Virus record (IMG/VR): IMGVR_UViG_3300043464_002284 | Location: 173,916 to 237,915 of that record | DNA: 64,000 nt | Strand: one strand, 5' to 3' | Shown: positions 1-64,000 of the stretch, in pieces | Layout: each line of letters begins with the position of its first letter | Position numbering within the stretch: the stretch's first letter is position 1 | Program-made: the position numbers and the translations under genes | The notes under the pieces: generated by a model | Told to the model about the DNA's origin: nothing | The model's database searches: none | What the model saw: the letters and a program-made list of their open reading frames with translations, nothing else

Positions 1-504
1 ATACTATCTCAAATCCGTAAAATATCTGACATTATTAAGGTTATCTGGATTAGAGGCAATCATGATGGGCCTGCTGATATGGTGAGTCATTTGATTGGGG
101 TTGATTTTATGAATGAGTATAGTTTTATCAGCGGAGATGAAAAAATACTAATCTTGCATGGTGACATTTTTGATAATGTGATTTCAAAACATCCTAGATT
201 GACGAAAATAGCTGACTATGTTTACCGATGGCTACAGATTTATGCTGGGCTATATTTCTCCAACCTTGCTAAACGCAGCAGTAAAACCTTTTTAAGATGT
301 TCTCAGGAAGTTTGTGATAGGGCTAAGTCTTATTGTTCTATTAAGAAATGTGACTCAATAATTTGTGGTCATACTCATTTAGCTACAACTGATGTTTCTG
401 GATCAACCCATTACTATAATAGCGGATGCTGGACAGATCATCCATGTTCATATATTTCAATTAAAGATGGTCACATTAAAATAAATTATGTGGATATCCT
501 GTAG
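1..504 (+). CDS. Calcineurin-like metallophosphoesterase (LpxH/UDP-2,3-diacylglucosamine hydrolase-like), 5'-partial
   Basis: Frame 1 is open from base 1 (ILSQIRKISDIIKVIWIRGNHDGPADMV), giving the GNHD motif upstream of the track's Met79; also LHGD and CGHTH motifs. Confidence 0.85.
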   Translation: MLSQIRKISDIIKVIWIRGNHDGPADMVSHLIGVDFMNEYSFISGDEKILILHGDIFDNVISKHPRLTKIADYVYRWLQIYAGLYFSNLAKRSSKTFLRCSQEVCDRAKSYCSIKKCDSIICGHTHLATTDVSGSTHYYNSGCWTDHPCSYISIKDGHIKINYVDIL

Positions 505-541
505 ATTTTGAAAAAATCTCAGAACCACTAAAGAATCCCTC

Positions 542-569
542 TTGACAGTGCCGATAATTGAGTTATACT
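542..569 (+). promoter_or_regulatory. sigma70-type early promoter
   Basis: TTGACA-16 bp-TATACT upstream of ORF 606; spacer contains GCCGAT. Confidence 0.8.
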
Positions 570-605
570 TAGGATGTAACGTCAACAAACACAGGAGAAA
601 AGAAA

Positions 606-1010
606 ATGGGTAAGGGTCAAAAAACTTGTGAAAAATGTGGAGCTACCACAGGCCCGCGAGCTTATCTGTGTCCTAAATGCAATGCTCCGTTCGTCTTTAA
701 GGCAAAGAGCAAAGAGGCAAAGAACACAAAGATTATTCGTGACTTTAATTGGAAGGAACTGATCAAGGGAGACAGAATCAGGGTTGGTGGAGGCCCATAC
801 TTTGCTAAGGGTGCTGAATTCATCCCGATGGGTTATAGGGGTCGTTTTGTTGTCGAGGGGATCGACCAGCATGGAATTAAAGCATGGGGTCTGGACAAGC
901 ATCAAGGCTTCTGCCATATTTATATGGGGCCGGATATTCAGAACAAAGAGACTGGCGTTTGGAAGATTAAGCACAAGCTTATGAAACTCAAACAAAAGGT
1001 GGAGGCATAA
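606..1010 (+). CDS. Hypothetical protein with N-terminal zinc ribbon
   Basis: CEKC...CPKC; GGAG RBS upstream. Confidence 0.7.
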   Translation: MGKGQKTCEKCGATTGPRAYLCPKCNAPFVFKAKSKEAKNTKIIRDFNWKELIKGDRIRVGGGPYFAKGAEFIPMGYRGRFVVEGIDQHGIKAWGLDKHQGFCHIYMGPDIQNKETGVWKIKHKLMKLKQKVEA

Positions 1011-1291
1011 TGTCTCTCACCCAAGAACAAAAAGATCAGATCAATAGTCTGCTTGATAATAGAGACAAGATAGTCAATAGTCTCTATCATATCGAACGTA
1101 TTCTGAAAACCTATTTTCCAGAAGAATTTGAACGAGCAATCCAATTCTATCTACCTCAAATTACCACTGCTCTTTATGAGGATAAAAAGTGGCTAAGTAG
1201 GGGCGAATACAGTTTGCAGAACACTATTGACAATCTGCTTGAGCGGTGTAAAATTGATAGTGACGGTAAGGGTACTACAAAATATCTTTAA
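1010..1291 (+). CDS. Hypothetical protein
   Basis: Coupled TAATG junction with upstream ORF. Confidence 0.65.
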   Translation: MSLTQEQKDQINSLLDNRDKIVNSLYHIERILKTYFPEEFERAIQFYLPQITTALYEDKKWLSRGEYSLQNTIDNLLERCKIDSDGKGTTKYL

Positions 1292-1675
1292 TTGGAACAA
1301 ATAATGGAAAGCTATAGCGTTATTGATTTGGAAGGTTATGCAAAAGCTATGAGGGATGGGGCAGCATCTTCTTTTGAGAAGGATTATACTGAGAATTTGG
1401 ATGAGTTTATCACTATTGGTCAGGTGATCAACATGATTAAAAAGAACAACCTGGGTCTGGATGAGGAAGGACACTATCTAATCAATGAGGATATTTTTGA
1501 AGATGTATTCAACAATATCAGAACTTGGCTTTATGAAGTAGGTTTATGTAAACTAGCAGCAAAAGGCTTCGTAGACTGCTCATGGGATGATGAATCTAAC
1601 GAAATGGTATTCTGGTTGGCTAACAAAGATAAGACAGAAATTCCTGCTAAACCCTCAAAGGATAATGATGACTAA
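1292..1675 (+). CDS. Hypothetical protein, paralog family A
   Basis: C-terminal CSWDDESNEMVFW shared with the next ORF and with 20691..21167; probable start at ATG 1304. Confidence 0.7.
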   Translation: MEQIMESYSVIDLEGYAKAMRDGAASSFEKDYTENLDEFITIGQVINMIKKNNLGLDEEGHYLINEDIFEDVFNNIRTWLYEVGLCKLAAKGFVDCSWDDESNEMVFWLANKDKTEIPAKPSKDNDD

Positions 1676-2018
1676 TTATATTAAGATTAGAAACCTGAAG
1701 CTTTTTATTAATAGCATTAGAAAAAATGCCGCTATGGTTTTCCCAGAATCATATTATGAACAAATAGATCATTTAATTTCTTTGTCTCAAACAGAAAATC
1801 TAGCTAGACAATATATTGAGCCTGGATATAATAATGAATTTATTCTTAGCGATGAGAATTATGATCTTCTTTGTGAAGAAATTAAAAAGTGGATTTATAA
1901 CTCAAGTTTGAGCTTGGTGGCTTCATCTGGAAATATAGAGTGTGCTTGGGATGATGACTCTAATGAGATGATTTTTTGGCATCCAGAATCACACGAAACA
2001 TTCAACACTATTAAATAA
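1587..2018 (+). CDS. Hypothetical protein, paralog family A
   Basis: CAWDDDSNEMIFW; real start probably the ATGATG at about 1668, overlapping the previous stop. Confidence 0.7.
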   Translation: MMNLTKWYSGWLTKIRQKFLLNPQRIMMTNYIKIRNLKLFINSIRKNAAMVFPESYYEQIDHLISLSQTENLARQYIEPGYNNEFILSDENYDLLCEEIKKWIYNSSLSLVASSGNIECAWDDDSNEMIFWHPESHETFNTIK

Positions 2019-2019
2019 T

Positions 2020-2175
2020 ATGTCTCAACAAGAAATACAAGAACTTAAAGAGCAAATACATGACTTAAAGGAATATCTATATTCTGACTTGTGTAAGGCT
2101 TGTGGAGACGCAGCATTAGCTCTAGATAAAATTAGTGAAAGACTAAATCAGCTAGAGTCTCAACAAAATTCCTAA
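2020..2175 (+). CDS. Small coiled-coil hypothetical protein (51 aa, not in track)
   Basis: MSQQEIQELKEQIHDLKEYLYSDLCKACGDAALALDKISERLNQLESQQNS* fills the gap exactly. Confidence 0.55.
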   Translation: MSQQEIQELKEQIHDLKEYLYSDLCKACGDAALALDKISERLNQLESQQNS

Positions 2176-2180
2176 AGGTC

Positions 2181-2209
2181 TTGACAGTGGTTGGTCGATA
2201 TGATACAAT
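2181..2209 (+). promoter_or_regulatory. sigma70-type promoter for tRNA
   Basis: TTGACA-17-TACAAT with TGn extension, 13 nt before the tRNA. Confidence 0.8.
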
Positions 2210-2222
2210 AGAAAAATAACAC

Positions 2223-2295
2223 GGGGCGTTCGTCTAATGGTCTAAGACGCTAGTCTTATTAACTAGCTAAGGGAGTTCGATTCTCTCACGCCCTA
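2223..2295 (+). tRNA. tRNA-Ile(UAU), CCA not encoded
   Basis: Acceptor GGGGCGT/ACGCCCT, D stem GTCT/AGAC, anticodon stem CTAGT/ACTAG with loop CTTATTA (anticodon TAT), T arm GGGAG-TTCGATT-CTCTC. Confidence 0.8.
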
Positions 2296-2781
2296 TTTTT
2301 GCTTTATAGTAAACTTTCTAGTGCTATTCCCAATATTCCTTCCTTTAAAAGTAGGAAGCTGACTATCACAATTAGGACACACTAAACGAATATTAGATAC
2401 AGACCAGTTATCTGCCTTACCATCTATATGATCTACAATTAATGTCAACTGCTTTCCGTTCCAATTCTCTCCAGACTGATTACAAACGAAGCAATTATTT
2501 CCATGTTTTTTTATTAGATATTCTCTAATACTTTTGTTATTGTTCCAACTACTAGCAAAGCTACCACTTGTTTCAATTTTTTCTATCTTATATTCGTAAT
2601 GACATTGTTTAGAACAAAATTTTCTATTGCGTAGCCTATATGGATATTCTTTATTGCAAAACAAACAGAATTTTACTCTTTTCGTTCTTTTAGGTTTGGC
2701 CTTATTGTTATAAGAAACTCCACAAGAACGAGAGCAAAATTTAGGGTTATCAGTTAATTTATCACAATTTACACATTTCAT
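2293..2781 (-). CDS. HNH endonuclease (free-standing, homing-type) with Cys-rich N-terminal repeats
   Basis: LIVDHIDG...NWSVSNIRLVCPNCDSQ; N-terminal KFCSRSC/KFCSKQC repeats. Confidence 0.9.
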   Translation of the reverse strand: MKCVNCDKLTDNPKFCSRSCGVSYNNKAKPKRTKRVKFCLFCNKEYPYRLRNRKFCSKQCHYEYKIEKIETSGSFASSWNNNKSIREYLIKKHGNNCFVCNQSGENWNGKQLTLIVDHIDGKADNWSVSNIRLVCPNCDSQLPTFKGRNIGNSTRKFTIKQK

Positions 2782-2807
2782 AAATACCTCTCAAAAATGA
2801 ATCGAAC

Positions 2808-2835
2808 TTGACATAATATACACCGAAACTATAAT
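2808..2835 (+). promoter_or_regulatory. sigma70-type promoter overlapping a divergent GGTGTATA motif
   Basis: TTGACA-16-TATAAT; minus-strand GGTGTATA at 2817-2824; flanked by inverted repeat GAATCGAA (2799-2806)/TTCGATTC (2842-2849). Confidence 0.7.
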
Positions 2836-2866
2836 ATAGTATTCGATTCTTGATTGAAAGCAAGCA

Positions 2867-3049
2867 ATGAAACTTCAACCACTAACGGCTATTTTTGCAG
2901 GATTATTTCTAACATCATTAGGATTTAACATTCTTTTGAATGTAGAGATACAAAAACTAAAAAAGCTGGCAAACAAACCAGCAAGAATTATTATAGAAAG
3001 AGAACCGGAAATTCACATCAAACCAAAAGTTTGGGGGTATACTAAATAG
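2867..3049 (+). CDS. Small membrane-anchored hypothetical protein
   Basis: N-terminal hydrophobic helix; stop TAG overlaps the first base of tmRNA. Confidence 0.6.
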   Translation: MKLQPLTAIFAGLFLTSLGFNILLNVEIQKLKKLANKPARIIIEREPEIHIKPKVWGYTK

Positions 3050-3400
3050 GGCTAGTAAAGGTATCGACAGGTAAAATAGATATAGATGGCATCGACTGGT
3101 TAATCGACCGGCCAGTTTAAAAGTCGATTAAAATTGTTAATTGGCGAAGTTTCAACTCTCGCTCTCGCTGCCTAATTAGTTAGGTACGAGTGGGGCGGCA
3201 TGAGCCTTATTACCAAATCATGCTGACTCCGATATTCGGATATGGTAGTCCTACCAGACATAAATAGGAATGATGATTGTACTCAATCTGACTCAGATAA
3301 TTCTGATAGCTTTGTTGGTAGTGCGATAACAACTAAATAACGATGTAGAAGTTTATATTGATGTTTATTCTGGACGCGGGTTCGACTCCCGCCTAGTCCA
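3049..3400 (+). ncRNA. ssrA: tmRNA; tag peptide (A)GEVSTLALAA*
   Basis: Acceptor GGGCTAG/CTAGTCC with G3:U70 Ala identity pair and discriminator A; T arm GCGGG-TTCGACT-CCCGC; 5' TCGAC motif; tag frame 3143-3175 ending GCT GCC TAA. Confidence 0.95.
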
Positions 3401-3408
3401 CTTATATT

Positions 3409-3954
3409 ATGATAAGCTCTAATGATGTACTAACACATACAGTAGATCCAAAATTTGTAGACTTAATAATTACCAATGCTAAAAAAGCAGAAATTGGTGG
3501 CAGGTCTCAAATTAGGAACTCTAAAAGCAGAGTATCCAATCTATCAGAAGATCAATTGGTTGGTCAAATATCCACCTACTGTGCTTCAATGATCCTTACT
3601 GGTTCTCCAGAAGGATATATACAAGCAAGAGATAAAGCAAACGCTAATCCTCTGGCTGGAGATAATGGTGTAGATATATCTGGTCTACCCAATATGGATA
3701 TCAAAGGTAGCCTAATGAGATATTCAAATAACCCATTAAACTATAGATTATTGGTTAGGCCAAAAGAAAGACACGATAATTGGATTTATGTGTTGGCATT
3801 AGTACCAAAAGAAAGACCTTATAAGACTTATCTTGTTGGCTGGGCTAATGATAATGATTTACCTTTAAAGCCCTATGATGGAGAAATAAAGTCTTTACAT
3901 GGAGCATACGTTATAGAAGCTAAGAACCTAAGAAAGATTGCGGAACTAAGATGA
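3409..3954 (+). CDS. Hypothetical phage protein, possible PD-(D/E)XK nuclease fold
   Basis: GVD...MDIKGS pattern; weak. Confidence 0.5.
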   Translation: MISSNDVLTHTVDPKFVDLIITNAKKAEIGGRSQIRNSKSRVSNLSEDQLVGQISTYCASMILTGSPEGYIQARDKANANPLAGDNGVDISGLPNMDIKGSLMRYSNNPLNYRLLVRPKERHDNWIYVLALVPKERPYKTYLVGWANDNDLPLKPYDGEIKSLHGAYVIEAKNLRKIAELR

Positions 3955-5195
3955 ACCGAAGACATTTTTTAAATCACTGTGCCGCAACATCTTCTCTGGT
4001 AGCATCTTCGTCTTTTTTTACTCAGTCTATTTTAGCTAATGCTAATGATTTAAAGAAAAGACATAAGAGTGCTATTCTTTTATGGATGGGTGGTGGCCCA
4101 AGCACTATTGATCTATGGGATTTAAAGCCGGGTGCTGCTACTGGTGGAATTTTTAAGCCAGTATCTACTAGTGCTGATGGTATTCAGATTTGCGAACATC
4201 TGCCACTAATGGCACAGCAAATGCACCACATGAATATTGTACGATCTATGAGTACAAGAGAAGCAGACCACATGAGAGGTCGCTATTATATGCACACAGG
4301 ATATGTTCCTAATCCTAATGTTGAGCATCCTAGTTATGGATCAGTCATTTCTCATGAATTAATGTCTAGCATACCACAACTTGATATTCCTCCATTCGTT
4401 AGTATTGGAGGAACCAGTATTGGTGCTGGATTTTTGGGAACATCTTATTCTCCATTCGTAGTTAATTCTAATGGAACAGTTCGTGATCTTGATATGGGCA
4501 TAGATCAGTCTAGATTAGACCAAAGACTCAATATGCTTAAAACTATCGAAGATAAGTTTGTAAATGAAAAACGTGGAGACTATGCTTCTGACCACTCTAA
4601 ACTTTTGACTAAAACAGTCAAGCTAATGACTAGTCCTCAGATGGAAGTATTCAAAGTATCTAAAGAACCAAAAGAAGTTCAAGAAAGATATGGTAATACA
4701 GGATTTGGCCGAGGTTGTTTGATGGCACGAAGATTGGTGGAAATGGGTGTTCCATTTATTGAGGTTGATCTTGGCGGATGGGATAATCATACTGATATTT
4801 TTAAGACTCTACAGGATCAAAAACTTCCAGAACTAGATAAGGCTATGAGTGCCTTGATAAGCGACCTTAGCGATAAAGGACTGTTGCAGGATACTGCTAT
4901 TATTTGGATGGGTGAATTTGGACGAACGCCAAATATTAATGGTAATGGTGGGCGAGATCATTGGGCTAGAAGTTGGAGTGTCGTTGTTGGTGGAGCAGGA
5001 TTTAAGGGTGGTATTGTTGTTGGAGAAACTAGCAGTGATGGTAAGGAAGTAATTACGGAACCATACTCATCTCAAGACTTAATGGCTAGTGTTCTTAAAT
5101 CATTAGGAATATCTTTAGAAACCAATTTTACTGCTAAAAATGGACGACCAATGAGAATTGCTAATAGTGGCAAACTTATTAAAGAACTATTTTAA
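3951..5195 (+). CDS. DUF1501 family protein with Tat signal (Planctomycete-type)
   Basis: MNRRHFL twin-arginine signal; WMGGGPSTIDLWDLKP, GGWDNH, GEFGRTP, GRDHW motifs. Confidence 0.92.
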   Translation: MNRRHFLNHCAATSSLVASSSFFTQSILANANDLKKRHKSAILLWMGGGPSTIDLWDLKPGAATGGIFKPVSTSADGIQICEHLPLMAQQMHHMNIVRSMSTREADHMRGRYYMHTGYVPNPNVEHPSYGSVISHELMSSIPQLDIPPFVSIGGTSIGAGFLGTSYSPFVVNSNGTVRDLDMGIDQSRLDQRLNMLKTIEDKFVNEKRGDYASDHSKLLTKTVKLMTSPQMEVFKVSKEPKEVQERYGNTGFGRGCLMARRLVEMGVPFIEVDLGGWDNHTDIFKTLQDQKLPELDKAMSALISDLSDKGLLQDTAIIWMGEFGRTPNINGNGGRDHWARSWSVVVGGAGFKGGIVVGETSSDGKEVITEPYSSQDLMASVLKSLGISLETNFTAKNGRPMRIANSGKLIKELF

Positions 5196-5545
5196 TGTCT
5201 AGAAAAATTTGTACTTATTGTGAGAAACGTAAAAACTTAGCAAGTTTTCCCAAACATAGTATGTACAAAGACAATCTTGACAGTAGATGTAGAAAATGTG
5301 TCAAGAAACATTCTAAGATACGAGTTAAGCTACATAAAAAAGCGCCACCAAAACCAGAAGTATGTGAGTGCTGTAAAAAGGTTCCCTACAAATGGGCCTT
5401 AGATCATGATCATGATGATAATAGTTTTAGGGGTTGGCTCTGCGAACCTTGCAATACTGGTATAGGTAAATTGGGTGATGATTTTCAAAGCATCGTTAAC
5501 GCTATGAATTATTTTCTTTCAAGACAAAAACGATATGAAAAATAA
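5195..5545 (+). CDS. Recombination endonuclease VII family nuclease
   Basis: CECC...LDHDH...RGWLCEPCNTGIG. Confidence 0.88.
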   Translation: MSRKICTYCEKRKNLASFPKHSMYKDNLDSRCRKCVKKHSKIRVKLHKKAPPKPEVCECCKKVPYKWALDHDHDDNSFRGWLCEPCNTGIGKLGDDFQSIVNAMNYFLSRQKRYEK

Positions 5546-5750
5546 GATTAAAGAACACCTAGCAGAAAACAATATGACATACTATCAACATTTTAAATTT
5601 GCTGTATTTTTTGGATGCTTATCTTTATTGGCTGGATTTTGTTTGATAATTCATGCGTTTTTTCCATGTTGGTTTCAAACTTCTGGCAGCGATTTGGTTC
5701 AGTCTATGGCGATAGTATTTAAGAAACGAAACCGATTAGACGATACTTGA
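5535..5750 (+). CDS. Small membrane protein (DUF6356-like)
   Basis: YYQHFKFA...AG..LIIHAFFP pattern. Confidence 0.6.
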   Translation: MKNKIKEHLAENNMTYYQHFKFAVFFGCLSLLAGFCLIIHAFFPCWFQTSGSDLVQSMAIVFKKRNRLDDT

Positions 5751-5775
5751 CAAAGGGACTACCGTATGGTAGAGT
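5747..5775 (+). promoter_or_regulatory. sigma70-type promoter for DNA ligase
   Basis: TTGACA-17-TAGAGT with TGn. Confidence 0.7.
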
Positions 5776-7102
5776 TGGGACAACACAGGAGAAAATAAAA
5801 ATGTCGTTTGAGCATCTTAATGGTTTTGTTCGTGATTTGAAGTCAACTAGCAGCACACTTGATAAAGTTGGCATTATTGAGGATTATACTTCCTCTAATG
5901 AGAGTGGAGCAAATTTTCTTAAAAAGATTCTGCTCTATACTTATCATCCTCTTTGGCAGTACAATGTAACTAGTGATAATCTTAAAAAGAAAAGTCATCT
6001 GCGTGGTAAAGTATACAAGTCTATATTTGATCTGTTGGATGCTTTGAAGAATAGAGAAATCACAGGTCATGATGCTATTGGAGCAGTTAATAGCTTTATT
6101 GACAACCAAAGAGAATACGAAGAACTCGTTCATTGCATCATTGACAAGGATTTGAAAACCCGTGCTGGAGATAAGCTGATTAATAAGGCTATTCCAGATC
6201 ATATCCCAACATTTAGTGTTGCTCTAGCGGACAAGTATGTTCCTAAAATCGTAGACTGGAAGGATGGATGGTATGTTAGCAGGAAGATCGACGGTGCTAG
6301 ATGTATTGCTATTGTTGATAGTAATGGCAATACTACCTTTTATTCCCGCACGGGAAAAATCTTTGATACTCTTGATATTGTTAGCGGTGGGATTAAAGCT
6401 TTGGGACTTACTAATGTAGTTCTTGATGGAGAGCTTTGTCTTGTTGATAAAGATGGTAATGAAGATTTTCAGGGAGTAATGAAAGAACTTCGCAAAAAAG
6501 ATCATACTATTCCTAATCCTTCCTACAAGATTTTTGATATGATTACCCATGACGAATTCTATAGTCAGAAAGGCGAAAAGAATAGGCCGTTCAGTATCAG
6601 ACTCAAGAATCTTACAGAAATTATGAAGAAAAATGAGTGTCCTTGTTTGACACTTCTGGAACAGTCTTTGGTCAAGGATGAAAACCATTTTCAAGAGTTC
6701 GTGACTGAATCCAATCAAAATGGATATGAGGGGCTTATGCTTCGATCTGACGCTCCATATAAAGGTAAGCGATCCAAAGACCTATTGAAGTATAAAGCGT
6801 TTTCTGACGATGAATACGAGGTTGTGGATGTTGAAATGGGGCCATTTCGCTATGTTAAAGATGGTGCAGAGTGTGAGGAGACTATGCTCAGTTGCGTAAC
6901 CATTAAACATAAGGGTTACGATGTTAGGGTTGGGTCTGGTTTTAGTATCGAACAAAGACAAGAGTTTTATAAGAATCCTAAGAAAATTCTTGGAAAGCAA
7001 ATAACTGTACAATATTTTCAAGAGACAGAAAACGAGAAGGGTGGGCTTAGTCTTCGCTTCCCCACTTTTAAGATTCTTCATGGAGAAGAAAGAGATATAT
7101 AA
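5747..7102 (+). CDS. lig: ATP-dependent DNA ligase (T4 gp30-like); real start probably ATG 5801
   Basis: Motif I RKIDGAR, LDGEL, YEGLMLR, LLKYK, C-terminal OB fold with LRFP; CAGGAG RBS before 5801. Confidence 0.95.
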   Translation: MTKGLPYGRVGTTQEKIKMSFEHLNGFVRDLKSTSSTLDKVGIIEDYTSSNESGANFLKKILLYTYHPLWQYNVTSDNLKKKSHLRGKVYKSIFDLLDALKNREITGHDAIGAVNSFIDNQREYEELVHCIIDKDLKTRAGDKLINKAIPDHIPTFSVALADKYVPKIVDWKDGWYVSRKIDGARCIAIVDSNGNTTFYSRTGKIFDTLDIVSGGIKALGLTNVVLDGELCLVDKDGNEDFQGVMKELRKKDHTIPNPSYKIFDMITHDEFYSQKGEKNRPFSIRLKNLTEIMKKNECPCLTLLEQSLVKDENHFQEFVTESNQNGYEGLMLRSDAPYKGKRSKDLLKYKAFSDDEYEVVDVEMGPFRYVKDGAECEETMLSCVTIKHKGYDVRVGSGFSIEQRQEFYKNPKKILGKQITVQYFQETENEKGGLSLRFPTFKILHGEERDI

Positions 7103-7107
7103 TAATT

Positions 7108-8103
7108 ATGCCACCAGCATGGAAAGAGCTAGGTTTTAGGAGTTATGATGCCTATATAAAATCTAGGCTCTGGTGGAACATAAGGCAACTAGTCTTAGAA
7201 CGAGATGGTAAATGTTGTCAAGTTTGTGGCTCTCCATCTAAAATGGTTCATCATATTGATTACACAAAAATTATCATGCTGGGTCAAGGAGATCAGCATG
7301 AATTAATTACGTTATGTGAGCCATGTCATAATTTTGTTGAACAAGATAAAAGAGTTTCTGAAAAGAAAAGCTTGTTGAATAAACTATTTGGTCAGCATAG
7401 CAAAAATACTTTAGATGAATGGCAAATTTGGGCTGAAAAATTTAATAGCGATATTGGTTATAATAGATCTCAAATACTAGAGCCAAAAAATAACCGCAAG
7501 AAAAAATATAAGAAAAAGCCTATTGTTTTATCAGATAAAGGAACAATAGAAAAACAAAAAGAACAACCAAAACCTGAAATTAAATCTCTTAGAGATGATA
7601 TTGATTCTTATATCAAGACACATAAACGTAAAAGAAATAAGCAATACAAAACTCTTGCTCCTGCTACTGATGAAAACAGGAAAGAATTTATTACCAATAC
7701 GGTTCGCAAATACAGTAGAAAAAGCAAAAAAAATATTAGGAGATATTTAGATAATCATAGACCGCTAATAGAATTACTGTTTAATCATCCTGAGGCAAGT
7801 GATAAGCTAAAAAAAACTATTGCTGAACATCCATATTTCATTAAAGAATCAAGAAAAAATAATGACACAGAGGAACAAAAAAGACAACGCAGAGACGAAG
7901 AATATCGAAAGAAAAAACAAATAGAACAGGAAGAAATTGTTCAGATTCTTCACCAACAAGAATATAAAAAACAGAAACCTAGAAAAAGGGTAAATCCGTT
8001 TGGCAAATTGCCAGTATGGACAAAAAATCATAAGACCACAATACCAAAACAAGAAAATCCATTAATGAAATATGTAAGGGAAGTAAAAGATAAGACCAAT
8101 TGA
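7108..8103 (+). CDS. HNH endonuclease domain plus long Lys/Arg-rich C-terminal region
   Basis: RDGKCCQVC...VHHIDY...LITLCEPCH. Confidence 0.8.
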   Translation: MPPAWKELGFRSYDAYIKSRLWWNIRQLVLERDGKCCQVCGSPSKMVHHIDYTKIIMLGQGDQHELITLCEPCHNFVEQDKRVSEKKSLLNKLFGQHSKNTLDEWQIWAEKFNSDIGYNRSQILEPKNNRKKKYKKKPIVLSDKGTIEKQKEQPKPEIKSLRDDIDSYIKTHKRKRNKQYKTLAPATDENRKEFITNTVRKYSRKSKKNIRRYLDNHRPLIELLFNHPEASDKLKKTIAEHPYFIKESRKNNDTEEQKRQRRDEEYRKKKQIEQEEIVQILHQQEYKKQKPRKRVNPFGKLPVWTKNHKTTIPKQENPLMKYVREVKDKTN

Positions 8104-8117
8104 CCAGTTTCCAGTAT

Positions 8118-8125
8118 GGTGTATA
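8118..8125 (+). promoter_or_regulatory. Putative late-promoter motif GGTGTATA inside an RBS-occluding hairpin
   Basis: Motif recurs upstream of many genes; stem 8108-8116/8140-8148 covers GGAG. Confidence 0.5.
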
Positions 8126-8154
8126 AAATTATCCCGCCTTACTGGAGAAATTAA

Positions 8155-8565
8155 ATGATCAAAGTTATTCTTCGCTCTCTTATATATCCGTGGTTTATCT
8201 TATTTGTAGGATTTTCTATAGGTTTTATTTGCAATTCAGAATGGTTTGGCTACAAATATGTACTTGTGGAAAGATCAGTACGAAATATATTTTTTCCAAT
8301 CAAATATGACGAAAAAGTAGAAGAATGGGTTAAATCTAATGGACGATTAAGATTATGGGCAAGCCTAGACTGTCCAAAAGATTTTGAGATTGTTCATGAG
8401 TTTGTAAAAGGAGAAGAGCATTATTGGGCTGTTTATAAGATCAAAGACAAAAACGGAAAAGAAATTAAAGATATTGGCAGTGTTAGAGTGAAATGGAAAA
8501 CATGGGAATACTACTATAAATTAGATGAGATTTTAGATAAGTCTGGCGTTACGAAATTGGATTGA
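8155..8565 (+). CDS. Membrane-anchored hypothetical protein
   Basis: N-terminal TM helix; GGAG RBS. Confidence 0.65.
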   Translation: MIKVILRSLIYPWFILFVGFSIGFICNSEWFGYKYVLVERSVRNIFFPIKYDEKVEEWVKSNGRLRLWASLDCPKDFEIVHEFVKGEEHYWAVYKIKDKNGKEIKDIGSVRVKWKTWEYYYKLDEILDKSGVTKLD

Positions 8566-8580
8566 TTCAAGAACCGGGGC

Positions 8581-8609
8581 TTGACAAGACGATAGGACTA
8601 GTGTAGAAT
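8581..8609 (+). promoter_or_regulatory. sigma70-type promoter
   Basis: TTGACA-17-TAGAAT; spacer contains GACGAT. Confidence 0.8.
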
Positions 8610-8622
8610 GTGAGCATACACT

Positions 8623-9345
8623 TTGGAACCAACCTTTGAGGACATTATGACAGAGATTGTTGTTGAGAAAAAGCCGATTGTTATGAGTACCAGCAAGGCC
8701 GATGAGTTTTTCAAGAATTTTCCGAAGGATAAGGTAGTTGCCTATAAAGACTATTGGGAGAGTGTTCGCCCCAAGACTGACGAAGATATTTTCCGTCGCT
8801 ATCTCTTTGCCTATTGTTCAGTGCATACCACTTGGCAGGGTAATGTCAAGGGATACAATGCTATCAAGAATTTTAGCGAATGGGTAGATAGTAAAGAAAT
8901 TCTTTTGACAAAACTCCACAAGAGCGGCGTCGGTCTGCACAATAATCGTACCAATTATATCTGGGATTTTAGTACCAAGTTTTGGGCTAATCCTAAAGAT
9001 TTTTATCTGACTACTAAGAAGTATCATGTTAAGAAGCGAGACAGTATTCTGAATAAGATTAGCGGAATTGGTCTGGCTAAAATTAGCTTTGCTCTTGAGA
9101 TGATTCATCCCAATGAGGCAAGAGTATTGTGTGGAGATATTCATCAGCTTCGACTTTACGATGTTGAGGCTCTTAAATATAATAAAAGCAAGACTGGTTC
9201 GGCAATCTATAAGAAGATGGAGCGTCACTGGATGGTCAATTGTGGCAAATTGAAAGTTCCATCTTATGTAGCAAGGTCGATCTATTGGGATGATCTTCAA
9301 AAGAAAGAAGATAGTCGTTACTGGAGCTATGTTCTGGAGAGTTAA
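8623..9345 (+). CDS. HhH-GPD DNA glycosylase/AP lyase, Ogg (8-oxoguanine)-like; start probably ATG 8648
   Basis: ISGIGLAKISFAL helix-hairpin-helix and CGDIH, matching the IKGIGYKEASHF...DRH layout; GVGLHNNR. Confidence 0.75.
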   Translation: MEPTFEDIMTEIVVEKKPIVMSTSKADEFFKNFPKDKVVAYKDYWESVRPKTDEDIFRRYLFAYCSVHTTWQGNVKGYNAIKNFSEWVDSKEILLTKLHKSGVGLHNNRTNYIWDFSTKFWANPKDFYLTTKKYHVKKRDSILNKISGIGLAKISFALEMIHPNEARVLCGDIHQLRLYDVEALKYNKSKTGSAIYKKMERHWMVNCGKLKVPSYVARSIYWDDLQKKEDSRYWSYVLES

Positions 9346-9347
9346 TT

Positions 9348-9473
9348 ATGCGGAATGGTAAAGGTTCTAAAAGACGAGAGAGTTTGGTTTCTCAAGAGAC
9401 TTGGGATAAAAACTACGAAAGAATTTTTAGAAAGAAAAAAGATGGGAAGCGTAACAAATCTAAAGGAAAATAA
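9348..9473 (+). CDS. Small basic phage protein (41 aa, not in track)
   Basis: MRNGKGSKRRESLVSQETWDKNYERIFRKKK...; GKGSKRR...WD.N..RIF pattern is common among small phage ORFs; GGAG RBS. Confidence 0.7.
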   Translation: MRNGKGSKRRESLVSQETWDKNYERIFRKKKDGKRNKSKGK

Positions 9474-9720
9474 AACACTGTTCATCCCTTGTTCTTGCAA
9501 GAGCGAAATTTTAGTGATCGAATATGATCATGAAATTCAATTGGCTGATTTGGCAATATTTGAACATTACACAAACTATAGTCATAAGATGTCATTATGG
9601 CAGAGATTAAGGTATTGTTTTAAGGTATTGTTTGAAAAAAAACCATACGCCGATCAGATGGTACTTGACAATAAACAGCTTAAAGATTTGCAAAAATTCC
9701 TAAATGAACTTAATCTCTAA
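9442..9720 (+). CDS. Hypothetical protein (track ORF 9355..9720, start reassigned to MGSVTNLK)
   Basis: Upstream part of the track ORF is explained by the 9348 ORF; PCSCKSE motif. Confidence 0.6.
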   Translation: MGSVTNLKENKTLFIPCSCKSEILVIEYDHEIQLADLAIFEHYTNYSHKMSLWQRLRYCFKVLFEKKPYADQMVLDNKQLKDLQKFLNELNL

Positions 9721-9728
9721 GGTGTATA
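9721..9728 (+). promoter_or_regulatory. Putative late-promoter motif GGTGTATA
   Basis: Exact motif in an intergenic gap lacking TTGACA. Confidence 0.5.
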
Positions 9729-9765
9729 TTATAGGGTTATCAAACTCATCTTAAGGAGGCTAATC

Positions 9766-9981
9766 ATGGTTGTCAGAACAGCAACAGAATACATGAACGA
9801 TCAGTTAGCTAACAGAGTTAAATCTCTTCAGAAAGCTTTAAATCAAGCTGAAAAAATAATGAATACCCTTGAGATAGAAAATCAAAGACTAAAAGACGTT
9901 CTTGCTAACCTAACGTCAGAAAATAATCAAGGTTATATTCTCAATAGTGAGACCTTTAATGAGCCAGTGCTTACAGTCTAA
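9766..9981 (+). CDS. Coiled-coil hypothetical protein
   Basis: AAGGAGG RBS; heptad pattern. Confidence 0.7.
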   Translation: MVVRTATEYMNDQLANRVKSLQKALNQAEKIMNTLEIENQRLKDVLANLTSENNQGYILNSETFNEPVLTV

Positions 9982-10240
9982 GAACAAGAACAAAAGAATA
10001 ATAACACAAATTGGCGAATACGAATATTTGATTGAGGGCGAGAGCGATTGGGCGAAATTTGGTTGTCAATCAGATATTTCAATAATAACTTCTGCTAACT
10101 TAGACGGCGGGCCATTCTTATTGGTTGGTGATTCTTTCTTGGGTAAAGGAAGAATATCCTCAATACTAAATATTGACAGTGGGCGGGATGGGTATATAAT
10201 AATTAAGGTTACTCTATACTCACCAAAGGAAACATCATGA
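9947..10240 (+). CDS. Hypothetical protein
   Basis: Contiguous operon position. Confidence 0.6.
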   Translation: MRPLMSQCLQSKNKNKRIITQIGEYEYLIEGESDWAKFGCQSDISIITSANLDGGPFLLVGDSFLGKGRISSILNIDSGRDGYIIIKVTLYSPKETS

Positions 10241-10359
10241 TTTCAGAACTCATTCCCGTTATCGGTTATCATCAAGCAATGTTAATGTCTGGCTATTCAG
10301 AATATCAGATTCAACAAATTATTAAAGGATCTACTTATGAACCAATTTCACAAGAGTAA
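10237..10359 (+). CDS. Small hypothetical protein (40 aa, not in track)
   Basis: ATGA overlap with upstream stop, AAGGA RBS. Confidence 0.45.
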   Translation: MISELIPVIGYHQAMLMSGYSEYQIQQIIKGSTYEPISQE

Positions 10360-10522
10360 TAAGAATAGAGTTTTCTTTGGTGTTTGTGGAGGACTAGCAG
10401 AAAGTCTAGGATTAGATGTTTCTGTAGTTAGGCTGGGATTTGTTGCTGGTGCGATTTTCACCGGAAGTATTCTTTTCTGGGCATATTTACTAATGGCTCT
10501 GGTTCTTCCAACAGAGGATTGA
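10337..10522 (+). CDS. pspC: PspC domain membrane protein
   Basis: NRVFFGVCGGLAESLGLDVSVVRL...AYLLMALVLP, the classic PspC signature. Confidence 0.9.
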   Translation: MNQFHKSNKNRVFFGVCGGLAESLGLDVSVVRLGFVAGAIFTGSILFWAYLLMALVLPTED

Positions 10523-10526
10523 TCTA

Positions 10527-11147
10527 ATGGATAAGATAGTGGGTGGTCAGAAAGTATTTTTTACTGCTGATCTTCACCTTGGACATAAGAATATCATAGG
10601 ATATTGTAATCGTCCATTTTCTACTGGTGGAGAGATGGACGCTAAAATTATTTCTTCTATAAACGAAACAGTTGGACAAAACGATATTCTTTACGTTATA
10701 GGAGATTTCTGCCATAAAGGCGGAACGGCTCTATCTTATAGAGAAAGAATAGCTTGCCAAAATGTGCATATTATTCTTGGCAATCATGACGAACCAACTA
10801 AATTCACTAGCGGATTCTCTAGTGTCTCTGATCAAAAAATGATTCTGTATATCAATCAAAAAATATTCATGTGTCATTATCCTATGAGAAGTTGGTCTGG
10901 TAGCTATAGAAAAAGTTGGATGCTCTATGGTCATGTTCATGGCAGGCTGCATCGTGAGGACGTTGCTTCTGGAACCCTCACGCTTGATGTAGGCGTTGAT
11001 AATAAAAGAGATGGGGTAGGGTTTGGTACTCCTTGGAGTTTTAAAGACGTTCAACAGGAATTTCTGGCGAGAACGAAAAAAAAATCAAGGTCGCCCATTG
11101 ACATTGACGATACCATACTGTATAATCGAAGGAACAACGCGAGGTAA
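10527..11147 (+). CDS. Calcineurin-like phosphoesterase
   Basis: FTADLHLGH, GDF, GNHD, CHYP, LYGHVH motifs. Confidence 0.9.
   Translation: MDKIVGGQKVFFTADLHLGHKNIIGYCNRPFSTGGEMDAKIISSINETVGQNDILYVIGDFCHKGGTALSYRERIACQNVHIILGNHDEPTKFTSGFSSVSDQKMILYINQKIFMCHYPMRSWSGSYRKSWMLYGHVHGRLHREDVASGTLTLDVGVDNKRDGVGFGTPWSFKDVQQEFLARTKKKSRSPIDIDDTILYNRRNNAR
11098..11126 (+). promoter_or_regulatory. Consensus sigma70 promoter within the 3' end of the phosphoesterase gene
   Basis: TTGACA-17-TATAAT; spacer contains GACGAT. Confidence 0.85.
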
Positions 11148-11199
11148 GATCAGTCGCTCGACTGAGCCTAGCTTGTAAGATTGGTTAAGAATTTGGAGG

Positions 11200-11490
11200 T
11201 TGATTATGGCTGAAGTTACTACTACTGAGAAGCAGAGTCGTGTTCGTTGCAGTGATGACCAGTTCCTTGAGGCAGTTTTTTCCAGCAAGACTTATGCTGA
11301 GATTGCCGCTAAGACTGGTCAGAAGATTGCTAGTACGATGGCTCGTTACGCTCGTACCAAGGCTTCTCTGGCTAAGAAGGGTGAGGAATTGCCCGCGATG
11401 GAGCGAGCAAAGCCCACAAAGACAGTGGATAATGTCGAGGCTATGGCTGAGACAGTTCGCCGTCTAAAGGCCGCTCATTCTAACGGCTGA
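11200..11490 (+). CDS. Small basic protein, possible HTH/DNA-binding
   Basis: GGAGG RBS; KTYAEIAAKTGQKIAST helix-turn-helix-like segment. Confidence 0.65.
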   Translation: MIMAEVTTTEKQSRVRCSDDQFLEAVFSSKTYAEIAAKTGQKIASTMARYARTKASLAKKGEELPAMERAKPTKTVDNVEAMAETVRRLKAAHSNG

Positions 11491-11507
11491 GTCTTAGTTT
11501 AAACCAA

Positions 11508-11596
11508 ATGCTTCCAACTACATCCCTCATAAATATTAGTAGAGACAACATAGTCAACCATCTAACTAATCGTTATGATATGTAGTTCGGAAGTGT
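11508..11596 (+). ncRNA. Unclassified long rod-like hairpin RNA upstream of tRNA-Leu
   Basis: Stacked stems: 11508-11523/11580-11596, 11527-11532/11573-11578, 11535-11540/11565-11570, 11541-11543/11561-11563. Confidence 0.5.
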
Positions 11597-11599
11597 TAT

Positions 11600-11674
11600 G
11601 GGAGCGTAGTCCAATTGGCAGCAGACAAAGGACTTAAAATCCTTCCAGTGTGGGTTCGAGTCCCACCGCTCCTA
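11600..11674 (+). tRNA. tRNA-Leu(UAA) with short variable region, CCA not encoded
   Basis: Acceptor GGGAGCG/CGCTCCT plus A; anticodon arm AAGGA-CTTAAAA-TCCTT; T arm GTGGG-TTCGAGT-CCCAC; variable region CCAGT. Confidence 0.9.
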
Positions 11675-11704
11675 CTTAATCCTTTTTAAAATGAGTTTAC
11701 TCTT

Positions 11705-11935
11705 ATGACTTTTGACCACTGGATAAACGAAATCGAAGGATATAGCGTCAGACACGAAAGAGCTATAAGCGACATAAGAAACTGTGTTGCAAAAGGAAAA
11801 ACCGACGATATAATCAAATGGTTGATGGCAGCTTATGCTATGGGCCATGAACAAGGTTATGATGTTGGATATTATGACGCTAATGAAGAATGTCAAGAAA
11901 AGTTTGATGAATATCGAATGGGAGATGACTTTTAA
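11705..11935 (+). CDS. Hypothetical protein
   Basis: First of a tightly packed small-ORF run. Confidence 0.6.
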   Translation: MTFDHWINEIEGYSVRHERAISDIRNCVAKGKTDDIIKWLMAAYAMGHEQGYDVGYYDANEECQEKFDEYRMGDDF

Positions 11936-11937
11936 TT

Positions 11938-12156
11938 ATGCCATACAATCTATATAGCCTAACTACTGAAGAAATTAAAACAGCAATCATTCAATATATT
12001 GTTGAGAACAAAAAGATTTCTACTACTTCAGAACTTTACATAATGGAAAATAAGTATGACATTAGATTCATTCTTGAAGATACTTATCAGAAGGACAGTT
12101 TGACAGGATATTATAAGCCTGAATTGAAGGGCGTAGAAATTTCTATCTTAGAATGA
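11938..12156 (+). CDS. Hypothetical protein
   Basis: Operonic packing. Confidence 0.6.
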   Translation: MPYNLYSLTTEEIKTAIIQYIVENKKISTTSELYIMENKYDIRFILEDTYQKDSLTGYYKPELKGVEISILE

Positions 12157-12452
12157 TCGAAGAATATGAAAACTGGGAAGATGGTATAAGAAGAACCTTT
12201 ATAGAACTAGCTAATTATATGGAAAAACACGCTAACCCTCTTGAATCTATTATTGATTTTGCTTGGGCTTCTGGAGCTGATCTTTTCTTTGTGCAAAATG
12301 CCAAAGATGAACTAAAGAAACTAAAAGACAAGAATAAAGAGTGGGCTGAAGAAGTCTATAGGGCTAATGAGTTCGCCACTGAACAGATGAATCTATATCT
12401 GGAGAAAGTAGAAGAGCTAGAAAAATTTAAAAAACAAAGGATGGAAACATGA
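12153..12452 (+). CDS. Hypothetical protein
   Basis: ATGA overlap. Confidence 0.6.
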   Translation: MIEEYENWEDGIRRTFIELANYMEKHANPLESIIDFAWASGADLFFVQNAKDELKKLKDKNKEWAEEVYRANEFATEQMNLYLEKVEELEKFKKQRMET

Positions 12453-12652
12453 CAGAATATGAGAGACAATTAATAAAAAATCAAATAGTGGTTTTAGAAA
12501 AGAAGATTAAGCTTTTAGAAGAATCTTTTGACAAGCCTGTTGCTTGGGCTAGGATTAATGGTCGTGGTGATTTGTTTGATCTGAGAACTCAAAATAATCC
12601 GTATATTGATCAAAATACTGTAGTTCCTCTTTATAGGAAAAATCATGAGTAA
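12449..12652 (+). CDS. Hypothetical protein
   Basis: ATGA overlap; KPVAW...VVPLY pattern common in small phage ORFs. Confidence 0.6.
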   Translation: MTEYERQLIKNQIVVLEKKIKLLEESFDKPVAWARINGRGDLFDLRTQNNPYIDQNTVVPLYRKNHE

Positions 12653-12962
12653 TAGTTTGTGTAATGGGAGGGTTAAGAACAATAATCCAAAATCTCCAAT
12701 AGAATATTTCTTGTTGGTTACTGTAAGAGAGTTCAGCGACTATGAGGGTGGGTCTTATATAGACGAAATTAAGAGTGCTGAACATTTTCTAGATTCAGGA
12801 GAAGAAGCTCTTGATGATCCTTATTACCAAATCTATGGAGAAAGATACTCTCACGATACCGAATACAAATCTATTTTTCTTGGGGAATTTTATACCTTAG
12901 ATAAGGCAAAAGAGTTTTTGTATAATTTAACTGGCGAAGTTCCAGACATTATCTCTTATTGA
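12645..12962 (+). CDS. Hypothetical protein
   Basis: Operonic packing. Confidence 0.6.
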   Translation: MSNSLCNGRVKNNNPKSPIEYFLLVTVREFSDYEGGSYIDEIKSAEHFLDSGEEALDDPYYQIYGERYSHDTEYKSIFLGEFYTLDKAKEFLYNLTGEVPDIISY

Positions 12963-12963
12963 T

Positions 12964-13488
12964 ATGGTTAATACTAAACATAAGATTGATTTGTCTAACT
13001 ACTATAGTGACAATGGTGGTTACTGCACTCTGTTTAAAATATCTAATCAGCCATTTTTAGGCTTTAAAGAATTTATTTCCAAGTCTAGGGCAGAATATGC
13101 TAGAAAAATTCAGATCAAATTAAGTAAGTACGATCTCTCTCCCAAGGTATGTTCTGAATTATGTAAGATGGAGTATGAGCCATTCTTTCCTAATCAAATA
13201 AGTGGATGGGGATATATTACAGAATTAGCCAAGCCTACTAATACAAATATACAATCATGGAAAATACAAAGACTAGTCGATACTATTTACGATACAACAA
13301 AGTTAAAATTTTGGGACTGTCATTCGGCTAATCTTGGATATATCATAAGAGAAGGAAAGAAAAAGTTGGTTTGTATTGATACTGGTAAAGAAACTTGGGA
13401 TGGATATGCTAATTATTTTGGAAATTCTGATCCTGGCCCAAAGTGTTCGTATTGTTTAAGATATCAATGTAAGTGTGAAGGAATTTAA
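12964..13488 (+). CDS. Minimal protein-kinase-like fold protein
   Basis: NGGYCTLF (Gly loop), LGFKEF (beta3 Lys), WDCHSANLG (DxHxxN catalytic loop), CIDTG (DFG-like). Confidence 0.65.
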   Translation: MVNTKHKIDLSNYYSDNGGYCTLFKISNQPFLGFKEFISKSRAEYARKIQIKLSKYDLSPKVCSELCKMEYEPFFPNQISGWGYITELAKPTNTNIQSWKIQRLVDTIYDTTKLKFWDCHSANLGYIIREGKKKLVCIDTGKETWDGYANYFGNSDPGPKCSYCLRYQCKCEGI

Positions 13489-13840
13489 AATGCCATATAT
13501 AAAAGAAGAAAATAGATTATCTTTAGATGAATGTATAGACCATATGGTAATTTGTCTAAAAAACAGCGCTTTTAGATCATCATTTGATCCAAATAAAAAT
13601 AATTATCTGAATGAAGAACTGTGTAATGAAGATGTTCTAGCTATTCTTGGTGATATTAATTATGCTTTTAGTCGTATTTTAGGGGGTGTTATGGGAGATG
13701 TTTCATACTCTAAGATTGCTATGATTACTGGTGTATTAGAGAATATTAAGCAAGAACATTATCGTCGCGTGGCAGCACCATACGAAGATAAGAAAATCAT
13801 TGAAAATGGTGATATTAAAGAGTATAAACGCCTAAAATAA
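13475..13840 (+). CDS. Conserved phage protein (DUF6899-like); start probably ATG 13490
   Basis: MPYIK..R...GDINY...YRRVAAPYEDKKIIENGDI pattern. Confidence 0.7.
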   Translation: MKEFKMPYIKEENRLSLDECIDHMVICLKNSAFRSSFDPNKNNYLNEELCNEDVLAILGDINYAFSRILGGVMGDVSYSKIAMITGVLENIKQEHYRRVAAPYEDKKIIENGDIKEYKRLK

Positions 13841-13850
13841 AGAGGCCAAA

Positions 13851-14174
13851 ATGTCTAAAAATATTGATGATGTAATTAAAGAAGTAATGAAAAGCAATAA
13901 AGAAATCCACAATATGGATAATCATTTAACTAAAGATATTACTGAGGTTAAGAAAAGCATCAAAAATATTGAGAATAAGATCAAGACCTTAGAAAACAAG
14001 ATTGATCAAGCAATAGATATTTTAAATACATTCACCATTCTAATTTCTGACATGGACGATATGAATGATTCCGATATAGATGATGAAGAAGAGAATGAGG
14101 ATTGGACTCCATATGATCAGGCAGAAGATTATCAGTCTGATTATGATGAAGATACTGACGAAGATCAATACTAA
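13851..14174 (+). CDS. Coiled-coil protein with acidic tail
   Basis: Heptads followed by a D/E-rich C-terminus. Confidence 0.65.
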   Translation: MSKNIDDVIKEVMKSNKEIHNMDNHLTKDITEVKKSIKNIENKIKTLENKIDQAIDILNTFTILISDMDDMNDSDIDDEEENEDWTPYDQAEDYQSDYDEDTDEDQY

Positions 14175-14425
14175 TGGCTAGTTTAGCTCTACTAGTAACA
14201 ATAATTTTTTTATCTGTGCTAATTATAGGGCCATTAAGTTATCTTCTTTCATTATTTTCTTGGATGCCCAAACTTATTGTCTGGATAATGGGACTTCTCT
14301 GCATACTTGTTGGAGGAATGACATTCGCGTTACCAGTGGTCTTTTTAAAAGTTTTGGGTCTGATAGACATAGCCATAGGCTTTAAAATAATAGCCGACAG
14401 ACGAAAAAAGAAAACTGGAGCTTGA
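14174..14425 (+). CDS. Small membrane protein (3 TM)
   Basis: Strongly hydrophobic; basic C-terminus. Confidence 0.65.
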   Translation: MASLALLVTIIFLSVLIIGPLSYLLSLFSWMPKLIVWIMGLLCILVGGMTFALPVVFLKVLGLIDIAIGFKIIADRRKKKTGA

Positions 14426-14450
14426 CAAGACGGTTTGCCGATGATATACT
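14422..14450 (+). promoter_or_regulatory. sigma70-type promoter for rIIA
   Basis: TTGACA-17-TATACT with TGn; spacer contains GCCGAT. Confidence 0.8.
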
Positions 14451-14490
14451 TGAGCCATCACAGGAACGATAACACTTTTGGAGAAATAAG

Positions 14491-17175
14491 ATGAAGTTGG
14501 CAGATAGGACGATTGAGACTCACAGTATTGGCGTTGCAAGCAGGAATCAGTTTAACATTGCTCAGACGAGCAAAATGTTTAAAATCCTTTCAGACTCTCT
14601 TTATTCTGATAAGGTTATGGCTGCGATTCGTGAGCTTTCTACTAATGCTTATGATAGTCATATCTCTGCCGGTAATAAGAATCCCTTTAAGGTTACTCTC
14701 CCCACTGCTGCCAATCCCACCTTTGTGGTGAGAGATTATGGCACTGGTCTTAGTCAGACCGATATGGAGGACTTGTATACAACCTACGGAGCATCCAACA
14801 AGAATGATAGCAATGATTTTGTTGGTTGTCTTGGTCTAGGATCTAAGAGTCCCTTCGCATATACCAAGAGCTTTACAACCGCATCATATTACAACGGTAA
14901 GAAGTATACCTATATTGCTGCGATTGACGAGAGCGGAGTTCCTACTCTGAATCTTTTTAATACTTCTAATACGTCTGAGCCTAATGGTCTTGAAATTAGT
15001 TTCGCTGTTAAGCAGCATGACTTCCAAGAGTTTACCGACAAGGCTAAGAGAATCTTCCACTATTTCCGAATGAAACCCATCCTTGAAGGTGGTATCGGGA
15101 ATAATCTGCAAGATCATAAGTACAGCAATACCAACATTATCATTAGTGGTGATGGCTGGAGAGTTTGCCGTCTTAATAATGACAATAGCTATTTCCCCAG
15201 CAACTACCACCGAATTGATAGTGGTATCGTAGCTATCATGGGCAATATTGCCTATCCTGTTCAGACCGCACAGATTGTGGGTCAAGAAAAGGAAGAAATG
15301 CCCGATCATATTCAGAAGTGGAATAGGGCTTTCCAGAAAGCAGATATTGATTCTTGGAAGAGCTTTGTGGGAGAGATTCTTAACTCCGGCCTTTATCTGG
15401 AACTTGATTTTGGTATCGGTGAACTGGAAATGGACGTTTCCCGCGAAGGTTTGCAGTACACCAAGGATGTTATCAAGACTCTGCGTAAAAAGACTCAAGA
15501 AATCTATATGGAGATGAAGGAAGAATTCTCCAAGAAGATTAAATCTGCTCAGAATAAGGTAGAGGCAATTACTTCATACTATACTATGAATGAATTGGCT
15601 GGCGGCTGGGGTGTTGGTGCTACTTGGACTGATCCCAAGGGCAAAGATCATCCTATCAACTCTGGCAATGACTTGGAATATAAAATTCCTGCCGGTAAGA
15701 GTCTGTACGTTTTTAATTACAAGACTGCTGGCTATCGTTCTCGTCGCCAAGTTGCTCTGACAGACAGAATCCATCACGAAACCCTTACTGGTAAAGGTTC
15801 TTATTATTGGAATAACCAGAAGAAGAAGGGTAAGATGAGTTTCTTTGTGTGCGATGTTGCCAGCGAAGAAAGTGCTAAGAAGATTCTTACAAGGTTTTGT
15901 AATGCAAATGATTGCTTTGCATATCTCTTGATTGATACTAAAGATCACACAAAAAGTCGAGAAGGTTTTGATCAACTTATCGAAGATGTTGGGGCTGAAA
16001 ATCTGCTCAAGGTTTCAGACTACAAGCATCTGACACAAAGTTCTGGCCCAAGAAAATCTTACAATAGAAATTCTAATGGTAGCGTTAGTGATCAAGACGC
16101 ATTCTTTATCCACGGTTATGATAAGGACAGTAAACAGATTACTAATCCTTATAATGACGCTACTTGTCTCAGAATTCTTTCAGAAGAACAACTAGATGAT
16201 TTTCTGGAACAGGATGAGATTGTGTATGTTCCTATGCTTCGTTATAAGACCGAACCTGAGTCTGGCTATCCTGAGATTAACGACATTGCTATTACTCTTA
16301 GTGATGATAAGCTCAAGAGCATAGTCAAGGATTTGGTTGGTGATAATAAGATTTATGCTATCAAAACAGCTTTTGCTAAAAAGCTTGAGAAAGAAGGATA
16401 TAATCTTGTTAACTTCAATGATTTCTTGAAGCGTCAACTTAAAGTTGTTGCTAACAAACACTTTAAGAATCTTGCTTCTATCAACAAGCTTGTTGAATAT
16501 TGTAAGAAAGATTTCGCAACCGACGAAAAGACCAGTGGTGGATATAGGTATTATCAGTACGGAACAACAGATAAGCAGTTTATGTTTCATATTCTGAATA
16601 TCTTTGGATTGGATTATGATAAGTTTATCGGCAATAAGACTCTTGTTGATTGCTTGAATAAAACAATGCTAACAGAGTTCTTTGCTAATACTGTTCATAT
16701 TCATCCTTTTAATATCACTAAGTTCAATCAAACAGAATACCTCTCTCATATCTCTAAGCTTATGAAAGAGGCTGGGATTGAAGATGTTGACAGTAAAGAG
16801 ATTCGTAATGCTAATTTGGCCTATAACACCTTGACAAACATGATCGTCACTCGTTTGTATTCTGTGACTAATCAAGACAAGGCAGAGGGTTATCTCAAGA
16901 TTATTCGTGGAACTTCTACTGAAGATCTTAAGAGATGGAAAATCTCTGAAATTAGGGAGAAGATTAAGTCTGAAGTAGACAAGAATCCTATGCTGAAGTA
17001 TATTATGGGAACTCATCAAGTTAGTGGTAATCTGACAGACCTAAAGCCTAGTCAGAATCCTATTCTTGAAGATCGTAGCTCGTATTATGGAAAGTCTAGC
17101 AAGGATTGGATTGAGCAGATGAGTCAAGAGAATATTGACCTATTTAAGATTCAGTTGAGTAGTTTGATCAAGTAG
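14491..17175 (+). CDS. rIIA: rIIA-like protein (GHKL ATPase N-terminus); start probably ATG 14510
   Basis: LSDSLYSDK..AIRELSTNAYD, VRDYGTGL, GCLGLGSKSPFAY; followed by rIIB. Confidence 0.92.
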   Translation: MKLADRTIETHSIGVASRNQFNIAQTSKMFKILSDSLYSDKVMAAIRELSTNAYDSHISAGNKNPFKVTLPTAANPTFVVRDYGTGLSQTDMEDLYTTYGASNKNDSNDFVGCLGLGSKSPFAYTKSFTTASYYNGKKYTYIAAIDESGVPTLNLFNTSNTSEPNGLEISFAVKQHDFQEFTDKAKRIFHYFRMKPILEGGIGNNLQDHKYSNTNIIISGDGWRVCRLNNDNSYFPSNYHRIDSGIVAIMGNIAYPVQTAQIVGQEKEEMPDHIQKWNRAFQKADIDSWKSFVGEILNSGLYLELDFGIGELEMDVSREGLQYTKDVIKTLRKKTQEIYMEMKEEFSKKIKSAQNKVEAITSYYTMNELAGGWGVGATWTDPKGKDHPINSGNDLEYKIPAGKSLYVFNYKTAGYRSRRQVALTDRIHHETLTGKGSYYWNNQKKKGKMSFFVCDVASEESAKKILTRFCNANDCFAYLLIDTKDHTKSREGFDQLIEDVGAENLLKVSDYKHLTQSSGPRKSYNRNSNGSVSDQDAFFIHGYDKDSKQITNPYNDATCLRILSEEQLDDFLEQDEIVYVPMLRYKTEPESGYPEINDIAITLSDDKLKSIVKDLVGDNKIYAIKTAFAKKLEKEGYNLVNFNDFLKRQLKVVANKHFKNLASINKLVEYCKKDFATDEKTSGGYRYYQYGTTDKQFMFHILNIFGLDYDKFIGNKTLVDCLNKTMLTEFFANTVHIHPFNITKFNQTEYLSHISKLMKEAGIEDVDSKEIRNANLAYNTLTNMIVTRLYSVTNQDKAEGYLKIIRGTSTEDLKRWKISEIREKIKSEVDKNPMLKYIMGTHQVSGNLTDLKPSQNPILEDRSSYYGKSSKDWIEQMSQENIDLFKIQLSSLIK

Positions 17176-17196
17176 TCAGGAATTTCTCAAGACCCC

Positions 17197-17224
17197 TTGA
17201 CAAGCTTGCCGATTAGTGTAAAAT
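17197..17224 (+). promoter_or_regulatory. sigma70-type promoter for rIIB
   Basis: TTGACA-16-TAAAAT; spacer contains GCCGAT. Confidence 0.75.
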
Positions 17225-17271
17225 GACAGTATCACAGGTATCGTAACTATAAAGTATTAGGAGTTTGGATT

Positions 17272-18141
17272 ATGGCTGTTCCGTTTATGTTTGTGGATGG
17301 TAATTTGACGCTGGTTCTTAACAACCAGAGTTATCAGGTGTTGCCGGATCATATCAACTATAAGTTGATTCTGGAAAGACTTCCTACTGCTACGGCAGAG
17401 GAACTCTTGGAAGTTGTTGATGTTCAAAAGGCTGTTGCTACTTTTAGCGATGGTCTTGTGGAGATCAAGAACGGTCAGGTTCTCTACGAGGGTGAGGAAG
17501 TTCATGGTAGTATTAGTAAGCGTATTCTGGAGTTTATGAGCAAGGGATTGCCGTTTCAGCCCCTTGTTAATTTCCTGAATAATCTCATGGAAAATCCAAG
17601 TATGCAGAGTCAGAAGGAACTGTATGATTTCTTGGAGCATGAGCATCTGCCTATTACTGAGGATGGTTTCTTCCTCGCCTATAAGGCTGTTCGTTCAGAC
17701 TTTAAGGATAAGTATAGGGGAGTTTTTGACAACAGAGTTGGTAAGGTCTGTGAAATGCAACGAGCAAAGGTAGACGATGATCGTGGTCGTGGTTGTTCTA
17801 ATGGACTTCATGCTGGAGCATTGAATTATGTTGCTGGCTATGGTAGTCTTGAGGCTGGCGACCGCATTGTGATCGTCAAGATTAATCCCAAGGATGTTGT
17901 GAGTGTTCCTAGTGATTGTAACTATGAAAAGCTCCGCACTTGTCGCTACGAAGTAGTTGGTGAGTATGAGGGCGAATTGCTCAAGCCTCTTTATAAGGCT
18001 GATTTTAGTCAGGATGATTACGAGGATGATGACGACGATTATCTAAATGACTATGATGAAAGCTATTGGGATCAGTTTGACGAAGAAGATGAGGACGAAG
18101 ATGAGGATGAGGATTATGACGATGAGGATGACCAGTATTGA
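17272..18141 (+). CDS. rIIB: rIIB-like protein with acidic tail
   Basis: LPITEDG.FLAYK, CSNGLHAG, VKINPKDVVSVPSDCN..KLRTCRYEVV. Confidence 0.92.
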   Translation: MAVPFMFVDGNLTLVLNNQSYQVLPDHINYKLILERLPTATAEELLEVVDVQKAVATFSDGLVEIKNGQVLYEGEEVHGSISKRILEFMSKGLPFQPLVNFLNNLMENPSMQSQKELYDFLEHEHLPITEDGFFLAYKAVRSDFKDKYRGVFDNRVGKVCEMQRAKVDDDRGRGCSNGLHAGALNYVAGYGSLEAGDRIVIVKINPKDVVSVPSDCNYEKLRTCRYEVVGEYEGELLKPLYKADFSQDDYEDDDDDYLNDYDESYWDQFDEEDEDEDEDEDYDDEDDQY

Positions 18142-18153
18142 TTCTTGATAGTC

Positions 18154-18236
18154 AAGGTGGTGTTTGGTAACTTGTAAGATAGCACCTATATAGTTTCTGC
18201 TATCGTACAATAACGGTTCGATTCCGTTACCATCTT
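18154..18236 (+). ncRNA. tRNA-like structured RNA (8-bp acceptor-like stem, 5-bp T arm, no canonical anticodon arm)
   Basis: AAGGTGGT/ACCATCTT; AACGG-TTCGATT-CCGTT; internal TTGTA-A-GATAGCA/TGCTATC-G-TACAA stem. Confidence 0.6.
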
Positions 18237-18296
18237 TTCCGATATTGCTTTTGATGGTAGTGTTTACTGTCCCAATATCAAAATTGTAGGTAGGAA

Positions 18297-19469
18297 GTGG
18301 AAAAAGGAAAACAAATGTTTAGCGATACTTTGGCTTTTAATCCGTTCGATAAGACTCATAGTGCTATTGGAACAAGAGATCAGATTGCTTTGCGAAATAA
18401 GTTTTTTGATTCTTTTGGTGGTCAGCAGATTTTTTGCTATAACGGTGATCCTCGTAAGAAGATCAGCAGTATGAATCATACGGATCATCTTACCACCGTT
18501 GCTATTGCAAATGATAGTCAGGGTGCTGATGCTTACTTCTATGTTAATGGTGGACGTAAGCAATATGCTATTAGTAGAATTCGTGCTTGTTTTGTTGATA
18601 TGGATGCTGGGCGAGATGATCAAGGTCGTTATTTTAAACCCAGCATCGTCATGCAGAAGAAAAAGGAATTCTTGAACCAGATTAATAACTTTCCAGTAAA
18701 GCCAAGTTGGGTTGTTGATACTCGTAATGGTTATCAGTGCTATTGGATTCTAAACCAAAACAATATAAATCCTCACAAGACCTATTGGAATGGTATTCAA
18801 AAGAAACTTGTAAATCATTTTGGTGGTGATGCCCGAGCTATTAAAATCAATCAGATTTATAGGATCCCTTATACTTGGTGGAGGAAGGGTTGGGAAGGAA
18901 AGCAGCCTTATTTTACCAGTATTTTATCGGGATCAACTGGTGATTGGGTTAATATTGAACAGCTTAAAGAAGCTCTTGATGGTGTTTCTGCTGTGGTTAA
19001 TATTGTTGCTAATAAGACTAGTGACGAATGGTTTAAGGAATATGCTAAGGCTTATAAAAGGTCTGACGTTACTGGGGTTCCGGTATCAGTTAATGTTGCT
19101 GCAACCATTGCCAATCAGATGAACTCTTTAAACCTTAACACCTATACAAATAGTACAGACGATATCAAGAAGTATAACCATTCTAAGTATGTTTATACTA
19201 GTAGCGGCGCTCTGTTCAATAAGGCTTATGGTGATCCTACTCCAGTGTCTCCTGTGACTGAGGACGATACAGACGCTCTTGAGCCGCTTCCTGTTGACGC
19301 TGGGGGCGAGGATTTAGATCTTGACGGTTCACAGACCAAGCTTTTAAAGACGGTCGTGGAGTTCCTTAATCAAGTCTCAACGCCCCTCTACTTTAGTAAC
19401 AACAGATTCTTGTCTAATGCTGCTAAAGAACTAGCCTCTAAAATTAGTGACAAGTTTTGTATTGGATGA
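18297..19469 (+). CDS. RepB-type (AEP superfamily) DNA primase domain protein; start probably ATG 18315
   Basis: CFVDMD, PSWVVDTRNGYQCYW, QIYRIPYT. Confidence 0.75.
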   Translation: MEKGKQMFSDTLAFNPFDKTHSAIGTRDQIALRNKFFDSFGGQQIFCYNGDPRKKISSMNHTDHLTTVAIANDSQGADAYFYVNGGRKQYAISRIRACFVDMDAGRDDQGRYFKPSIVMQKKKEFLNQINNFPVKPSWVVDTRNGYQCYWILNQNNINPHKTYWNGIQKKLVNHFGGDARAIKINQIYRIPYTWWRKGWEGKQPYFTSILSGSTGDWVNIEQLKEALDGVSAVVNIVANKTSDEWFKEYAKAYKRSDVTGVPVSVNVAATIANQMNSLNLNTYTNSTDDIKKYNHSKYVYTSSGALFNKAYGDPTPVSPVTEDDTDALEPLPVDAGGEDLDLDGSQTKLLKTVVEFLNQVSTPLYFSNNRFLSNAAKELASKISDKFCIG

Positions 19470-19470
19470 G

Positions 19471-19517
19471 GGTTTAGTGTCAGGGGTATTGGAAATTCCA
19501 TACCCTTTGACACAACC
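19471..19517 (+). terminator. Strong intergenic hairpin (terminator, processing or regulatory)
   Basis: GTGTCA-GGGGTAT...ATACCCT-T-TGACAC plus flanking GGTT/AACC. Confidence 0.5.
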
Positions 19518-19534
19518 GCATAAGGAGAAAACAA

Positions 19535-19771
19535 ATGGGCAGACATACTAATAAATTAACACAGATGTTACTTAATGACGAATCAGCGAAACAAGCATTT
19601 GTTGAACTGATGAAGAAGTACAATTGTTCTTTCGATGTATATGAACACATAAAAAACAATGGTTTTAGAGGCATTAAATTCTATAACGGATATCAAACTA
19701 TGTGTCATGTTATACGTCGATTAGGGTTCAAGGGGCAAAAAGAGGAAGAAAACCAACAAGAGCAAATGTAA
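19535..19771 (+). CDS. Hypothetical protein
   Basis: AAGGAG RBS. Confidence 0.65.
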   Translation: MGRHTNKLTQMLLNDESAKQAFVELMKKYNCSFDVYEHIKNNGFRGIKFYNGYQTMCHVIRRLGFKGQKEEENQQEQM

Positions 19772-19819
19772 TTGCCAATACTGGATCAAGATGGTCTAAT
19801 ATAGAAAATTGAGAATTTT

Positions 19820-20236
19820 ATGGGACAGCAAGACGAAGATTTCAACTATGATGATGACTATGAAGATGATAGTCAGGACACTCCAGAGAGTCATTATAAA
19901 AAATACTTCAAGTTTGATCCCGATGCTTGGGATGCTTGGGGAAAAATGCTATATGATACTCTAAATGAAATAGTTGAATATCCTTCAAACGTATGGTATA
20001 TTGGCCCTAGCTTTCCGAAAGGTTCGTTACCTGTGAATGATTACTTCTCCAAATCAGGGAACTTTAAAAACTCTCTGTATTTGGGGAACAATCATTACAA
20101 AGAACCGATCTATAAAACACAATACTTTGTTCATGATAAATTGCAAAGCGGCTATAAGAATCACTTAAGATCAAACGCAGTTCATTTTTTACAACAGCCC
20201 AATTACTATAAAGGACTGTTCGATATCTTGAACTAA
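19820..20236 (+). CDS. Hypothetical protein with acidic N-terminus
   Basis: ORF fills the gap; D/E-rich start. Confidence 0.6.
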   Translation: MGQQDEDFNYDDDYEDDSQDTPESHYKKYFKFDPDAWDAWGKMLYDTLNEIVEYPSNVWYIGPSFPKGSLPVNDYFSKSGNFKNSLYLGNNHYKEPIYKTQYFVHDKLQSGYKNHLRSNAVHFLQQPNYYKGLFDILN

Positions 20237-20245
20237 GGAGCAAGG

Positions 20246-20494
20246 ATGTTACCAGCAGCACTTTTATATTTAGCAATAGCTCTTGGCTCATTAACGGAAA
20301 CTCCCTTTGTAGCCTATGATCTTGCCACTCATATGAGTAGGTCGCAAAGAGTAGAGTGGACAAAAATGACTGACGATAATGGGAATGTAAGATTTACTAT
20401 TACATTTCATAAGATGCCGATTTTAGATGAGTTAGGTTTTGAAAGAACTTTTGTAGACAAACACAACAACTGTCAGTCAGAAATCAAGAAATAA
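20246..20494 (+). CDS. Hypothetical protein, possible signal peptide
   Basis: AAGGAG RBS; hydrophobic N-terminus. Confidence 0.6.
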   Translation: MLPAALLYLAIALGSLTETPFVAYDLATHMSRSQRVEWTKMTDDNGNVRFTITFHKMPILDELGFERTFVDKHNNCQSEIKK

Positions 20495-20496
20495 AT

Positions 20497-20736
20497 ATGA
20501 ATACGTATTTTGAAATAAGGTTTAATAGAACAGAGTATAATAAAGCTTGTAATACAATGTCAGAGGTTATTCTAGCAATAGAAAAAGCTCTCAATGAAGA
20601 CAGAGTAATAGCTGAAACCATAACGGAAAAAGACAAAAAGACAGATAGAGTCACAACCATTTACAAACCCGACTTCTCTGCTAAACTGGAGTGGACAGAG
20701 ATTCCCAAATACAGAGGCGAAACCCTAGTATCATGA
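20497..20736 (+). CDS. Hypothetical protein
   Basis: Operonic packing. Confidence 0.6.
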   Translation: MNTYFEIRFNRTEYNKACNTMSEVILAIEKALNEDRVIAETITEKDKKTDRVTTIYKPDFSAKLEWTEIPKYRGETLVS

Positions 20737-21167
20737 AAGATGAACAATGGTTTTTTATTAATGATTTTGATGATTTTGTTGACCATTCAAGATCTTTAGT
20801 CTTTAAGTTTTTTGGAGCCGTAAATGAGATGGCTGATGATTCTATGACGGCATCTCTCACACAGATGAGCCAAGAAGAGTTAGAGGAGATGGATGAAACA
20901 CTAACTCATGATGAGTCTGCTATTATCATAAAAAATTACGCCAGAAAACAGGTCAATAGAAAAACAAAAGAAACCAGATATTGTCTAACAGACAAACTTC
21001 TTCAGTCTATTATAGAAGACATGAATAATAGAATGATTAGTAATATATTAAACTCTTTGGTCAATAAAGGAGTTCTTGATAGTGCATACGATAGTGATCA
21101 AAACGACTTTATTTTTTGGGTGAAAGATGACGACAATAAACAAAATCAAAAACCTGAGACCGACTGA
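20691..21167 (+). CDS. Hypothetical protein, distant member of paralog family A; start probably ATG 20733
   Basis: C-terminal LVNKGVLDSAYDSDQNDFIFW parallels LAAKGFVDCSWDDESNEMVFW. Confidence 0.65.
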   Translation: MDRDSQIQRRNPSIMKDEQWFFINDFDDFVDHSRSLVFKFFGAVNEMADDSMTASLTQMSQEELEEMDETLTHDESAIIIKNYARKQVNRKTKETRYCLTDKLLQSIIEDMNNRMISNILNSLVNKGVLDSAYDSDQNDFIFWVKDDDNKQNQKPETD

Positions 21168-21531
21168 GATTGACGGAAGTTTTAAGTATAGTTGCCCAAA
21201 CTGCTCTAGCGATTATTGGGCTACCTTAAAACAAGTCAGATGTAGAGAATTTGTAATAGTTTGTGATTGTGAAACTATTTTAAAACCAAAACCAGTAGAA
21301 CTTATTAGAATAGTATACAAAAAGAAAAAACAAAAAAAAGTATCAGAAGATGTTTTAGATCCTGAAATTTTGGATCGTTGTTGTAAGTCTTTAATGTCTT
21401 ATGGTTTTGACAAAGAAGAAGCAACAAAGCTAATACAAAAAGCCTATAAAGATACAAAAAATACTGATTGTGCTACTTTGGTAAAAATGTCCCTATCTAA
21501 TTTTGGAGAAAATAATGGCAAATGCAATTAG
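21127..21531 (+). CDS. Zinc-ribbon plus RuvA domain III-like protein
   Basis: CPNC...CDC N-terminus; C-terminal SLMSYGFDKEEA...TLVKMSL resembles the RuvA C-terminal domain; directly upstream of ruvB. Confidence 0.65.
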   Translation: MTTINKIKNLRPTEIDGSFKYSCPNCSSDYWATLKQVRCREFVIVCDCETILKPKPVELIRIVYKKKKQKKVSEDVLDPEILDRCCKSLMSYGFDKEEATKLIQKAYKDTKNTDCATLVKMSLSNFGENNGKCN

Positions 21532-22417
21532 ACCCACTCGTTTTAGTGAGATTATTGGTCAGGCAGAGGTTGTGAATCGACTAGGTATCGTTGTGGCGGG
21601 CTGTAAAAACTCAAATGGTGTGATGCCTCATGTTTTAATAGACGGCCCGCCTGGGCTTGGTAAGACCACCATAGCGAGTGCCATAGCTACAGAGATGGGT
21701 GAGAATCTTTATACTGTGAATGGTGCTAATGTACGGAGCGTAAAAAATCTGTTACCATATCTTATGGGTATTGCTCCAAGATCAGTTCTTTTTATTGATG
21801 AAATCCACAGACTTCCAAAAATAGTGGAAGAATTCCTTTATCCTGTTATGGAAGATTTCGTTCTTAGTATTGTAGTGGAAGATAAGCCAGAGAATATTGA
21901 ATTGCCAATGTTTACCTTGGTGGGGGCTACTACTAGTGGGGGTAGTTTAAGTCAACCATTTTATGATAGGTTTCAAATTAAAGAACATTTGTCTTTCTAT
22001 AGCGACGATGATTTAGCTAAACTCGCCAGGTCGAACGCAGACAAGCTCGGACTAATGATTGACGATAATGATTTGCTAGAAATCGCAAAGAGGAGCAAAG
22101 GAACTCCGCGTATTTTAAATGGTAGATTGCAGTGGTACAAGAATTGCGTCTCTTACTATGCGGATAAGAAGATGACAGTTGATGATATATTTAATAATCA
22201 GGGTATTGATAAAAACGGGTTGGATGTGTATGATAAGATGTATTTAACGGTACTTACTAAATCTCGGGGTACGGCATTGGGTTTGAAAAGCATTTCTTCT
22301 TTGACTGGCATAGCTATTGAAACTATTGAAAATAGCATAGAGCCATATCTTGTTCGTCGAGGTTTTGTGGTCAGAACCCAAAAGGGAAGGGTAATAGGCT
22401 CATATAAAAATGAATGA
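21503..22417 (+). CDS. ruvB: Holliday junction branch migration ATPase RuvB; start probably ATG 21515
   Basis: RPTRFSEIIGQ, GPPGLGKTT, LFIDEIHRL, GATT, RSKGTPR, IEPYL, RTQKGR. Confidence 0.95.
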   Translation: MEKIMANAIRPTRFSEIIGQAEVVNRLGIVVAGCKNSNGVMPHVLIDGPPGLGKTTIASAIATEMGENLYTVNGANVRSVKNLLPYLMGIAPRSVLFIDEIHRLPKIVEEFLYPVMEDFVLSIVVEDKPENIELPMFTLVGATTSGGSLSQPFYDRFQIKEHLSFYSDDDLAKLARSNADKLGLMIDDNDLLEIAKRSKGTPRILNGRLQWYKNCVSYYADKKMTVDDIFNNQGIDKNGLDVYDKMYLTVLTKSRGTALGLKSISSLTGIAIETIENSIEPYLVRRGFVVRTQKGRVIGSYKNE

Positions 22418-22742
22418 AATATCAATATCCATAAATTTACCAACTATAATTTTTTTCTCAATCACACTCCTAGTAATAGGGGTGTGTTTGTTTTTAATTG
22501 GCTATTTTATCGGAAAACAACACAGTGCTGGTGTATCTATTAGTGCTACTAATATAAGGCCAACAAGCTTTTTTGAAGAAGCAAAAAAAGAAAAACAAGC
22601 TTTGAGTATTGATGACACCAAGTATGTTGTTGATATTAAAACGTCAGGAATGGAAAAGAAATACGAGTCTTTAGGTGATATTAAAAAATCCGAAGAAAAC
22701 ATAAGCAATTCTATAAATAAACTTAAGAATATGAAGAGGTGA
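22410..22742 (+). CDS. Single-TM protein upstream of the actin-like ATPase
   Basis: N-terminal TM, soluble C-terminal tail. Confidence 0.65.
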   Translation: MNEISISINLPTIIFFSITLLVIGVCLFLIGYFIGKQHSAGVSISATNIRPTSFFEEAKKEKQALSIDDTKYVVDIKTSGMEKKYESLGDIKKSEENISNSINKLKNMKR

Positions 22743-22746
22743 AAAA

Positions 22747-23751
22747 ATGGCAGCTGGATTAGACGTCGGTACAAGCTATATTGTTTTATCAAAAGAAGAT
22801 AAAAAAAGCCACATCATGTATAAAGATTTTAGAGATGCATTTTATGTCATCAAACCCACAACACCAGTTGCTACAAAAATGATTGAAAAAGGTCTTGCTG
22901 GTAAGGTTTTCATTAAAGATAGTGACGGTTCTTTTGTTCTCTTAGGTAAAGATGCGATTGAAAAAGCCATAGAGAGAAACGACACAGCAAAAAGACCTAT
23001 GTATAAGGGTGTTGTTTCCGCTAAAGAAAAAGATGCCAAAAAGATCCTGGCTTTCATCTTGAAAGAAGTTGTTGGTCAAGCCTCAGAGGAAAACGAACAG
23101 CTTGTATTTTGCGTACCTGCTCAACCAGTAGATCAAGAAGATGAAGATTTTGATGTTGGATATCATGAAGATGTGGTAAAGACAATTTTAAGAGAGTGTG
23201 GATATAATGCAAAAGCAATAAATGAAGCCGAAGCTCTTTGTTACGCTGAATTAGATGTTGAGGACTATACGGGTATTGCTGTTAGTTGTGGTGCTGGGAT
23301 GACTAATGTTTGTGTTATGTTGAACGGTGAGCCTACTGTTGTTTTTAGTACAACTAAAAGTGGCGATTGGGTAGATCGTATGAGTGCCGTAGCAACGGGA
23401 GAACCAGACAGTGTTGTTCAAGCAGAGAAGGAGGGCGGGGGTTTTGTAATAGGAGAACCCAGCGATAGTCCTGTTTTGGGTGCTGTGTCAGCATACTATG
23501 AAAGACTGATCGACTATACAACTAAACAGTTAGCTCACGCACTATCTAATCATAAATCTTTGCCAAAGTTTAAAAATCCATTAACTATTGTTGTTGCTGG
23601 TGGAACTTCGCAAGCCGCTGGATATATTGAGCAATTTGCTAAAAAACTAGAAGAGAATGGATTTCCTCTTAAAATTAAAGAAGTAAAACATGCAGCAGAT
23701 CCACTGCACGCTGTTGCTAAGGGGTGTTTGATAGCAGCAAAGGTTTTGTAA
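22747..23751 (+). CDS. Actin-like ATPase (MreB/ParM/Hsp70 fold)
   Basis: Phosphate-1 GLDVGTS, connect INEAEA, phosphate-2 SCGAGMTN, adenosine VVAGGTS, AVAKG. Confidence 0.85.
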   Translation: MAAGLDVGTSYIVLSKEDKKSHIMYKDFRDAFYVIKPTTPVATKMIEKGLAGKVFIKDSDGSFVLLGKDAIEKAIERNDTAKRPMYKGVVSAKEKDAKKILAFILKEVVGQASEENEQLVFCVPAQPVDQEDEDFDVGYHEDVVKTILRECGYNAKAINEAEALCYAELDVEDYTGIAVSCGAGMTNVCVMLNGEPTVVFSTTKSGDWVDRMSAVATGEPDSVVQAEKEGGGFVIGEPSDSPVLGAVSAYYERLIDYTTKQLAHALSNHKSLPKFKNPLTIVVAGGTSQAAGYIEQFAKKLEENGFPLKIKEVKHAADPLHAVAKGCLIAAKVL

Positions 23752-24063
23752 ATGTTTAATTTTCTGAAAAAACTCAGATATGCGGTCCGGTCTCCAAAAT
23801 GGCAAAACGTAAGAAAAGAACACATTAAAAATAATCCGTCTTGTATTGCCTGTGGCAGAGATAGGAAATTAGAAGTACACCACATAAAGCCTGTACATTT
23901 ATTTCCTGAGCTAGAACTAGATCCTTCAAATCTTGTTACATTGTGTGCTGATCCATGTCACTTATTGTTTGGTCATTTAATGCATTTCAAGAGTTGGAAT
24001 AGCTCTGTTATAGAGGATAGTTCTGATTATTTAGATAAGATAAAACGCAGACCATATTTTTGA
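23752..24063 (+). CDS. HNH endonuclease
   Basis: CIACG...EVHHIKP...NLVTLC..PCH. Confidence 0.9.
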   Translation: MFNFLKKLRYAVRSPKWQNVRKEHIKNNPSCIACGRDRKLEVHHIKPVHLFPELELDPSNLVTLCADPCHLLFGHLMHFKSWNSSVIEDSSDYLDKIKRRPYF

Positions 24064-24109
24064 ATATAGTGTATGTATAATATGACCAAAATACCCAAGA
24101 GGTTATATT

Positions 24110-25060
24110 ATGGCTAAAAAAAGATCCAATAAAAATAATTGTGGACTGTTTCCGTATATCAAAGAAGAACTATACGGGGATTTCTCAGATGGTCAAAAAA
24201 TACCTTGGTCTATTGAGAAGTTTCATATAGATCAACTGTGGAATGCTTCAACTGGCGAAGGTATTAAGGTTGCTGTTATAGATAGTGGATGTGATTTAAA
24301 TCACGAAGATCTTAAAGACAATTTTATCCAGGGTAAAAACTTTGTTGAACCAAACAAAGACCCTATGGACGAGAACAGTCACGGTACTCATGTTGCTGGT
24401 ACTATCTGTGCAAAAAATAATAATCTGGGGGTTGTTGGAATAGCCCCAAACGTACAGATCATGCCCATTAAAGTCTTTGGGGCTGATGGTCGTGGCGACA
24501 ACAGAACGGTCTCTAATGCGATTGTGTGGGCTGCTGATCATGGCGCTGATATCCTGTGTATGTCTTTGGGTTCTCCGTATCAGTCAGCAGATCTGGAATC
24601 AGCTATTAATTATGCTCTTAAAAAAGGAGCTGTTTCATTTTGTGCTGCTGGCAATGGTGGTGAATCATCAGAAATATATTATCCAGCTAGGTATGAGCAA
24701 ACAGTTAGCACCGGAGCAATTGACGAAAAATTAAATCGAGCTTACTTCACATGCAAGGGTAGCGAATTAGATTTTCTGGCTCCAGGATTTAATATCTTAA
24801 GTACTATTCCTGGAAATAAATATGCTTTGATGAGCGGCACCAGTATGGCTAATCCATTTGTTGTGGGATGCGCATCATTATTGCTGTCTTATGTAAGAAA
24901 AGCCAAACTAAATACTAAATTAAAAACAGCAAATGACTATATAGAAATTTTACAAAAATACACATTTAATTTATCTAATCCTAATTATTCTAATCATAAA
25001 GAATACGAAGGAAACGGTGTGCTAGACCCAAGGAAATTCAACGGATGGCAAGACCTGTGA
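24110..25060 (+). CDS. Subtilisin-like serine peptidase (S8), intracellular type
   Basis: VAVIDSG, HGTHVAG, AAGN, SGTSMA; no signal peptide; N-terminal GLFPY resembles the LIPY motif of ISPs. Confidence 0.95.
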   Translation: MAKKRSNKNNCGLFPYIKEELYGDFSDGQKIPWSIEKFHIDQLWNASTGEGIKVAVIDSGCDLNHEDLKDNFIQGKNFVEPNKDPMDENSHGTHVAGTICAKNNNLGVVGIAPNVQIMPIKVFGADGRGDNRTVSNAIVWAADHGADILCMSLGSPYQSADLESAINYALKKGAVSFCAAGNGGESSEIYYPARYEQTVSTGAIDEKLNRAYFTCKGSELDFLAPGFNILSTIPGNKYALMSGTSMANPFVVGCASLLLSYVRKAKLNTKLKTANDYIEILQKYTFNLSNPNYSNHKEYEGNGVLDPRKFNGWQDL

Positions 25061-25074
25061 AATGAGGTGATAAG

Positions 25075-25833
25075 ATGTTTAGATCTTTATTATTGATATT
25101 TTTTATTCTGTCTGGTATTCAATTAGGATTTGCTGGCACAATAGACCCTAACACTCCAGACTCAAAGCATATAGAATATGGGTCTAAATTTCATAGTGTA
25201 GTCAAGCTATGTTGTTTTGATGGAAAAGGAATGTCTTGTGGTTCTGCCGTAGTAATAGATCCACACTGGATAATTACTGCTGCTCATGTAGTAGAGAATT
25301 GCCATAGTTGGTCAGTCACAGTAGGAGAAGAACATTACAAAATTGATAAAATAATTATGCATGAAGATTATAAGACTGATATATTTGGATATAACGACAT
25401 CGCTTTAGGTTATTTAGAGAAAGAGATAAAACTAGATCACTACCCTGATCTATATAAAGATTCTGACGAGGTTGGGAGGGTGTGTTCGATGGCAGGATGG
25501 GGTTTTACCGGAACATTTAATACTGGAATAGAGAAAGCCGACGGAAAAAGAAGAGCCGGATCTAATTTTATAGATAGAACAGAACGAAAAATTCTGGTTT
25601 GCTCTCCCTCAAGACGTAATGAAAAAACCACAGAACTTGAATACCTCATAGGTAGCGGAGATAGTGGTGGGGGTCTATTTATAAACAATAAGCTTGCGGG
25701 AATTCACTCTTCTGTTATTGGATATGATGGTAAGCCAAATTCTACTTACACAGATGAGAGTTGTCATACGAGGATTAGTTTATATTCTGATTGGATTGAT
25801 TTGACAATCAAGGGGAATACAAATCCTCAATAG
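25075..25833 (+). CDS. Secreted trypsin-like serine protease (S1)
   Basis: Signal peptide; TAAHV, NDIAL, GDSGG. Confidence 0.92.
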   Translation: MFRSLLLIFFILSGIQLGFAGTIDPNTPDSKHIEYGSKFHSVVKLCCFDGKGMSCGSAVVIDPHWIITAAHVVENCHSWSVTVGEEHYKIDKIIMHEDYKTDIFGYNDIALGYLEKEIKLDHYPDLYKDSDEVGRVCSMAGWGFTGTFNTGIEKADGKRRAGSNFIDRTERKILVCSPSRRNEKTTELEYLIGSGDSGGGLFINNKLAGIHSSVIGYDGKPNSTYTDESCHTRISLYSDWIDLTIKGNTNPQ

Positions 25834-26224
25834 CTTCCCGTCCCCAGAGTCCCTCTTTTTTCAGTCTGGCTTTCTCTTCTCTTCTCCATACCTCCAGCTC
25901 TTTATAGTATGAATTCATTCTTCTTGTTTCAAAAACAGTATAAGTATGGACTATTCTGGGATTATATAGATGGTGTGGATTGTTAGTATTTAATCCAGCA
26001 CTATTTCTAGGAGTATAATTACTACTCTGAATACGATCCGCATATAAGTATGATTCTCCATATATTCTTCCAGACTGACCATAGCCAGAAGTTTCTGCTA
26101 CTTTAGCCGTATTGATAAAGCTACCCAAATTTTGATTAATGGGTAGTAAATCCATAGACTGTTGAGCAATAGCCGTCGAGTTAGTTGAAGCTATCAGTAA
26201 AATAAAAAAAACTGAACGAAACAT
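25808..26224 (-). CDS. Hypothetical secreted protein
   Basis: Signal-peptide-like N-terminus; GAGG RBS on minus strand. Confidence 0.6.
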   Translation of the reverse strand: MFRSVFFILLIASTNSTAIAQQSMDLLPINQNLGSFINTAKVAETSGYGQSGRIYGESYLYADRIQSSNYTPRNSAGLNTNNPHHLYNPRIVHTYTVFETRRMNSYYKELEVWRREEKARLKKEGLWGREAIEDLYSP

Positions 26225-26292
26225 AAAAGTACCTCATAGTGTCAATTATAGCCTATGATAGTAGTCAGGTCCAGTTGGTGGTCAATTATTTT

Positions 26293-27267
26293 TCATAAAA
26301 CCACATCAACGAGATTATTGCCTAATCCTATGATTCTCTCTTTTGTTCCTAATGTATGTACTAAATATGGCGATTCAACATTTAAATTATATTCAACATT
26401 AGGTAGGCCATAGTTGTCTGCTAGTTCACAGTATGTAGATGCGTATTGTGGATTTTGTTGCATAAAAAGGTTGAGCTTGTCAATGCTTCCGTCAAAATTC
26501 CTGATATGTGCAACTGTATTTCTGTTAAATTCTGAATTTTCATATATTTTGTTTAAGCTATTATGAAAACCTATGGGTATTTCGGTATCTAAGGTGCTCC
26601 ATATTGTTCTCTGGTAGTTTCCCCATATCCATTGACTATAATTGACTGGCCCAAGTGAGGGCTGTAGAGTTGAAATAAATCCTACTCCATGATGAAATAT
26701 TTGGACATTTGTTGCTAAAGAATTAAATCCACAATAAGTAAGATAGGGTAAGATATCATCTATAGCTAATCTGTCTCTATGATAATTAAAGTTTTTTAGA
26801 ACATATTGGTATGCTCTTTTTTTGATTATATATGCCCACCCTCCAGTTGATTTGAAATTTTTTGATAAATGAGGAGATATTGGTATGCAGTGTTTTCTTC
26901 CATTAAATCCGAGCAATACAACATCCCAATCAGAATCAAGTAGATGACTACACAGTTCTGGCAAATATTCTCTCAGTGGCAAGACGTTGCTGTCAAATAA
27001 AACGCTAACATTATTATATAACTGAAAGTCATCTTCAAAAACACAAACACTTTCATACCCTCTTTCATCAGATATTTCAAGTGCTCTAAAGTGGCTTTTG
27101 GTTGCAGAAGCCTGATGTAGGGAGTCTTTGAGTGCTTCTAATCTTGTTAGTCCTTGTATTTCAAACTCATCTATTTGTTTTTCTACATTGGATAATCTGT
27201 CTATAGAACTAGGTAAGTTTATATAAAAAGCATGATCAGATAATACATTGTTGTGTAATGAAAACAT
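26293..27267 (-). CDS. Glycosyltransferase family 25-like
   Basis: FYINLPSSIDRL, SHFRAL, CVFEDD, GGWAYIIKK, AIDD. Confidence 0.85.
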   Translation of the reverse strand: MFSLHNNVLSDHAFYINLPSSIDRLSNVEKQIDEFEIQGLTRLEALKDSLHQASATKSHFRALEISDERGYESVCVFEDDFQLYNNVSVLFDSNVLPLREYLPELCSHLLDSDWDVVLLGFNGRKHCIPISPHLSKNFKSTGGWAYIIKKRAYQYVLKNFNYHRDRLAIDDILPYLTYCGFNSLATNVQIFHHGVGFISTLQPSLGPVNYSQWIWGNYQRTIWSTLDTEIPIGFHNSLNKIYENSEFNRNTVAHIRNFDGSIDKLNLFMQQNPQYASTYCELADNYGLPNVEYNLNVESPYLVHTLGTKERIIGLGNNLVDVVL

Positions 27268-27924
27268 TTAGTTATTCAAATAAAAGTTGTGTGATTTTCT
27301 AGTATTATAATTCCGTTCGTCTTCGTTGTTGAAATTCCAATTTTTATTTGCTGTTGGATCAGATATGACATAATTGTGAGTAAATATCTGATTTTGAATA
27401 TATTTGTGTTTACCTAAAATTTTAGCCACTTCCATGTACTCATTATCACAGTAGATGCTTTTATATGTAGGATTGTATATAAAATTAAATCTATCATAAT
27501 ATTTTTTAGTCATTATGCATCCTATGTCTAATCTTTCTTCCCAGCTAGGATTCATATAGTGTAAAGTTCCATCCATATCTGGATGATACTCAATCATATT
27601 TTTCACTATGATGTCATCGTAATCTTGAACTATAGGGAACAGATCGTCTGCGGCTAATATCAGTATATCGTAATCATTGGCATTATCCATATCGGCATTT
27701 ATTGCTTCAATTTTATTGCTTGATGTTCCATAATAGTATTCTATATTGGATTTGTTATTCAGGTAGTTTTTTATTTCTTCTGAGTTCATGCTCTCGTCAT
27801 CAGTATCAAATGAACATATAAATTTAAGAGTGTGTTTATGTGATTGCTTATCTATATACTCTGATAATACTTGTTTAAATTTTTCTGGACGACCCCTAGA
27901 AGGGAATTTTATTAAGATTTTCAT
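27268..27924 (-). CDS. GT-A fold (GT2-like) glycosyltransferase
   Basis: LIKFPSRGRPE, SFDTDD, AINAD, LAADDLFP, YCDNE. Confidence 0.75.
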   Translation of the reverse strand: MKILIKFPSRGRPEKFKQVLSEYIDKQSHKHTLKFICSFDTDDESMNSEEIKNYLNNKSNIEYYYGTSSNKIEAINADMDNANDYDILILAADDLFPIVQDYDDIIVKNMIEYHPDMDGTLHYMNPSWEERLDIGCIMTKKYYDRFNFIYNPTYKSIYCDNEYMEVAKILGKHKYIQNQIFTHNYVISDPTANKNWNFNNEDERNYNTRKSHNFYLNN

Positions 27925-28496
27925 AGTCTTTTACTTTCTGTTTTTTGTGCCAATGATGTCCAGCCATTGGTTCCTGTATTTTTGATTATTTTATAGTGGT
28001 TGTTTTCTAGATAATTATACACATTAGATTTTAAATGTAGATTTTCAAAATATATATTCAGGATATTAAATCGGCTAAAATCAATTGTTTGTATTATTCC
28101 ATCATCTAGGCCCTCTGTATCAATAAATAATATATCTATAGTATTAATATTATATCTATCAAATAGACCGTTTATTGTTTGACATGCTATCTTTTTTTCT
28201 ATAATGCCGTCTTCATCATATCCGTGTTTCAGTATGTGGCTTTTGTCTAAAGATGCAACCTCATACAAAGGTCCATCATTTTTGTGATAATAAAAGCTTG
28301 TTTCTGTTGCATCATTCTTTATTGATACTGCTATGTTTTCTATATGTTTATTTTTGATATGACTATAGCATTTCTCTATGTCTGAATTATGAAAGTCTAA
28401 TGGTTCGACTAAAACAAGTAAGTCAATATCTTTGTTTTTAATGATTTCCGTTAGGTCATCATTTCCTTTACAAACGCCTAGCTGAAATATTTTCAT
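27921..28496 (-). CDS. FkbM family methyltransferase
   Basis: QLGVCKGND, LVEP, IDILFIDTEGLD, IYFE. Confidence 0.85.
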   Translation of the reverse strand: MKIFQLGVCKGNDDLTEIIKNKDIDLLVLVEPLDFHNSDIEKCYSHIKNKHIENIAVSIKNDATETSFYYHKNDGPLYEVASLDKSHILKHGYDEDGIIEKKIACQTINGLFDRYNINTIDILFIDTEGLDDGIIQTIDFSRFNILNIYFENLHLKSNVYNYLENNHYKIIKNTGTNGWTSLAQKTESKRL

Positions 28497-29368
28497 ACAA
28501 ATTCCTTGACTAATTTTATAAATTCAGACGCTCTATTTTGGTAGCTGTGATTTTTTATTACTTTATTGTATCCAGATTCAGCGATTTGTTTTGTCAGTCT
28601 TAGGTCGTTAATCAACATATTTGCTTTGTATGTTAAGTCTTGCATATTATGATATATGACAATATCTTCCATATCAATAAACAGTTTATCAATATTTTCT
28701 GTGTGGTTTGTTAATAGTGCCGTTTTACACGCTAGTGTCTCGAATACTCTGTAGTTTATATCTTTGCTTATTGTTTTGTTTAGATGTATATCATAGGTAT
28801 TAATAGCAGACACCATGTCGTAACCTATATGCCAAACATCTTTTTGTATATTTATATCTAGATTTTTTTCTAATTCCTTTATGAGAGATTCTCTTTCTGG
28901 AAAAAGAGTACCACAAAATCCTATGTTGTATAATTTATTTGCTTTAAAAATTGGTTGAATTAAATCAGTATCTACAGCGTTAGGAAAATAATATGTTTTA
29001 GCTCCCAGAGCAGAAAAATGTTCTTGATCAGATTCTATTGAGCATAGAACGCCGTCTATTTTATGCTTTTGAACAGTTACCTTGTGAGCATTTAAATTAC
29101 AGTGAGAATCTATGCTCCAAAAAAATTTAGGTATTTTTATAGAAGATAGATCTGGTACCCAAGACGTTGTGTCGTAATTTTCTAGTAACAATACAGCATC
29201 ATGAGATGTGACTAAATCTTGAATATTGCTGGGGTGGTTGGGGTAGTTAAGACCCCAAACTGTACAGGAGTCACCATTTTTTTCAAAAGCTCTTTGAAGA
29301 CTCAGTGATTCTCTAAATAATTGATTTTTTTCGTGCCGACCCTTTTCTTGAATAATTAGTATTTTCAT
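28493..29368 (-). CDS. CgeB-like GT-B glycosyltransferase
   Basis: GFCGT...R, INYRVFETLAC...LLT, DIVIY, HSYQNRA. Confidence 0.85.
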   Translation of the reverse strand: MKILIIQEKGRHEKNQLFRESLSLQRAFEKNGDSCTVWGLNYPNHPSNIQDLVTSHDAVLLLENYDTTSWVPDLSSIKIPKFFWSIDSHCNLNAHKVTVQKHKIDGVLCSIESDQEHFSALGAKTYYFPNAVDTDLIQPIFKANKLYNIGFCGTLFPERESLIKELEKNLDINIQKDVWHIGYDMVSAINTYDIHLNKTISKDINYRVFETLACKTALLTNHTENIDKLFIDMEDIVIYHNMQDLTYKANMLINDLRLTKQIAESGYNKVIKNHSYQNRASEFIKLVKEFV

Positions 29369-29379
29369 TATTTAATTAT

Positions 29380-29991
29380 TTATTGTGGTATAAAAAATGT
29401 ATTACCAGAAGTTTTTGCATATTCTTTATAGTTTATGCTTTTAATAAAATCAATCAGAACGTATGTTTCCATGCTGTGTTCTACGCAAACAAGAGATGGT
29501 CTATTTTTAGTCCAGTCATTTGATGATAATACCTCCATATCCACACCTTCTGCATCTACACTTAAAAAGTCTACTAAATTATTATTTATGATACTATTTA
29601 GTGTTTTTGTTTGCGTTTTCACTGGATGATATTCAAACTTATCTCCGTGTTTTGATATCACTCTATTTTTAAAAGATTCAGAAATAGTAGAAACACAGGC
29701 ATCCTGTCCAGTAGAATACATAAAAAAATCGACTTCAGTTTCTTTATTTAAACAGGCGTTATTTAGTATAGTTATTTGATCATTATTACCATATAGTGAT
29801 TTTAGTGTTTCAAAAAAAACAGGGTGTGGTTCTACCAGAATTCCTCTCCAATTATATTGTTCTACTAAATATCTTGTATTAGAATAAGTAATCCCATCCA
29901 TTGCTCCTATATCCACAAAAAATCCATTTGTTTTCCCATTAAAAAATGGAATTATTATTGATTCCTCACCATATTGTGCATAAAATGACAT
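29380..29991 (-). CDS. FkbM family methyltransferase
   Basis: YAQYGEE, FVDIGAMDGITYSNT, GILVEP, DFLSVDAEG. Confidence 0.9.
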   Translation of the reverse strand: MSFYAQYGEESIIIPFFNGKTNGFFVDIGAMDGITYSNTRYLVEQYNWRGILVEPHPVFFETLKSLYGNNDQITILNNACLNKETEVDFFMYSTGQDACVSTISESFKNRVISKHGDKFEYHPVKTQTKTLNSIINNNLVDFLSVDAEGVDMEVLSSNDWTKNRPSLVCVEHSMETYVLIDFIKSINYKEYAKTSGNTFFIPQ

Positions 29992-30005
29992 AAATATTCC
30001 TAATA

Positions 30006-30692
30006 TTATAACATTGTGTAGTGATCTGGGTGTCTATTATTATATTCGTCATATATTTCTCCAACAAATCCACTATTTGTTCTTTCTGTTGGAAATGACT
30101 TGCTTTGATTCTCATCCAAAAGACGATATGAATCATGAATAAAAGAATACTCTTTAACTTTAGGATAGACGTATTCTCTTAGAAAGTTTTGATCAACTTG
30201 CCAGAAATTACCGTCCTCTGGAACAACCATAGCAATCTCCAGCCTGTTTAGTAAATTATTCCTACATCCCCACATTCCTCCTAATATAGCGGTATTGTGA
30301 TAAGGATGATCTCTCATAATATGAAAATCTTTATCGGAAGCCAACCATTCAGCAACAGCGTCCCCTTCCCTACTGCTTAATCTACTGTCAGCATCACGAG
30401 AAAGCATAACGTCTATCTTTTCATCGAAAGCCGGAAGAAATCTCCAAAACATTCCGGTCCAATTCCCCGGCTGATCCATAAAAATCAACTCAGTATTATC
30501 TATTCTTCTAAGAACGGCTACAGTAGATGATGGAACAGACTGACCTAGATAAACAATGGTTTTCCAGTCAGGGTATATTTGTAATCTCAGTTTAGCATTT
30601 TCTATTACCCCAATATTATATTTGGGATGATTTCCCCATAGACTGAAACATACTGCTTTGGTCATAGGTTTCCCGTGATTCTCTCGCACCAT
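30006..30692 (-). CDS. GT-A-like putative glycosyltransferase; start probably MTKAVCFSLWG (30664)
   Basis: FSLWG..PKY, GMFWRF, SRDADSR (DxD), FHIMRDHPYH, ILGGMWG. Confidence 0.6.
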   Translation of the reverse strand: MVRENHGKPMTKAVCFSLWGNHPKYNIGVIENAKLRLQIYPDWKTIVYLGQSVPSSTVAVLRRIDNTELIFMDQPGNWTGMFWRFLPAFDEKIDVMLSRDADSRLSSREGDAVAEWLASDKDFHIMRDHPYHNTAILGGMWGCRNNLLNRLEIAMVVPEDGNFWQVDQNFLREYVYPKVKEYSFIHDSYRLLDENQSKSFPTERTNSGFVGEIYDEYNNRHPDHYTML

Positions 30693-31936
30693 CCTTTTGA
30701 TTTGCTATAAGGCCACACAACCCAGTATTTGGGTTTAATATCAGTAGAGAATTCTCTCCAAATTTTACAGTATTTATCAGGGTCATTTTTCATCATATTG
30801 ATTTCATTGTCGTCTGCATCTTTTCGGAATAGGGTATTATCGTGCTCATCGTGGAATGCAACTACCCAGAAATCATAATCGGTTTCTGGAACCCTTTCGT
30901 ATCCAACATCTATACAATGTTTGAAAATCTTTAACAGAGCAATATCAAATTCTTCGTCAGAAGCATTTTGTAAAAGATCAGGAGGAGCTTTATGGTCTAA
31001 TACGTGTCTCTGGATAGCTCTTTTACCGAATGATAGTCCAGAATATTTTTCATAATCTCTTAGTGATCTAACTTTTCCAAATCCATAGGGTCCGAAATCA
31101 ATATCTCTTTTTTCTCCATCCATTTCAAAGAGTTTTCTATTTCTCAGATGAGATTCGTTATTTCTATTGACCCAGATAGGATCGTCGTCCCATTGTTTTG
31201 TTCGTCCTTTTCTGGTATATTCATGCCAACAAACAACTTTATGAGGATGATATAAGTCATATCCCTGAGTATAGGCTCTGGCTGCTATGCTTATTTCTTC
31301 TCCATGAAAATAATAATTAGGATCATGCTTTACTTCTTTGCAAAATTCTCCGACAGTAAAAGCAAAATGAGCACTATAAAATCTAGCTGGTAAAGGCTTA
31401 GTTTTATCGTCCCATGAATCAAATGATGCAGGAAGAAAAAAGACAGCTCCTTCTGGTATAAATCTATCAAAATTCATTTTCCATGGTTCTTGAACCCTCG
31501 CGGCTGGATCGTTATCTGGATCAAAACTGGGGATATAAGCCGTTAATAGGGGTTTGGGACTTCCGTTTTTTTGTAGTTCGGTTATCATTTCTATTAATGT
31601 TTCATCCCAATCTTGAACAAATCTATGATGACTATCGAGTTGTAGAGTATATTTTTCTCCTTGATATAATGCCTGAACAGCATTTCTGGCCCAGCATACA
31701 CCCTTGGACTCTTTGTAGTTTACGTCTAGGATTCTAAATCTTGAATCGTTTTTATATTCAGATATATCATCCCAATCATCTCCGTCTTTATGTTGCCATG
31801 CTATCCCGATCCTTAAATTTTCTGGATATTTAGCTTTCTCTATCATGTCCTTGAGAGTGGGGGATAGTTGAGGATCTCTATAAGCGGCTATTTGTACAAA
31901 AATTGTATTAGTTTTCTCTTCGCTCATGGGCTTCAT
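30662..31936 (-). CDS. GT60-like GlcNAc transferase (Skp1 hydroxyproline GlcNAc-transferase Gnt1 family)
   Basis: IFVQIAAYRDPQL, GVCWAR, LQLDSHHRF..WDETL, KPLLTAY, SAHFAF, FHGEE..IAARAYTQGYDLYHP, HEY. Confidence 0.85.
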   Translation of the reverse strand: MKPMSEEKTNTIFVQIAAYRDPQLSPTLKDMIEKAKYPENLRIGIAWQHKDGDDWDDISEYKNDSRFRILDVNYKESKGVCWARNAVQALYQGEKYTLQLDSHHRFVQDWDETLIEMITELQKNGSPKPLLTAYIPSFDPDNDPAARVQEPWKMNFDRFIPEGAVFFLPASFDSWDDKTKPLPARFYSAHFAFTVGEFCKEVKHDPNYYFHGEEISIAARAYTQGYDLYHPHKVVCWHEYTRKGRTKQWDDDPIWVNRNNESHLRNRKLFEMDGEKRDIDFGPYGFGKVRSLRDYEKYSGLSFGKRAIQRHVLDHKAPPDLLQNASDEEFDIALLKIFKHCIDVGYERVPETDYDFWVVAFHDEHDNTLFRKDADDNEINMMKNDPDKYCKIWREFSTDIKPKYWVVWPYSKSKGWCERITGNL

Positions 31937-33560
31937 AAAAATGTACTCTGTTGTGTGTTATGGGGCTTGCAAGTAGTATTGCTGATCTAATTTTATCTTC
32001 TCTGGTTAAACTATAAATATGACTCATCCATGTTTGTTCGTAAGGATGAGCCCATGTAGTATCTAAAAATAGTTTTTGATTGCCTTCTTGATCTATAATA
32101 TGAGGCCAATTGGAGTAGTAAATCTCTCCTTCAGCATAAGGATTCTGATTTAGCGTTTTAATAGCCTTGAATTTTGTAAATGGTTTTTTATTAATAGGAC
32201 CAAAGTATTCTATTTTCTTTGCCATTGGTACATTATGCCAACTCCACTGTTCTCCATTATGGCCATAAAATTCGCTAAAGCTAAACTTTAGAAAATCGTA
32301 CTCTTCAGTATCCATTATTCTAATAACACTATTAAAAAGATCATTGACATATTTAGATAATCCGAAATCGCATCTAGTATTTTTTTCTAGATCTATTAAC
32401 ATGTCGTCTTCAAAAAACATCATATACTTAGAGCCTAAATCCCTAAAATGTTCAGCTGCTAATTGTCTGCCTCCGCAAACTCCTATATTTCCTTTTCTTA
32501 TCTCGGTAAAACCATATTCCGATGAAATTCTATCGTATGCAGGGAAGAGTTCTTCTTTTGTGGTATTATTAATTAGATACTTATCTGTTTTCTTCAGAAA
32601 ATTGGCATCATATTTTTCGAATGAGTCTAGAACCATCTGCAACTGCGCTGGCGAATTAAATGCATTAATATACAAAACATTATTATTGTTCGAGGGCTGT
32701 TTGCGTTTTGTTACTTTAGACTCAAGTGTTGTGGTGTTGTTTTTGACATTCTCAAAAAAAGTACTAATTAATCCATCTTCATTGATTTTTTCGTATTCAT
32801 AAATATCTGGTTGAAGGTATGTCATTAGGGTAAATATGCTTTCTTCAGTACCCATAAAACCTTCGGATAGAGAATCTCTTAGGAGTCCATAGTAAAGTTC
32901 ATTGGCTTGGGATATGTATTCTTTATGTCCACCAAAAAATCCACCTCTAGCTACCCTATTCACTGTAGGAGAGTTAGCGAATTTTTTCATGCCATTAATG
33001 TCAAAACCATGAATTTCAGTAGACGTTTCATAAGGAAAACATATAAACATAAATTTTTTAACTAATTTGTCTATTTTTTCCATCACTTTGTCATGTGTAA
33101 AATAGCCGGGGTGAACAGTATTGGTAATACCACCATCAAGCCAGAATAGATAATCAGTATTAAAGAAATTAAATACTTTAGCATTATGTAATAAAAACAT
33201 CTTGCTCATAACCATAGGATTATACCACTCCATAGATCCTTGGGTACTATCTTTAAGCCAGCCTACTTGGTTTTGCCACTCGGGATTATTTCTTATTTCC
33301 TGAACTCTGTCAAAAAACGGGAAAAATGGTGACGTAAACTGGTCCTTTGAGTGATAAACTACTCTTGTGTTTTCTTTATTCCTTATTTCCCAAACGATAT
33401 CTTCTATAGAAGGGTCTATAAAAATACACATGGGTATCTCTTTAGCAGATAGTAGTCTCTTGAAATTGGTTAGATAGTGATCAAATCCTCTACTCCAACC
33501 CCCCTTTGCTTCACCTCTTCCGAGATCCCATACGCCAGTTACTATTGTGGAATTTATCAT
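31908..33560 (-). CDS. HtrL/YibB-like domain fused to a GT-A domain
   Basis: TIVTGVWDLGR, YNPMVMSKMFLL, N.FNTDYLFWLDGG, GGFFGG, EESI; C-terminal FFEDDM. Confidence 0.8.
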   Translation of the reverse strand: MINSTIVTGVWDLGRGEAKGGWSRGFDHYLTNFKRLLSAKEIPMCIFIDPSIEDIVWEIRNKENTRVVYHSKDQFTSPFFPFFDRVQEIRNNPEWQNQVGWLKDSTQGSMEWYNPMVMSKMFLLHNAKVFNFFNTDYLFWLDGGITNTVHPGYFTHDKVMEKIDKLVKKFMFICFPYETSTEIHGFDINGMKKFANSPTVNRVARGGFFGGHKEYISQANELYYGLLRDSLSEGFMGTEESIFTLMTYLQPDIYEYEKINEDGLISTFFENVKNNTTTLESKVTKRKQPSNNNNVLYINAFNSPAQLQMVLDSFEKYDANFLKKTDKYLINNTTKEELFPAYDRISSEYGFTEIRKGNIGVCGGRQLAAEHFRDLGSKYMMFFEDDMLIDLEKNTRCDFGLSKYVNDLFNSVIRIMDTEEYDFLKFSFSEFYGHNGEQWSWHNVPMAKKIEYFGPINKKPFTKFKAIKTLNQNPYAEGEIYYSNWPHIIDQEGNQKLFLDTTWAHPYEQTWMSHIYSLTREDKIRSAILLASPITHNRVHFYEAHERREN

Positions 33561-33604
33561 TGATATGGATTAGTTATAAAGAGGTTATCTGCCCGGCCTG
33601 CATA

Positions 33605-33684
33605 ATATTATTCCTTCTCCATCTGGTTGTCAATGCTTAATTTTTTTAGCAACATCTTGACTTTTTGAAAGATACGATTATACT
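33605..33684. promoter_or_regulatory. Divergent sigma70-type promoter pair driving both arms of the glycosylation island
   Basis: Minus: TTGACA (33633-33628)-17-TAATAT; plus: TTGACT (33657)-16-TATACT. Confidence 0.65.
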
Positions 33685-33735
33685 AATATTGGTTGTCGGT
33701 TTGAAAATTAATACGATTTTTTTAGCGAAAAGGCA

Positions 33736-33933
33736 ATGAAAAAGCAGAATAATGAAGGTGAATGGGACAAGAAGGAAGCAAGAAGAAAAAAGCTTCAGGA
33801 AAAGAGCCTATTTAAGGACGATCCCAAAAACGAAAAAACAGTGTCTCATTCTCTAAAGAAAGAGCTTAAAAAGAAAAAGCAGGAAATAGACGAAGAAGAG
33901 TGGGAAGATTGGGACAGGCATTATAATAGATAA
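33736..33933 (+). CDS. Small charged hypothetical protein
   Basis: K/E-rich. Confidence 0.6.
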   Translation: MKKQNNEGEWDKKEARRKKLQEKSLFKDDPKNEKTVSHSLKKELKKKKQEIDEEEWEDWDRHYNR

Positions 33934-33935
33934 TC

Positions 33936-34190
33936 ATGGAAAAATTTATCGAGGAACTCGGTGCTGGGGACATCTTTGAGGTAGAAAATCAAAGATTTGT
34001 AATAACATCTGATTTTAAGAAAAATGGAGATAGGCTTTGCATAAATCTTAATACTGGAAACGTTAGATGGTTTAAATCAGATTCTCACGTTATTCATATT
34101 AGTCTATATGCAATGGATAATAATAACAATTTTCATCCTATAAAAGAGATTAAATCAGATGTATCTACTAAAATTCAAAGTATTTTTTAA
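33936..34190 (+). CDS. Hypothetical protein
   Basis: Operonic packing. Confidence 0.6.
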   Translation: MEKFIEELGAGDIFEVENQRFVITSDFKKNGDRLCINLNTGNVRWFKSDSHVIHISLYAMDNNNNFHPIKEIKSDVSTKIQSIF

Positions 34191-34407
34191 GTCCTTGCTA
34201 TTTCATGTTTATTCAGGATTCCCAAAATCCACACAACAGCAAATCAACGATAGATACTCTATATGTATATCTTGTGAAAAATTCAATAAACAGAAATCAG
34301 AGTGTTCAGTTTGTGGATGTCTTATAGGAAAGAAAAAAAGATTTCTCAATAAATTAGCATGGGCAGATCAAGAATGCCCGATAGGCAAATGGAATAAACT
34401 CATTTAA
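34159..34407 (+). CDS. Small Cys-rich zinc-binding phage protein
   Basis: RYSICISC...CSVCGC...K...CPIGKW. Confidence 0.7.
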   Translation: MYLLKFKVFFKSLLFHVYSGFPKSTQQQINDRYSICISCEKFNKQKSECSVCGCLIGKKKRFLNKLAWADQECPIGKWNKLI

Positions 34408-34419
34408 TGGAGACCAATA

Positions 34420-34971
34420 ATGCAAACCAAAACAAGACAAAACCAAAACTATTATTTGATCAACAATAACGATATCTTTGAGTGCATCAAAAAAAGAACC
34501 CAAGCAGAAAGTAACGGATCAACAGTTATTGTTCCGCATGTATGTAATAATATTGATTTGTTTGACGCTGGCTTCGCTGGGCAAGTTGCACAATATTATC
34601 CAGAAGTAAAAGCCAATTATCACATGCTTGGAAAAACCTTTTTGAAAAACAATTTAGGACATGCACAAATAATTAAAGTTTATGAGCAACCAAAATACAA
34701 ACACAAACTATATTTTGTTAATATGATTTCTCAGAATGGGGTACGTAGTCCCAAAAATCCAAGACCCTTAAACTATGCGGCTTTAATAAGAAGCATGATC
34801 CATGTTAGTCAATTTATTCATAGTAACACTTCTTTTTTCCAAAAAAACGAAAACGTAGAAATCCATGCTCCTAAATTTGGGAGCGGCCTTGCTGGGGGTA
34901 ATTGGAATTTTATTAATGATTTGATTGATGATATTTGGTCAAAATATTCAGTATACATATATAATCAATAA
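34420..34971 (+). CDS. Macro domain (Appr-1''-p processing; T4 tk.4-like) protein
   Basis: PHVCNN...AGFA, VNMISQ, APKFGSGLAGGNW. Confidence 0.85.
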   Translation: MQTKTRQNQNYYLINNNDIFECIKKRTQAESNGSTVIVPHVCNNIDLFDAGFAGQVAQYYPEVKANYHMLGKTFLKNNLGHAQIIKVYEQPKYKHKLYFVNMISQNGVRSPKNPRPLNYAALIRSMIHVSQFIHSNTSFFQKNENVEIHAPKFGSGLAGGNWNFINDLIDDIWSKYSVYIYNQ

Positions 34972-34985
34972 GATATACTATTATT

Positions 34986-35648
34986 ATGAAAATACTAATT
35001 CTAGGCGGAACACAAATGCTAGGCAGGGATCTCGTTGAAAGATTACGAGATAATACAAATTATGACATAACTTTGGCTAATAGAGGAATAACTAATTCTA
35101 ATATTTTTCCAGAACTTAAACGTATAAAGCTAGATAGAAACAATAAAGAATCCTGTCTAGTATTGTCTAATAACGCTTATGATTATATACTAGATTTTTC
35201 TTGTTATAATTTAGCACAATTTCAAAATACCTGTCACTCAATACGCGGGAATAACTACATATATATATCCACACTTGGTGTTTTTGATGTTTCTGACGAT
35301 AACTACCTAAGTAATGATACTCCATATAGAAGATATATAAACTATTGTATAGACAAAAAAAGTATAGAACAATATATTTCTCAAACAGAATTTGCTTACA
35401 ACATCTTTATTATCAGACCATGTATCATATACGGAGAAAATGACTATACTCAAAGATTTGAACAAAGAAATAACATATACTATTGGAAGGGGACCGACAC
35501 CAAAGCAGACGAAGCAACTAATTGTGTAAATGTCTCAGTTGTTACACAAAAACTAGTAGGAATCTTAGAGAATGAGACCGAAAACAATAACAAAAAACAA
35601 ATTATTAATATAGGAAAAATACCCAATGCTCCAATATCAGCTCAATAG
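34986..35648 (+). CDS. NAD-dependent epimerase/dehydratase (SDR)
   Basis: ILILGGTQMLG, YIYIST, YCIDK, IRPCIIYG. Confidence 0.8.
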   Translation: MKILILGGTQMLGRDLVERLRDNTNYDITLANRGITNSNIFPELKRIKLDRNNKESCLVLSNNAYDYILDFSCYNLAQFQNTCHSIRGNNYIYISTLGVFDVSDDNYLSNDTPYRRYINYCIDKKSIEQYISQTEFAYNIFIIRPCIIYGENDYTQRFEQRNNIYYWKGTDTKADEATNCVNVSVVTQKLVGILENETENNNKKQIINIGKIPNAPISAQ

Positions 35649-36534
35649 AGATCCCAATTTACTTGAATCTCTGAAAGCACACAGCTATATCAATTCAAAT
35701 ATAAATATTGAGTACTACGATACTCCATTCCACCACATCCTTCTGAATAATGTCTTCACCCCTGAAGCATATCAATTATTGTGTGATAATTTTAGCGAAT
35801 ATATTAGCAGAACAGGACCATACAAAGACCAGCCAGGAGCGGTTCATGATTATGCCGGATATATATATGGCTTAAAAACAGCAGATTGTACTAATGGATA
35901 TGATTTCTTTATAAGTCCTATTTGGAAAAATTTTTGTTCTAGTATATTTAACATAGAGACAAATCAATATACTGCACTTAGCGCTCATTGGCATAAATCT
36001 CCAGCTAAACCTGGATTTGTACATAAAGACTTAAATATATGCTCAACATTACCGTCTAACGATGAAAATATTCAACTTACCGGCAATTGTTATTATTCTG
36101 ATGATTCTATAGACACACAACCCAACACCATTAAAATAATACGAAGCATAGCCCTCTTGTTTTATTTTAACAATAAAGACATTTTGGAAGAAAACGACAA
36201 GGGAGGAACAAGCATATATACAAATTGGAATTTTGATAGTTTTGTAAAAGAGATTAAACCAGTTAACAATAGTCTTTTTATATTTGAGGTTTGTCCTGAT
36301 TCTTTTCATGGATTTTCTGGAGCAAATTTCGATAGATCCAGTGTTGTACAATGGTTCCATTCTTCTCCAGCAGCACACCTTCATAGGCATTTAGATCGGG
36401 TCAAATATTATCATAAACACCATAATATGGCATACGAAAGATGGAACAGAAACAATAATCCGTGGCCAATAGAGCATGATGTTGAGTACCATAAATATTT
36501 CCAAAAAGACTTTCACAGTACGCTAAACGATTAG
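35626..36534 (+). CDS. 2OG-Fe(II) oxygenase (prolyl-hydroxylase-like)
   Basis: PFHHILLNNVF, HKD facial motif, GGT, KP..NSLFIF, SFHG, R for 2OG. Confidence 0.8.
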   Translation: MLQYQLNRDPNLLESLKAHSYINSNINIEYYDTPFHHILLNNVFTPEAYQLLCDNFSEYISRTGPYKDQPGAVHDYAGYIYGLKTADCTNGYDFFISPIWKNFCSSIFNIETNQYTALSAHWHKSPAKPGFVHKDLNICSTLPSNDENIQLTGNCYYSDDSIDTQPNTIKIIRSIALLFYFNNKDILEENDKGGTSIYTNWNFDSFVKEIKPVNNSLFIFEVCPDSFHGFSGANFDRSSVVQWFHSSPAAHLHRHLDRVKYYHKHHNMAYERWNRNNNPWPIEHDVEYHKYFQKDFHSTLND

Positions 36535-36555
36535 ACAGAAGACAAAAGAAAAGCA

Positions 36556-36584
36556 TTGCCTAGTCCCAGCGTCCCATGTATAAT
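36556..36584 (+). promoter_or_regulatory. sigma70-type promoter
   Basis: TTGCCT-17-TATAAT. Confidence 0.65.
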
Positions 36585-36623
36585 GTAATACTGGGAAAAG
36601 TCTACACTTTGGAGTAACATATT

Positions 36624-36764
36624 GTGCTTGGTTTTATTCTCGTCCTAACAGCGATATACGCTATCTTGAAAGCCCTTTGTGAAATACATGTCAATAGCAC
36701 AGATCCCTCAAAGAGCGTAAAATCCTCAAAAAACCTAATTTCTTTTTTATTCAATCTGGACTGA
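36624..36764 (+). CDS. Small membrane peptide (46 aa, GTG start, not in track)
   Basis: GGAG 9 nt upstream; MLGFILVLTAIYAILKALCEIHV... Confidence 0.45.
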   Translation: MLGFILVLTAIYAILKALCEIHVNSTDPSKSVKSSKNLISFLFNLD

Positions 36765-36771
36765 ATCCCAA

Positions 36772-37521
36772 ATGTCAAAATCGGCTATCTTTACTACCTA
36801 TTTTTCTCAAAAAAAACACCCTAACGATCCAAATGATCAGGCTGTAATAGGTAGAGGTAACGATGGTAGGGTATTGCAAAACTCAATCAAATACATAGAA
36901 CCTTGGTATGATTCGGTCGATAAGCTCAAAATTAATGGCGTTGTTTTTTACGATAATCTAGATAAAGACTTTATAAAAAAACATGAAACCGACTTGATTA
37001 AGTTCGTAAAAGTAGAGACATCAGAATATTCCAATAACGACTGGAGATTTTTTTGTTATCGTAAATATCTGGAAGACAACCCAGTAGACTCTGTATTTTT
37101 ATCAGATGGCTCAGATGTGATCGTTGTTCAAGAACCGTCCGACATTCTTAAAAAATATCCAGAAACAGACATATTCGTTTGTAAAGACTCAATCAAATTA
37201 TTCCAGTTTCCATACATATCAATACACAGAGAAGCTAAATGGGATGGGTATATATTTTTCTTATTGAACCAATATAAGCTAGATTTAATAAATATGGGTG
37301 TGATTGGCGGCGATTATAGCAATATTATGGATTTCTTGGATAAGTTTTGCCTTACAAGACTACAATTAGGCTCCCCAGATTTTAATTCGGACATGTGGAT
37401 CGGACAGTATGTTTTTAGATATTTAATGCAAAACAAGAATATACTAATTGGAGATCCATTTACCAGTAATTTTAAACAATACGAATACTCTAGAAAGGAT
37501 GTATATTTTATTCACAAATGA
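36772..37521 (+). CDS. GT-A-like putative glycosyltransferase
   Basis: VFLSDGSDVIV and LINMGVIGG, reminiscent of the lysyl-hydroxylase (PLOD) GT domain motifs FTDSYDV/LNSGGFIG. Confidence 0.55.
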   Translation: MSKSAIFTTYFSQKKHPNDPNDQAVIGRGNDGRVLQNSIKYIEPWYDSVDKLKINGVVFYDNLDKDFIKKHETDLIKFVKVETSEYSNNDWRFFCYRKYLEDNPVDSVFLSDGSDVIVVQEPSDILKKYPETDIFVCKDSIKLFQFPYISIHREAKWDGYIFFLLNQYKLDLINMGVIGGDYSNIMDFLDKFCLTRLQLGSPDFNSDMWIGQYVFRYLMQNKNILIGDPFTSNFKQYEYSRKDVYFIHK

Positions 37522-38432
37522 AATTTCATCTTATTAGCGATGGCTCGATACCAGTACCTCCCGTAATGGGATGGGGAGCATTAGAACGTGTAGTCTGGGC
37601 CTATAAAATAGAATTAGAAAAAGCTGGACACGAAGTCCTTATATCTAATCACATAGAAGACTTTATGGTTCTAGAAGACTATCGAAAATTCAAACCAGAC
37701 GTTGTACATAATCATCTAGGTAAGCACTATATGCCATTTAGTATGATGAAAGCACAACACAAGATTTTTACTAATCACGGAGGTGCTTTTAGATATTCAA
37801 TATCTTTTTGGAAAAGCATTTTGCCATTTTTACAAAAATCAAAAGCATTTATATTATCTAATATAGAAGAGTCCTTTTTTTTGGCTAATAATATAGATAC
37901 TCAAATTATGCCTAATGGAGTATTTTGTGATGAGATATCTTTCAACAACCAAGCAAAATATGATGCTTCTATATATCTAGGTAAAATAATGTCTATAAAA
38001 AGACAGGCAATTTTCCAGAGATTGGGTTTAGATGTAGTATATGTAGGAAATCAAGAAGACAGCAATTTTAATTACTCATCAGATAGGTACCTAGGCTCTT
38101 GGAATTACGAACAAGTTAAGGCTAACTTAACCCAATTCAGTAATCTTGTGTTACTCAGCCAGGACGAACTTCAGCCCTTGGTGTGTTTAGAAGCAATGTC
38201 TGCTGGTCTTGGACTAGTATTATCAGAGCCAGCAAGTCAATCACTAGATAAAACCAAACCCTGGATAACAGTAATACCAGAAACAAGAATTCAAGACATA
38301 GACTATATTAATAATACTATATCTAACAATAGACAAATTAGCAATCTAATGAGAACAGAGATTAGAACATATGCAAAAACTTTTGACTGGTCTAATATTA
38401 TTACAAATTACCTATCACAAATCATAATATGA
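37518..38432 (+). CDS. GT4-like glycosyltransferase
   Basis: PVPPVMGWGALERVV; ELQPLVCLEAMSAG (Ex7E); FDW. Confidence 0.8.
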   Translation: MKFHLISDGSIPVPPVMGWGALERVVWAYKIELEKAGHEVLISNHIEDFMVLEDYRKFKPDVVHNHLGKHYMPFSMMKAQHKIFTNHGGAFRYSISFWKSILPFLQKSKAFILSNIEESFFLANNIDTQIMPNGVFCDEISFNNQAKYDASIYLGKIMSIKRQAIFQRLGLDVVYVGNQEDSNFNYSSDRYLGSWNYEQVKANLTQFSNLVLLSQDELQPLVCLEAMSAGLGLVLSEPASQSLDKTKPWITVIPETRIQDIDYINNTISNNRQISNLMRTEIRTYAKTFDWSNIITNYLSQIII

Positions 38433-39100
38433 ACATACAAACAATATTATTTATGTGTAATGATTTCGAACGAGCTTTCTTTACACTACACTCTTTTCGT
38501 AGACATCATTCCAATATCCCAATAAGAGTAATTAATGCTGGTGGTAAAGATCCATCAAAGTATTTATCTTCTATTGGCGTGGAAGTAATAAATACAGACA
38601 ATCTATGGCATAAAAAAACCCACTGCGGTGTTGGATCTTTCAGCCCAGACTTTGCTAATCATCTATTTGAATACGGACTAAATCCTAAATATGACTACAC
38701 TCTATTCCTAGAAACAGATGTCCTAACAAATAGAACCATAAAGATTAAACCAAAGTATCACATCTCTGGGGTAACAAATCCATGTGGACCAAAAGAATCT
38801 ATTCTATATACTCACTTGGGTATTACTAATAATTTCTTACACACAGGATGTGGCGGAACTATCTTTTCTAAAGAATATTTTAGTCATATACATAATACAA
38901 ATTTTCACTTTTTTACTGAAATGTTTATTAAGTATCCGGAAAATTATTTTATGGATCTTATCCTCACCCTGGCTGCTAGAACAGCAGGACTGTCTTTTGG
39001 ATATTGGGAAGAGGTATCTAATATCCCCATACATTTTATTGGAGATAAACAATATAATGCAAACTATAACCAAACACTAGTACATAATTTTAAAATATGA
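38429..39100 (+). CDS. GT-A-like putative glycosyltransferase
   Basis: LFLETDVL DxD-like motif, GCGGTIF; cluster context. Confidence 0.55.
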   Translation: MNIQTILFMCNDFERAFFTLHSFRRHHSNIPIRVINAGGKDPSKYLSSIGVEVINTDNLWHKKTHCGVGSFSPDFANHLFEYGLNPKYDYTLFLETDVLTNRTIKIKPKYHISGVTNPCGPKESILYTHLGITNNFLHTGCGGTIFSKEYFSHIHNTNFHFFTEMFIKYPENYFMDLILTLAARTAGLSFGYWEEVSNIPIHFIGDKQYNANYNQTLVHNFKI

Positions 39101-39930
39101 GCAATCGTTTACTATATATATATCAGAAAGAGAGAGTATTAAAAGTCTATCATGGGGCAGAAGTCTATGAATCCAGAGGTATAATACTTGAAAAGATGAT
39201 AAAAGAAGCAGCAGAGTCTCAGGAGATAAATCAAAACTATAGATTTTTGATTAACACAGATGACTCCCCAATACAACATAATATTAATGGCATATCCTGT
39301 TATTCTTTTAGCACAATAACAAAAGACTACGATCATTGCTGTCCGTGTTATATTTTTCATAGCTGGCCCGAAGTAGGTATCGACAACTATTCTCGTCTGA
39401 CGGATTCCTTTATCGACTCTGAACCAGAATCATCAAAAGTTGGATGGATAGGACATCCAATGAGTATACCAAGAAAAATATTTAACGCTTATTATTCTAA
39501 CACATATTTTAGTCAAAGCCTAATTAATGATTGGAATAGATCAGACCCAAAACAACTACATATTCACACTAAAACATATTTGACTTTTCAGCAACAAATA
39601 GACAAATGGAAATACCTGATAGACTTCGAAGGAGCAGGATATTCTGGCAGAACTAAAATTTTATTAAATTCTCCTAGAATTGTTTTCTTTGTGGATCGAG
39701 AATATCAAGAATTTTGGCAGAAAAAATTAATACCCTGGAAACATTATGTTCCAGTTAAAAAAGACCTATCTGATCTGGAAGAAAACTACTCTAAAATAGA
39801 AAAAGATAAAGATTTACAACGATATATTAAAAATGAACAAAAACAATTTTGTCAAGAAAATCTTTTATACAAACACGCTATCCTTGAACTACAAAGAATA
39901 ATTAAAGAAAATATATATGTTGAAAGCTAA
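39097..39930 (+). CDS. GT90 / CAP10 domain glycosyltransferase
   Basis: KWKYLIDFEGAGYSGR, EFW...LIPWKHYVPVKKDLSDL. Confidence 0.85.
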   Translation: MSNRLLYIYQKERVLKVYHGAEVYESRGIILEKMIKEAAESQEINQNYRFLINTDDSPIQHNINGISCYSFSTITKDYDHCCPCYIFHSWPEVGIDNYSRLTDSFIDSEPESSKVGWIGHPMSIPRKIFNAYYSNTYFSQSLINDWNRSDPKQLHIHTKTYLTFQQQIDKWKYLIDFEGAGYSGRTKILLNSPRIVFFVDREYQEFWQKKLIPWKHYVPVKKDLSDLEENYSKIEKDKDLQRYIKNEQKQFCQENLLYKHAILELQRIIKENIYVES

Positions 39931-40930
39931 AATTATAGGTTGTGGACTAAGTGGTGTAACATCAGCAATTATCCTCAAAGAACGAGGATATGATGTGGAA
40001 ATATTTGATAGTAGAAGTCATATAGCCGGAAATTGTTATGACACAAAAGAAAATGATGTAACTGTACACAAGTACGGAGCACATATATTCCACACAAACG
40101 ATGAAGAGGTTTGGAGATTTTTAAATAGATACACATCTTTTAATTCTTATTCACACAAAGTAAGAGCTAATACTGACTATGGTTTAATTTCTATTCCCTA
40201 TAACTACCTTACACGCGATCAGATAGGAAAAGATTTAAGTCCGGAAGAAATACAGAAAACTATTTTTGTTGACTATTCTGAAAGACACTGGGGTATACCG
40301 TGGAAAGATCTGCCAAAATCTATTTCCTCAAGATTACCAAATAAGAGAGAGAACTATGACGATAGATACTTTACAGATAAATATCAAGGTATTCCATCTC
40401 TTGGATATACTTCTATGTTTTCAAATATGCTGGATGGTATAAAAGTAAATCTAGATGTACCAAAAAACCTTTACAAAAAAATTCTTAGAGATAACAATTA
40501 TGACATATTAGTATATACAGGCAAGCCAGATGATTATTTTGAATATTGTTATGGAGAACTAGAATATAGATCTCTCAAATTTGAGCATACTATCGCACCA
40601 AAGAATGGTCTATTTTCTTGGGAAAACGGGGCAGTAATTAATGAATGCAATAAATTATTATATAACAGAACTGTTGATAACTCTGTATTTTTAAATGAAG
40701 AAGTTAATCATACAGTATACACACGAGACTATCCAGAAGAACACAATAGCACCAACGACCCTATCTATCCCAAAAATTTTGGAAGTCACAACGATAAATA
40801 TAGCTTATATAACAGGCTGATGCATCAACAGAATAAAACAATATTTGTTGGAAGATTAGCTACTTATAAATATCTTGATATGTGGATGGCTATTAAACAA
40901 GTTTTTCAAAAACTAGAATTTAATATATGA
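39917..40930 (+). CDS. glf: UDP-galactopyranose mutase
   Basis: GCGLSG, HIAGNCYD, HKYGAHIFHT, WG, YFTDKYQGIP, LEYRSL, YTR, GRLATYKYLDM. Confidence 0.95.
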   Translation: MLKAKIIGCGLSGVTSAIILKERGYDVEIFDSRSHIAGNCYDTKENDVTVHKYGAHIFHTNDEEVWRFLNRYTSFNSYSHKVRANTDYGLISIPYNYLTRDQIGKDLSPEEIQKTIFVDYSERHWGIPWKDLPKSISSRLPNKRENYDDRYFTDKYQGIPSLGYTSMFSNMLDGIKVNLDVPKNLYKKILRDNNYDILVYTGKPDDYFEYCYGELEYRSLKFEHTIAPKNGLFSWENGAVINECNKLLYNRTVDNSVFLNEEVNHTVYTRDYPEEHNSTNDPIYPKNFGSHNDKYSLYNRLMHQQNKTIFVGRLATYKYLDMWMAIKQVFQKLEFNI

Positions 40931-40943
40931 GTTATGAAATAAT

Positions 40944-42251
40944 TTAAAAATTATTCCTTTCATAAAAACACATATATTCTTGATGTCCAATATTTCTGTA
41001 CTTGTTATTTATCTCATCAAAATGAGAATAAAACTTATACAAAAACTTATACATATCAGATACAGAAGCAATAAAAATATTATCTATACCCATTACAGGA
41101 TTATTAGAAATAAACTTTATCCTTTCTCCGTCTGTAGATAAATGCAGAGGAGTATTTTGATTTATAAAATCTATAATTTGGTGTTTTTTCAAAGGAAAAG
41201 GATTAGATAATATGTCAAATCGGAATTGTATAACTTTCTCGTTAGGATCGGTATTGTTATATAGATATTCTGCTATTTTTGCTTTACCGTATAACATATT
41301 TTTAAAACCTTTAACTGGGCACCTAGTACTACCAACAAATCCATCAAGATCACCTAATAGTTCTATATTGTTATCATCGTCTATTATAACATGTTTTATC
41401 TTAGCAGAAATATGCTCTCCAAAATAATTTCTAATGACGTTCTCATCAATCATAGAGTAGTCGTTGCTCATAGCTCGGTAACTAAGACTATTCTGTACAA
41501 TATTCCAAGAATGCACGTATATATTAACATCAAAGCTGCAAGAAATATCATCAATCAAATCCTTTAAATCTTTATTCAAAAAAGAATTTCTAATATGTCC
41601 TCTTAAAATAATATTTAATTTAGGTTTTGCAAAAGGAACTATAGGTAAGAAAGTAGCATCTGATAAAAATAGAGCACCCTCATCTTTTTCGTCTACTCTT
41701 AGAAAACCGCTTTGATGTCTTAAATATTTATTAGAATTAACAAGCTTTAAAGATATATGCCAAAAATTATACAAACCATTAACAACACTAAAATTTGCTA
41801 CTTCAGATAAATTAGATGTTAATGTAATTTTATTTTGACTATCAACAGAAAAAAATAAACCAGGATATTCTACAGACTCCAACTGAACATATTGGTCACC
41901 ACTAACGTCAGTTACTGGAATAAACCTAAACTGAAAAGCTTGATGAACATAATGAGTTAACTTAAAATCAGTTTTTTTAAATTTAAAATGCAAATTACTA
42001 GCACATATATATGAATTATATGTTGTATGACATTGTAGAATTAGCGGATCATACAACTTTAATTTACCTGGAACTACTAAAGACCCAACAGGAAAATAAA
42101 TGTCATTTGAATTAGTTTCTTTTGTCATATCCTTTTTTTCTATTTCTGGCTTTTTTTTTACATCGAGATTGGTTGTCTTAATTGTTTTTTTATTCCACCA
42201 TAAAAACATATAATAGATCTTTTTTATAAAAACGTTATGAATCAATATCAT
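40944..42251 (-). CDS. AbfB/CBM42-like beta-trefoil fused to a C-terminal GT-like domain
   Basis: LESVEYPG, KYLRHQSGFLRV...LFLSDATF (AbfB repeats); C-terminal IILRGHIR, VYVHSW, RFD. Confidence 0.7.
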   Translation of the reverse strand: MILIHNVFIKKIYYMFLWWNKKTIKTTNLDVKKKPEIEKKDMTKETNSNDIYFPVGSLVVPGKLKLYDPLILQCHTTYNSYICASNLHFKFKKTDFKLTHYVHQAFQFRFIPVTDVSGDQYVQLESVEYPGLFFSVDSQNKITLTSNLSEVANFSVVNGLYNFWHISLKLVNSNKYLRHQSGFLRVDEKDEGALFLSDATFLPIVPFAKPKLNIILRGHIRNSFLNKDLKDLIDDISCSFDVNIYVHSWNIVQNSLSYRAMSNDYSMIDENVIRNYFGEHISAKIKHVIIDDDNNIELLGDLDGFVGSTRCPVKGFKNMLYGKAKIAEYLYNNTDPNEKVIQFRFDILSNPFPLKKHQIIDFINQNTPLHLSTDGERIKFISNNPVMGIDNIFIASVSDMYKFLYKFYSHFDEINNKYRNIGHQEYMCFYERNNF

Positions 42252-42291
42252 ATATTCTCATTTTACACCATTAATTCACAATATCTCACGA

Positions 42292-42319
42292 TTGACAGAA
42301 AACAGACTTTCAGTATTAT
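42292..42319 (+). promoter_or_regulatory. sigma70-type promoter
   Basis: TTGACA-16-TATTAT; divergent GGTGTAAA on the minus strand at 42262-42269. Confidence 0.65.
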
Positions 42320-42345
42320 AAGACATACCAAGGAGAAAACAAGAC

Positions 42346-42876
42346 ATGAATAGGTTGGAGAATCAAAGAGTTTATTTAGCAGGGGCAATGGACAGAGTGG
42401 CTGATCGTGGTGCTACTTGGAGAGACAATATTACTCCATTTTTGACCGAAATGGGCATAGTAGTTTTTAATCCAATAAGCAAACCAACAGATGTAGGCTT
42501 GGAAGATCAAGATACACATACCATCAAAACCAAGCTTAAAGAAAAAGGCAGATACGACGAACTTTCTGCTATGATGAAAATGATTCGATCCGTAGATCTA
42601 AGATTAGTCGATATTAGTGATTTTATGATAGTTAATTTAGACCTTAATGTACATCCTTGTGGTACACTGGAAGAAATTTTTTGGGCTAACCGACAAAAAA
42701 AACCTATCATAGTACATATGGTTCAAGGTAAAAACCAAACGCCAGACTGGCTATTTGGAACAATCCCTCACCAACTAATTTTCTCAACATGGGAAGAAAT
42801 ACAGTCTTATTTGATACATATTCATTCTGCCGAAAACATAGACACTCACAAAAGATGGTATTTTTTTTCAGTATAA
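42346..42876 (+). CDS. Nucleoside 2-deoxyribosyltransferase-like protein
   Basis: RVYLAGAM, WR, VFNP, DLRLVDISDF, GTLEE...A....KP. Confidence 0.8.
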   Translation: MNRLENQRVYLAGAMDRVADRGATWRDNITPFLTEMGIVVFNPISKPTDVGLEDQDTHTIKTKLKEKGRYDELSAMMKMIRSVDLRLVDISDFMIVNLDLNVHPCGTLEEIFWANRQKKPIIVHMVQGKNQTPDWLFGTIPHQLIFSTWEEIQSYLIHIHSAENIDTHKRWYFFSV

Positions 42877-42890
42877 TTTAAGTAGACCAT

Positions 42891-43091
42891 ATGCCCAAAT
42901 ACTATGTTCAGTCTGGACAGATTAAGACAGTAATAGATAGACTAAATCATAAAACAGCAATACTAGATGTTTTACGAGAGCATAGAGGCAAAGGTATGCT
43001 AACTGTTGAAAAAATATGCTTAAGCGAAACCGGATGGACTGCGGACTTAAAATGTTATGATGTTGACCCTTATTTAAAACTAATACAATGA
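42891..43091 (+). CDS. Hypothetical protein
   Basis: Operonic packing. Confidence 0.6.
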   Translation: MPKYYVQSGQIKTVIDRLNHKTAILDVLREHRGKGMLTVEKICLSETGWTADLKCYDVDPYLKLIQ

Positions 43092-43492
43092 TTCAAACAA
43101 TATTTCAAATACAAGACAATATTATTGTTGGGGACTCTAAAATTCACGGTCGTGGAGTTTTTGCTACCAAAGACATACCAGAAGGCACCGTAATAGAAAA
43201 GTGTCCAATGTTAAAACTAGATTTCCCATCAAAATATCATGCTGATCTTAAAGTTCTAGACTACGCCTTTGCTAGACCATCTGAAGCAAATTGGCAGGAC
43301 CACGGATGGGATCTTTATTTGATGATGGGATACGGGATGATGTATAATCATCAAGATATTCCTAACTCATCCATTTCTTTCGATTATGAAAAGAATATAG
43401 CCCAGATAACCGCAACACAATATATTAAAGAAAATTCAGAAATCTACATATCATACGGACCAATGTATTTCCTCAACAAAAAGAAGATATAA
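43088..43492 (+). CDS. SET domain protein (putative lysine methyltransferase)
   Basis: SKIHGRGVFATKDIPEG, MMYNHQDIPN, EIYISYG. Confidence 0.9.
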   Translation: MIQTIFQIQDNIIVGDSKIHGRGVFATKDIPEGTVIEKCPMLKLDFPSKYHADLKVLDYAFARPSEANWQDHGWDLYLMMGYGMMYNHQDIPNSSISFDYEKNIAQITATQYIKENSEIYISYGPMYFLNKKKI

Positions 43493-43496
43493 TACT

Positions 43497-44180
43497 ATGA
43501 ATACAAATAAAATATACGATAAAGTTTTTAATGAAGTCATAATAGCAATTAAAGACGAATACATAACAAAGATAGGAGGAGAAGAGTATGTGGCTAACAA
43601 CCATCATCAGGCTTCGACTCAAGCACACGATGGTTCTATCAAACAAATAGATATCCAACACCTACCACAACTAATCAATAAAAAAATTAGAAACTACCTA
43701 GAAATAGGATCCTATATAGGGGTGAGTTTTAGAATACTTAATGAAATTTTCAGTCCGGATGTTTGTTATTCTGTAGACCCTAACATACCACACAGGGTCT
43801 TTGCAAAACCCAGGAATGTTTTTAGAAAGCTTAATAGTAGCTATTTAAATAAAACAACTTTGCTTGATGCTTATTGGGTACAAGGAGGAAGTCCCACAAT
43901 AGATTCATCATATTTTACTCAATTAGGAATTCAGTTTGATCTTATTTTTATAGATGCTATGCACACATACGAATCTGTAAAATCTGATTTTTTTGAAGCA
44001 ATAAAAATCTTGTCCCCTGATGGTTTAGTATTATTGCATGACGTATACACTTGGCCAGAGGTTGGGCAATTTGTTGAGGAATTAGCATCAGACGATACGT
44101 ATATTATCAAGTACTCTCCTAAAGATGTTGCTATAGACGGATTTTGTACCATAGGCATAAATTATGCAAAAAATAATTAA
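43497..44180 (+). CDS. Class I SAM-dependent methyltransferase (Methyltransf_24-like)
   Basis: YLEIGSYIG, FDLIFIDAMHTYESVKSD, LSPDGLVLLHD. Confidence 0.9.
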   Translation: MNTNKIYDKVFNEVIIAIKDEYITKIGGEEYVANNHHQASTQAHDGSIKQIDIQHLPQLINKKIRNYLEIGSYIGVSFRILNEIFSPDVCYSVDPNIPHRVFAKPRNVFRKLNSSYLNKTTLLDAYWVQGGSPTIDSSYFTQLGIQFDLIFIDAMHTYESVKSDFFEAIKILSPDGLVLLHDVYTWPEVGQFVEELASDDTYIIKYSPKDVAIDGFCTIGINYAKNN

Positions 44181-45294
44181 TGAAATCAAGTTAGATTTTG
44201 ACGATGTCTTAATAAGACCAAAGAGATCAACACTCTCAAGTAGATCAGAAGTTAATCTAATTAGAGACTTCCACTTCAAGAATTCTCCAAGAAAAATTTC
44301 CGCTATACCAGTAGTAGTGGCTAATATGGATACTACCGGAACATTCCGTATGGCGAACGTGGTTTGTGAGAATCAAGCCATGGTGGCATTACACAAACAC
44401 TATAAACCAGAACAACTAATAGAATATTATTGTAGCAGTACTAATGATCATAAAGAACTAACGTTTTATTCCACAGGAACATCGTCTTCAGATATTGAAA
44501 AACTTACATATGTTTTCAATGCCATAAAAAATAAAGGATGTCTACTACCCAATATCTGTGTTGATGTTGCTAATGGATATAGTGAAAAATTTGTAAAAAC
44601 AGTAGCTCACATCAGAAAACTATATGAAGAAATAGTAATAATGGCCGGTAATGTCGTCACACCAGAAATGGTGGAAGAGCTTATTTTACATGGTAGGGTC
44701 GATATAGTAAAAGTTGGCATAGGACCAGGGTCGGTTTGTACTACCAGATTAAAAACGGGCGTAGGATACGCACAAATATCAGCTTGTTTGGAATGTTCGG
44801 ACGCTGCTCATGGTCTTGGTGGACACATTTGTGGAGATGGTGGATGTAAACACGTTGGAGATATTTGTAAAGTTTTTGGTAGTAATGCTGATTTTGTAAT
44901 GTGTGGAAACTTTTTCGCTGGATGTGAAGAATGCGAAGGAGAATGGGAATACGAATATCAGGCTGGAGTCGGCGTGGCATTAGCAGAGCCATTCTGGCAA
45001 CCATTTGATCCTGGGACTGGCGGCCCCAAAAGAAAGAAGAACCTAAAATTTTATGGAATGAGTAGCAAAGAAGCTATGGAAAAACATAATAATGGAGTTG
45101 CTAACTATAGAACAAGCGAAGGAAGATGCGTTACGGTTCCATATAAAGGACATGTTGAAGATGTTTTACTAGATATCTTTGGCGGACTAAGAAGCGCATG
45201 TACATACATTGGAGCATCTAAAATGAAAGATTTTGGTAAAAAAACCACATTCGTAATGGTCAACAATACTCATACAAAGACGTACGACAAATGA
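44164..45294 (+). CDS. guaC: GMP reductase
   Basis: LDFDDVLIRPKRS, ANMDT, ICVDVANGY, MAGNV, VGIGPGSVCTTR, CGDGG, FYGMSS, YRTSEG, GGLRSACTYIG. Confidence 0.95.
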   Translation: MQKIINEIKLDFDDVLIRPKRSTLSSRSEVNLIRDFHFKNSPRKISAIPVVVANMDTTGTFRMANVVCENQAMVALHKHYKPEQLIEYYCSSTNDHKELTFYSTGTSSSDIEKLTYVFNAIKNKGCLLPNICVDVANGYSEKFVKTVAHIRKLYEEIVIMAGNVVTPEMVEELILHGRVDIVKVGIGPGSVCTTRLKTGVGYAQISACLECSDAAHGLGGHICGDGGCKHVGDICKVFGSNADFVMCGNFFAGCEECEGEWEYEYQAGVGVALAEPFWQPFDPGTGGPKRKKNLKFYGMSSKEAMEKHNNGVANYRTSEGRCVTVPYKGHVEDVLLDIFGGLRSACTYIGASKMKDFGKKTTFVMVNNTHTKTYDK

Positions 45295-46364
45295 CAAAAA
45301 TCAACCTATCTTGTCCAATTAACCAAACTGGTTATGGTATTTCATCTTTAAATATTCTCAAAGAGTTAATTCAAATATCTGAATTAAGTTATTTGCCTAT
45401 CGGGCAACCTTCTGTTGGAACTCAAGAAGACTACAACATAATACAGTCACTCCTAAACAATCAAGATTTAGCAAATATTAATTCGCCATTTATCAAGATT
45501 TGGCACCAGTTCGATCTTGGTACTCGTTTTGGTCGTGGTAAATATTTTGCATTTCCCTTTTTTGAACTAGATACATTCAACACCAGAGAAAAGCAGCATC
45601 TATCTGTTCCAGATGTTTTATTTGCCACCTCTGAGTGGGCAAAAAACGTAATGACCAATAACGATATAACCACACCCATAGAAGTAATACCTCTGGGAGT
45701 TGATATGTCTATTTTTAATTATCTTGAAAACCCAAAACAGACTGACAAATACATATTTTTAAATATTGGTAAATGGGAAGTTAGAAAAGGTCACGATATT
45801 TTACATGAATTATTTAAAAAAGCTTTTCCAAATGAAACAGATGTAGAGTTATGGGTGCTGGCGTCAGAAACTACTAATTCTTATTCTAGTGAAGAACAAT
45901 TAGTTGAATGGAAAAACTTATATAGTAATGATAACAGAATTAAAATATCTTCTGGAGTTACATCACAAAAAGAAATAGCTCAAATTATGTCGCAAGCTAG
46001 TTGTGGTATTTTTCCTTCCAGAGCAGAGGGATGGAATTTAGAACTATTGGAAATGATGGCCATGAATAAACCAGTTATAGCAACTAACTACTCCGCACAT
46101 ACCGAGTTTTGTGATAAAAATAATTCCTATTTAGTAGATATTGAAACAACAGAACCGGCTAATGATAAGAAGGCATTTTATGGTCAAGGCAATTGGGCTA
46201 AATTAGGCCAAAATCAACAAGATCAGATTATTGAACATATGAGATATGTTTATCAAAACAAGATTCTCACCAACACGTCGGGACTAACAACGGCTAAAAT
46301 CTTTTCTTGGAAAAATTCGGCCAGTAAAATTTTGAGGTGTATACAAGAGTATACAGGAGAATAA
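45291..46364 (+). CDS. GT4 glycosyltransferase
   Basis: TGYG, FLNIGKWEVRKG, PSRAEGWNLELLEMMAMNKPVIATN, FSW. Confidence 0.9.
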   Translation: MTKINLSCPINQTGYGISSLNILKELIQISELSYLPIGQPSVGTQEDYNIIQSLLNNQDLANINSPFIKIWHQFDLGTRFGRGKYFAFPFFELDTFNTREKQHLSVPDVLFATSEWAKNVMTNNDITTPIEVIPLGVDMSIFNYLENPKQTDKYIFLNIGKWEVRKGHDILHELFKKAFPNETDVELWVLASETTNSYSSEEQLVEWKNLYSNDNRIKISSGVTSQKEIAQIMSQASCGIFPSRAEGWNLELLEMMAMNKPVIATNYSAHTEFCDKNNSYLVDIETTEPANDKKAFYGQGNWAKLGQNQQDQIIEHMRYVYQNKILTNTSGLTTAKIFSWKNSASKILRCIQEYTGE

Positions 46365-46876
46365 TTATGCCTATTCCTCAACCAAATCCAAATGAAGATA
46401 AAGAAAAATTTGTATCTCGATGCATGTCTAACGAGACAATGAAAAAAGAGTACAGTGACTCAAAACAAAGAGTAGCTGTTTGCTTAGGTCAAACCAAAGC
46501 AGAAGAAAATTGCTTATTGAGCGAAATTCAAGACGTTATACTGTCTAGTCAAGAATATGATGAGGAGTGGGATGAGTTTGTATATGATATTGAAGCGTTC
46601 CATATTTATGATGAAGACGAAAAGCTAGTAGCTGCCGAAAAAAATGGACGTAAAGTTACGCTTAACAAACCCTTTAGAACACCTGATGGTCCTAAAAAAT
46701 TTAGCGTTTATGTCAAAAATGGTAGTGGCAATGTTGTCAAAGTAAATTTTGGCGACCCAAACATGGAAATCAAAAAAGACATTCCAGCAAGAAGAAAAAG
46801 CTTTAGAGCTAGAATGAGATGTGATACTCCTGGTCCCAAATGGAAAGCCAGATACTGGGCATGTAAGAGCTGGTGA
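46337..46876 (+). CDS. Conserved large-phage protein; start probably ATG 46367
   Basis: MPIPQP...EKFVSRCM...QRVAVC N-module; C-terminal KVTLNKPFRT...KVNFGDP...ARYWAC module; GGAG RBS before 46367. Confidence 0.65.
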   Translation: MYTRVYRRIIMPIPQPNPNEDKEKFVSRCMSNETMKKEYSDSKQRVAVCLGQTKAEENCLLSEIQDVILSSQEYDEEWDEFVYDIEAFHIYDEDEKLVAAEKNGRKVTLNKPFRTPDGPKKFSVYVKNGSGNVVKVNFGDPNMEIKKDIPARRKSFRARMRCDTPGPKWKARYWACKSW

Positions 46877-47448
46877 ATAATATGACAAACAAAACAATAG
46901 AAGAATTACTAAACGAAACTCCCGAGATAAAGGAAAATCAAGTGGACGAGACACAAGCGAATGAAACGATAGAGAGCGCAGTATCTGAGACCAATACTGT
47001 AATCGAATTACTAAAAAAATCTCTAAACATACACTGGCAACAAACCACATCTCTAACTGCACAAGCTGCCCACCTAGACAGATGGGGTTACAAAAAACTA
47101 GCAGCAATCATCAAAATAGATGCAGAACAAGAGCACGAACATTCGCTAGAGAATATCAAAAGACTAGAGTTTTTTGATGCTGACTATCAACCCCTTGTAG
47201 TATCCCCACCATCTTGGACAAGACACGATATGCTGTCCATGATCCGATACAATCTTGATTCTGTTAGAGAAGCTGCCGCTGCTGAAAAAGCAACAATTGT
47301 TGCTGCTAGAGCTGTTGGAGACGAACTAACTGCTAATATCATGATTCCTCTTCTTCAAGGCAGTGAAGATGGTATCGCTTTATATGAAGGTTTCTTGAAG
47401 ATGATTGAACAAATGGGTCTAGATAACTTCCTTAGTATACAGGTGTAA
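46873..47448 (+). CDS. Bacterioferritin/ferritin-like protein
   Basis: WGYKKL...EQEHEH...RLEF helix pair, E..A..A, EED-like ligands, ends MGLDNFL (cf. Bfr MGLQNYL). Confidence 0.75.
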   Translation: MNNMTNKTIEELLNETPEIKENQVDETQANETIESAVSETNTVIELLKKSLNIHWQQTTSLTAQAAHLDRWGYKKLAAIIKIDAEQEHEHSLENIKRLEFFDADYQPLVVSPPSWTRHDMLSMIRYNLDSVREAAAAEKATIVAARAVGDELTANIMIPLLQGSEDGIALYEGFLKMIEQMGLDNFLSIQV

Positions 47449-47450
47449 TT

Positions 47451-48044
47451 ATGGATCGTATAAATAATATTCTCTCTGATGTTAATAGTGCTCTAACTCA
47501 ACAGGCTAGGTCTTGTGACGATATGATCAATGACCCAAGACTAACACTAGAAGACATGCAAGAACTACTAGAAATACAAGCCATTCAAAAAAAACTTAAT
47601 CAACTAAAAAACACCAAAGCTGAAGATGGCGATTTTTTAGAGGTCGAAAATACGGAAATTGAATCTATTGAACAGGAAATGATGGAGTATAAGAAAGATT
47701 TCTATGACATGAGTGTAGGATCTCTCATGGCAATTATGTCGAACGCTCAGAAAATAGTAGAAAATCTGTCCAATCCCCAAGTAGCAGAAAACTTGACAGA
47801 GAGCTGGCTACAGGGTAAAATCGCCATAACTGAGGACTACATGCGAACTATTCACGATTTTGTCATGTACGTCAACCAGTCTGACGATAACACAGAAGCG
47901 GCCAATCGGCCAGGACTATGGGAAAATATCCGCAGAAAAAAAGAGAGGATGGGCAAAAACTATAAACCAGCAAAGACTGGAGACAAGGACAGACCGGATT
48001 CAAAAACATGGAAAAAGCTAACAGACGAAAACAAAAAAGTCTAA
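47451..48044 (+). CDS. Hypothetical protein with basic C-terminal phage module
   Basis: RPGLWENIRRKK...KDRP tail. Confidence 0.6.
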   Translation: MDRINNILSDVNSALTQQARSCDDMINDPRLTLEDMQELLEIQAIQKKLNQLKNTKAEDGDFLEVENTEIESIEQEMMEYKKDFYDMSVGSLMAIMSNAQKIVENLSNPQVAENLTESWLQGKIAITEDYMRTIHDFVMYVNQSDDNTEAANRPGLWENIRRKKERMGKNYKPAKTGDKDRPDSKTWKKLTDENKKV

Positions 48045-48676
48045 AAGCTCGTAGGACTTTAAAAACAAAAAAACAAGGAAAACAAATGGACAAACAATTT
48101 GAGTCGCTATCTTTCTATATCAACCTAGCTAAAAAAACTATTTCTAAATTCGCCCCAAAGTTTTACAATGGACTCTCTGTTGAAATGCTCAAAAATGAGG
48201 ACGCTGTATCAGATATAGCTACTGCATTGATGTATGCCGATTGGAGATATGATGAAAATCGCAAGGGCAAAACAGGTTTACAGAAAACATTATACTCATA
48301 CCGCAACCAGTGTGCTATATGGGCTATTAAAACTTATGTAACCAATAAGTATAAGCAAACTAAACTATCTAGCTTAGACTTTGAACTGGATAATGAAAAA
48401 TTCTTAGATTCTATTATTCAAGATAAGAAGCACTTGTCTCCTTTAGAGATCATTATAGATCAAGAGTATACTGATAATCTATCTCTGTCTATAGACACTC
48501 TGTTATCTAATAATCTTCTTAGCGAAAAGCAAAAAACGCAAATTAAGATGTATTACTTTGAAGAAAAAACTTTGTCTGAAATAGGAGACACATTCGGGGT
48601 TTCCAGAGAGGCAGTAAGACAGAATATCAAAAGGGGTCTTGAGATAATCAAGAGCTACGATCCAGCAAATGCTTAA
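48008..48676 (+). CDS. sigma70-family RNA polymerase sigma factor; start probably ATG 48086
   Basis: Region 4 HTH LLSEKQK...KTLSEIGDTFGVSREAVRQ; region-2-like N-terminal half. Confidence 0.85.
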   Translation: MEKANRRKQKSLKARRTLKTKKQGKQMDKQFESLSFYINLAKKTISKFAPKFYNGLSVEMLKNEDAVSDIATALMYADWRYDENRKGKTGLQKTLYSYRNQCAIWAIKTYVTNKYKQTKLSSLDFELDNEKFLDSIIQDKKHLSPLEIIIDQEYTDNLSLSIDTLLSNNLLSEKQKTQIKMYYFEEKTLSEIGDTFGVSREAVRQNIKRGLEIIKSYDPANA

Positions 48677-49097
48677 ACCTATCAAAAGATTTTTATCGTA
48701 TCTATTTGGTTTTATTGATGAGACTAAGAACAATAAAACAGAAACAGAAACAGATAAGCAAGAAGCTGTCGGAGGCATCACATTTAAACTAAATGATGAT
48801 CAGACTATAAACATATCTTGTTATATTCCAGAGACCCAAAATCTCTCGGTAGATAATATAACGTCTATGGCAGAAAATTATGCAGAATTATTGATGTATA
48901 TTAACGATGGATTATTGTCTGGTAAAATTATTAACTTTATTAAGGAAACCATTAAAAAGTCCGAACATGAGCAAGATAAGTTATTTTTTGAGAACGTTCT
49001 AGTTTTTTGGGTTATGCATCATGTTGAGCACCTAAAAGAAGAGAAGAGCAAAAGTAACCAACCCTTAATTATGCCATCCAGAGTTTTTAACGCTTAA
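48669..49097 (+). CDS. Hypothetical protein
   Basis: Operonic packing. Confidence 0.6.
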   Translation: MLKPIKRFLSYLFGFIDETKNNKTETETDKQEAVGGITFKLNDDQTINISCYIPETQNLSVDNITSMAENYAELLMYINDGLLSGKIINFIKETIKKSEHEQDKLFFENVLVFWVMHHVEHLKEEKSKSNQPLIMPSRVFNA

Positions 49098-49144
49098 TTT
49101 GCAGGACTTCTCTTCTTGCTTACTATATTTAGGAGGTTTTACAT

Positions 49145-49594
49145 ATGGATCCAAAAATAGTCTGGCAAAAATGGATGGACCCGTTCGGTTCTGATGATGA
49201 GAATTTATTGACCGATGAAGATGGTGAGCCAAAATTTTTAGACGATGAAAATAGTGGTGATATATACAGTAATAAAAATAAGAACGATGGTCCACCAGAA
49301 CCGTATGAAAAATTTAAAGACTTAAAATCACATACGGTTAGAGTAATGGCTACTCCTATGGGTATTATTCCTATAACAGAAAATACAGCTAGTAGTAAAA
49401 TTTTTAATTTTTGGACAGGACATACAAATTTTAACATCACACGAAAAGTAGCAGAAATAATAGAAAATACAGAAGGGGTTGAAGCTTTAGATATTTTTAC
49501 CAGATATAGATTTAGAATAGCAATAGGTAAAGTATTTACAGATTCTGATGTCATGAGAAATATTAATGACAATGTTTATACATACTTAGGATAA
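49145..49594 (+). CDS. Hypothetical phage protein
   Basis: GGAGG RBS; WTGHTNF.IT...IE..EGVE.L....RYRF pattern. Confidence 0.65.
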   Translation: MDPKIVWQKWMDPFGSDDENLLTDEDGEPKFLDDENSGDIYSNKNKNDGPPEPYEKFKDLKSHTVRVMATPMGIIPITENTASSKIFNFWTGHTNFNITRKVAEIIENTEGVEALDIFTRYRFRIAIGKVFTDSDVMRNINDNVYTYLG

Positions 49595-49598
49595 TATA

Positions 49599-50273
49599 GT
49601 GGTACAAAATAAAGACACCAACGATATAGCATATTTACATGATCATAATATAGATATTTCTAATAGAGAAATATATCTTCACTCTTACATAGGGGAGGGT
49701 GATGAAGAGGGAGGAGTAGACTATAGAAGTTCTGTTAAGTTTGAAAAAAATCTTAGACATTTAAATTTAATATCTTTAGAGCCAATATTAGTACATATGC
49801 ATTTGCCCGGTGGGGATTGGCAAGATTGTTTAGGTATGTACGATGCTATTAAAGCGTCCAAAGCAAAAGTGATTATTCTAGCGTATGCTAAAGCAGAATC
49901 TTCTAGTAGTGTTTTATTACAGGCGGCTGATTTGAGAATATTAATGCCGAACACAAATGTATTAATCCACTATGGTTCATTTAGCGTAGACGCAGAGCAC
50001 AGCAAGGCGGCTGCTGCTGGCATACAATGGAACGAAAGAGAGTGTGACAAGATGGTGGATGTATTCACTGATCGGTGTATGAGTAGTATTATATGTAAAG
50101 AAAAAAATTGGAAAAGAATGATGGCAAAAAAACACATTGTTTCTCAGTTAGCCAATAAATGCGATTGGATCCTAACCGCTCAACAAGCTGTTGACTATGG
50201 TTTTGCTGATGGTATTTTGGGTACTAAAAAATTTCCAAATATGGACTATTTAAAAACATACGCCAAGAGATAA
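49599..50273 (+). CDS. clpP: ClpP-like (S14) protease subunit
   Basis: LPGG, YDAI, AESS (Ser), LIHY (His), CDWILTAQQAVDYGFAD (Asp). Confidence 0.85.
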   Translation: MVQNKDTNDIAYLHDHNIDISNREIYLHSYIGEGDEEGGVDYRSSVKFEKNLRHLNLISLEPILVHMHLPGGDWQDCLGMYDAIKASKAKVIILAYAKAESSSSVLLQAADLRILMPNTNVLIHYGSFSVDAEHSKAAAAGIQWNERECDKMVDVFTDRCMSSIICKEKNWKRMMAKKHIVSQLANKCDWILTAQQAVDYGFADGILGTKKFPNMDYLKTYAKR

Positions 50274-50275
50274 CT

Positions 50276-50929
50276 ATGCAACTAGAGTATGCTTGCTATG
50301 ATGTAGCAATAAATGAAGACGAAGTAAAAAAAAATATTCAAAATGCAATACAATATAATCCCTATTGTATTTCTATTCATCCATATTCATTGTCGTCAGT
50401 AAAAACATTAATTCCAGAAAATATAAAACTCTCATGTGCTATTGATTACCCAATGGGACTAACTGACGTAACCACAAGAAATCAAATTGTTCAACAGGTA
50501 GCTAAAAATAATCAAGTCTCTATTATAGACCTAAATATTCCATCTAAATCAATTGTTAATCGAAAATATGACAAGTTTAGAGAAGATATCAAGCTCAATT
50601 CTGAAACATGCAAAGAGCACAATGTTGAGTTAAGGTATGTTTTAGAATATAGGGTATTTAGTCACGAAATACTGGCTAAACTTTGTCAAATCCTAAAAAC
50701 CTTTGATATTGGCCATGTTTTCCCAGCCTCTGGCTTTCTTTTAGATGACATTAACGACAATATTATTGCGGCCAAATATTTAATGGCTAAATCTAATATG
50801 AAAGTTATCTGTAATGGCAATGTATGGACTAAGCAGCAAGTGGAAAATGTTCGTAAATCAGGAGTGACTGGTCTTAGGGTTTCAAACATACCATCACTCG
50901 AATTAGCTGCTAAAAATAACGCTTTTTGA
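50276..50929 (+). CDS. DeoC (deoxyribose-phosphate aldolase)-like TIM barrel, probably inactive
   Basis: AIDYPMG, IIDLN, LRYVLEY, GVTGLRVS; FIKTSTGF segment reads HVFPASGF. Confidence 0.7.
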   Translation: MQLEYACYDVAINEDEVKKNIQNAIQYNPYCISIHPYSLSSVKTLIPENIKLSCAIDYPMGLTDVTTRNQIVQQVAKNNQVSIIDLNIPSKSIVNRKYDKFREDIKLNSETCKEHNVELRYVLEYRVFSHEILAKLCQILKTFDIGHVFPASGFLLDDINDNIIAAKYLMAKSNMKVICNGNVWTKQQVENVRKSGVTGLRVSNIPSLELAAKNNAF

Positions 50930-50984
50930 TTTTTTGGGGTATAAAGAGTATGACTAGTCATCACTTTTATCCTAGGAGATTAAA

Positions 50985-51527
50985 ATGGCAACACAACAAG
51001 TTAATGGTTCGGCCGTAACTGGCAACTATCGTTTTGGCGGTTCCACCAAAAACAATAATGGTGTTGCTGTCAATGCTGGTAGTCCAACAGGCAGAGTATC
51101 CAAGGTAGGTCTTGGTAGAAGTCATGTAACAACTGGCTCAGTAGTAGTAGACAGAGAAACAACAGACAAAGCTGTTAGTGCTGGCGCTTTTGCTTATAGT
51201 ACACAAAAGCCTATTTCAGCCAGACTATCAGTGGTAGTCGGAGCTACTTCAAGCAATGTTCTTCTTGGACTTGCTAATGTTCCAAGTCAGATTAAAAGTA
51301 TCCACAAAATTGAGTCTCGCAGAGTTGTTCGCAAAGCAACAGCTATGAGAGCTGGTAACTTTAATCTAATTACAGGTAAGTTCACAGTTAACCCAACATC
51401 AGCAACAGATAGTTTCGGTTCGGACGTTGCAGCAAGCCCAACAAGAGCCGTTCCTGGCAAACTTGTTTACAAGCTTGGTTCTCGTACTCCGGTCAGAACT
51501 GATTATAAGGCCAAAACTGGCGGTTGA
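50985..51527 (+). CDS. Putative abundant virion structural protein
   Basis: G/S/T/V-rich, strongly biased codon usage, AGGAG RBS, followed by a strong hairpin. Confidence 0.5.
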   Translation: MATQQVNGSAVTGNYRFGGSTKNNNGVAVNAGSPTGRVSKVGLGRSHVTTGSVVVDRETTDKAVSAGAFAYSTQKPISARLSVVVGATSSNVLLGLANVPSQIKSIHKIESRRVVRKATAMRAGNFNLITGKFTVNPTSATDSFGSDVAASPTRAVPGKLVYKLGSRTPVRTDYKAKTGG

Positions 51528-51553
51528 TTTTATTAGATTTTAAAATTTTCATT

Positions 51554-51597
51554 AAGGTCACTGATACAGTGTATAATACATAAGTATCAGTGGCCTT
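51554..51597 (+). terminator. 14-bp hairpin enclosing AGTGTATA motif
   Basis: AAGGTCACTGATAC/GTATCAGTGGCCTT followed by T-rich sequence. Confidence 0.6.
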
Positions 51598-51943
51598 TCT
51601 GATTTTATGGAGCTTTATTATGAGTGATACTAATCTAGCACATGTCTGGCAAATTGTTGCAACCACCAGCATAGGGATTATAGTTACATTGATCACATTC
51701 TGGGCAGCATTAGTTCGTCATGTTGTAACTAAATCTGAAATTGAGAATTTGATACAAACTCATTCTCCATATTTGCAAGATCGTCAGTTTATTATGGAAA
51801 GGCTAGCCAGCAACAAAGAAAGCCAAAATGCATTTTCCATGGCACTACAAAGGAATACAGAAGTCATGAATGAATTAAAAGTGCAAATTGCAATGTTGGC
51901 TAAAACTCTTGAAGCTATAGAATATAGAATAGAAAAAACTTAA
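51590..51943 (+). CDS. TM plus coiled-coil protein; start probably ATG 51620
   Basis: One TM then heptads; GGAG RBS before 51620. Confidence 0.6.
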   Translation: MAFLILWSFIMSDTNLAHVWQIVATTSIGIIVTLITFWAALVRHVVTKSEIENLIQTHSPYLQDRQFIMERLASNKESQNAFSMALQRNTEVMNELKVQIAMLAKTLEAIEYRIEKT

Positions 51944-51959
51944 TTAAGGAATTTTTATA

Positions 51960-53348
51960 ATGAGCACACCAGACATAACAAAGGCCATCTCTGCTAACGA
52001 TATTAAAAACGGAGCGTCATTATTATTAATTAATAAAACTGGCATAGAAACACTTTTTGATAACAGTAGAGATGCCGAACAAGGACTAAGTCCATTAGGC
52101 CCCGAAACAACAGATAGATTTGATGACGTAGGATACTATCTACTGCCAACATCATCCCCTGGACCAGTTAACACAGACACACTTGATAATGTTACTGATC
52201 GTGGAGCAATAACTACCAATGGAATAACTGTAAGCTCTTTGACACTATCTCAAGGTAGCAAAATAAGCGAAACAAATAATACAATATTACTAGCACCCCC
52301 AACAGCAGCATCCGGACAAAGTTTAGTAATTCGCCCAACTGCTGCTCCCGACCATAGCCATGTGCATCTTGTTGCGGAGGATCCCTCAACCGTGGACCTG
52401 TGCTTGGGCGACGATGATCAATATGTTAAGATTCAAAAAAATGGTGGAGACGTTATTGTTGGCACACAAAGAACACTTACTACCAATAACAACTATATAA
52501 ATGGTACTGATTTTTCAACAGATGTTGATCTAGGTATCGGAATAGGTATAATAGCAGGTTGGTATCAACGAAACGCAAGCCAAATTGAATTTGCATTATT
52601 TGGAAATTCTGTATTTCAATCATACCTTACTGGACTGGCATTAGGTAGAACTGTAATTGTTACATATACCAATGGCGCCACTCCGAGTGGCACCGCTACA
52701 CTTACAGCAACATTAACACAAGTATTTAGTAGCACAGGACAAGCTGATCCTAATAATCCTACTTGGAGTCGGGTTAGTGGTAGAATAGATGCAACATTAC
52801 CAACTGTAGTAGGCGAATTGAGCATTGTTAGTATTAACTTCCCAGTATACTCTACGGATACAAATAACTGGACATTTGGCACAGATGGCAAATTAATATT
52901 GCCAGGAGGATATGCTCAAGTTGTTGTAGAGGGAGATAGTGGTGTTCGTATTGGAACAGCAGGAACTAATGTCGCTCCTAATAGCCAAATTAAAATTGGC
53001 GGTGCTGAACATGCGTTTGAAATCTTCGGAGGGCCTCCTGGGTATAGCTGGACGTTTGACGGAAATGGTGAACTAACATTACCAACTAGCGGTAGCATCA
53101 CATTCCCAAATAACACAACCCAAACTTCTGCTGGAATACCAAGTAATACTGGATTGGTTCCAAATTCAGATAGTATTACTAATATTGTTAGTATATGTCA
53201 AGCAGCTTATGATGGTCTTATTACTAAAAATTCTAGTACTCTATATATTATCTTAGAGTCTTGTGGAGGCGGCGGTCCTGGCGGTGGTAATCCTTTTCCT
53301 CCTGGTAGTGGCCCCGGTCCCGGTCCTGGCCCCGGTCCCGGAGGCTAA
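51960..53348 (+). CDS. Putative tail fibre/appendage protein
   Basis: Beta-rich T/G/S composition; WTFG.DG.L.LP repeats; ITNIVSICQAAYDGL...TLYII fibre C-terminal motif; Gly-Pro tail. Confidence 0.65.
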   Translation: MSTPDITKAISANDIKNGASLLLINKTGIETLFDNSRDAEQGLSPLGPETTDRFDDVGYYLLPTSSPGPVNTDTLDNVTDRGAITTNGITVSSLTLSQGSKISETNNTILLAPPTAASGQSLVIRPTAAPDHSHVHLVAEDPSTVDLCLGDDDQYVKIQKNGGDVIVGTQRTLTTNNNYINGTDFSTDVDLGIGIGIIAGWYQRNASQIEFALFGNSVFQSYLTGLALGRTVIVTYTNGATPSGTATLTATLTQVFSSTGQADPNNPTWSRVSGRIDATLPTVVGELSIVSINFPVYSTDTNNWTFGTDGKLILPGGYAQVVVEGDSGVRIGTAGTNVAPNSQIKIGGAEHAFEIFGGPPGYSWTFDGNGELTLPTSGSITFPNNTTQTSAGIPSNTGLVPNSDSITNIVSICQAAYDGLITKNSSTLYIILESCGGGGPGGGNPFPPGSGPGPGPGPGPGG

Positions 53349-53353
53349 ACAAT

Positions 53354-54334
53354 ATGTCTATATTCTTAAATAATTCTGAAATATCTGCTATTAAATTAGG
53401 TAATAATAATGTTTCTAAAATATTTTTAGGAAACAATTTAGTATTCCCTCCTACTACCCCTACTCCTACATGTCCTGACTCAACCTCTAGCGTTAAAATG
53501 ACTGGATGGTTTGTTGGTGATCGAATTCTTGCTCCTTGGGGATATGCTCCATATGGACGCGAAACTTATATTTATGGGGATGAAGCTGTTCGATATGAAA
53601 CTGGAGTATGGATTTACACAAATACGACGTACGGAGAACTGGCGCGGGCGTATAGTTATGCAGATTGGCCTTGGTTAGTAGATTGGCCGTCTCCTTATGC
53701 TGCTGAGAAAGTTCGTCAAGACGGCACAAGTTGTGGTTCTCCAGTTTCCACTCCTACTCCCACACCCACGCCTAGCCCCACACCTCCAGCTTTTGGTAGC
53801 TCAGGATTTCAGTGGATGACGATGAATTCTATTACGGAATCTACAGCATCAGGCATTGGTCAAAATAATATAACAATAAGTGTTACCCAAACCGGCGGGG
53901 GTATGTTTCTACATAATGGAGCGGTTGGCGCTACACTGTTTCCTCCAGAATATGGAGTACCAACTGATGGTAATCAAATTGCAAATACCCAGCCCGGAGT
54001 ATTTACTGCAACATTTAGTTCACCCGTCACAGATGCTTTAGTTGCATTTGCCAGTGTCGGACAGTACGGATTGCAAGTTCCTGTTATGGTACTTGATGAG
54101 AATTCTAATCCAAAACCTTTTACCCCCATTTGGTCGTCAAACGGTATTGTCCCAGGAACACAAACAACATACTTAAATCAAGTAAGTCCAACTCAATACA
54201 CACAATTTATTGGAGAAGAAGGATTCAATATTATTCGAATCGATGGAACAATGAGCAGTGTGACATTCAACTACGGTTCTGCCGAATTTTATTGTACGGT
54301 TTGTTTCGGATTTGTTGATCAAAATGTTCCATAA
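53354..54334 (+). CDS. Putative virion appendage protein with PT linkers
   Basis: SAIKLGNNNVSKIFLGNNLVFP N-motif typical next to fibre genes; TPTPTPTPSPTP linker. Confidence 0.6.
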   Translation: MSIFLNNSEISAIKLGNNNVSKIFLGNNLVFPPTTPTPTCPDSTSSVKMTGWFVGDRILAPWGYAPYGRETYIYGDEAVRYETGVWIYTNTTYGELARAYSYADWPWLVDWPSPYAAEKVRQDGTSCGSPVSTPTPTPTPSPTPPAFGSSGFQWMTMNSITESTASGIGQNNITISVTQTGGGMFLHNGAVGATLFPPEYGVPTDGNQIANTQPGVFTATFSSPVTDALVAFASVGQYGLQVPVMVLDENSNPKPFTPIWSSNGIVPGTQTTYLNQVSPTQYTQFIGEEGFNIIRIDGTMSSVTFNYGSAEFYCTVCFGFVDQNVP

Positions 54335-54358
54335 ATAATTAATTAAAGAGACTTCATT

Positions 54359-54562
54359 ATGAGCACGCTTAATATTACAACAGTTATATCATCTAATGCA
54401 ATTAAAAATGGAGCATCCCTATTATCAGTTACAAAAACTGGTTTAGAGACAACTTTTGACAACAGCAAAGACACTGAACAAGGACTATCTTCTCTAGACA
54501 GCTTTACAAATAATCGTTTTGATGATACGAGTTATTATATTCCCAGAGGAACACCCTCATAA
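54359..54562 (+). CDS. Stand-alone copy of the N-terminal module of 51960..53348
   Basis: MST..IT..IS.N.IKNGASLL...KTG.ET.FDNS.D.EQGLS...RFDD..YY aligns along its length. Confidence 0.7.
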   Translation: MSTLNITTVISSNAIKNGASLLSVTKTGLETTFDNSKDTEQGLSSLDSFTNNRFDDTSYYIPRGTPS

Positions 54563-54577
54563 TTTGGAGATTAATAT

Positions 54578-54913
54578 ATGGTTAAACCTGGATATAGAAC
54601 TAGTGAATTTTGGTTTACTATGGTTAGCTTTATTTTTAGTGGACTTTATCTTGTTGGTCTTATAAGTGAAAATTCTCAAAAAGAAGATTTAATTCAAGAA
54701 ACTACCAGAGGAGTAGAAGCTACTATTCTTATTATAGGGCAATTAACGGTATTATTTAAATATATTAACGGAAGAACAGATCTTAAGAAAACTTGGTGGA
54801 GTACCGCAACACCCGAAGAAAGAAAAGTGGCAAATAAAGCAAATGATAGAAGCAAAAAGAAAACAACCAAAAAGAAACCAGTAACCAAAACCAAAGCTAA
54901 GCCATTGACCTAA
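54578..54913 (+). CDS. Holin-like membrane protein
   Basis: KPGYRTSEFW N-motif, two TMs, highly basic C-terminus. Confidence 0.6.
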   Translation: MVKPGYRTSEFWFTMVSFIFSGLYLVGLISENSQKEDLIQETTRGVEATILIIGQLTVLFKYINGRTDLKKTWWSTATPEERKVANKANDRSKKKTTKKKPVTKTKAKPLT

Positions 54914-54922
54914 TTTCTCTAT

Positions 54923-55387
54923 TTGGTGTATTCTATTATAACAATAGGAGTTTTTATGGATATTAATATTCTCGGTTTAGAACTATCTTCTAAGTTAGAA
55001 GATCTTGTGAATAAAGTTAAAAGCACCCTAGCTAATAGCAAATCTGTTGCTGTAACTCAAGCGTGGGGAATCCTACAACTTGCAGTAGCAGATACAGTAC
55101 AAGTTATTGAAGACAATAATCCTTCTTTGAAGGGATCTAGTAAAAAAGAAATTGCTTTGAGCATGATAAGTAATTTTTATGATAAGGTTTTTCTAGTGGT
55201 GAACATCCCCTTTGTTCCGGTCATGTTCCAGCCTATTATACAAAAGCACATCAAAGCTCTTTTGATGTTGTTGGTAAGTTCGACTATAGATTCTATGGTT
55301 GAAATTTTCAGGCAAACCGGTGTGTTTGAAGATCATAATACCGTTGATCCAAGTGTAGATAATACCCCAAAAGTTTCAGATAAATAA
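54923..55387 (+). CDS. Hypothetical protein; start probably ATG 54956
   Basis: AGGAG RBS before 54956; helical. Confidence 0.6.
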   Translation: MVYSIITIGVFMDINILGLELSSKLEDLVNKVKSTLANSKSVAVTQAWGILQLAVADTVQVIEDNNPSLKGSSKKEIALSMISNFYDKVFLVVNIPFVPVMFQPIIQKHIKALLMLLVSSTIDSMVEIFRQTGVFEDHNTVDPSVDNTPKVSDK

Positions 55388-55402
55388 AACGAGGAATATA
55401 AA

Positions 55403-55801
55403 ATGAATTTTACAGAAAGCTTTCAAGAGTTTAGTAGCAAGTTGAGCACAACGGATTTGGCTCTTTACGCTGGTGTAGGTTTAGTGTTATGGGTACTATT
55501 TAAGGATAAACTTAGTCCCGTACAACAACTACTAACTTCTGTTATGGACAGAGTTAAGGGCTTAACGTCTGGTGGTGGAATGAAGCTACCAACAGTTGAT
55601 GTTCCAAAGTTTGACCCAGTTGTACTACCTAAAGCAGTCGGTGATAAAGATGATATATTTTTTAAGCTTGTGGTATCATGGAAGCAAACTCGTGATTTAG
55701 CAGAAAAGAGTGGCTGTGCCGAAGCTATTAAGGTTGCCGATCAGATGTTTCCATTTCTAAGTCCTAATGTATGTGCTAAAAAAGAGGATAAAGTTGTATG
55801 A
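55403..55801 (+). CDS. Single-TM hypothetical protein
   Basis: GAGG RBS; one TM. Confidence 0.6.
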   Translation: MNFTESFQEFSSKLSTTDLALYAGVGLVLWVLFKDKLSPVQQLLTSVMDRVKGLTSGGGMKLPTVDVPKFDPVVLPKAVGDKDDIFFKLVVSWKQTRDLAEKSGCAEAIKVADQMFPFLSPNVCAKKEDKVV

Positions 55802-56292
55802 AAAACAATAATTTATTACTAGTAGTTGCTGGCTTACTTATTCTGGTTGGATTAACTAAGTTTGATTTCTCAGGATTCAATATTCTGCCAAATAGACCCA
55901 ATGTTGTTGATGTATTAGAACTACCAGAACCAACAGACGAAACTGTTAAAAAAGAAGCTGATGATGTTGTTGCAGTATTAAAAGAGTCTGGAGCAAAGGG
56001 TGATGCTAAGAGATTAAGAGACCTATATCTTGATCTAGCAAAGCTTGTTGAGCTTGACGGAGAAAACGAAGTAGTTAAGAGTACAGAAGAAATTCGCCAA
56101 GCAAATAGTTTAGCTGGTGTTATGCTTAGACTAGACATTAAAGGCAAATATCCCAATCTAGCAAAAGAGGCAAAAGAAGTAGTTGTTGCTTCAATTGGCG
56201 ATGATCAAATTCTATTATCTAAAGAGCTAAGAGTTAAAGCCGTAGAAGGCCTTAATGCTTTAGCTTGGGCTTGTAATATGGGGTCAAAATAA
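55798..56292 (+). CDS. Membrane-anchored/secreted hypothetical protein
   Basis: N-terminal hydrophobic segment; ATGA overlap. Confidence 0.6.
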   Translation: MKNNNLLLVVAGLLILVGLTKFDFSGFNILPNRPNVVDVLELPEPTDETVKKEADDVVAVLKESGAKGDAKRLRDLYLDLAKLVELDGENEVVKSTEEIRQANSLAGVMLRLDIKGKYPNLAKEAKEVVVASIGDDQILLSKELRVKAVEGLNALAWACNMGSK

Positions 56293-57215
56293 TGCCAAGA
56301 CTATCTCCAAAAGAACTATACGATAATTATCGCAAAGGATTCAGCGGGTGCTTATGGGAACAGCACATATACGATGCTTTAATGGAACACTCTAAGTATC
56401 CATTATTTGGTGATGCTAGTAAAAAAATTAGCGGTAGTGGTAAAGGTAAACTTTCAACACCATACAAGAGCGTATTAAAATTTGATAAGCATCCTTATAA
56501 CGAAAGACAAACCACTGGGGATTGTGTTAGTCATGGAACACGAAATGCTTGTGACGTTTCGCGGGCAGTAGAAATAGATATACATAATGAGAGAGAAGAC
56601 TGGATAGCAAGGGGTGCAACAGAGGCTATCTATGGATATAGAGGATTCAGTGGACAAGGCATGAGTTGTGCAAGAGCAGCTGAATTTGTTAGTAAGGTTG
56701 GTGGCCTTGTTGTTAGAAAGAATTACGGCTTTGTAGACTTCAGTAAATACAATGGTAATTTAGGAGCGGGCTGGGGCGGTAGGGGTCTCCCTGATAAAGT
56801 ATTAGATCTTTCTAATGACCACCAAATTAAGACGGCTTCACTGATTAGAACAGTAGAAGAAGCTCGTGATGCTCTTGCTAATGGTTATGGATTAGCAGTA
56901 TGTTCTAATTATGGATTTAGTAATACCAGAGATAAAAAGGGATTTGCTAGAACATCTGGTAACTGGGCTCATTGTATGGCTTGGATAGCATGTGACGATA
57001 CTGGTAGTGAGCCAGCATTCTTAGTACAAAATAGCTGGGGTAAATGGAATGACGGAGGACATCCAGAATGGGGACCTATTCCAGAAGGGTCATTTTTAAT
57101 TCATGCTGATGCTGCTGCTGGAATGTTATCAGCTAATGGTTCTTATGCTTTTAGTGGTTTTGATGGTTTTCCTCTTCAAAAACTACCAAGTTATGGATTT
57201 GACGACTATTTGTAG
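56292..57215 (+). CDS. Papain-like cysteine peptidase (C1-like)
   Basis: QTTGDCVSHG (Gln oxyanion plus Cys), WAHCMAWIA (His), LVQNSWG (Asn). Confidence 0.88.
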   Translation: MPRLSPKELYDNYRKGFSGCLWEQHIYDALMEHSKYPLFGDASKKISGSGKGKLSTPYKSVLKFDKHPYNERQTTGDCVSHGTRNACDVSRAVEIDIHNEREDWIARGATEAIYGYRGFSGQGMSCARAAEFVSKVGGLVVRKNYGFVDFSKYNGNLGAGWGGRGLPDKVLDLSNDHQIKTASLIRTVEEARDALANGYGLAVCSNYGFSNTRDKKGFARTSGNWAHCMAWIACDDTGSEPAFLVQNSWGKWNDGGHPEWGPIPEGSFLIHADAAAGMLSANGSYAFSGFDGFPLQKLPSYGFDDYL

Positions 57216-57306
57216 TCTAGCCGTTTGAAATAATCAGGGACGTAAAACTAATCAAAGAAATTTGGTGTATATATTTATGTCCTTTTTTAAATAAGAGATT
57301 ATTTCT

Positions 57307-57495
57307 ATGAGACTAATAGACAAAATAGTTTTGAATAGATCAGTAAAAATACTTTTGGATTTTATCTTGTCTGTGCTCAAGATATTTGAAAAACACATTC
57401 CAGAAGATAAGCCTGATGGTCCGGTGAAACCAAAGCCAAAACCCAAAAGACCCTTAAAAGATCTGGTAGATAATATCTTACCATGGAGAAAGTAA
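57307..57495 (+). CDS. Small hypothetical protein
   Basis: Amphipathic N-terminus, PKPKPK, ends PWRK. Confidence 0.55.
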   Translation: MRLIDKIVLNRSVKILLDFILSVLKIFEKHIPEDKPDGPVKPKPKPKRPLKDLVDNILPWRK

Positions 57496-57496
57496 A

Positions 57497-57829
57497 ATGA
57501 ATAAATTATTTATAGGTCTATTTTGCGTTAGCCTATTGTTTACTGGATCTAACTACTATGGGTCAACAACAGCCCCAGTAACTCTTGCTGGAGGAATTAT
57601 TAAAGCCAAGCATACACAGGAGAGTGTCTCAAAATATAAAAGAAAAGATTGTCCAGTTTGCAAGGGTAAAGGATATTATATTAGTGGAGATGGTATTCTT
57701 AAAATAGATTGCACATATTGCGAACCAGACAAAGGAGCTATTACTGTTGGACCAATAAAATCTATAACCCCAACACAAAAAACACCATCTAAAAATAGTT
57801 GCATTACTGGCCAGTGTCCTTTAAAATAA
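57497..57829 (+). CDS. Secreted protein with DnaJ-type CxxCxGxG zinc motif
   Basis: Signal peptide; CPVCKGKG...CTYC. Confidence 0.65.
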   Translation: MNKLFIGLFCVSLLFTGSNYYGSTTAPVTLAGGIIKAKHTQESVSKYKRKDCPVCKGKGYYISGDGILKIDCTYCEPDKGAITVGPIKSITPTQKTPSKNSCITGQCPLK

Positions 57830-57886
57830 TTGGAATGTATGGTGTAGTCTATTGTAGACGCATTCTGTATATGTTTAGGAAACACT

Positions 57887-58798
57887 ATGGCCAAACAATT
57901 AGATCCATTTGTAAAATTTGTGGGACAAATATGTCGCAAGTGTTGCGATTGTAGGATATTAGACCCAAATGGAACCAACCCAAATTTAAAGTGCTGTAAT
58001 AGTTTGGAAGGAGTTACGCCACAATGTTACGATCCCAAAGACAGTTGTATGGAATGCATAGATGTATTCCCGGCGCCTGCTGCAAATTCAAATGAACCAA
58101 AACAAAAATTAGTACCTAAATGCCAAGAACAATCATTAAAATTTGTACATGAAAATAAAAACAAATGTTGTGATGGTGAATGTTATGATAATTGTAGTGA
58201 GTGTATAGAGAAAAAAGTTCAATTAAAATTTAATAATAGTACACCCCCCGCAAAAAAAGAATCAAAAACCGATCCAGACAAGATATATATCTGTTGTGGT
58301 GGAACAACAGTCTCAGCCCCCAAAAGAGAAGCTGATTGTTATGAGTGTGTAGATACACTAGAAAAATACATCTTAAATGATGGCAGAGAAGTTACATATA
58401 CTAAGAGTGTTCCAAGACTAAAAGAACCACCACAGGGCAAAACAACATGCTGTTACGGAGAATGGTATGATCCTAAGGAACCCTGCGATACATGCGACGA
58501 TGATGGAAAAAAATTAATCAAATTAGCATGCAATCCGCCTAAATTTGCAACAAACATATGGGATTATGTGCTTAATAAGGCATGCTGTAATGGTGAATGT
58601 TATAATCCAACATGTTATGACTGTATTAAAACAGAAGCTGGTACTTCGACTATAACACCAAAACTTGATTGCAAATGCTGTATTAATTATAGCTATCCGA
58701 TTTCAAGTCAATGTTGTAAGGGTAAACAATTGTGCTGTGTTGGTAGCTCATCTGAGCCTTCAGAATGCTATGATCCTAATTGCGATGTGTGTACCTAA
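57887..58798 (+). CDS. Cys-rich repeat protein
   Basis: Repeated CC..G.CY.P..C..C units. Confidence 0.75.
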   Translation: MAKQLDPFVKFVGQICRKCCDCRILDPNGTNPNLKCCNSLEGVTPQCYDPKDSCMECIDVFPAPAANSNEPKQKLVPKCQEQSLKFVHENKNKCCDGECYDNCSECIEKKVQLKFNNSTPPAKKESKTDPDKIYICCGGTTVSAPKREADCYECVDTLEKYILNDGREVTYTKSVPRLKEPPQGKTTCCYGEWYDPKEPCDTCDDDGKKLIKLACNPPKFATNIWDYVLNKACCNGECYNPTCYDCIKTEAGTSTITPKLDCKCCINYSYPISSQCCKGKQLCCVGSSSEPSECYDPNCDVCT

Positions 58799-58816
58799 TT
58801 TTTAAAGAAATATTTT

Positions 58817-61800
58817 ATGCCCGTTAAAAAAACAGTCTGCGAAAAACCACTCGAATGTTGCAAAGACCAAGCTACTCAAACAACGGAATGCTATGATCCA
58901 ACAAAATGTGAAGTTTGTGTTGGAGGAAAAGTTATCAAAGAGGCATCTAATAATGATGAATTAAAAAAGAAATGTAAAGAATGCCAGAAAACTGAAGTTA
59001 AAGATGTGGCTGATCCGACAATAGTCATTCATACACTGTATAATACAATTGATTTGTGTGATAATCCGGAATTTGGAACACAGAATAAGCCAAATTGTTG
59101 TTTTGGTACTTGTTGGAATGAAGATACTGATAAGTGTAAAAGATGTGACGCTACTCTTGGAGTAGTAGATAAATATGATAGCTTTAACATATGCGAAATA
59201 TGTGATCCAGCAACAGGAAACAAAATAACGAAACCATGCCCACAAGGCAAAGAATGTTGTCCTTCTCAATCTGAAGAATGTGTTGACATTTGTCATTGCG
59301 ATGGAGACAATACTATGACTCCTTGCGGCGCCTGTGGGTGTTGCGAACCATGCGAAAAATGTGAAAATGGAAATAAAATTACGGGCGCTTCAATTTCGTC
59401 ATCTGACGAATTTGAATGTAAAGTTTGTGACAAAGGAGAAAAAGTAAGCGCATGTGGAACTTGGGGTACGTGTTGTGGCGGAAAATGTATTAGCAATAAT
59501 GCTTCGGCTTGTGAATATTGTGGTTATTCCGGTTCTCCAACAAGTACTTGTACTAATTTCAGTCCAAATTGTTGTGGTACTGAATGTTGGAATCAAGATA
59601 CTGATAGGTGTTACAAGTGCGTGTCGGGTCCAAATAGGCCTCCAGTATTGGTTGCAAAATGTGGTATTTCGGATCCTAACCATATAGCAGATAAGCCGTT
59701 ATGTTGTAATGGTCAGTGTTACGATCCGAAAGGATGCGAGATATGCATTAATAATACCACTCTGAGATACATTATAGAAACTGATTCAGAAGGCTGCTGT
59801 ACTAATTATGATGGCGATAGAATAGTTTCAAGAAAATATACAAAAGCTACACATACTTGCTGTAATGGAGATATAGTTCCAAAAAATGAGTGTTGTGGTA
59901 ATTCTAGAATAAATACTAATGGCATTAAATGTTGTAATGATCTACCATATAATACAGATACAGATATGTGCTGTGATAACAAAATAATCAAAAAAACAGA
60001 TGATATTGATTGTTGTGTATATAAAGATCCTGTGGGAGATATTTTTTTAGAAAGAACATATGAAACAAGATGTGAAAAATGCACAACAGACGGAGTCATC
60101 AAAACATATGATGAGGGATGCTATAGCTGTTCATGGGAAGAAGGTCCAGTATTGATATGTGACAGTAAAAAACCTGACTGTTGTAGCTCCTGGAATATAG
60201 ACACAGCAAACGACAAAAAGGGGAAATGTTGGAATAAAGAACTACAAAAATGCGAGATGTGCGATGATGGTTCAATAGTCCCAGTAAAAGGATTAGTAGA
60301 ATTTCCTAGCTACGACCCACCTCATAAGACTGCTTTAGATGCCGATGACCTTCGTGGGGTAGCGACATGTTGCGGAGGAAAGTGGTACAGAAATACTGAC
60401 GATAGTTTACTCTTACAAGACTGGGCCCCTGAATTTCTTGAATTTCTTGGTCCGTTAAATATAGGACCAAAAACATGCTATGAGTGTATTAATGACTCAG
60501 TTGATAAATATTGTCTTTTTGAATATGACATTACCGAAAAACTATGGAAACCAAAAGATGTCAAAAAAGATCCAAAGATCGAATGCTGTATAGTTAATGG
60601 AGTAAGACAATGTTATAGTAAATGCGAATACAGATGCGTTCCAGACGGAAACACCTTCAAGCTTGAAGAAAACACCTCTGGATCATTGTCTCTAATACAA
60701 GATGTCACAAATGCTAAATTCAAATGTTGTCTTTTTACTCAAACACAATTCAATGAAAATTGTGAAATTTGCACCCCGATGGGCGTCTTGCCAAGATTAG
60801 ACTGTAAGTCTTGTTGTGATTATTTATGTTGCAAAAATGATTGTTGCGATGGTACTCCAGAATTTTGTTGTCCAGATAATTCTCCCAAATGTGTGGGTGG
60901 CGGTTTATGTTGCAAAAATGATGAAATAAAATGCGGATCGGTTTGCTGTCCATCAAATAGATGTAGTGGTAATGGTATCTGCTGTCCAGAGGGACAAGAA
61001 GTTTGCGGATCCTCTGGCGCATGCTGCCCAATAGGGTCTTGCTGCGCCAATGGAGAATGCGCATCTAGCAATCAAATTTGTTGTGGTGGATCTCCTAAAA
61101 ATCTCAATGAGTGCTCTGAATGCTGCAATAATACTTGTGTAAATACTTCACAAAAATGCTGTAACGATACTGATAATAATCAGTTTATCTGTAGCGATAA
61201 TCAAATATGTTGCGGTGATTCTTGTTGCAATAGCGGTGACGCATGTTGCGATGGAACTTGTTATAATTCGCTAAACTGCGAAAAATGTACAAATTTTGGT
61301 ATAGTAGGCCTAGAACTAAATGAAGCTTGTTGTGCTGGTATGACATATAGACCGATTGATTGTGAGAAATGTGAAAACGGAGTTAAAAAACCTTATATAA
61401 GTACTAGTAATGTCTGTTTTTGTTATAAAGGACAAGAATATTGTACATGTCCAATAGCTGGTTTGCGCATAGAAATAGATACGGAAAATACAGGACATTG
61501 CTGTGATGCTGCTACTTTTAAGGTTAGGCTGGTTAGTGCTTTGAGTGGTCAAGGCTCAATAATTGGTTCAGTTAATTTAAATAATTCAGATTCCTGCATC
61601 CCACCATTCAGACAAATAACTGTATCAGACGATGCAGCCAGGGATCTATTAAATAATTTAGTTGGACAAGATTGTTGTAATTTTAGGTTAGAATTAGTAT
61701 GCGACCCAACTGGATTCGGTGCCTTTCAGCCCTTCGGTCCTGATCAATGTCATACCTCCATAGCGAACGGAAGAGTCTTTAAGACACTATCTAACGGATC

Positions 61801-61876
61801 AGAATCACTGATATGGAGTGGGTATTTAGATAATACTGGAACATTTAATATTTGTGATGAAACACTATTACCATAA
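58817..61876 (+). CDS. Giant Cys-rich repeat protein (1019 aa)
   Basis: Many CC-x-G-x-C-[YW]...C-E-x-C repeats; distinct C-terminal domain; no signal peptide. Confidence 0.8.
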
Positions 61877-61893
61877 TTGTAGGTAAAATTATA

Positions 61894-63051
61894 ATGGCAG
61901 AAATAGACATTAATAAAAGTAAACCAGATAAAGAAGTAGATAATAGCGACTTGTTCGTTAATTATCCATTTCAAGGACAAGGAAGAACTGATGGGGATAC
62001 TCCAGCAGAAATAGATAGATTAAATAATTTTGCTAATTTATTAGCTGGTAGGTTTTTTAGATCAAACAGAAATCCTGTCAATACTCCTACTCCTACTCCT
62101 AGTTACGGGGCTCCACCTACTCCAACCCCAACAAATAGTAGAACACCCACACAAACCAGAACTCCAACCCCAACCTTAACACCAACACAATCGGTCACCC
62201 CCACCTTAACAGTAACTCCCACAAGCACAATAACTCCTACGCTAACCGCATCTGTAAGTCCCACAAATACTCCGACGAATACTCCAACAGCAACAACCAC
62301 TCCTACTCCAACAGCTACTAGTACGGCTACGCCAACGGCTACGGCTTCAGCTACGCCAACAGTTACACCAACCAACACGCCAACTAACACACCAAGCGTT
62401 ACTGCAACGCCAACAGCAACAAATACAGCTACCCCAACCGTTACGCCAACAGTTACGCCAACGGCTACAGCGTCAGCTACTCCAACAGCCACAGTATCGG
62501 CTACTCCAACTAACACTTCAAGCGCCACACCTACTGTAACTCCAACGGCCACGGCTTCGGCTACTCCGACATCTACAGTAACCGCAACTCCAACTGAAAC
62601 TCCAACAGCTACCCCAACCAACACGCCAACTAACACACCAAGCATAACACCCACAGAAACTCCTACTAATACTCCGTCGGTAACGCCTACTAACACATCA
62701 ACAGTCACAGCTACTCCAACAGCCACCCCAACCCCATCAGCATACTCTGGTTTTGATGTATATCTTGGCATAACATCAGGGAACTATGTTTCTGGCGGCG
62801 GAGTAACTCTATATGGAGCAACTGGTAGTCGTTTATATTTTGACGAGCTATCTTCGATTAATAATCCTTTGAACTTTACAGAAATTAGATTATACATAAA
62901 CAATACATATACTTATCGAATGACGGTATTCACTGAAATCATAACGGCAAACCTACCATTTGTATTAATATCTAGTACTGGTGTCGTATATCAGTCTAGT
63001 TTTGGGGCAGGATATAGTGTTGGAGCAGATAGGAGAATAGATTTAGTCTAA
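61894..63051 (+). CDS. Mucin-like Pro/Thr-repeat protein
   Basis: About 200 residues of TP/TAT/TVT repeats between globular ends. Confidence 0.85.
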
Positions 63052-63062
63052 ACGGATATAAT

Positions 63063-64000
63063 ATGAAACAAGATAAACAAATAATAGACGACCTATCTGC
63101 TTTATATGTACCACCAGCTCCGGGCGGCGGTCCACCTCCAGGCGGACCTCCACCCCCACCAGGACCGGGTGGGTATGTCGGCCAACCATGGAATATTAAT
63201 GCTGGTAAAATTTTAACAGAATATCTAGGCACTGATATTATTTCTATTGACTCTTTAAATAGTTTACAGTATATAGATAAAATTTGTAAATATGTTAATG
63301 GTTCTCTTATTTGCTGGGATGGGGACGAGCCATCTTTTTTAAGAGGTTTTAGTACATTAGATCCTAATACTGGTTATTTAATATTATCTAAAAGTTCTGC
63401 TGTCTTTCCTTATGTTATCTGGTACTACGATCCTGTAGTTCCATCAACGAGATCCATAACATCAGCTTATCAGATAGTCACATACCTAGGTTCTGAATTA
63501 GTATTAGATGACAACCCAGACTTTATCAATAACATTGTCAAAATTTTTAATCTCAACAATAACAGTCCGTTAACATGGATTAAAGCAGAACCATCTTTTG
63601 CTCAAGGGTTTGGTTCTTTGGAGTACGGCAAGACCTACTTATTTGTAAGCTCCAACACACCGTACTTGCTATATAATAGTGTCACGCCTACCCCAACAGC
63701 CACACAAACACAAACTCCTACAATCACGCCAACCAGCACGGCTACGCCAACAGCCACAGCGTCAGCTACTCCAACAGCAACAGCCACGGTAACTCCAACT
63801 GAAACCCCAACAGTTACCCCAACCGAAACACCTACTAACACGCCCAGTGTAACTCCCACTGAAACACCAACAGCAACCAGCACGGCTACGCCAACAGCCA
63901 CAGCGTCAGCTACTCCAACAGCAACAGCCACGGTAACTCCAACTGAAACCCCAACAGTTACCCCAACCGAAACACCTACTAACACGCCCAGTGTAACTCC
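63063..64000 (+). CDS. Second mucin-like Pro/Thr-repeat protein, 3'-partial (not in track)
   Basis: Open from ATG 63063 to the window end; Pro/Gly N-terminus, duplicated YLG...I.KI...N...W...EPSF..GF..L...Y domain, then TP repeats. Confidence 0.85.
63731..64000 (+). repeat. Exact 144-bp intragenic tandem duplication (48 codons)
   Basis: aaccagcacggctacgcc... starts at 63731 and 63875; identical to the window end. Confidence 0.9.

Follow-up and report, generated by a model that had tools for sequence, protein, structure and literature searches.

All known endolysin classes cut peptidoglycan (PG). Among the enzymes that phages use to cut the wall are the clan-CA cysteine endolysin domains (CHAP, NlpC/P60, Amidase_5; e.g., LysK CHAPK and PlyC), which are cysteine-histidine hydrolases of papain-like topology with a known PG amidase or endopeptidase chemistry (PMC10318531, PMC4126393), while signal-anchor-release (SAR) endolysins such as P1 Lyz are muramidases activated by disulfide isomerisation. 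Peptidases of the papain family (C1A), including bacterial xylellain (PDB 3ois) and cathepsins B and L, normally cut L-peptide bonds in proteins, and papain-family enzymes are not known to cut PG stem peptides. A papain-family enzyme is used late in infection by baculoviruses, in which the V-CATH cathepsin, with chitinase, dissolves host structures to free progeny. The biology of phages of Planctomycetes is almost undescribed, with a 2025 review of the phylum mentioning phages once (PMC12673574).

Here a putative lysis cassette is described from a complete 237,915-bp freshwater phage genome (IMG/VR record IMGVR_UViG_3300043464_002284), the analysis being centred on a window of 64,000 nucleotides (positions 173,916 to 237,915 of the record). 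The phage probably infects Planctomycetes and has no recognisable cell-wall-cutting enzyme, with a papain-type protease sitting in its place beside a membrane-anchored helper and a putative thiol-redox partner. This suggests a so far undescribed way for phages to open the envelope of their host.

Organization and conservation of the cassette

The original prediction described a compact late cassette made up of a holin-like protein, three membrane or helical proteins, a C1-like cysteine peptidase without a signal peptide and a secreted Zn-finger protein, with no muramidase or amidase. This observation holds, as all the ORFs described are present on the + strand (Table 1), together with a small ORF (o62) that had not been mentioned. 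The genes are tightly packed, with a 4-nt overlap between o132 and o164 (55798-55801), a 1-nt overlap between o164 and C1 (56292) and a 1-nt gap before zn110 (57495/57497); the o132/o164/C1 overlaps suggest translational coupling. Late expression is not shown, with promoter and terminator scans at background and no RNA run listed.

Table 1. Predicted genes of the cassette and two other genes in the window, with the number of 80 related IMG/VR loci in which each was found.
Position	Strand	Name	Length	Predicted product and sequence features	Loci (of 80)
54578..54913	+	hol111	111 aa	Holin-like small membrane protein; begins MVKPGYRTSEFW; conserved N-terminal motif KPGY.TSEFWFT; one strong hydrophobic helix (11-29), a weaker one (~47-65); very basic C-terminal tail, net charge +12 over the last 30 residues	72, always the first gene of the cassette
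54923..55387	+	o154	154 aa	Membrane/helical protein; hydrophobic segments at 89-128; start codon uncertain (TTG); may be a second holin or an antiholin	74, same position
55403..55801	+	o132	132 aa	One N-terminal TM; conserved C-terminal domain (FF.LvvSWKQTRDLA...C...C)	76
55798..56292	+	o164	164 aa	N-terminal TM plus helical bundle; putative adaptor of the peptidase
56292..57215	+	C1	307 aa	Papain-family (C1A-like) cysteine peptidase; no hydrophobic N-terminus; catalytic residues Q73, C78, H227, N247, S248, W249; conserved ~72-aa N-terminal extension
57307..57495	+	o62	62 aa	Small, basic, proline/lysine-rich	56, low identity (median 44%)
57497..57829	+	zn110	110 aa	Signal-anchored or secreted; hydrophobic N-terminus, then DnaJ-type CxxCxGxG...CxxC zinc ribbon (CPVCKGKG...CTYC); putative redox-type partner
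49599-50273				ClpP-like head-maturation protease (phrog_94, 2.3e-22)
51960-53348				Tail-fibre-like (Phage_tail_C, E 1.3e-4)

The seven ORFs are collinear in more than 80 related phage contigs, and the order hol111-o154-o132-o164-C1-(o62)-zn110 is the same in every one of 80 related IMG/VR loci that has enough flank, while the genes on either side vary. C1 is the best-conserved gene of the cassette, with a median identity of 85% against 54-75% for its neighbours. Searches of Pfam, PHROGs and NCBIfam found no muramidase or amidase domain in any cassette protein, nor does C1 belong to a known PG-hydrolase catalytic family.

The holin designation rests on features only. Although hol111 has the small size, transmembrane segment and charged C-terminal tail of a holin, it matches no holin family in Pfam, PHROGs or NCBIfam, and all 120 listed homologues of the 736 found are unnamed or called hypothetical. 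The only weak lead was an Atlas match to Phage_holin_1 at a score of 0.76. For o154 only sub-threshold hits were obtained (DUF5084 at 0.052, holin_LLH at 0.067), o132 matched no family, and hol111, o154 and o132 are confined to the jumbo-phage group, with no homologue of o132 detected in the distant loci. No spanin pair is recognisable in the window and no cassette protein has a lipobox.

The predicted peptidase and its conserved partners

The assignment of C1 to the papain family was confirmed. In an alignment of 65 diverse homologues C78, H227 and W249 are invariant, while Q73, N247 and S248 are present in at least 90% of sequences. A family profile hits only papain-family chains in the PDB (caricain at 3.9e-5), aligning these residues with the Cys and His-Asn-Ser-Trp blocks of caricain. 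The AlphaFold model (pLDDT 94.8) gave 263 PDB matches at E<=0.001 in Foldseek, with every row listed among the best being a papain-family structure, led by xylellain (1.5e-10) and followed by cathepsins B, L and K. The enzyme is nevertheless missed by Pfam, with no family at E<=1 for the protein itself, one relative reaching 17.0 bits against the PF00112 cut-off of 20.7, and only 14% of one Atlas cluster carrying PF00112. No secretory signal and no I29-type propeptide was detected, the N-terminal 72 residues having no Pfam match. The family comprises 1445 clusters at 50% identity, and inteins sit at the catalytic Cys and His in many relatives.

The widely conserved unit is a three-gene core of o164, C1 and zn110, whereas the original prediction had treated the helical and Zn-finger proteins as loose neighbours. 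They are obligate partners of the peptidase, conserved as neighbours and as gene fusions across distant phages, with homologues flanking C1 in phages whose C1 is only 35-45% identical. Iterative searches with jackhmmer found o164 homologues immediately upstream of C1 in three distant loci (L095, L013 and L012), where they carry a lipoprotein signal (LCGC), and a homologue also lies upstream of C1 in a Planctomycetota prophage (L276). In at least 11 database proteins a TM helix and the o164 domain are fused N-terminally to the C1 domain. The model of o164 (pLDDT 89) has no PDB or Atlas fold match. Homologues of zn110 lie immediately downstream of C1 in L013 and L095, having the same anchor and Zn ribbon plus a thioredoxin domain with WCGPC or HCAPC, while two further loci (L094 and L096) have analogous genes and prophage L276 has a TM-anchored Thioredoxin_7 protein (1.3e-7) two called ORFs downstream of C1. 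The Zn-ribbon and/or CPPC motifs, the latter in a thioredoxin-like tail, also occur as C-terminal fusions to C1 in seven proteins. The zn110 of this phage lacks the thioredoxin domain that is present in most distant relatives, scores only E 0.027 (below threshold) against Pfam DnaJ_CXXCXGXG, and the genome has no Thioredoxin match.

In other phages the three parts are made as one Sec-exported, N-terminally anchored polypeptide, and C1 homologues in the Planctomycetota loci L276 and L278 have an N-terminal TM or signal. As such the enzyme probably acts outside the cytoplasm. In every locus examined C1 sits among small TM proteins, none of which is a proven holin. In prophage L276 the module lies directly upstream of the terminase large subunit and portal, with capsid, tail tube and integrase genes within the 60 kb examined around it.

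The absence of a canonical endolysin elsewhere, which had been named beforehand as a test of the prediction, was examined by six-frame searches of the complete genome. None of 15 PG-hydrolase or PG-binding Pfam families (GH24, Amidase_2, SLT, GH25, Amidase_3, M23, NlpC/P60, CHAP, GH108, M15_4, VanY, M15_3, Glucosaminidase, GH19 and PG_binding_1) was found, while the same method detected two S8 subtilases as a positive control. A PG hydrolase of an unrecognised fold could still hide among the ~300 mostly unannotated ORFs, as only these 15 families were searched genome-wide and the bulk Pfam scans show only their top 25 families. The scenario that the original prediction had named as refuting it, a virion maturation enzyme, is unlikely, with a separate ClpP-like head-maturation protease encoded at 49599-50273 and relatives of C1 being signal-anchored or fused to an anchor.

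The link to Planctomycetes proposed by the original prediction is real. A host-derived DUF1501 gene of the phage is 63-80% identical to chromosomal genes of Planctomycetota, with 79 of the 80 best loci carrying labels of that phylum and none being syntenic with the phage. In addition, 8 of 401 sampled Planctomycetota genomes, the sample being confined to that phylum, carry the C1 family. The GC content of the phage (37%) is unusual for a phage-host pair when set against the 0.48-0.71 of these loci.

A possible role in envelope lysis

The interpretation of the cassette as a protease-centred lysis system suited to Planctomycetes is partly supported: the papain-family peptidase, the lack of a PG hydrolase and the host link hold, while the holin assignment does not rest on any known family and lysis is inferred from sequence and context alone. 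The best explanation, to which a probability of roughly one half can be given, is that the core is a three-part, envelope-acting cysteine-peptidase module taking the place of the endolysin in the lysis cassette of phages of Planctomycetota. In this view the signal-less peptidase would accumulate in the cytoplasm until the holin-like hol111, perhaps with the two following membrane proteins, opens the inner membrane, upon which it would reach the periplasm and dock on o164, although a complex prediction for C1 and o164 gave no verdict. The CxxC partner would keep the catalytic thiol reduced, or uncage it, and may also reduce disulfide-linked envelope proteins. The peptidase would then cut the load-bearing envelope, for which the target could be the cysteine-rich protein layer of Planctomycetes, protein tethers between outer membrane and wall, or peptide cross-links of the thin PG. 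Planctomycete wall fractions are protein-dominated and contain cysteine-rich YTV proteins (PMC12673574), but Planctomycetes do have lysozyme-sensitive PG sacculi (PMC4432640), such that a protease alone may not be enough, and either the enzyme could itself cut PG peptides or an unrecognised PG hydrolase may exist. The analysis establishes the fold and catalytic residues, the conserved neighbourhood and fusions of the three parts, the export signals in relatives, the prophage position next to terminase, the absence of the 15 families and the Planctomycetota link, whereas holin function, peptidase activity and periplasmic action in this phage, the role of the redox partner, the substrate and lysis itself are inferred.

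A more far-reaching and rather unlikely possibility, which is not excluded, is that phages of Planctomycetota lyse their hosts with a protein-targeting rather than a purely PG-targeting system, in which the protease works with a dedicated disulfide reductase and a membrane adaptor to dismantle the cysteine-rich, disulfide-linked protein layer. This would be the first phage lysis enzyme class aimed at envelope protein and direct genetic evidence that this layer, and not only the thin murein, bears load in these bacteria.

Of the alternatives, the one that survives best, though it remains unlikely, is that the module is an accessory lysis factor, with an unrecognised PG hydrolase cutting the wall and the protease/redox module handling the last step by breaking the outer membrane, its protein tethers or the protein layer in place of spanins. 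In keeping with this are the lack of a recognisable spanin pair, the lysozyme-sensitive PG of Planctomycetes, the normal preference of papain-family enzymes for protein and the lipoprotein nature of the partner upstream of C1 in L095, L013 and a further locus, L277, as o-spanins are lipoproteins. However, no PG hydrolase was found with the 15 families in the complete genome or among the neighbours of the module in five other contexts, and o164 is modelled as a globular helical bundle (~130 aa in the mature lipoproteins of L095 and L013) rather than a spanin-like coiled coil or short proline-rich lipoprotein.

Less likely still is a role in envelope remodelling or exclusion, in which the anchored protease would trim host surface or periplasmic proteins (receptors, secretion or defence components) to block superinfection or stop progeny from sticking to debris, and in prophages may be expressed during lysogeny. 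Exported or anchored relatives would be active without a holin, family members occur in Planctomycetota chromosomes, and the cassette lies between tail-fibre-like and hypervariable Cys-rich genes, a region typical of host-interaction functions. Against this, the position immediately before terminase in L276 is the classical late-lysis slot, the soluble form in this phage needs a membrane lesion to reach the periplasm, and the very high conservation and the inteins at catalytic residues suggest an essential lytic-cycle function rather than a dispensable moron. A virion-associated or assembly protease, maturing tail-fibre or Cys-rich proteins or carried in the particle to digest the protein envelope at entry, is the least likely, since despite the fibre-like genes before it, the Cys-rich variable genes after it and a protease-rich phage (two S8 subtilases, a trypsin-like and a ClpP-like enzyme), the flanking genes are not conserved with the module, which in distant phages sits among small early/middle-type ORFs or before terminase, its partners and many homologues carry Sec or lipoprotein signals or TM anchors that do not fit cytoplasmic virion assembly, and a dedicated head-maturation protease is encoded separately.

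If the module acts in lysis, it would add a new enzyme class and a new redox-coupled logic to phage lysis. It offers a concrete handle on the long-running question of what holds the planctomycete envelope together, the thin murein or the cysteine-rich protein layer. The family is also a new, compact source of putative bacterial-envelope-active proteases and a striking intein hotspot.

Comparison with described systems

With papain family C1A peptidases, C1 shares the predicted two-lobed fold and the Gln-Cys-His-Asn-(Ser)-Trp constellation and, like xylellain, has an N-terminal extension before the catalytic domain. It differs in its divergence, with only 10-16% identity to solved structures, and in being encoded by phages with two dedicated partner proteins and frequent inteins. 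The CHAP, NlpC/P60 and Amidase_5 domains are likewise placed next to small membrane proteins but belong to a different cluster of the superfamily with a smaller core, whereas C1 gives no CHAP or NlpC/P60 signal and matches the protein-cleaving papain/cathepsin cluster.

Membrane-anchored DnaJ-type zinc-finger and thioredoxin-like oxidoreductases (periplasmic TlpA/ResA/CcmG type) share with the zn110 group an N-terminal anchor followed by CxxCxGxG and/or a thioredoxin fold with a CxxC motif (WCGPC, HCAPC, CPPC), although zn110 itself has only the Zn ribbon, its redox role is inferred, and no such protein is known as a fixed partner of a papain-family enzyme. Viral cathepsins appear among the structural matches to C1, but V-CATH is a secretory-pathway zymogen of a eukaryotic host, acting in tissue liquefaction rather than envelope rupture and having no anchor or redox partners. 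As with SAR endolysins, one enzyme family with a putative role in lysis exists both as soluble, presumably holin-dependent forms and as N-terminally anchored, exported forms, with control by thiol-disulfide chemistry a plausible parallel. In SAR endolysins, however, it is the muramidase's own cysteines that rearrange, while here the enzyme is a peptidase and the putative redox element is a separate (or fused) Zn-ribbon/thioredoxin protein.

The cassette and the genome that carries it

The cassette lies in the last 64 kb (173,916-237,915) of a 237,915-bp IMG/VR virus record with a GC content of 36.8%, in which an 81-bp terminal repeat marks a closed assembly. A simple ORF call gave 298 ORFs, including giant ones of up to 6,560 aa. 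Bulk Pfam and PHROG scans revealed a jumbo phage with DNA polymerase III alpha, DnaB, RecA, SSB, PhoH, rIIA/rIIB, a sigma factor, many glycosyltransferases and several proteases, although the bulk Pfam scans listed only the 25 top families and cannot by themselves exclude weak matches to peptidoglycan (PG) hydrolases. In addition to rIIA/rIIB homologues and glycosyltransferases, the window carries an actin homologue, RuvB, a SET-domain protein, a ferritin-like protein, IMPDH/GMP reductase and UDP-galactopyranose mutase. Outside the window a 70-kb block on the minus strand holds only about 36 ORFs, while elsewhere the genome has RCC1-repeat, Laminin_G_3, fn3 and Mtd_N (major tropism determinant) domains, which hints at diversity-generating or adhesin-like virion proteins.

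The observation behind the original prediction was confirmed, with every ORF that it named present on the + strand and its description of the proteins borne out by hydropathy, while one small ORF (o62) had not been mentioned. The genes overlap or nearly abut and among 80 related IMG/VR loci (C1 identity 79-96%) their order is identical wherever the flank is long enough. The tail-fibre-like genes upstream are kept in about a quarter of these loci, while the Cys-rich genes downstream are found in none, indicating that the cassette is a real, conserved module set between variable regions. A 67-aa ORF just before the cassette, found in only 7 of the 80 relatives, repeats the N-terminal ~65 residues of the 462-aa tail-fibre-like protein (MST..IT..IS.N.IKNGASLL...) and looks like the leftover anchor domain of an exchanged fibre gene. 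Promoter and terminator scans were no better than shuffles.

Features of the cassette and of the surrounding genome (window coordinates unless marked as genome coordinates)
Feature	Coordinates	Strand	Length	Description
hol111	54578-54913	+	111 aa	Starts MVKPGYRTSEFW; one strong and one weaker hydrophobic helix and a +12 C-terminal tail
o154	54923-55387	+	154 aa	Hydrophobic segments
o132	55403-55801	+	132 aa	Hydrophobic segments
o164	55798-56292	+	164 aa	Hydrophobic segments
C1	56292-57215	+	307 aa	Papain-family peptidase; no hydrophobic segment
o62	57307-57495	+	62 aa	Small ORF
zn110	57497-57829	+	110 aa	Hydrophobic N-terminus followed by CPVCKGKG...CTYC
DUF1501 gene	3951-5195			Pfam 1.8e-103
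Actin homologue	22747-23751			Volactin/MreB-like (2.7e-62)
Two serine protease genes	24110-25060 and 25075-25833			S8 subtilase gene directly followed by a trypsin-like serine protease gene
Sigma-factor-like protein	48008-48676			A few kb upstream of the cassette
ClpP-like head-maturation protease	49599-50273			phrog_94, 2.3e-22; a few kb upstream of the cassette
Tail-fibre-like protein	51960-53348		462 aa	
Fibre remnant ORF	54359-54562		67 aa	Just before the cassette
First Cys-rich protein	57887-58798		303 aa	39 Cys; no Pfam match
Second Cys-rich protein	58817-61876		1019 aa	Full of CC..C.DP..C..C repeats
Second S8 subtilase	130775-132385 (genome)			
Block of about 36 ORFs	54824-125150 (genome)	-	70 kb	Includes proteins of 6,560, 2,591, 2,232 and 1,833 aa

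A papain-family peptidase and its conserved partners

Direct annotation of the cassette proteins with Pfam, PHROGs and NCBIfam gave only sub-threshold or low-complexity hits, with a PHROG "tail assembly chaperone" hit for hol111 discarded as it lies in the basic tail of the protein, and the 307-aa C1 protein was not recognised. Likewise, a tblastn search of C1 against 50,697 GenBank phage records found no match and a single-sequence phmmer search against the PDB gave only a chance-level hit to phi92 gp138. In contrast an exhaustive search for the family found 1,445 clusters at 50% identity. In an alignment of 65 diverse members C78, H227 and W249 were invariant and Q73, N247 and S248 nearly so, corresponding to the papain Gln19/Cys25/His159/Asn175/Ser176/Trp177 set. 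The family profile hit only papain-family chains in the PDB, led by caricain at 3.9e-5. The AlphaFold model is confident (pLDDT 94.8), with Foldseek returning xylellain (1.5e-10) and then cathepsins B, L and K, Der p 1, actinidin and the like, while the nearest ESM Atlas clusters are named "Peptidase C1A papain C-terminal domain-containing protein". The original prediction of a papain-type peptidase, made from sequence alone, was therefore correct, the protein being a very divergent member of the papain/cathepsin cluster with a complete set of catalytic residues and not a CHAP or NlpC/P60 domain.

The C1 family is also an intein hotspot. Among the 150 best 50%-identity representatives, at least 28 are split exactly before the catalytic Cys78 (D77|C78) and at least 11 exactly after the catalytic His227 (H227|C228), with four split at both sites; P0121, P0122 and P0130 are among the intein-bearing relatives. 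Pfam confirmed Intein_splicing plus LAGLIDADG domains in the three that were scanned, while the window copy has no intein.

Jackhmmer profiles built from the relatives were run against the ORFs of five distant metagenome contigs (L012, L013, L094, L095 and L096) whose C1 is only 35-45% identical. The gene just upstream of C1, o164, has homologues just upstream of C1 in L095, L013 and L012, while the Zn-ribbon gene zn110 has homologues just downstream of C1 in L013 and L095. In L095 and L013 the upstream partner begins with a lipoprotein signal (…LCGC…) and the downstream partner is a signal-anchored protein with the same CxxCxGxG ribbon plus a thioredoxin domain with WCGPC or HCAPC. L094 and L096 have analogous Zn-ribbon and/or thioredoxin-like genes in the same place, although in the phage itself no Thioredoxin family match was found. 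A search of IMG/VR with a further distant protein (P0405) found nothing and searches with reordered alignments returned mostly the same jumbo-phage group in their best rows, such that the distant contexts rest on these five contigs and six Planctomycetota loci.

Among the long database homologues, at least 11 are fusions of an N-terminal TM helix, the o164 domain and the C1 domain, with several continuing after C1 with the CxRCNGxG ribbon and/or a CPPC/CSSC thioredoxin-like segment. Conserved neighbourhood plus repeated gene fusion is strong evidence that the three proteins act together and, because the unit starts with a TM anchor or a lipoprotein signal, it most probably acts outside the cytoplasm. 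The o164 domain is predicted to fold as a helical bundle (pLDDT 89) with no match in the PDB by Foldseek or in the ESM Atlas. A complex prediction for C1 with residues 28-164 of o164 returned a score of 0.00, which is not evidence either way.

Genomic context, other proteases and host

In every locus the C1 gene lies among small membrane proteins. A sample of 401 Planctomycetota genomes gave 8 with a family match, some on megabase contigs. One of these loci (L276, on a 1.8-Mb contig with a GC of 0.59) has the gene order o164 homologue, C1 with an N-terminal TM, a doubtful 108-aa ORF overlapping its end, a TM-anchored thioredoxin-like protein, a small secreted protein, a short minus-strand ORF, then terminase large subunit, an HTH protein and a lambda-type portal. 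Capsid, tail-tube and integrase families lie within the 60 kb examined around it, together with planctomycete-typical DUF1559 and DUF1580 genes. This is a prophage in a planctomycete chromosome, with the module in the slot where many temperate phages keep their lysis genes. Two other chromosomal loci (L277 and L278) show TM proteins, a lipoprotein and then C1, with the C1 of L278 having its own signal-like N-terminus. Soluble and exported or anchored versions of one enzyme are also seen in endolysin families with canonical and signal-anchored members.

Six-frame searches of the complete genome found nothing at E<=1 for Phage_lysozyme, Amidase_2, SLT, GH25, Amidase_3, M23, NlpC/P60, CHAP, GH108, M15_4, PG_binding_1, VanY, M15_3, Glucosaminidase and GH19, while the same procedure found two S8 subtilases. 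No PG hydrolase was seen among the neighbours of the module in the distant contigs or the planctomycete loci. These are absences of recognisable families and do not prove that no PG hydrolase exists. The original prediction had named a canonical holin-endolysin-spanin cassette elsewhere, with the protease being a virion maturation enzyme, as the outcome that would count against it. The prohead-protease reading was considered and rejected, as a ClpP-like head-maturation protease is encoded separately and this, together with the export signals of relatives, argues against it. With the S8, trypsin-like, ClpP-like and C1 enzymes the phage encodes at least five proteases.

The two extremely Cys-rich proteins that follow the cassette are not recognisable YTV wall proteins, since the genome has no YTV family match. 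The planctomycete locus L277 also has a 477-aa protein with 65 Cys next to its C1 module.

The DUF1501 gene of the window is 63-80% identical to chromosomal genes. Of the 80 best genome loci, 79 are labelled as Planctomycetota lineages (Pirellulales, Planctomycetaceae, Pirellula, Kuenenia-labelled bins and complete Pirellulaceae genomes), none of the 80 is syntenic with the phage and all have a GC of 0.48-0.71. The gene sits in 36% GC phage DNA, while the bacterial copies, up to 80% identical in protein in freshwater Planctomycetota, lie in 61-70% GC DNA, such that this is a host-derived gene whose base composition has been fully recoded. With the prophage evidence, which comes from a sample of that phylum alone, a planctomycete host is the best reading, although the 37% GC of the phage and the resulting phage-host gap of 25-30 points remain an unexplained mismatch.

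Proposed mechanism and relation to known systems

These observations fit a lysis module whose enzyme is a papain-type peptidase, and the interpretation given in the original prediction is partly supported. What the analysis establishes is the conserved order of the genes, the fold and catalytic residues, the recurrent neighbourhood and fusions of the three parts, the export signals of relatives, the prophage context, the link to Planctomycetota and the absence of the PG-hydrolase or PG-binding families searched, while holin activity, peptidase action in the periplasm of the host, the roles of the two partners, the substrate and lysis itself are inferred. In this phage the peptidase lacks a signal and so should need a membrane lesion. 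The conserved first gene of the cassette looks like a holin by size, topology and charge, but it belongs to no holin family and is limited to this phage group. In this view the adaptor (o164) would hold the enzyme at the membrane, with the CxxC partner keeping or making the catalytic thiol reduced in the oxidising periplasm. The partner could act as a safety catch for the exported forms and might open disulfide-linked envelope proteins.

Several substrates may be considered. Planctomycete wall fractions are dominated by protein and contain cysteine-rich YTV proteins (PMC12673574), which suits a protease-plus-reductase pair, but these bacteria also have thin, lysozyme-sensitive murein (PMC4432640). 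As such the enzyme may cut peptide cross-links or wall-membrane tethers, or an unrecognised glycosidase may cooperate. A probability of about 0.5 is placed on C1 being the lytic enzyme of the cassette. An accessory, spanin-like role in the last step of lysis is the foremost alternative although unlikely on present evidence, with an envelope-remodelling or exclusion role somewhat less likely still. A virion or assembly protease is the most doubtful of these readings.

Literature searches found no description of a papain-family enzyme in a phage lysis cassette, nor of lysis in planctomycete phages. What would be new is the enzyme class and its partners within an otherwise familiar arrangement, the lysis cassette, while the more radical reading, lysis by attacking envelope protein, is not excluded. 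By predicted fold and active site the enzyme is a divergent C1A peptidase, but it fails the Pfam threshold and lacks the usual signal and propeptide. In its inferred function it resembles the cysteine endolysin domains (CHAP, NlpC/P60) and, in its soluble and anchored variants and possible redox control, the SAR endolysins, being a member of neither.

What the first reader, a model, noticed from the sequence alone, without database searches (positions are those of the whole stretch)
57887..61876. Tandem giant cysteine-rich repeat proteins without signal peptides
These 303- and 1019-aa proteins are built from CC-x(1-3)-G-x-C-[YW]-x-P-x(2-3)-C-x2-C units; a hand count gives about 15% Cys in the first 190 aa of the larger. 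They are made in the cytoplasm, so the Cys must bind metal or oxidise after lysis into a disulfide-stiffened rod. The larger ends in a distinct beta domain that may bind receptor. This does not match a standard tail-fibre repeat.
Basis: partly seen in the sequence, partly recalled or inferred. Interest (0 to 1): 0.65.

Follow-up and report, generated by a model that had tools for sequence, protein, structure and literature searches.

The report
Cysteine-stapled fibre proteins of lake phages
Two adjacent genes of a 238-kb lake-water phage encode proteins that are 13-14 % cysteine. They are predicted to form long rods of small beta hairpins, one ending in a swappable beta-sandwich knob. This protein family is found only in related phages, has never been described, and raises the question of how a virus assembled in the reducing cytoplasm could form about 90 disulfide bonds.

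Summary
ORF A (57887-58798, 303 aa, 39 Cys) and ORF B (58817-61876, 1019 aa, 142 Cys) are the two most Cys-rich of 302 ORFs in a genome that averages 1.6 % Cys. Neither has an N-terminal hydrophobic segment.

A repeat profile finds the unit (consensus KCP-x4-CCNGECYDP-x-KCE-x-C) about 10 times in B and 5 times in A.

B belongs to a family of at least 15 sequence clusters, all metagenomic and unnamed. The family always follows an A-like paralogue and always leads a block of giant lectin, Ig, fn3 and RCC1 virion-type genes.

AlphaFold models (pLDDT 73-83) show stacked two-stranded hairpins and a C-terminal beta-sandwich. No solved structure matches significantly.

Only B residues about 330-400 are related to a named family, Pfam Galaxin_repeat (hhalign 97 %).

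The cysteines are frozen: none of 181 changed at 13 % protein divergence. The loops of A and B 1-660 evolve almost neutrally (non-Cys dN/dS 0.7-0.8). The C-terminal domain is exchanged between family members.

Best reading: a disulfide-stapled surface fibre or adhesin of the virion, oxidised after lysis. Presence in the virion, disulfide bonds and the host are all unproven.

The parts
57887..58798 (+). ORF A: 303 aa, 39 Cys, five repeat units, no C-terminal knob. It is a paralogue of the N-terminal part of B.
   Evidence: hhalign of the A family against the B N-terminus gives 97.7 %, E 2.2e-12. A-like genes of 273-303 aa precede B-like genes in every relative examined.
58817..59776 (+). B residues 1-320: a conserved N-terminal cap (about 40 aa), then six-Cys units C..CC-x-G-x-C-[YW]-[DN]..C-x2-C with interspersed CxxC hairpins.
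   Evidence: Cys spacing string, unit HMM, AF2 hairpins at pLDDT 72.7. The N-terminal 40 aa are among the best conserved non-Cys stretches of the stalk across 15 members.
59795..60016 (+). B residues 327-400: six CC pairs spaced 9-19 residues apart, a galaxin-like di-Cys repeat.
   Evidence: Profile hits to PF24748 proteins. 7 of 15 family members hit PF24748, best E 4e-10. hhalign 97.4 %, E 1.6e-11. B alone gives no Pfam hit.
60071..60796 (+). B residues 419-660: further six-Cys units, with a Cys-poor insertion (about 500-560) that many relatives lack. This is the fastest-evolving part.
   Evidence: Windowed dN/dS reaches 0.92 at residues 501-600.
60797..61444 (+). B residues 661-876: a dense CC/C hairpin stack (spacing CC-x6-C-x5-CC and similar), then two final units. 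Under strong purifying selection.
   Evidence: AF2 pLDDT 85-96. dN/dS 0.07. Weak shape similarity to galaxin and granulin clusters, TM 0.20.
61445..61876 (+). B residues 877-1019 plus stop: C-terminal beta-sandwich domain with motifs GHCCDAA-F, INLNN, DCC-F and FGP-x-QCH.
   Evidence: AF2. VIA-align Z <= 5.8 to PLAT, hemocyanin-C and CBM-type sandwiches. More than 80 % identical in P0002-P0004, where the stalk is about 35 %. Replaced by unrelated domains in P0007, P0009, P0011 and P0013-P0018. Stand-alone homologues P0029-P0031 and P0049.
57497..57829 (+). Context: conserved 110-aa neighbour with an N-terminal hydrophobic segment and a CxxCxGxG..CxxC motif. It always lies just upstream of the A-like gene.
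   Evidence: Pfam DnaJ_CXXCXGXG at E 0.027, below cut-off. 78 % identical to the L002 homologue. Synteny.
61894..63051 (+). Context: first gene of the downstream adhesin-like block, a 385-aa protein with a long Thr/Pro linker.
   Evidence: The block continues across the contig junction with RCC1, DUF642/PA-IL, Hoc-like, LamG, fn3 and Gly_rich giant proteins.

Best explanation
A and B are surface appendage proteins of the virion of a roughly 238-kb freshwater phage.

Structure. Each chain folds into an elongated, probably monomeric rod of small beta hairpins. The frozen cysteines hold the rod together as disulfide bonds. The loops between them are free to vary.

B in detail. B carries a conserved N-terminal cap, which may be the attachment end. 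It also has a rigid, conserved distal stack (residues 661-876) and an exchangeable beta-sandwich knob (877-1019) that most likely binds a host-surface ligand.

A. A is a shorter paralogue without a knob, made together with B. It may be a partner or a second fibril.

Oxidation. The proteins are made without a signal peptide and the phage encodes no recognisable thiol oxidase. The cysteines would therefore stay reduced, or transiently metal-bound, in the cell and oxidise once lysis exposes the particle to oxic lake water.

What is shown and what is inferred. Shown: sequence anatomy, family, synteny, selection pattern and predicted fold. Inferred: virion location, disulfide state, timing of oxidation, binding function and monomeric state.
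For: 1. Frozen cysteines, free loops.
- 101 of B's 142 Cys are conserved in at least 13 of 15 family members. Mean column conservation is 0.84 for Cys and 0.34 for other residues.
- None of 181 Cys changed between the window and L012 at 13 % protein divergence.

2. Fold.
- The models are strings of two-stranded hairpins followed by a beta-sandwich, at pLDDT 83.3 and 72.7.
- The matches for the Cys-rich stalk, all weak, are extracellular or secreted disulfide-rich repeat proteins. They include LRP2, VWF, mucins, NELL, the Entamoeba Gal/GalNAc lectin, granulin, Ly6-type domains and galaxin.

3. Homology to a secreted family.
- B 330-400 is homologous to galaxin-like di-Cys repeats.
- Galaxin is a protein of the extracellular coral skeletal matrix (PMC3748352).
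- One bacterial hit, P0025, carries a T9SS sorting domain.

4. Genomic position.
- A and B lie on the same strand with 17-57 nt gaps. They sit downstream of a phage sigma factor, a ClpP-type head maturation protease and a protein with a tail-tip domain.
- They lie directly upstream of more than 25 kb of giant proteins. These carry RCC1, PA-IL/DUF642 lectin, Hoc-like Ig, LamG, fn3 and Gly_rich domains and hit PHROGs named tail protein, baseplate wedge subunit and virion structural protein.
- This order is conserved in all relatives examined.

5. Evolution typical of exposed proteins.
- Against L002 the neighbours are 72-96 % identical, A is 25 % and B is 34 %.
- Against L012 the neighbours have dN/dS 0.01-0.29. 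Non-Cys dN/dS is 0.82 for A and 0.67 for B 1-660.

6. Modular C-terminal domain.
- It is swapped on a conserved stalk.
- It also occurs as a stand-alone gene in other lake phage contigs.

7. Precedent.
- Functional disulfides occur in a freshwater phage virion: cyanophage Pam3 (PMC9942802).
Against: - There is no virion proteome, no cultured relative and no homologue in 50,697 deposited phage genomes. Virion location rests on gene neighbourhood only.
- I could not read model coordinates, so disulfide geometry was never checked.
- Total Cys counts are odd in 8 of 15 family members and in A (for B's relatives, for A). Not every Cys can be in an intrachain disulfide.
- No oxidoreductase of the Erv1, thioredoxin, glutaredoxin or DsbA-like kind is encoded. 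That leaves about 90 disulfides to form unaided.
- Between close relatives the C-terminal knob is conserved and the stalk is variable. This is opposite to classical receptor-binding tips.
- The trimer test gave no verdict.
- The beta-sandwich matches are generic, with Z <= 5.8.
Confidence: 0.5

Rival explanations
1. Metal-binding array. The cysteines coordinate Zn (or Fe/Cu) in the cytoplasm, as in zinc-ribbon or DnaJ-type fingers or metallothioneins. The proteins would then act inside the infected cell, or as metal-stabilised virion parts, without disulfides.
For: - No signal peptide.
- Many conserved CxxC pairs.
- Odd Cys totals in half of the family.
- The gene just upstream has a DnaJ-like CxxCxGxG motif.
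- No phage oxidase is encoded.
- The other Cys-rich ORFs of this genome are ordinary CxxC-rich zinc-finger-like (putative HNH-type) proteins by inspection only.
Against: - CxxC in B is not enriched beyond composition, while adjacent CC is doubled. CC pairs are typical of disulfide ladders, not of zinc knuckles (general knowledge).
- B has only 7 His.
- No Pfam zinc-finger family hits A or B.
- Part of B is homologous to secreted galaxin-type repeats.
- All weak fold matches for the Cys-rich stalk are disulfide-rich extracellular proteins.
- Near-neutral loop evolution and a position at the head of an adhesin block do not fit an intracellular metalloprotein.
Confidence: 0.15
2. Capsid decoration rather than tail fibre. 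B would be a monomeric Hoc-like fibril anchored on the head through one conserved end. It would mediate weak adherence to particles, mucus-like polymers or host glycans.
For: - The monomer models have high confidence without partners.
- A Hoc-like head decoration match occurs in the same block.
- No tail-fibre family match.
- The head maturation protease lies 8 kb upstream.
Against: - No homology to Hoc or to Ig-like domains in A or B.
- Nothing places the protein on the head rather than the tail.
- The nearest upstream structural hint is a tail-tip domain.
Confidence: 0.2
3. Not a virion part. The proteins would be released at lysis and act free in the water or on the host envelope, for example as a matrix binder, a decoy, or a superinfection or grazing deterrent.
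For: - Galaxin-type proteins are extracellular matrix components (PMC3748352).
- A lysis-like cluster of small membrane proteins lies just upstream. This rests on inspection of the translations only.
Against: - Conserved, tight linkage to structural-type giant genes.
- There is no precedent.
- A 1019-aa protein with a modular tip and a conserved cap looks like an attached appendage.
Confidence: 0.1

Closest known systems
Galaxin-like repeats (Pfam PF24748; coral skeletal matrix protein galaxin and relatives)
   Same: Tandem di-Cys (CC) pairs about 10-20 residues apart that form hairpin stacks. B 330-400 and the same region of its relatives align to galaxin-repeat proteins (hhalign 97.4 %). 7 of 15 relatives hit the Pfam model. 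The function of galaxin itself is unknown; a framework role has been proposed (PMC3748352).
   Different: This covers under 10 % of B and none of A. B itself does not reach the Pfam model. There is no signal peptide. The dominant unit (C..CC-x-G-x-C-[YW]-[DN]-P..C-x2-C) is not the galaxin unit. The setting is a phage, and no paper links galaxin repeats to phages.
Phage tail fibres and receptor-binding proteins (for example T4 gp37, T5 pb1, adenovirus-type shaft plus knob)
   Same: Long shaft plus C-terminal knob. The N-terminal cap is conserved. The C-terminal domain is exchanged between relatives. The gene lies among structural and adhesin genes. Divergence is fast. Weak architectural matches to adenovirus fibres.
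   Different: No sequence or fold homology. The shaft is predicted as a self-contained, disulfide-type hairpin stack of one chain, not an interwoven trimer. Trimerisation is untested. Between close relatives the shaft varies and the knob does not.
Disulfide-linked baseplate and fibres of freshwater cyanophage Pam3 (PMC9942802)
   Same: A tailed freshwater phage assembled in the cytoplasm whose virion depends on disulfide bonds. DTT detaches its fibres.
   Different: Pam3 uses a handful of inter-subunit disulfides between ordinary folds. Here two proteins carry 181 cysteines in a dedicated repeat scaffold. There is no sequence relation.
Eukaryotic extracellular Cys-rich repeat rods (granulin, Entamoeba Gal/GalNAc lectin heavy chain, EGF/LDLR-type arrays)
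   Same: Hairpin stacks pinned by conserved Cys, with variable loops. These are the top, weak structural neighbours.
   Different: No significant scores: Foldseek E >= 2e-3, TM about 0.1-0.2, VIA Z <= 2.4. The Cys spacing differs. Those proteins fold in the oxidising secretory pathway.

Membership tests
Galaxin-like repeat (PF24748) | Match to the curated Pfam model above its cut-off | tested here: not met
   B gives no Pfam family even at E <= 1. 7 of 15 relatives match, best E 4e-10.
Galaxin-like repeat (PF24748) | Tandem di-Cys pairs at regular spacing, and profile-level homology | tested here: met
   B 327-400 reads CC19-CC9-CC11-CC11-CC12-CC. hhalign of A5 against galaxin proteins gives 97.4 %, E 1.6e-11. 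The family profile retrieves PF24748 proteins at E 1e-19 to 1e-3.
Galaxin-like repeat (PF24748) | Secreted protein (signal peptide or sorting domain) | tested here: not met
   No hydrophobic N-terminus and no upstream extension possible.
Phage tail fibre / receptor-binding protein | Homology to a known fibre family or domain | tested here: not met
   No Pfam or PHROG hit. No tblastn hit in 50,697 phage records. No PDB sequence hit.
Phage tail fibre / receptor-binding protein | Homotrimeric assembly | tested here: inconclusive
   The complex job on B 815-1019 x3 gave no verdict.
Phage tail fibre / receptor-binding protein | Conserved attachment end, exchangeable distal domain, location in the structural module | tested here: met
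   The N-terminal 40 aa are among the best conserved parts of the stalk. C-terminal domains of several unrelated types sit on one stalk. The flanking genes are of structural or adhesin type.
Phage tail fibre / receptor-binding protein | Presence in the virion | not testable with these tools
   No cultured relative and no proteome.
Granulin (PF00396) | 12-Cys granulin motif and fold | tested here: not met
   No Pfam hit. Atlas TM 0.20. VIA Z 2.2 to zebrafish granulin.
Zinc-ribbon / DnaJ CR-type finger arrays | Paired CxxC knuckles (CxxCxGxG) recognised by family models | tested here: not met
   No such Pfam hit for A or B. CxxC in B is not above the shuffle expectation. Actual metal content is not testable here.

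The most novel reading that the evidence does not exclude
A clade of large freshwater phages has built a new kind of virion fibre from a cysteine framework. In this reading about 90 disulfides form without any dedicated oxidase after the particle leaves the cell. They lock a scaffold whose loops evolve almost freely, giving a hypervariable Cys-framework adhesin. That would be a bacteriophage counterpart of Giardia VSPs or conotoxin frameworks. It would also be the first galaxin-type repeat protein with an assignable role.
Probability: 0.3. Interest if true: 0.8.

Novelty: new variant of a known kind. Interest (0 to 1): 0.6.

Why it matters
Phage particles assemble in a reducing cytoplasm, and disulfide-rich architecture is regarded as a feature of secreted proteins. 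A conserved phage family with 13-17 % cysteine and no export signal would be a natural system for studying post-lysis oxidative maturation of a virion.

The family is also a new scaffold for host-range or adhesion proteins. It gives a foothold on the function of galaxin-type di-Cys repeats, which is still unknown in animals.

The frozen-cysteine, free-loop pattern suggests a compact and evolvable binding scaffold that could be of practical use.

The phage is abundant enough to be assembled repeatedly from lakes over eight years. Material for metaproteomics therefore exists.

Tried and rejected
Searches that found no relatives:
- blastn and tblastn of the region and of B against 50,697 phage records: no match.
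- Degenerate-pattern scans of IMG/VR (twice) and of one genome per prokaryote species (GTDB): no relatives. The window's own record may be excluded by design.
- ESM Atlas feature search with B 1-330: no usable hit.
- PDB sequence search with the family profile: nothing at E <= 1.

Structure searches:
- Foldseek against PDB with both models: nothing at E <= 1e-3.
- BFVD: one hit at 5e-4 (a Tetraselmis virus protein) and adenovirus fibres at 1e-3 to 1e-2 with TM about 0.1. I treat these as architectural only.
- VIA-align on the N-terminal model: Z <= 2.4.

Homotrimer prediction for B 815-1019: no verdict. It is neither support nor evidence against.

Phage-encoded thiol oxidoreductases: Erv1/ALR, thioredoxin, glutaredoxin and DsbA-like Thioredoxin_4 are all absent.

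Host inference:
- RIIA is at most 36 % identical to cultured phages of many hosts.
- Shine-Dalgarno use is moderate, about 40 % of genes.
- The host stays unknown.

A-B fusion by stop-codon readthrough: A and B are in the same frame, TAA plus 6 codons apart, here and in L012. They overlap or are in different frames in L002, L016 and L017, so I rejected this idea.

Cys parity as a disulfide test: 7 members have even totals and 8 odd, so it is uninformative.

Galaxin homology:
- For A: rejected (hhalign 1.3 %).
- For the C-terminal part of B (alignment A2, B 640-1019): unconvincing. Probability was 71 %, and the aligned stretch was B ~821-905, the last repeat units and the start of the C-terminal domain, not the 661-815 stack.

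RNA runs: none holds the stretch, so expression is untested.
Full report
**1. What is in the sequence**

The window is the last 64 kb of a 237,915-bp IMG/VR virus record whose ends overlap by 81 bp, so the record is a closed assembly. The genome is a tailed-phage genome. It encodes:
- RIIA, an ATP-dependent ligase and HNH endonucleases;
- a sigma factor and a ClpP-type head maturation protease;
- two tRNAs.

- A has 39 Cys (12.9 %) and B has 142 (13.9 %). The first 190 residues of B are 14.7 % Cys.
- In a crude ORF call of the whole genome, mean Cys is 1.6 %, and A and B are the two top outliers of 302 ORFs.
- The other Cys-rich ORFs look like ordinary CxxC-rich zinc-finger (putative HNH-type) proteins by inspection only. 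None contains the repeat unit.

**2. The repeat**

A looser form matches 4 times in A and 5 times in B, against 0.04 and 0.22 in shuffles.

The string of Cys spacings shows the real unit: C-x(5-13)-CC-x3-C-x(5-7)-C-x2-C, with consensus KCP-x4-CCNGECYDP-x-KCE-x-C-x-NG-x-VVP. A profile of the unit finds 10 copies in B and 5 in A. That count is partly circular.

B has five zones:
- **Residues 1-320:** six-Cys units.
- **Residues 327-400:** six CC pairs.
- **Residues 419-660:** more units, with a Cys-poor insertion.
- **Residues 661-876:** a very dense CC/C stack followed by two units.
- **Residues 877-1019:** a domain with few Cys.

Neither protein has a hydrophobic N-terminus or a TM-like segment. 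Neither ORF can be extended upstream.

**3. The family**

A word-indexed search of 5.8 billion proteins found four full-length relatives of B at 30-36 % identity, on contigs of up to 231-241 kb. An exhaustive HMMER profile search of 1.84 billion cluster representatives gave 104 hits, 13 of them at E <= 1e-30.
- About 15 clusters are full-length relatives of 876-1029 aa with 12.6-17.5 % Cys.
- All are metagenomic and are unnamed or labelled 'hypothetical protein'.
- None is in the deposited phage collection, in IMG/VR beyond the window's own record, or in GTDB species genomes.

Conservation in the 15-member alignment:
- Cys columns are 84 % conserved and other columns 34 %.
- 101 of B's 142 Cys are kept in at least 13 of 15 members.
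- Across the Cys-rich stalk, the best conserved non-Cys stretches are the first 40 residues and residues 801-880.

C-terminal domain:
- It is of the window's type in P0002-P0005 and P0008.
- It is replaced by unrelated sequences in P0007, P0009, P0011 and P0013-P0018.
- It also occurs as stand-alone proteins of 125-225 aa in other lake phage-like contigs.

A has an 87 % identical homologue. It also has positional counterparts of 273-280 aa with aligned Cys. The A family is a paralogue of the N-terminal part of B (hhalign 97.7 %).

**4. Relation to known families**

A and B hit nothing in Pfam or PHROGs. The lower hits of the profile search are Pfam PF24748 Galaxin_repeat proteins (E 1e-55 to 1e-138 to that model). 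One of them is a bacterial reprolysin with a T9SS sorting domain.
- 7 of 15 family members match PF24748 over their first ~400-490 residues (the part aligned to B 1-420), best E 4e-10. B itself does not match.
- Profile-profile comparison of B 320-470 and its relatives with galaxin-repeat proteins gives 97.4 % probability, E 1.6e-11.
- The C-terminal part of B (B 640-1019, which contains the dense stack) and the A family show no convincing galaxin relation.

Galaxin is a coral skeletal matrix protein with di-Cys repeats. Its function is unknown (PMC3748352). No paper in the library links galaxin repeats to phages.

**5. Predicted structure**

With family alignments, AlphaFold2 gives two models:
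- B 640-1019: mean pLDDT 83.3, and above 90 through most of 760-860.
- B 1-420: mean pLDDT 72.7.

Both are chains of short two-stranded hairpins. The last 143 residues form a beta-sandwich with one helix.

Searches with these models found no significant relative:
- Foldseek against the PDB finds nothing at E <= 1e-3. The best rows for the Cys-rich stalk are extracellular Cys-rich repeat proteins: LRP2, VWF, mucins, NELL and the Entamoeba Gal/GalNAc lectin.
- The exhaustive VIA-align search puts the C-terminal domain with PLAT, hemocyanin-C, tyrosinase-C and CBM sandwiches at Z <= 5.8. That is within the noise band the tool itself describes.
- The N-terminal model reaches only Z 2.4.
- The Atlas shape search lists galaxin and granulin clusters for B 657-829 at TM 0.20.
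- BFVD lists adenovirus fibres at TM about 0.1.

So the models support a rod plus knob, and no solved relative was found. I could not read coordinates, so disulfide geometry is unchecked.

**6. Genomic setting**

A and B lie on the + strand with 17-57 nt gaps.

Upstream, in order:
- a sigma factor;
- the head maturation protease;
- a 462-aa protein with a weak tail-tip domain;
- small membrane proteins;
- a conserved 307-aa protein;
- a 110-aa protein with a hydrophobic N-terminus and a CxxCxGxG motif.

Downstream, continuing across the contig junction:
- a Thr/Pro-rich 385-aa protein;
- an RCC1 propeller;
- a DUF642/PA-IL lectin protein;
- a protein with Hoc-like Ig domains;
- several 860-1300-aa proteins, most of which carry LamG, fn3 or Gly_rich domains and hit PHROGs named tail protein, baseplate wedge subunit or virion structural protein.

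The order 307-aa gene, 60-70-aa gene, about 110-aa gene, A-like gene, B-like gene, then giant genes is kept in every relative examined.

**7. Evolution**

Against the related phage L002, the neighbouring proteins are 72-96 % identical, A is 25 % and B is 34 %.

Against the closer L012:

| Region | dN/dS |
|---|---|
| Neighbouring genes | 0.01-0.29 |
| A | 0.62 (0.82 without Cys codons) |
| B 1-660 | 0.48 (0.67 without Cys codons) |
| B 661-876 | 0.07 |
| B 877-1019 | 0.12 |

- None of the 181 Cys differs at 13 % protein divergence.
- The framework is therefore under very strong constraint.
- The loops of A and of the first two thirds of B evolve close to neutrality. That could reflect relaxation or diversifying selection, and these data cannot separate the two.
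- The locus is not unstable within a population. Contig pieces with 0-1 differences recur in lake metagenomes from separate studies between 2016 and 2024.

**8. Interpretation**

The most economical reading is a virion-surface appendage: a disulfide-stapled hairpin rod with a conserved cap, a rigid distal stack and an exchangeable binding knob. A would be a knob-less paralogue made alongside it.

The evidence is indirect but consistent:
- frozen Cys, doubled CC frequency and few His;
- homology and fold resemblance to secreted disulfide-rich proteins only;
- a position at the head of the adhesin and structural block;
- fast loop evolution and modular tips.

Functional disulfides in a cytoplasmically assembled freshwater phage have precedent in Pam3 (PMC9942802). 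The scale here would be of a different order.

No Erv1, thioredoxin, glutaredoxin or DsbA-like gene is present. Oxidation after lysis in oxic water is therefore the default inference. The adjacent DnaJ-CR-like 110-aa protein is a speculative helper.

The main rival is metal coordination. It fits the missing signal peptide and the odd Cys counts, but it fits the CC pattern, the homology and the evolutionary pattern poorly.

Open points:
- Whether the appendage sits on the tail or the head.
- Whether it is monomeric. The trimer job gave no verdict.
- The host remains unknown.

**9. Verdict**

The thing is an undescribed, phage-restricted protein family. I rate it a new variant of a known kind (virion fibre or adhesin) built on an unusual cysteine framework, with only a small galaxin-like segment tying it to anything named. 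Interest is 0.6.

Noticed in passing
window 56292-57215; L012 7193-9334; L016 6528-8549: The conserved 307-aa protein (92 % identical in L002) is interrupted by an intein in two related phages. There it is 713 and 673 aa, with Hom_end_hint, LAGLIDADG and Intein_splicing hits. Its function is unknown: there is no Pfam or PHROG hit, and the only PDB hint is phi92 gp138 at E 0.06.
   Followed up: partly
window 57497-57829: A 110-aa protein with a hydrophobic N-terminus and CPVCKGKG..CTYC (DnaJ-CR-like, below the Pfam cut-off) always lies just upstream of the A-like gene. In lake metagenomes its motif region (57554-57707) attracts contigs of many other phages, at about 10-20 times the depth of the flanks. 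It is a candidate folding helper for A and B, but this is pure speculation.
   Followed up: partly
window 58796-58819: A and B are in the same reading frame, separated by TAA plus six codons, here and in L012. In L002 the two genes abut: the A-like gene's stop ends on the first base of B's start codon. In L016 and L017 they are 2 and 13 nt apart. In all three they are in different frames, so readthrough fusion is not conserved.
   Followed up: yes
window 61894-64000 and G000 1-26719 (L005, L006): A long + strand block of giant adhesin-like proteins. It includes Thr/Pro-linker proteins, an RCC1 propeller (652 aa), a DUF642 + PA-IL lectin protein (1236 aa), a Hoc-like Ig protein (1107 aa) and LamG/fn3/Gly_rich proteins of 951-1299 aa. 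The Gly/Val-rich ORFs on the minus strand of 62103-63985 are antisense artefacts of the Thr/Pro repeats.
   Followed up: partly
window 54578-56292: A run of small proteins with predicted membrane segments. One is a 111-aa protein with two hydrophobic stretches and a very basic tail, which looks holin-like. This may be a lysis cassette. It rests only on inspection of the translations.
   Followed up: no
window 26293-46364: A large cluster of glycosyltransferase and dehydrogenase genes on both strands, in a lower-GC stretch (29-34 %). It may serve glycan modification of the host or the virion.
   Followed up: no
G000 54824-100883 (outside the window): Very large minus-strand ORFs of 6560, 2591, 2232 and 1833 aa elsewhere in the genome. 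Not examined.
   Followed up: no
L008 1427-2104; L009 365-829: Stand-alone homologues of B's C-terminal domain (motifs GHxCDAA, NLNN, DCC, CH) in other lake-water phage-like contigs. They lie next to thymidine kinase, HNH, and subtilisin- and trypsin-type peptidase genes.
   Followed up: partly
window 2223-2295 and 11600-11675: tRNA-Ile (TAT) and tRNA-Leu (TAA) genes, which match the A/T-rich codon usage of the phage.
   Followed up: no

What the first reader, a model, noticed from the sequence alone, without database searches (positions are those of the whole stretch)
61894..64000. Consecutive mucin-like TP-repeat proteins with an ongoing 144-bp expansion
Two adjacent genes carry hundreds of Thr/Pro residues. 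The first has synonymously diverged repeats; the second has an exact 48-codon duplication, indicating recent length change. Such stalks are typically stiffened by O-glycans, making them the obvious substrates of the island and a length-variable, possibly immune- or protease-shielding virion coat.
Basis: partly seen in the sequence, partly recalled or inferred. Interest (0 to 1): 0.6.

Follow-up and report, generated by a model that had tools for sequence, protein, structure and literature searches.

The report
Thr-Pro linker fibre proteins of a lake phage
Two neighbouring genes of a 238-kb lake-water phage encode modular sugar-binding proteins whose domains are joined by long Thr-Pro spacers that vary in length between related phages and are probably sugar-coated by a phage enzyme related to the one that starts mucin-type glycans in protists.

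Summary
Gene 1 (61894-63051, 385 aa) has a 224-residue linker that is 63% Thr+Pro and synonymously scrambled. Gene 2 (63063 onward) has an exact 144-bp tandem repeat.

The window is the last 64 kb of a 237,915-bp phage contig, and the contig breaks inside that repeat. Gene 2 runs on at the contig start and is about 1016 aa:
- an N-terminal module
- TP linker
- a mini-domain
- TP linker
- an RCC1 propeller
- a LecA-type lectin
- an Ig-like end

The repeat junction appears in contigs of four independent runs. K-mer depth suggests about six copies, not two, so the assembly collapsed the repeat.

These are spacer-linked modular adhesins, not wholly mucin-like proteins. Close relatives keep the folded domains and change linker length (gene 1: 305-408 aa).

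The glycosylation idea gains real but indirect support. The island holds a soluble GT60-type (PF11397) enzyme. TP-coding stretches were found in every phage record tested that carries this enzyme and in none of 12 jumbo phages without it. Of 21 large TP-positive viral contigs, 14 carry it. XacN1, a cultured carrier, has stained virion glycoproteins.

Virion location rests on gene context only. An immune-shield role is unsupported.

The parts
61894..63051 (+). Gene 1, 385 aa: conserved N-terminal region, TP linker, conserved C-terminal domain
   Evidence: ORF. Homologues of 258-408 aa have conserved ends.
61894..62070 (+). Gene 1 N-terminal region (residues 1-59), with one predicted helix
   Evidence: Conserved in 4 of 5 homologues. 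Replaced by another domain in P0002.
62071..62742 (+). Gene 1 TP linker (residues 60-283): 95 Thr and 46 Pro, synonymously scrambled
   Evidence: No predicted secondary structure. It is 80 aa shorter in the 92%-identical orthologue P0043.
62743..63048 (+). Gene 1 C-terminal domain of about 100 aa, beta-rich, function unknown
   Evidence: 82-92% identical across homologues. No Pfam or PDB match. The structure model failed.
63063..64000 (+). Gene 2, 5' part (312 aa). The gene continues at contig bases 1-2194 (L001:2-2194)
   Evidence: A contig of run X3 reads from 63897 into the contig-start sequence.
63063..63170 (+). Gene 2 Pro/Gly-rich N-terminus (residues 1-36), no signal peptide
   Evidence: Translation. 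Conserved in L002 and P0006.
63171..63680 (+). Gene 2 N-terminal module (residues 37-206): two tandem beta-rich subdomains; candidate docking module
   Evidence: 38 cluster representatives, N-terminal in nearly all of them, with varied C-terminal parts. AF2 pLDDT 96. No solved fold match.
63681..64000 (+). Gene 2 first TP linker, which contains the tandem repeat
   Evidence: The linker differs in length in P0005, P0006, P0007 and L002.
63730..63873 (+). 144-bp (48-codon) repeat unit, copy 1
63874..64000 (+). Copy 2, first 127 nt, cut by the contig end. K-mer depth suggests about six copies in the population.
30662..31936 (-). GT60-type (Pfam PF11397) glycosyltransferase, soluble, with an LDSHH (DxH) motif; candidate initiating enzyme for the TP linkers
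   Evidence: Pfam E 3.9e-76. Sequence. Co-occurrence tests.
26293..46364 (.). Glycosylation island: GT1/GT4-like, GT90-like and HtrL/YibB-like enzymes, FkbM methyltransferases, an epimerase, UDP-galactopyranose mutase (39917-40930) and an AbfB-domain protein

Best explanation
The two ORFs are the first members of a block of about 30 kb that encodes 'beads-on-a-string' proteins in a 238-kb tailed phage from lake water.

Role of the TP stretches. They are long, unstructured and probably extended spacers, not the business end of the proteins. They tether glycan-binding or other binding modules to conserved N-terminal modules that most likely dock the protein on the virion as accessory fibres. In gene 2 the binding modules are an RCC1 propeller, a LecA/PA-IL-type lectin and an Ig-like end. 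In gene 1 it is a conserved 100-aa beta domain.

Length variation. Linker length changes quickly by in-frame gain and loss of repeat units. The exact 144-bp tandem array in gene 2 is a young, still recombination-prone array of at least 2 and probably about 6 copies. The gene 1 linker is an old, codon-scrambled and therefore more stable version. Each 48-residue unit would add roughly 15 nm of reach if extended (inference from polyproline-II geometry).

Glycosylation. The linkers are probably O-glycosylated in the infected cell's cytoplasm. The likely initiator is the phage's soluble GT60-type enzyme, a relative of the polypeptide alpha-GlcNAc transferases that start mucin-type glycans on Thr in protists. 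The other island enzymes, including a galactofuranose supply and methyltransferases, would extend the glycan.

Shown:
- the gene structures
- the repeat
- the domain identities
- length variation among relatives
- co-occurrence of TP linkers with the GT60-type gene

Inferred:
- virion location
- glycosylation itself
- its stiffening or protease-protecting effect
For: Architecture:
- Gene 2 wraps the contig junction and reads N-module, TP, mini-domain, TP, Ig-like, RCC1, lectin, Ig-like.
- RCC1: Pfam E 4.6e-68.
- Lectin: 40% identity to the gene 3 segment that passes Pfam PA-IL. A profile of the two segments hits LecA at E 2e-4 and PllA at E 4e-3 over the whole domain.
- The next gene (1236 aa) has five TP stretches, four of them between propeller, PA-IL, DUF642 and Ig-like modules and one at its C-terminal end.
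- At least eight ORFs in the genome carry TP stretches.

Modularity:
- The gene 2 N-module is N-terminal in nearly all of its 38 cluster representatives. It is fused to RCC1, FG-GAP, LamG, DUF285, RTX or FGE-type domains.
- Orthologue P0006 (81% identical in the N-module) lacks the RCC1 domain.
- The gene 1 C-terminal domain occurs with a different N-terminal domain in P0002.

Length variation.

Reality of the repeat and its copy number.

Virion context:
- Downstream ORFs hit PHROGs named baseplate wedge, virion structural, Hoc-like and minor tail.
- An upstream ORF has a tail-tip domain.
- In an unrelated contig, an N-module protein lies 7 genes upstream of a tape-measure gene.
- Neither protein has a signal peptide.

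Glycosylation:
- PF11397 hit at E 3.9e-76, with a DxH motif and no membrane anchor.
- Only 4 of 50,697 GenBank phage records carry a homologue. The three I tested have 22-51 TPTxTPT-coding sites each.
- All 12 jumbo phages without the gene have none. They include the nearest outgroups and a phage of the same host genus.
- 14 of 21 IMG/VR contigs of at least 90 kb, picked only for TP coding, carry PF11397. Only 3 of the 21 have a terminase close to this phage's.
- XacN1 virions contain at least two Schiff-stained glycoproteins. Its authors named ORF334, the homologue, as one of the phage's two glycosyltransferases, which they suggest may make these glycoproteins (PMC5852040).
- GT60 enzymes start Thr-linked mucin-type glycans in Dictyostelium and T. 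cruzi (PMC8724618, PMC3769586).
Against: - There is no direct evidence that either protein is in the particle. The block lies about 115 kb from portal and terminase.
- The PHROG hits of the neighbours are to shared Ig/LamG-type domains, not to whole proteins.
- There is no direct evidence of glycosylation.
- Half of the near-complete TP-positive contigs (4 of 8) lack PF11397, so TP linkers do not require this enzyme.
- The GT60-positive isolates are one clade, and many of the IMG/VR contigs may be related to each other. The number of independent lineages is therefore small.
- The N-module has no known fold, so 'docking module' is inferred from position only.
- The copy number of about six rests on the depth of two short unitigs. 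Co-occurring strains that share the unit could inflate it.
Confidence: 0.55

Rival explanations
1. The 144-bp duplication is an assembly artefact: a contig end that ran back on itself. The true gene would have one copy.
For: The duplication sits exactly at the contig end. The last 127 nt, a common largest k-mer of metagenome assemblers, repeat earlier sequence. The 81-nt 'terminal repeat' that made IMG/VR call the record complete follows from that.
Against: A unit-to-unit junction needs reads that contain it. A 41-nt loop-closing unitig exists in X1 at depth 65. X3 has the 163-nt unitig that runs across the unit-to-unit junction. X6 and X7 show the unit's tail in front of its head. The depth ratios of 6.1 and 5.3 fit n and n-1 copies.
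Confidence: 0.05
2. The TP stretches are plain, unglycosylated flexible spacers. The glycosyltransferase island serves another target, such as the capsid or tail proteins, host envelope glycans or DNA.
For: PT/TP linkers work as spacers without sugar in many recombinant proteins (my own knowledge). 4 of 8 near-complete TP-positive viral contigs lack PF11397. The island lies 16-35 kb from the genes. Phage glycosyltransferases often modify DNA or host O-antigen (PMC12619734).
Against: Characterised PF11397/GT60 enzymes modify proteins on Thr or hydroxyproline. The TP pattern was present in every GT60-positive record tested and in 0 of 12 GT60-negative jumbo phages. 14 of 21 TP-selected contigs carry the gene, against 4 of 50,697 GenBank phages.
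Confidence: 0.25
3. The proteins are not virion parts. They would act in or on the infected cell or after lysis, for example as lectin-bearing adhesins that bind cell debris, particles or host glycans. The same would hold for the other large modular proteins of the block.
For: The block is far from portal and terminase. There is no whole-protein match to any known structural protein. The N-module fold is unknown.
Against: There is no signal peptide or membrane segment that could export them. The neighbours carry domains that annotated phages use in baseplate, fibre and head-decoration proteins. A TP-rich 1833-aa protein lies inside the main structural region. An N-module homologue lies in a tail gene array.
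Confidence: 0.15
4. Proline, not threonine, is the modified residue. The island's 2OG-Fe(II) oxygenase would hydroxylate Pro, and the GT60-type enzyme would add GlcNAc to hydroxyproline, as in the Skp1 pathway.
For: The founding member of PF11397 acts on hydroxyproline of Skp1 and is cytoplasmic like this enzyme (my own knowledge). A 2OG oxygenase lies in the island.
Against: The oxygenase match is weak (28.9 bits against a cut-off of 27). A homologue was found only in the close relative G001. It was found in none of the other 24 TP-positive or GT60-positive records, including a complete genome of the same clade.
Confidence: 0.08

Closest known systems
Pro/Thr-rich ('PT') interdomain linkers of bacterial cellulases and other modular carbohydrate-active proteins
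   Same: Low-complexity Thr/Pro runs lie between independently folding modules, some of them carbohydrate-binding. Length varies among homologues. In native hosts such linkers are O-glycosylated, which protects them from proteases (my own knowledge).
   Different: Here they are in a phage, in proteins without export signals. They reach 224 residues or more. They come with a phage-encoded glycosylation island and, in one case, a young exact tandem array.
Mucin-type O-glycosylation started by GT60 polypeptide alpha-GlcNAc transferases (Dictyostelium, Trypanosoma cruzi)
   Same: The enzyme belongs to the same Pfam family (E 3.9e-76) and has a DxH motif. The candidate substrates are Thr-rich repeat regions. 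A galactofuranose supply is present, and some T. cruzi strains carry Galf on the Thr-linked GlcNAc (PMC3769586).
   Different: The protist enzymes are Golgi membrane proteins, while this one is soluble. Neither activity nor substrate was tested. The organism is a bacteriophage.
Virion glycosylation in phages: mycobacteriophages (Freeman et al. 2023, cited in PMC12619734) and Xanthomonas phage XacN1 (PMC5852040)
   Same: Phage-encoded glycosyltransferases and glycosylated virion proteins occur together. XacN1 carries a 49.5%-identical homologue of this enzyme and many TP-coding stretches. One of these is in a 3313-aa protein just after its baseplate wedge genes.
   Different: In mycobacteriophages the sugars sit on C-terminal tails of capsid and tail-tube subunits and other enzyme families are used. 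In XacN1 the glycoproteins were only stained, not identified.
Modular phage fibre or decoration proteins with a conserved N-terminal anchor and exchangeable distal binding domains (for example Hoc-like proteins, tail fibres)
   Same: A conserved N-terminal module is joined to varied C-terminal binding domains. Domains are swapped between close relatives. The neighbours carry Ig, fn3, LamG and lectin domains.
   Different: There is no homology to any known anchor domain. There is no trimeric coiled-coil or beta-helix shaft; a TP spacer takes the place of a shaft.

Membership tests
PT/TP interdomain linker | Low-complexity region dominated by Thr and Pro, without regular secondary structure | tested here: met
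   Gene 1 residues 60-283 are 63% Thr+Pro. The model has no helix or strand there.
PT/TP interdomain linker | Lies between independently conserved folded domains | tested here: met
PT/TP interdomain linker | Length varies among homologues while the flanking domains are conserved | tested here: met
   Gene 1 is 305-408 aa in homologues. Gene 2 linker 1 varies.
Mucin-like (PTS) glycoprotein domain | Dense O-glycosylation of Ser/Thr | not testable with these tools
   Needs mass spectrometry or glycan staining. Only indirect co-occurrence evidence is available.
Mucin-like (PTS) glycoprotein domain | Tandem repeats rich in Pro, Thr and Ser make up the bulk of the protein | tested here: not met
   TP stretches are 58% of gene 1. 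In gene 2 they are only about a quarter of roughly 1016 aa, and the rest is folded domains.
GT60 / PF11397 polypeptide GlcNAc transferase (island enzyme, 30662-31936) | Significant match to the family model over the catalytic domain | tested here: met
   E 3.9e-76, 257 bits against a cut-off of 21.
GT60 / PF11397 polypeptide GlcNAc transferase (island enzyme, 30662-31936) | DxH metal-binding motif | tested here: met
   LDSHH at residues 100-104. That this is the catalytic motif comes from my own knowledge of GT27/GT60 enzymes.
GT60 / PF11397 polypeptide GlcNAc transferase (island enzyme, 30662-31936) | Transfers GlcNAc to Thr or Hyp of a polypeptide | not testable with these tools
   Needs an enzyme assay.
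RCC1-like seven-bladed propeller (gene 2) | Seven RCC1 repeats matching the Pfam models | tested here: met
   PF25390 E 4.6e-68. PF00415 matches 7 stretches.
PA-IL / LecA lectin (gene 2 residues about 850-950) | Match to the family over the whole domain | tested here: inconclusive
   There is no direct Pfam hit. The region is 40% identical to the gene 3 segment that passes PA-IL. A two-sequence profile hits LecA at E 2e-4 over LecA residues 23-117.
Phage tail fibre / receptor-binding protein | Homology to a known fibre or anchor domain, or presence in the virion | tested here: not met
   Neither protein has a Pfam or PHROG structural hit. The N-module has no fold match. Only gene context supports this role.
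Serine-rich repeat adhesins of Gram-positive bacteria | Signal peptide, LPXTG anchor, accessory Sec system | tested here: not met
   No signal peptide or anchor is seen in the translations. The only PDB similarity is compositional.

The most novel reading that the evidence does not exclude
Several lineages of jumbo phages carry a self-contained, cytoplasmic, mucin-type O-glycosylation system. A soluble GT60-family polypeptide GlcNAc transferase would start glycans on Thr-Pro linkers of virion fibre proteins, and island enzymes (galactofuranose, methylated sugars) would extend them. Linker length, and with it fibre reach, would be tuned by gain and loss of tandem units. TP-linker content would then be a genomic marker for glycosylated phage particles.
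Probability: 0.4. Interest if true: 0.75.

Novelty: new variant of a known kind. Interest (0 to 1): 0.55.

Why it matters
- Protein glycosylation of phage particles is known from very few systems, and its substrates are mostly unidentified. A sequence marker (TP linkers) paired with a specific enzyme family would make the question testable at once in a cultured phage: XacN1 has the enzyme, TP proteins and stained glycoproteins.
- The case is a practical warning. The 'direct terminal repeat' that marks this IMG/VR record as complete is a by-product of a tandem repeat inside a gene. The gene's true length is under-reported, and relatives' contigs break at the same place.
- Rapidly length-variable spacers that carry lectin modules suggest a simple way for phages to adjust how far their adhesins reach through host surface layers.

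Tried and rejected
- Structure of gene 1 from a 5-sequence alignment: pLDDT 36.7, unusable.
- Fold of the gene 2 N-module: the model is excellent (pLDDT 96). Foldseek against PDB and BFVD gave nothing at E <= 0.001, and VIA-align gave Z <= 4.1. The ESM Atlas gave only unnamed bacterial proteins (TM 0.74) and generic tandem beta-sandwich modules. No function can be read from the fold.
- Language-model look-alikes of the N-module scored below 0.9 and were unnamed.
- Sequence searches of PDB with gene 1 gave only compositional hits (circumsporozoite protein, a serine-rich adhesin). Searches with the N-module gave nothing. The lectin region alone did not find LecA; only the two-sequence profile did.
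- PDB sequence searches with the GT60-type enzyme and the 2OG oxygenase found nothing.
- Prolyl-hydroxylase route: the oxygenase does not travel with the GT60-type gene or the TP linkers outside close kin.
- Megablast of the region against GenBank phages found no match. The terminase is at most 26% identical to any isolate's, so there is no cultured relative.
- Membership in the 'moraphage' lineage (PMC12619734): none of the marker genes named there that I checked (DnaK, glutamine synthetase) is present. No evidence of membership.
- A within-clade contrast in IMG/VR using XacN1's DNA polymerase returned only short contigs. I used GenBank outgroups instead.
- Promoter and terminator scans were at chance level.
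- The minus-strand 'VGV' ORFs over the TP regions are mirror images of the repeats, not genes.

The joined gene 2 sequence (window end plus contig start) was built only inside a local script to read the frame and domain order and for a BLAST against this genome's own ORFs. All database, family and fold searches used the two pieces by reference, and the joined protein was sent to no search tool.
Full report
**What is in the sequence**

The two ORFs exist as described. Gene 1 (61894-63051) encodes 385 aa. Residues 60-283 hold 95 Thr and 46 Pro. Identical hexapeptides within this stretch share only 38% of their codons, and the longest exact DNA repeat is 30 nt.

Gene 2 starts at 63063 and is still open at base 64000. 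Tandem Repeats Finder reports a 144-bp unit in 1.9 copies at 100% identity over 63730-64000.

**Where the window ends**

The window is the last 64 kb of a single 237,915-bp contig. IMG/VR classes this contig as a virus record with direct terminal repeats. It comes from lake water.

The last 127 nt of the contig repeat 63730-63856, and the first 81 nt of the contig equal the last 81. The contig start continues the repeat unit from its base 47 through the first 19 bases of a further unit, then leaves it for unique sequence. The assembly therefore broke inside the tandem repeat, and the 81-nt 'terminal repeat' follows from that.

Read across the junction, gene 2 is about 1016 aa with two copies of the unit and ends at contig base 2194. 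I made this join only in a local script. Every external search used the two pieces by reference.

**Is the duplication real?**

Yes. Logan's k=31 contigs give exactly the graph expected of a tandem array:

| Run | Feature | Position | Depth |
|---|---|---|---|
| X1 | flank contig, stops 30 nt into the unit | to 63759 | 12.2 |
| X1 | 163-nt unitig (one unit plus 19 nt) | 63730-63892 | 74.5 |
| X1 | 41-nt unitig that closes the loop | 63863-63903 | 65 |
| X3 | 163-nt unitig | 63730-63892 | 74.8 |
| X3 | flank | | about 12.8 |

- For n full copies, the 163-nt unitig should be n times the flank depth and the 41-nt unitig n-1 times. The observed ratios are 6.1 and 5.3.
- X6 (2016) and X7 (2020) carry the last 11 letters of the unit directly before its first base.
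- The unit's 31-mers occur nowhere else in this genome.
- An X3 contig runs from 63897 into the unique sequence at the contig start, which confirms the join.
- The array is therefore real and has at least two copies, probably about six. Co-occurring strains that share the unit could inflate the estimate, and only long reads can settle it.
- A related IMG/VR contig (L002) also ends inside the TP region of its gene 2.

**What the proteins are**

Gene 2 is not a mucin. In order it has:
- a Pro/Gly-rich start
- an N-terminal module (residues 37-206)
- TP linker 1, which contains the repeat
- a roughly 35-aa mini-domain
- TP linker 2
- an Ig-like segment
- a seven-bladed RCC1-like propeller (Pfam E 4.6e-68)
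- a lectin domain
- an Ig-like end

The lectin domain is 40% identical to the segment of the next gene that passes Pfam PA-IL. A profile of the two segments finds P. aeruginosa LecA (E 2e-4) and Photorhabdus PllA (E 4e-3) over the whole domain.

The next gene (1236 aa) has five TP stretches; four join two propellers, a PA-IL domain, a DUF642 domain and Ig-like domains, and the fifth is at its C-terminal end. At least eight ORFs of the genome carry such stretches.

Gene 1 has a conserved N-terminal region of about 60 aa, the linker, and a conserved 100-aa beta-rich C-terminal domain. That domain has no family or PDB match, and its model failed.

**Modularity and length change**

- The gene 2 N-module defines a family of 38 cluster representatives. 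It is N-terminal in nearly all of them, and the rest of the protein varies: RCC1, FG-GAP, LamG, DUF285, RTX and FGE-type domains.
- Its model is confident (pLDDT 96): two tandem beta-rich subdomains. No solved structure resembles it.
- The complete orthologue P0006, from an 83-kb scaffold with the same gene order, is 611 aa. It lacks the RCC1 domain and the 48-residue duplication.
- Other close homologues have other linkers and a LamG-type end.
- Gene 1 homologues measure 258, 305, 316, 364, 385 and 408 aa. The 92%-identical orthologue P0043 differs from gene 1 mainly by 80 missing linker residues. P0003 has a small Cys-containing insert within the linker. P0002 has a different N-terminal domain on a 35-residue linker.
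- The linkers are thus the places where length and domain content change.

**What kind of virus, and is this a structural region?**

Terminase, portal and tail-fibre genes identify a tailed phage. No isolate is close: terminase identity is at most 26%, and megablast found no match.

The TP block lies far from portal and terminase. Evidence for a structural context:
- Its downstream neighbours hit PHROGs named baseplate wedge subunit, virion structural protein, Hoc-like head decoration and minor tail protein.
- An upstream ORF has a phage tail-tip domain.
- A 1833-aa protein that is 30% Thr+Pro lies in the main structural region.
- In an unrelated contig, a member of the N-module family lies seven genes upstream of a tape-measure gene.
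- Neither protein has a signal peptide.

This is context, not proof, of a place on the particle.

**The glycosylation idea**

The island (about 26-46 kb in the window) encodes several glycosyltransferases, FkbM methyltransferases, an epimerase, UDP-galactopyranose mutase and an AbfB-domain protein.

One enzyme (30662-31936) matches Pfam PF11397 at E 3.9e-76. It is soluble and has an LDSHH motif. By my own knowledge PF11397 corresponds to CAZy GT60. GT60's characterised members add GlcNAc to hydroxyproline of Skp1 or start mucin-type glycans on Thr in Dictyostelium and T. cruzi (PMC8724618, PMC3769586).

Co-occurrence tests:
- Forward test. Only four GenBank phage records, one clade of Xanthomonas and Stenotrophomonas jumbo phages, carry a homologue at about 49% identity. 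The three I tested have 22-51 TPTxTPT-coding sites each, with 0 in the reversed-pattern control.
- Negative controls. Twelve jumbo phages without the gene have none. They include the nearest outgroups RsoM2USA and SCTP-2, the RaK2 group, and XbC2 from the same host genus.
- Reverse test. Of 21 IMG/VR contigs of at least 90 kb picked only for a (TPTx)3TPT-coding stretch, 14 carry PF11397. Only three of the 21 have a terminase close to this phage's.
- Experimental precedent. XacN1 virions contain at least two Schiff-stained glycoproteins, and its authors suggested that the phage's two glycosyltransferases, one of them the homologue ORF334, may make them. XacN1 ORF325 (3313 aa, with TP stretches) follows the baseplate wedge genes and precedes the transferases (PMC5852040).

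Limits:
- The independent lineages are few.
- Four of eight near-complete TP-positive contigs lack the enzyme.
- Nothing here shows a sugar on a linker.
- The alternative route through hydroxyproline is not supported. The island's 2OG oxygenase is a weak match and is absent from all other carriers except one close relative.

**Verdict**

The array is real, probably longer than assembled, and sits at an assembly break.

Length-variable TP regions and a probable link to the island stand. 'Mucin-like proteins' should be 'modular lectin-bearing proteins with TP spacers'. 'Virion coat' should be 'probable accessory fibres, unproven'. 'Immune shielding' has no support.

The kind of thing is known: PT linkers, modular phage adhesins, phage virion glycosylation. 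What may be new is the pairing of TP linkers with a GT60-type enzyme across jumbo phages. I found no paper that describes it.

Noticed in passing
window 57887-58798 and 58817-61876 (+): Two proteins (303 and 1019 aa) directly upstream of gene 1 are unusually rich in Cys. They carry dozens of CC..G.CYDP..C..C-type motifs and have no Pfam or PHROG match. Both are conserved, with the same order, in relatives (L002:2741-6408; L014 has an 898-aa ORF).
   Followed up: partly
contig ends: window 63920-64000 and contig 1-81: IMG/VR classes the record as having direct terminal repeats and as 100% complete. The 81-nt overlap is a by-product of the 144-bp tandem repeat inside gene 2. The join itself is confirmed by an independent run, but the true length of the genome and of the gene is under-reported.
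   Followed up: yes
window 22747-23751 (+): An actin-fold protein matches Pfam Volactin (E 2.7e-62) and, more weakly, MreB. A subtilase (24110-25060) lies just downstream.
   Followed up: no
window 3951-5195 (+): Full-length DUF1501 protein (E 1.8e-103), an unusual gene for a phage. An ATP-dependent DNA ligase (5747-7102) and an HNH protein follow.
   Followed up: no
contig 81204-100883 (-), 54827-62599 (-), 62608-69303 (-): Giant ORFs of 6560, 2591 and 2232 aa lie next to a 1833-aa protein that is 30% Thr+Pro (72851-78349). All are on the strand of the portal and terminase genes.
   Followed up: partly
window 39917-42251: UDP-galactopyranose mutase lies next to a 435-aa protein with an AbfB (furanoside-binding) domain on the opposite strand. 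This suggests that the island makes, and perhaps recognises, galactofuranose-containing glycans.
   Followed up: no
window 48008-48676 (+): A phage-encoded protein has a sigma-70 region 4. It lies between the island and the tail-tip-domain gene (51960-53348).
   Followed up: no
L012:4037-7693 and 13190-14692: In an unrelated metagenome contig, a 1218-aa protein with the gene 2 N-module, an RCC1 propeller and DUF285 lies seven genes upstream of a tape-measure gene.
   Followed up: partly
Some of the contigs are labelled as giant-virus MAGs. Several lie at the very ends of contigs, as expected if they break assemblies.
   Followed up: partly
window 2223-2295 and 11600-11675: Two tRNA genes, Ile (anticodon TAT) and Leu (anticodon TAA). 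Both read A-ending codons, which fits the 35% G+C genome.
   Followed up: no
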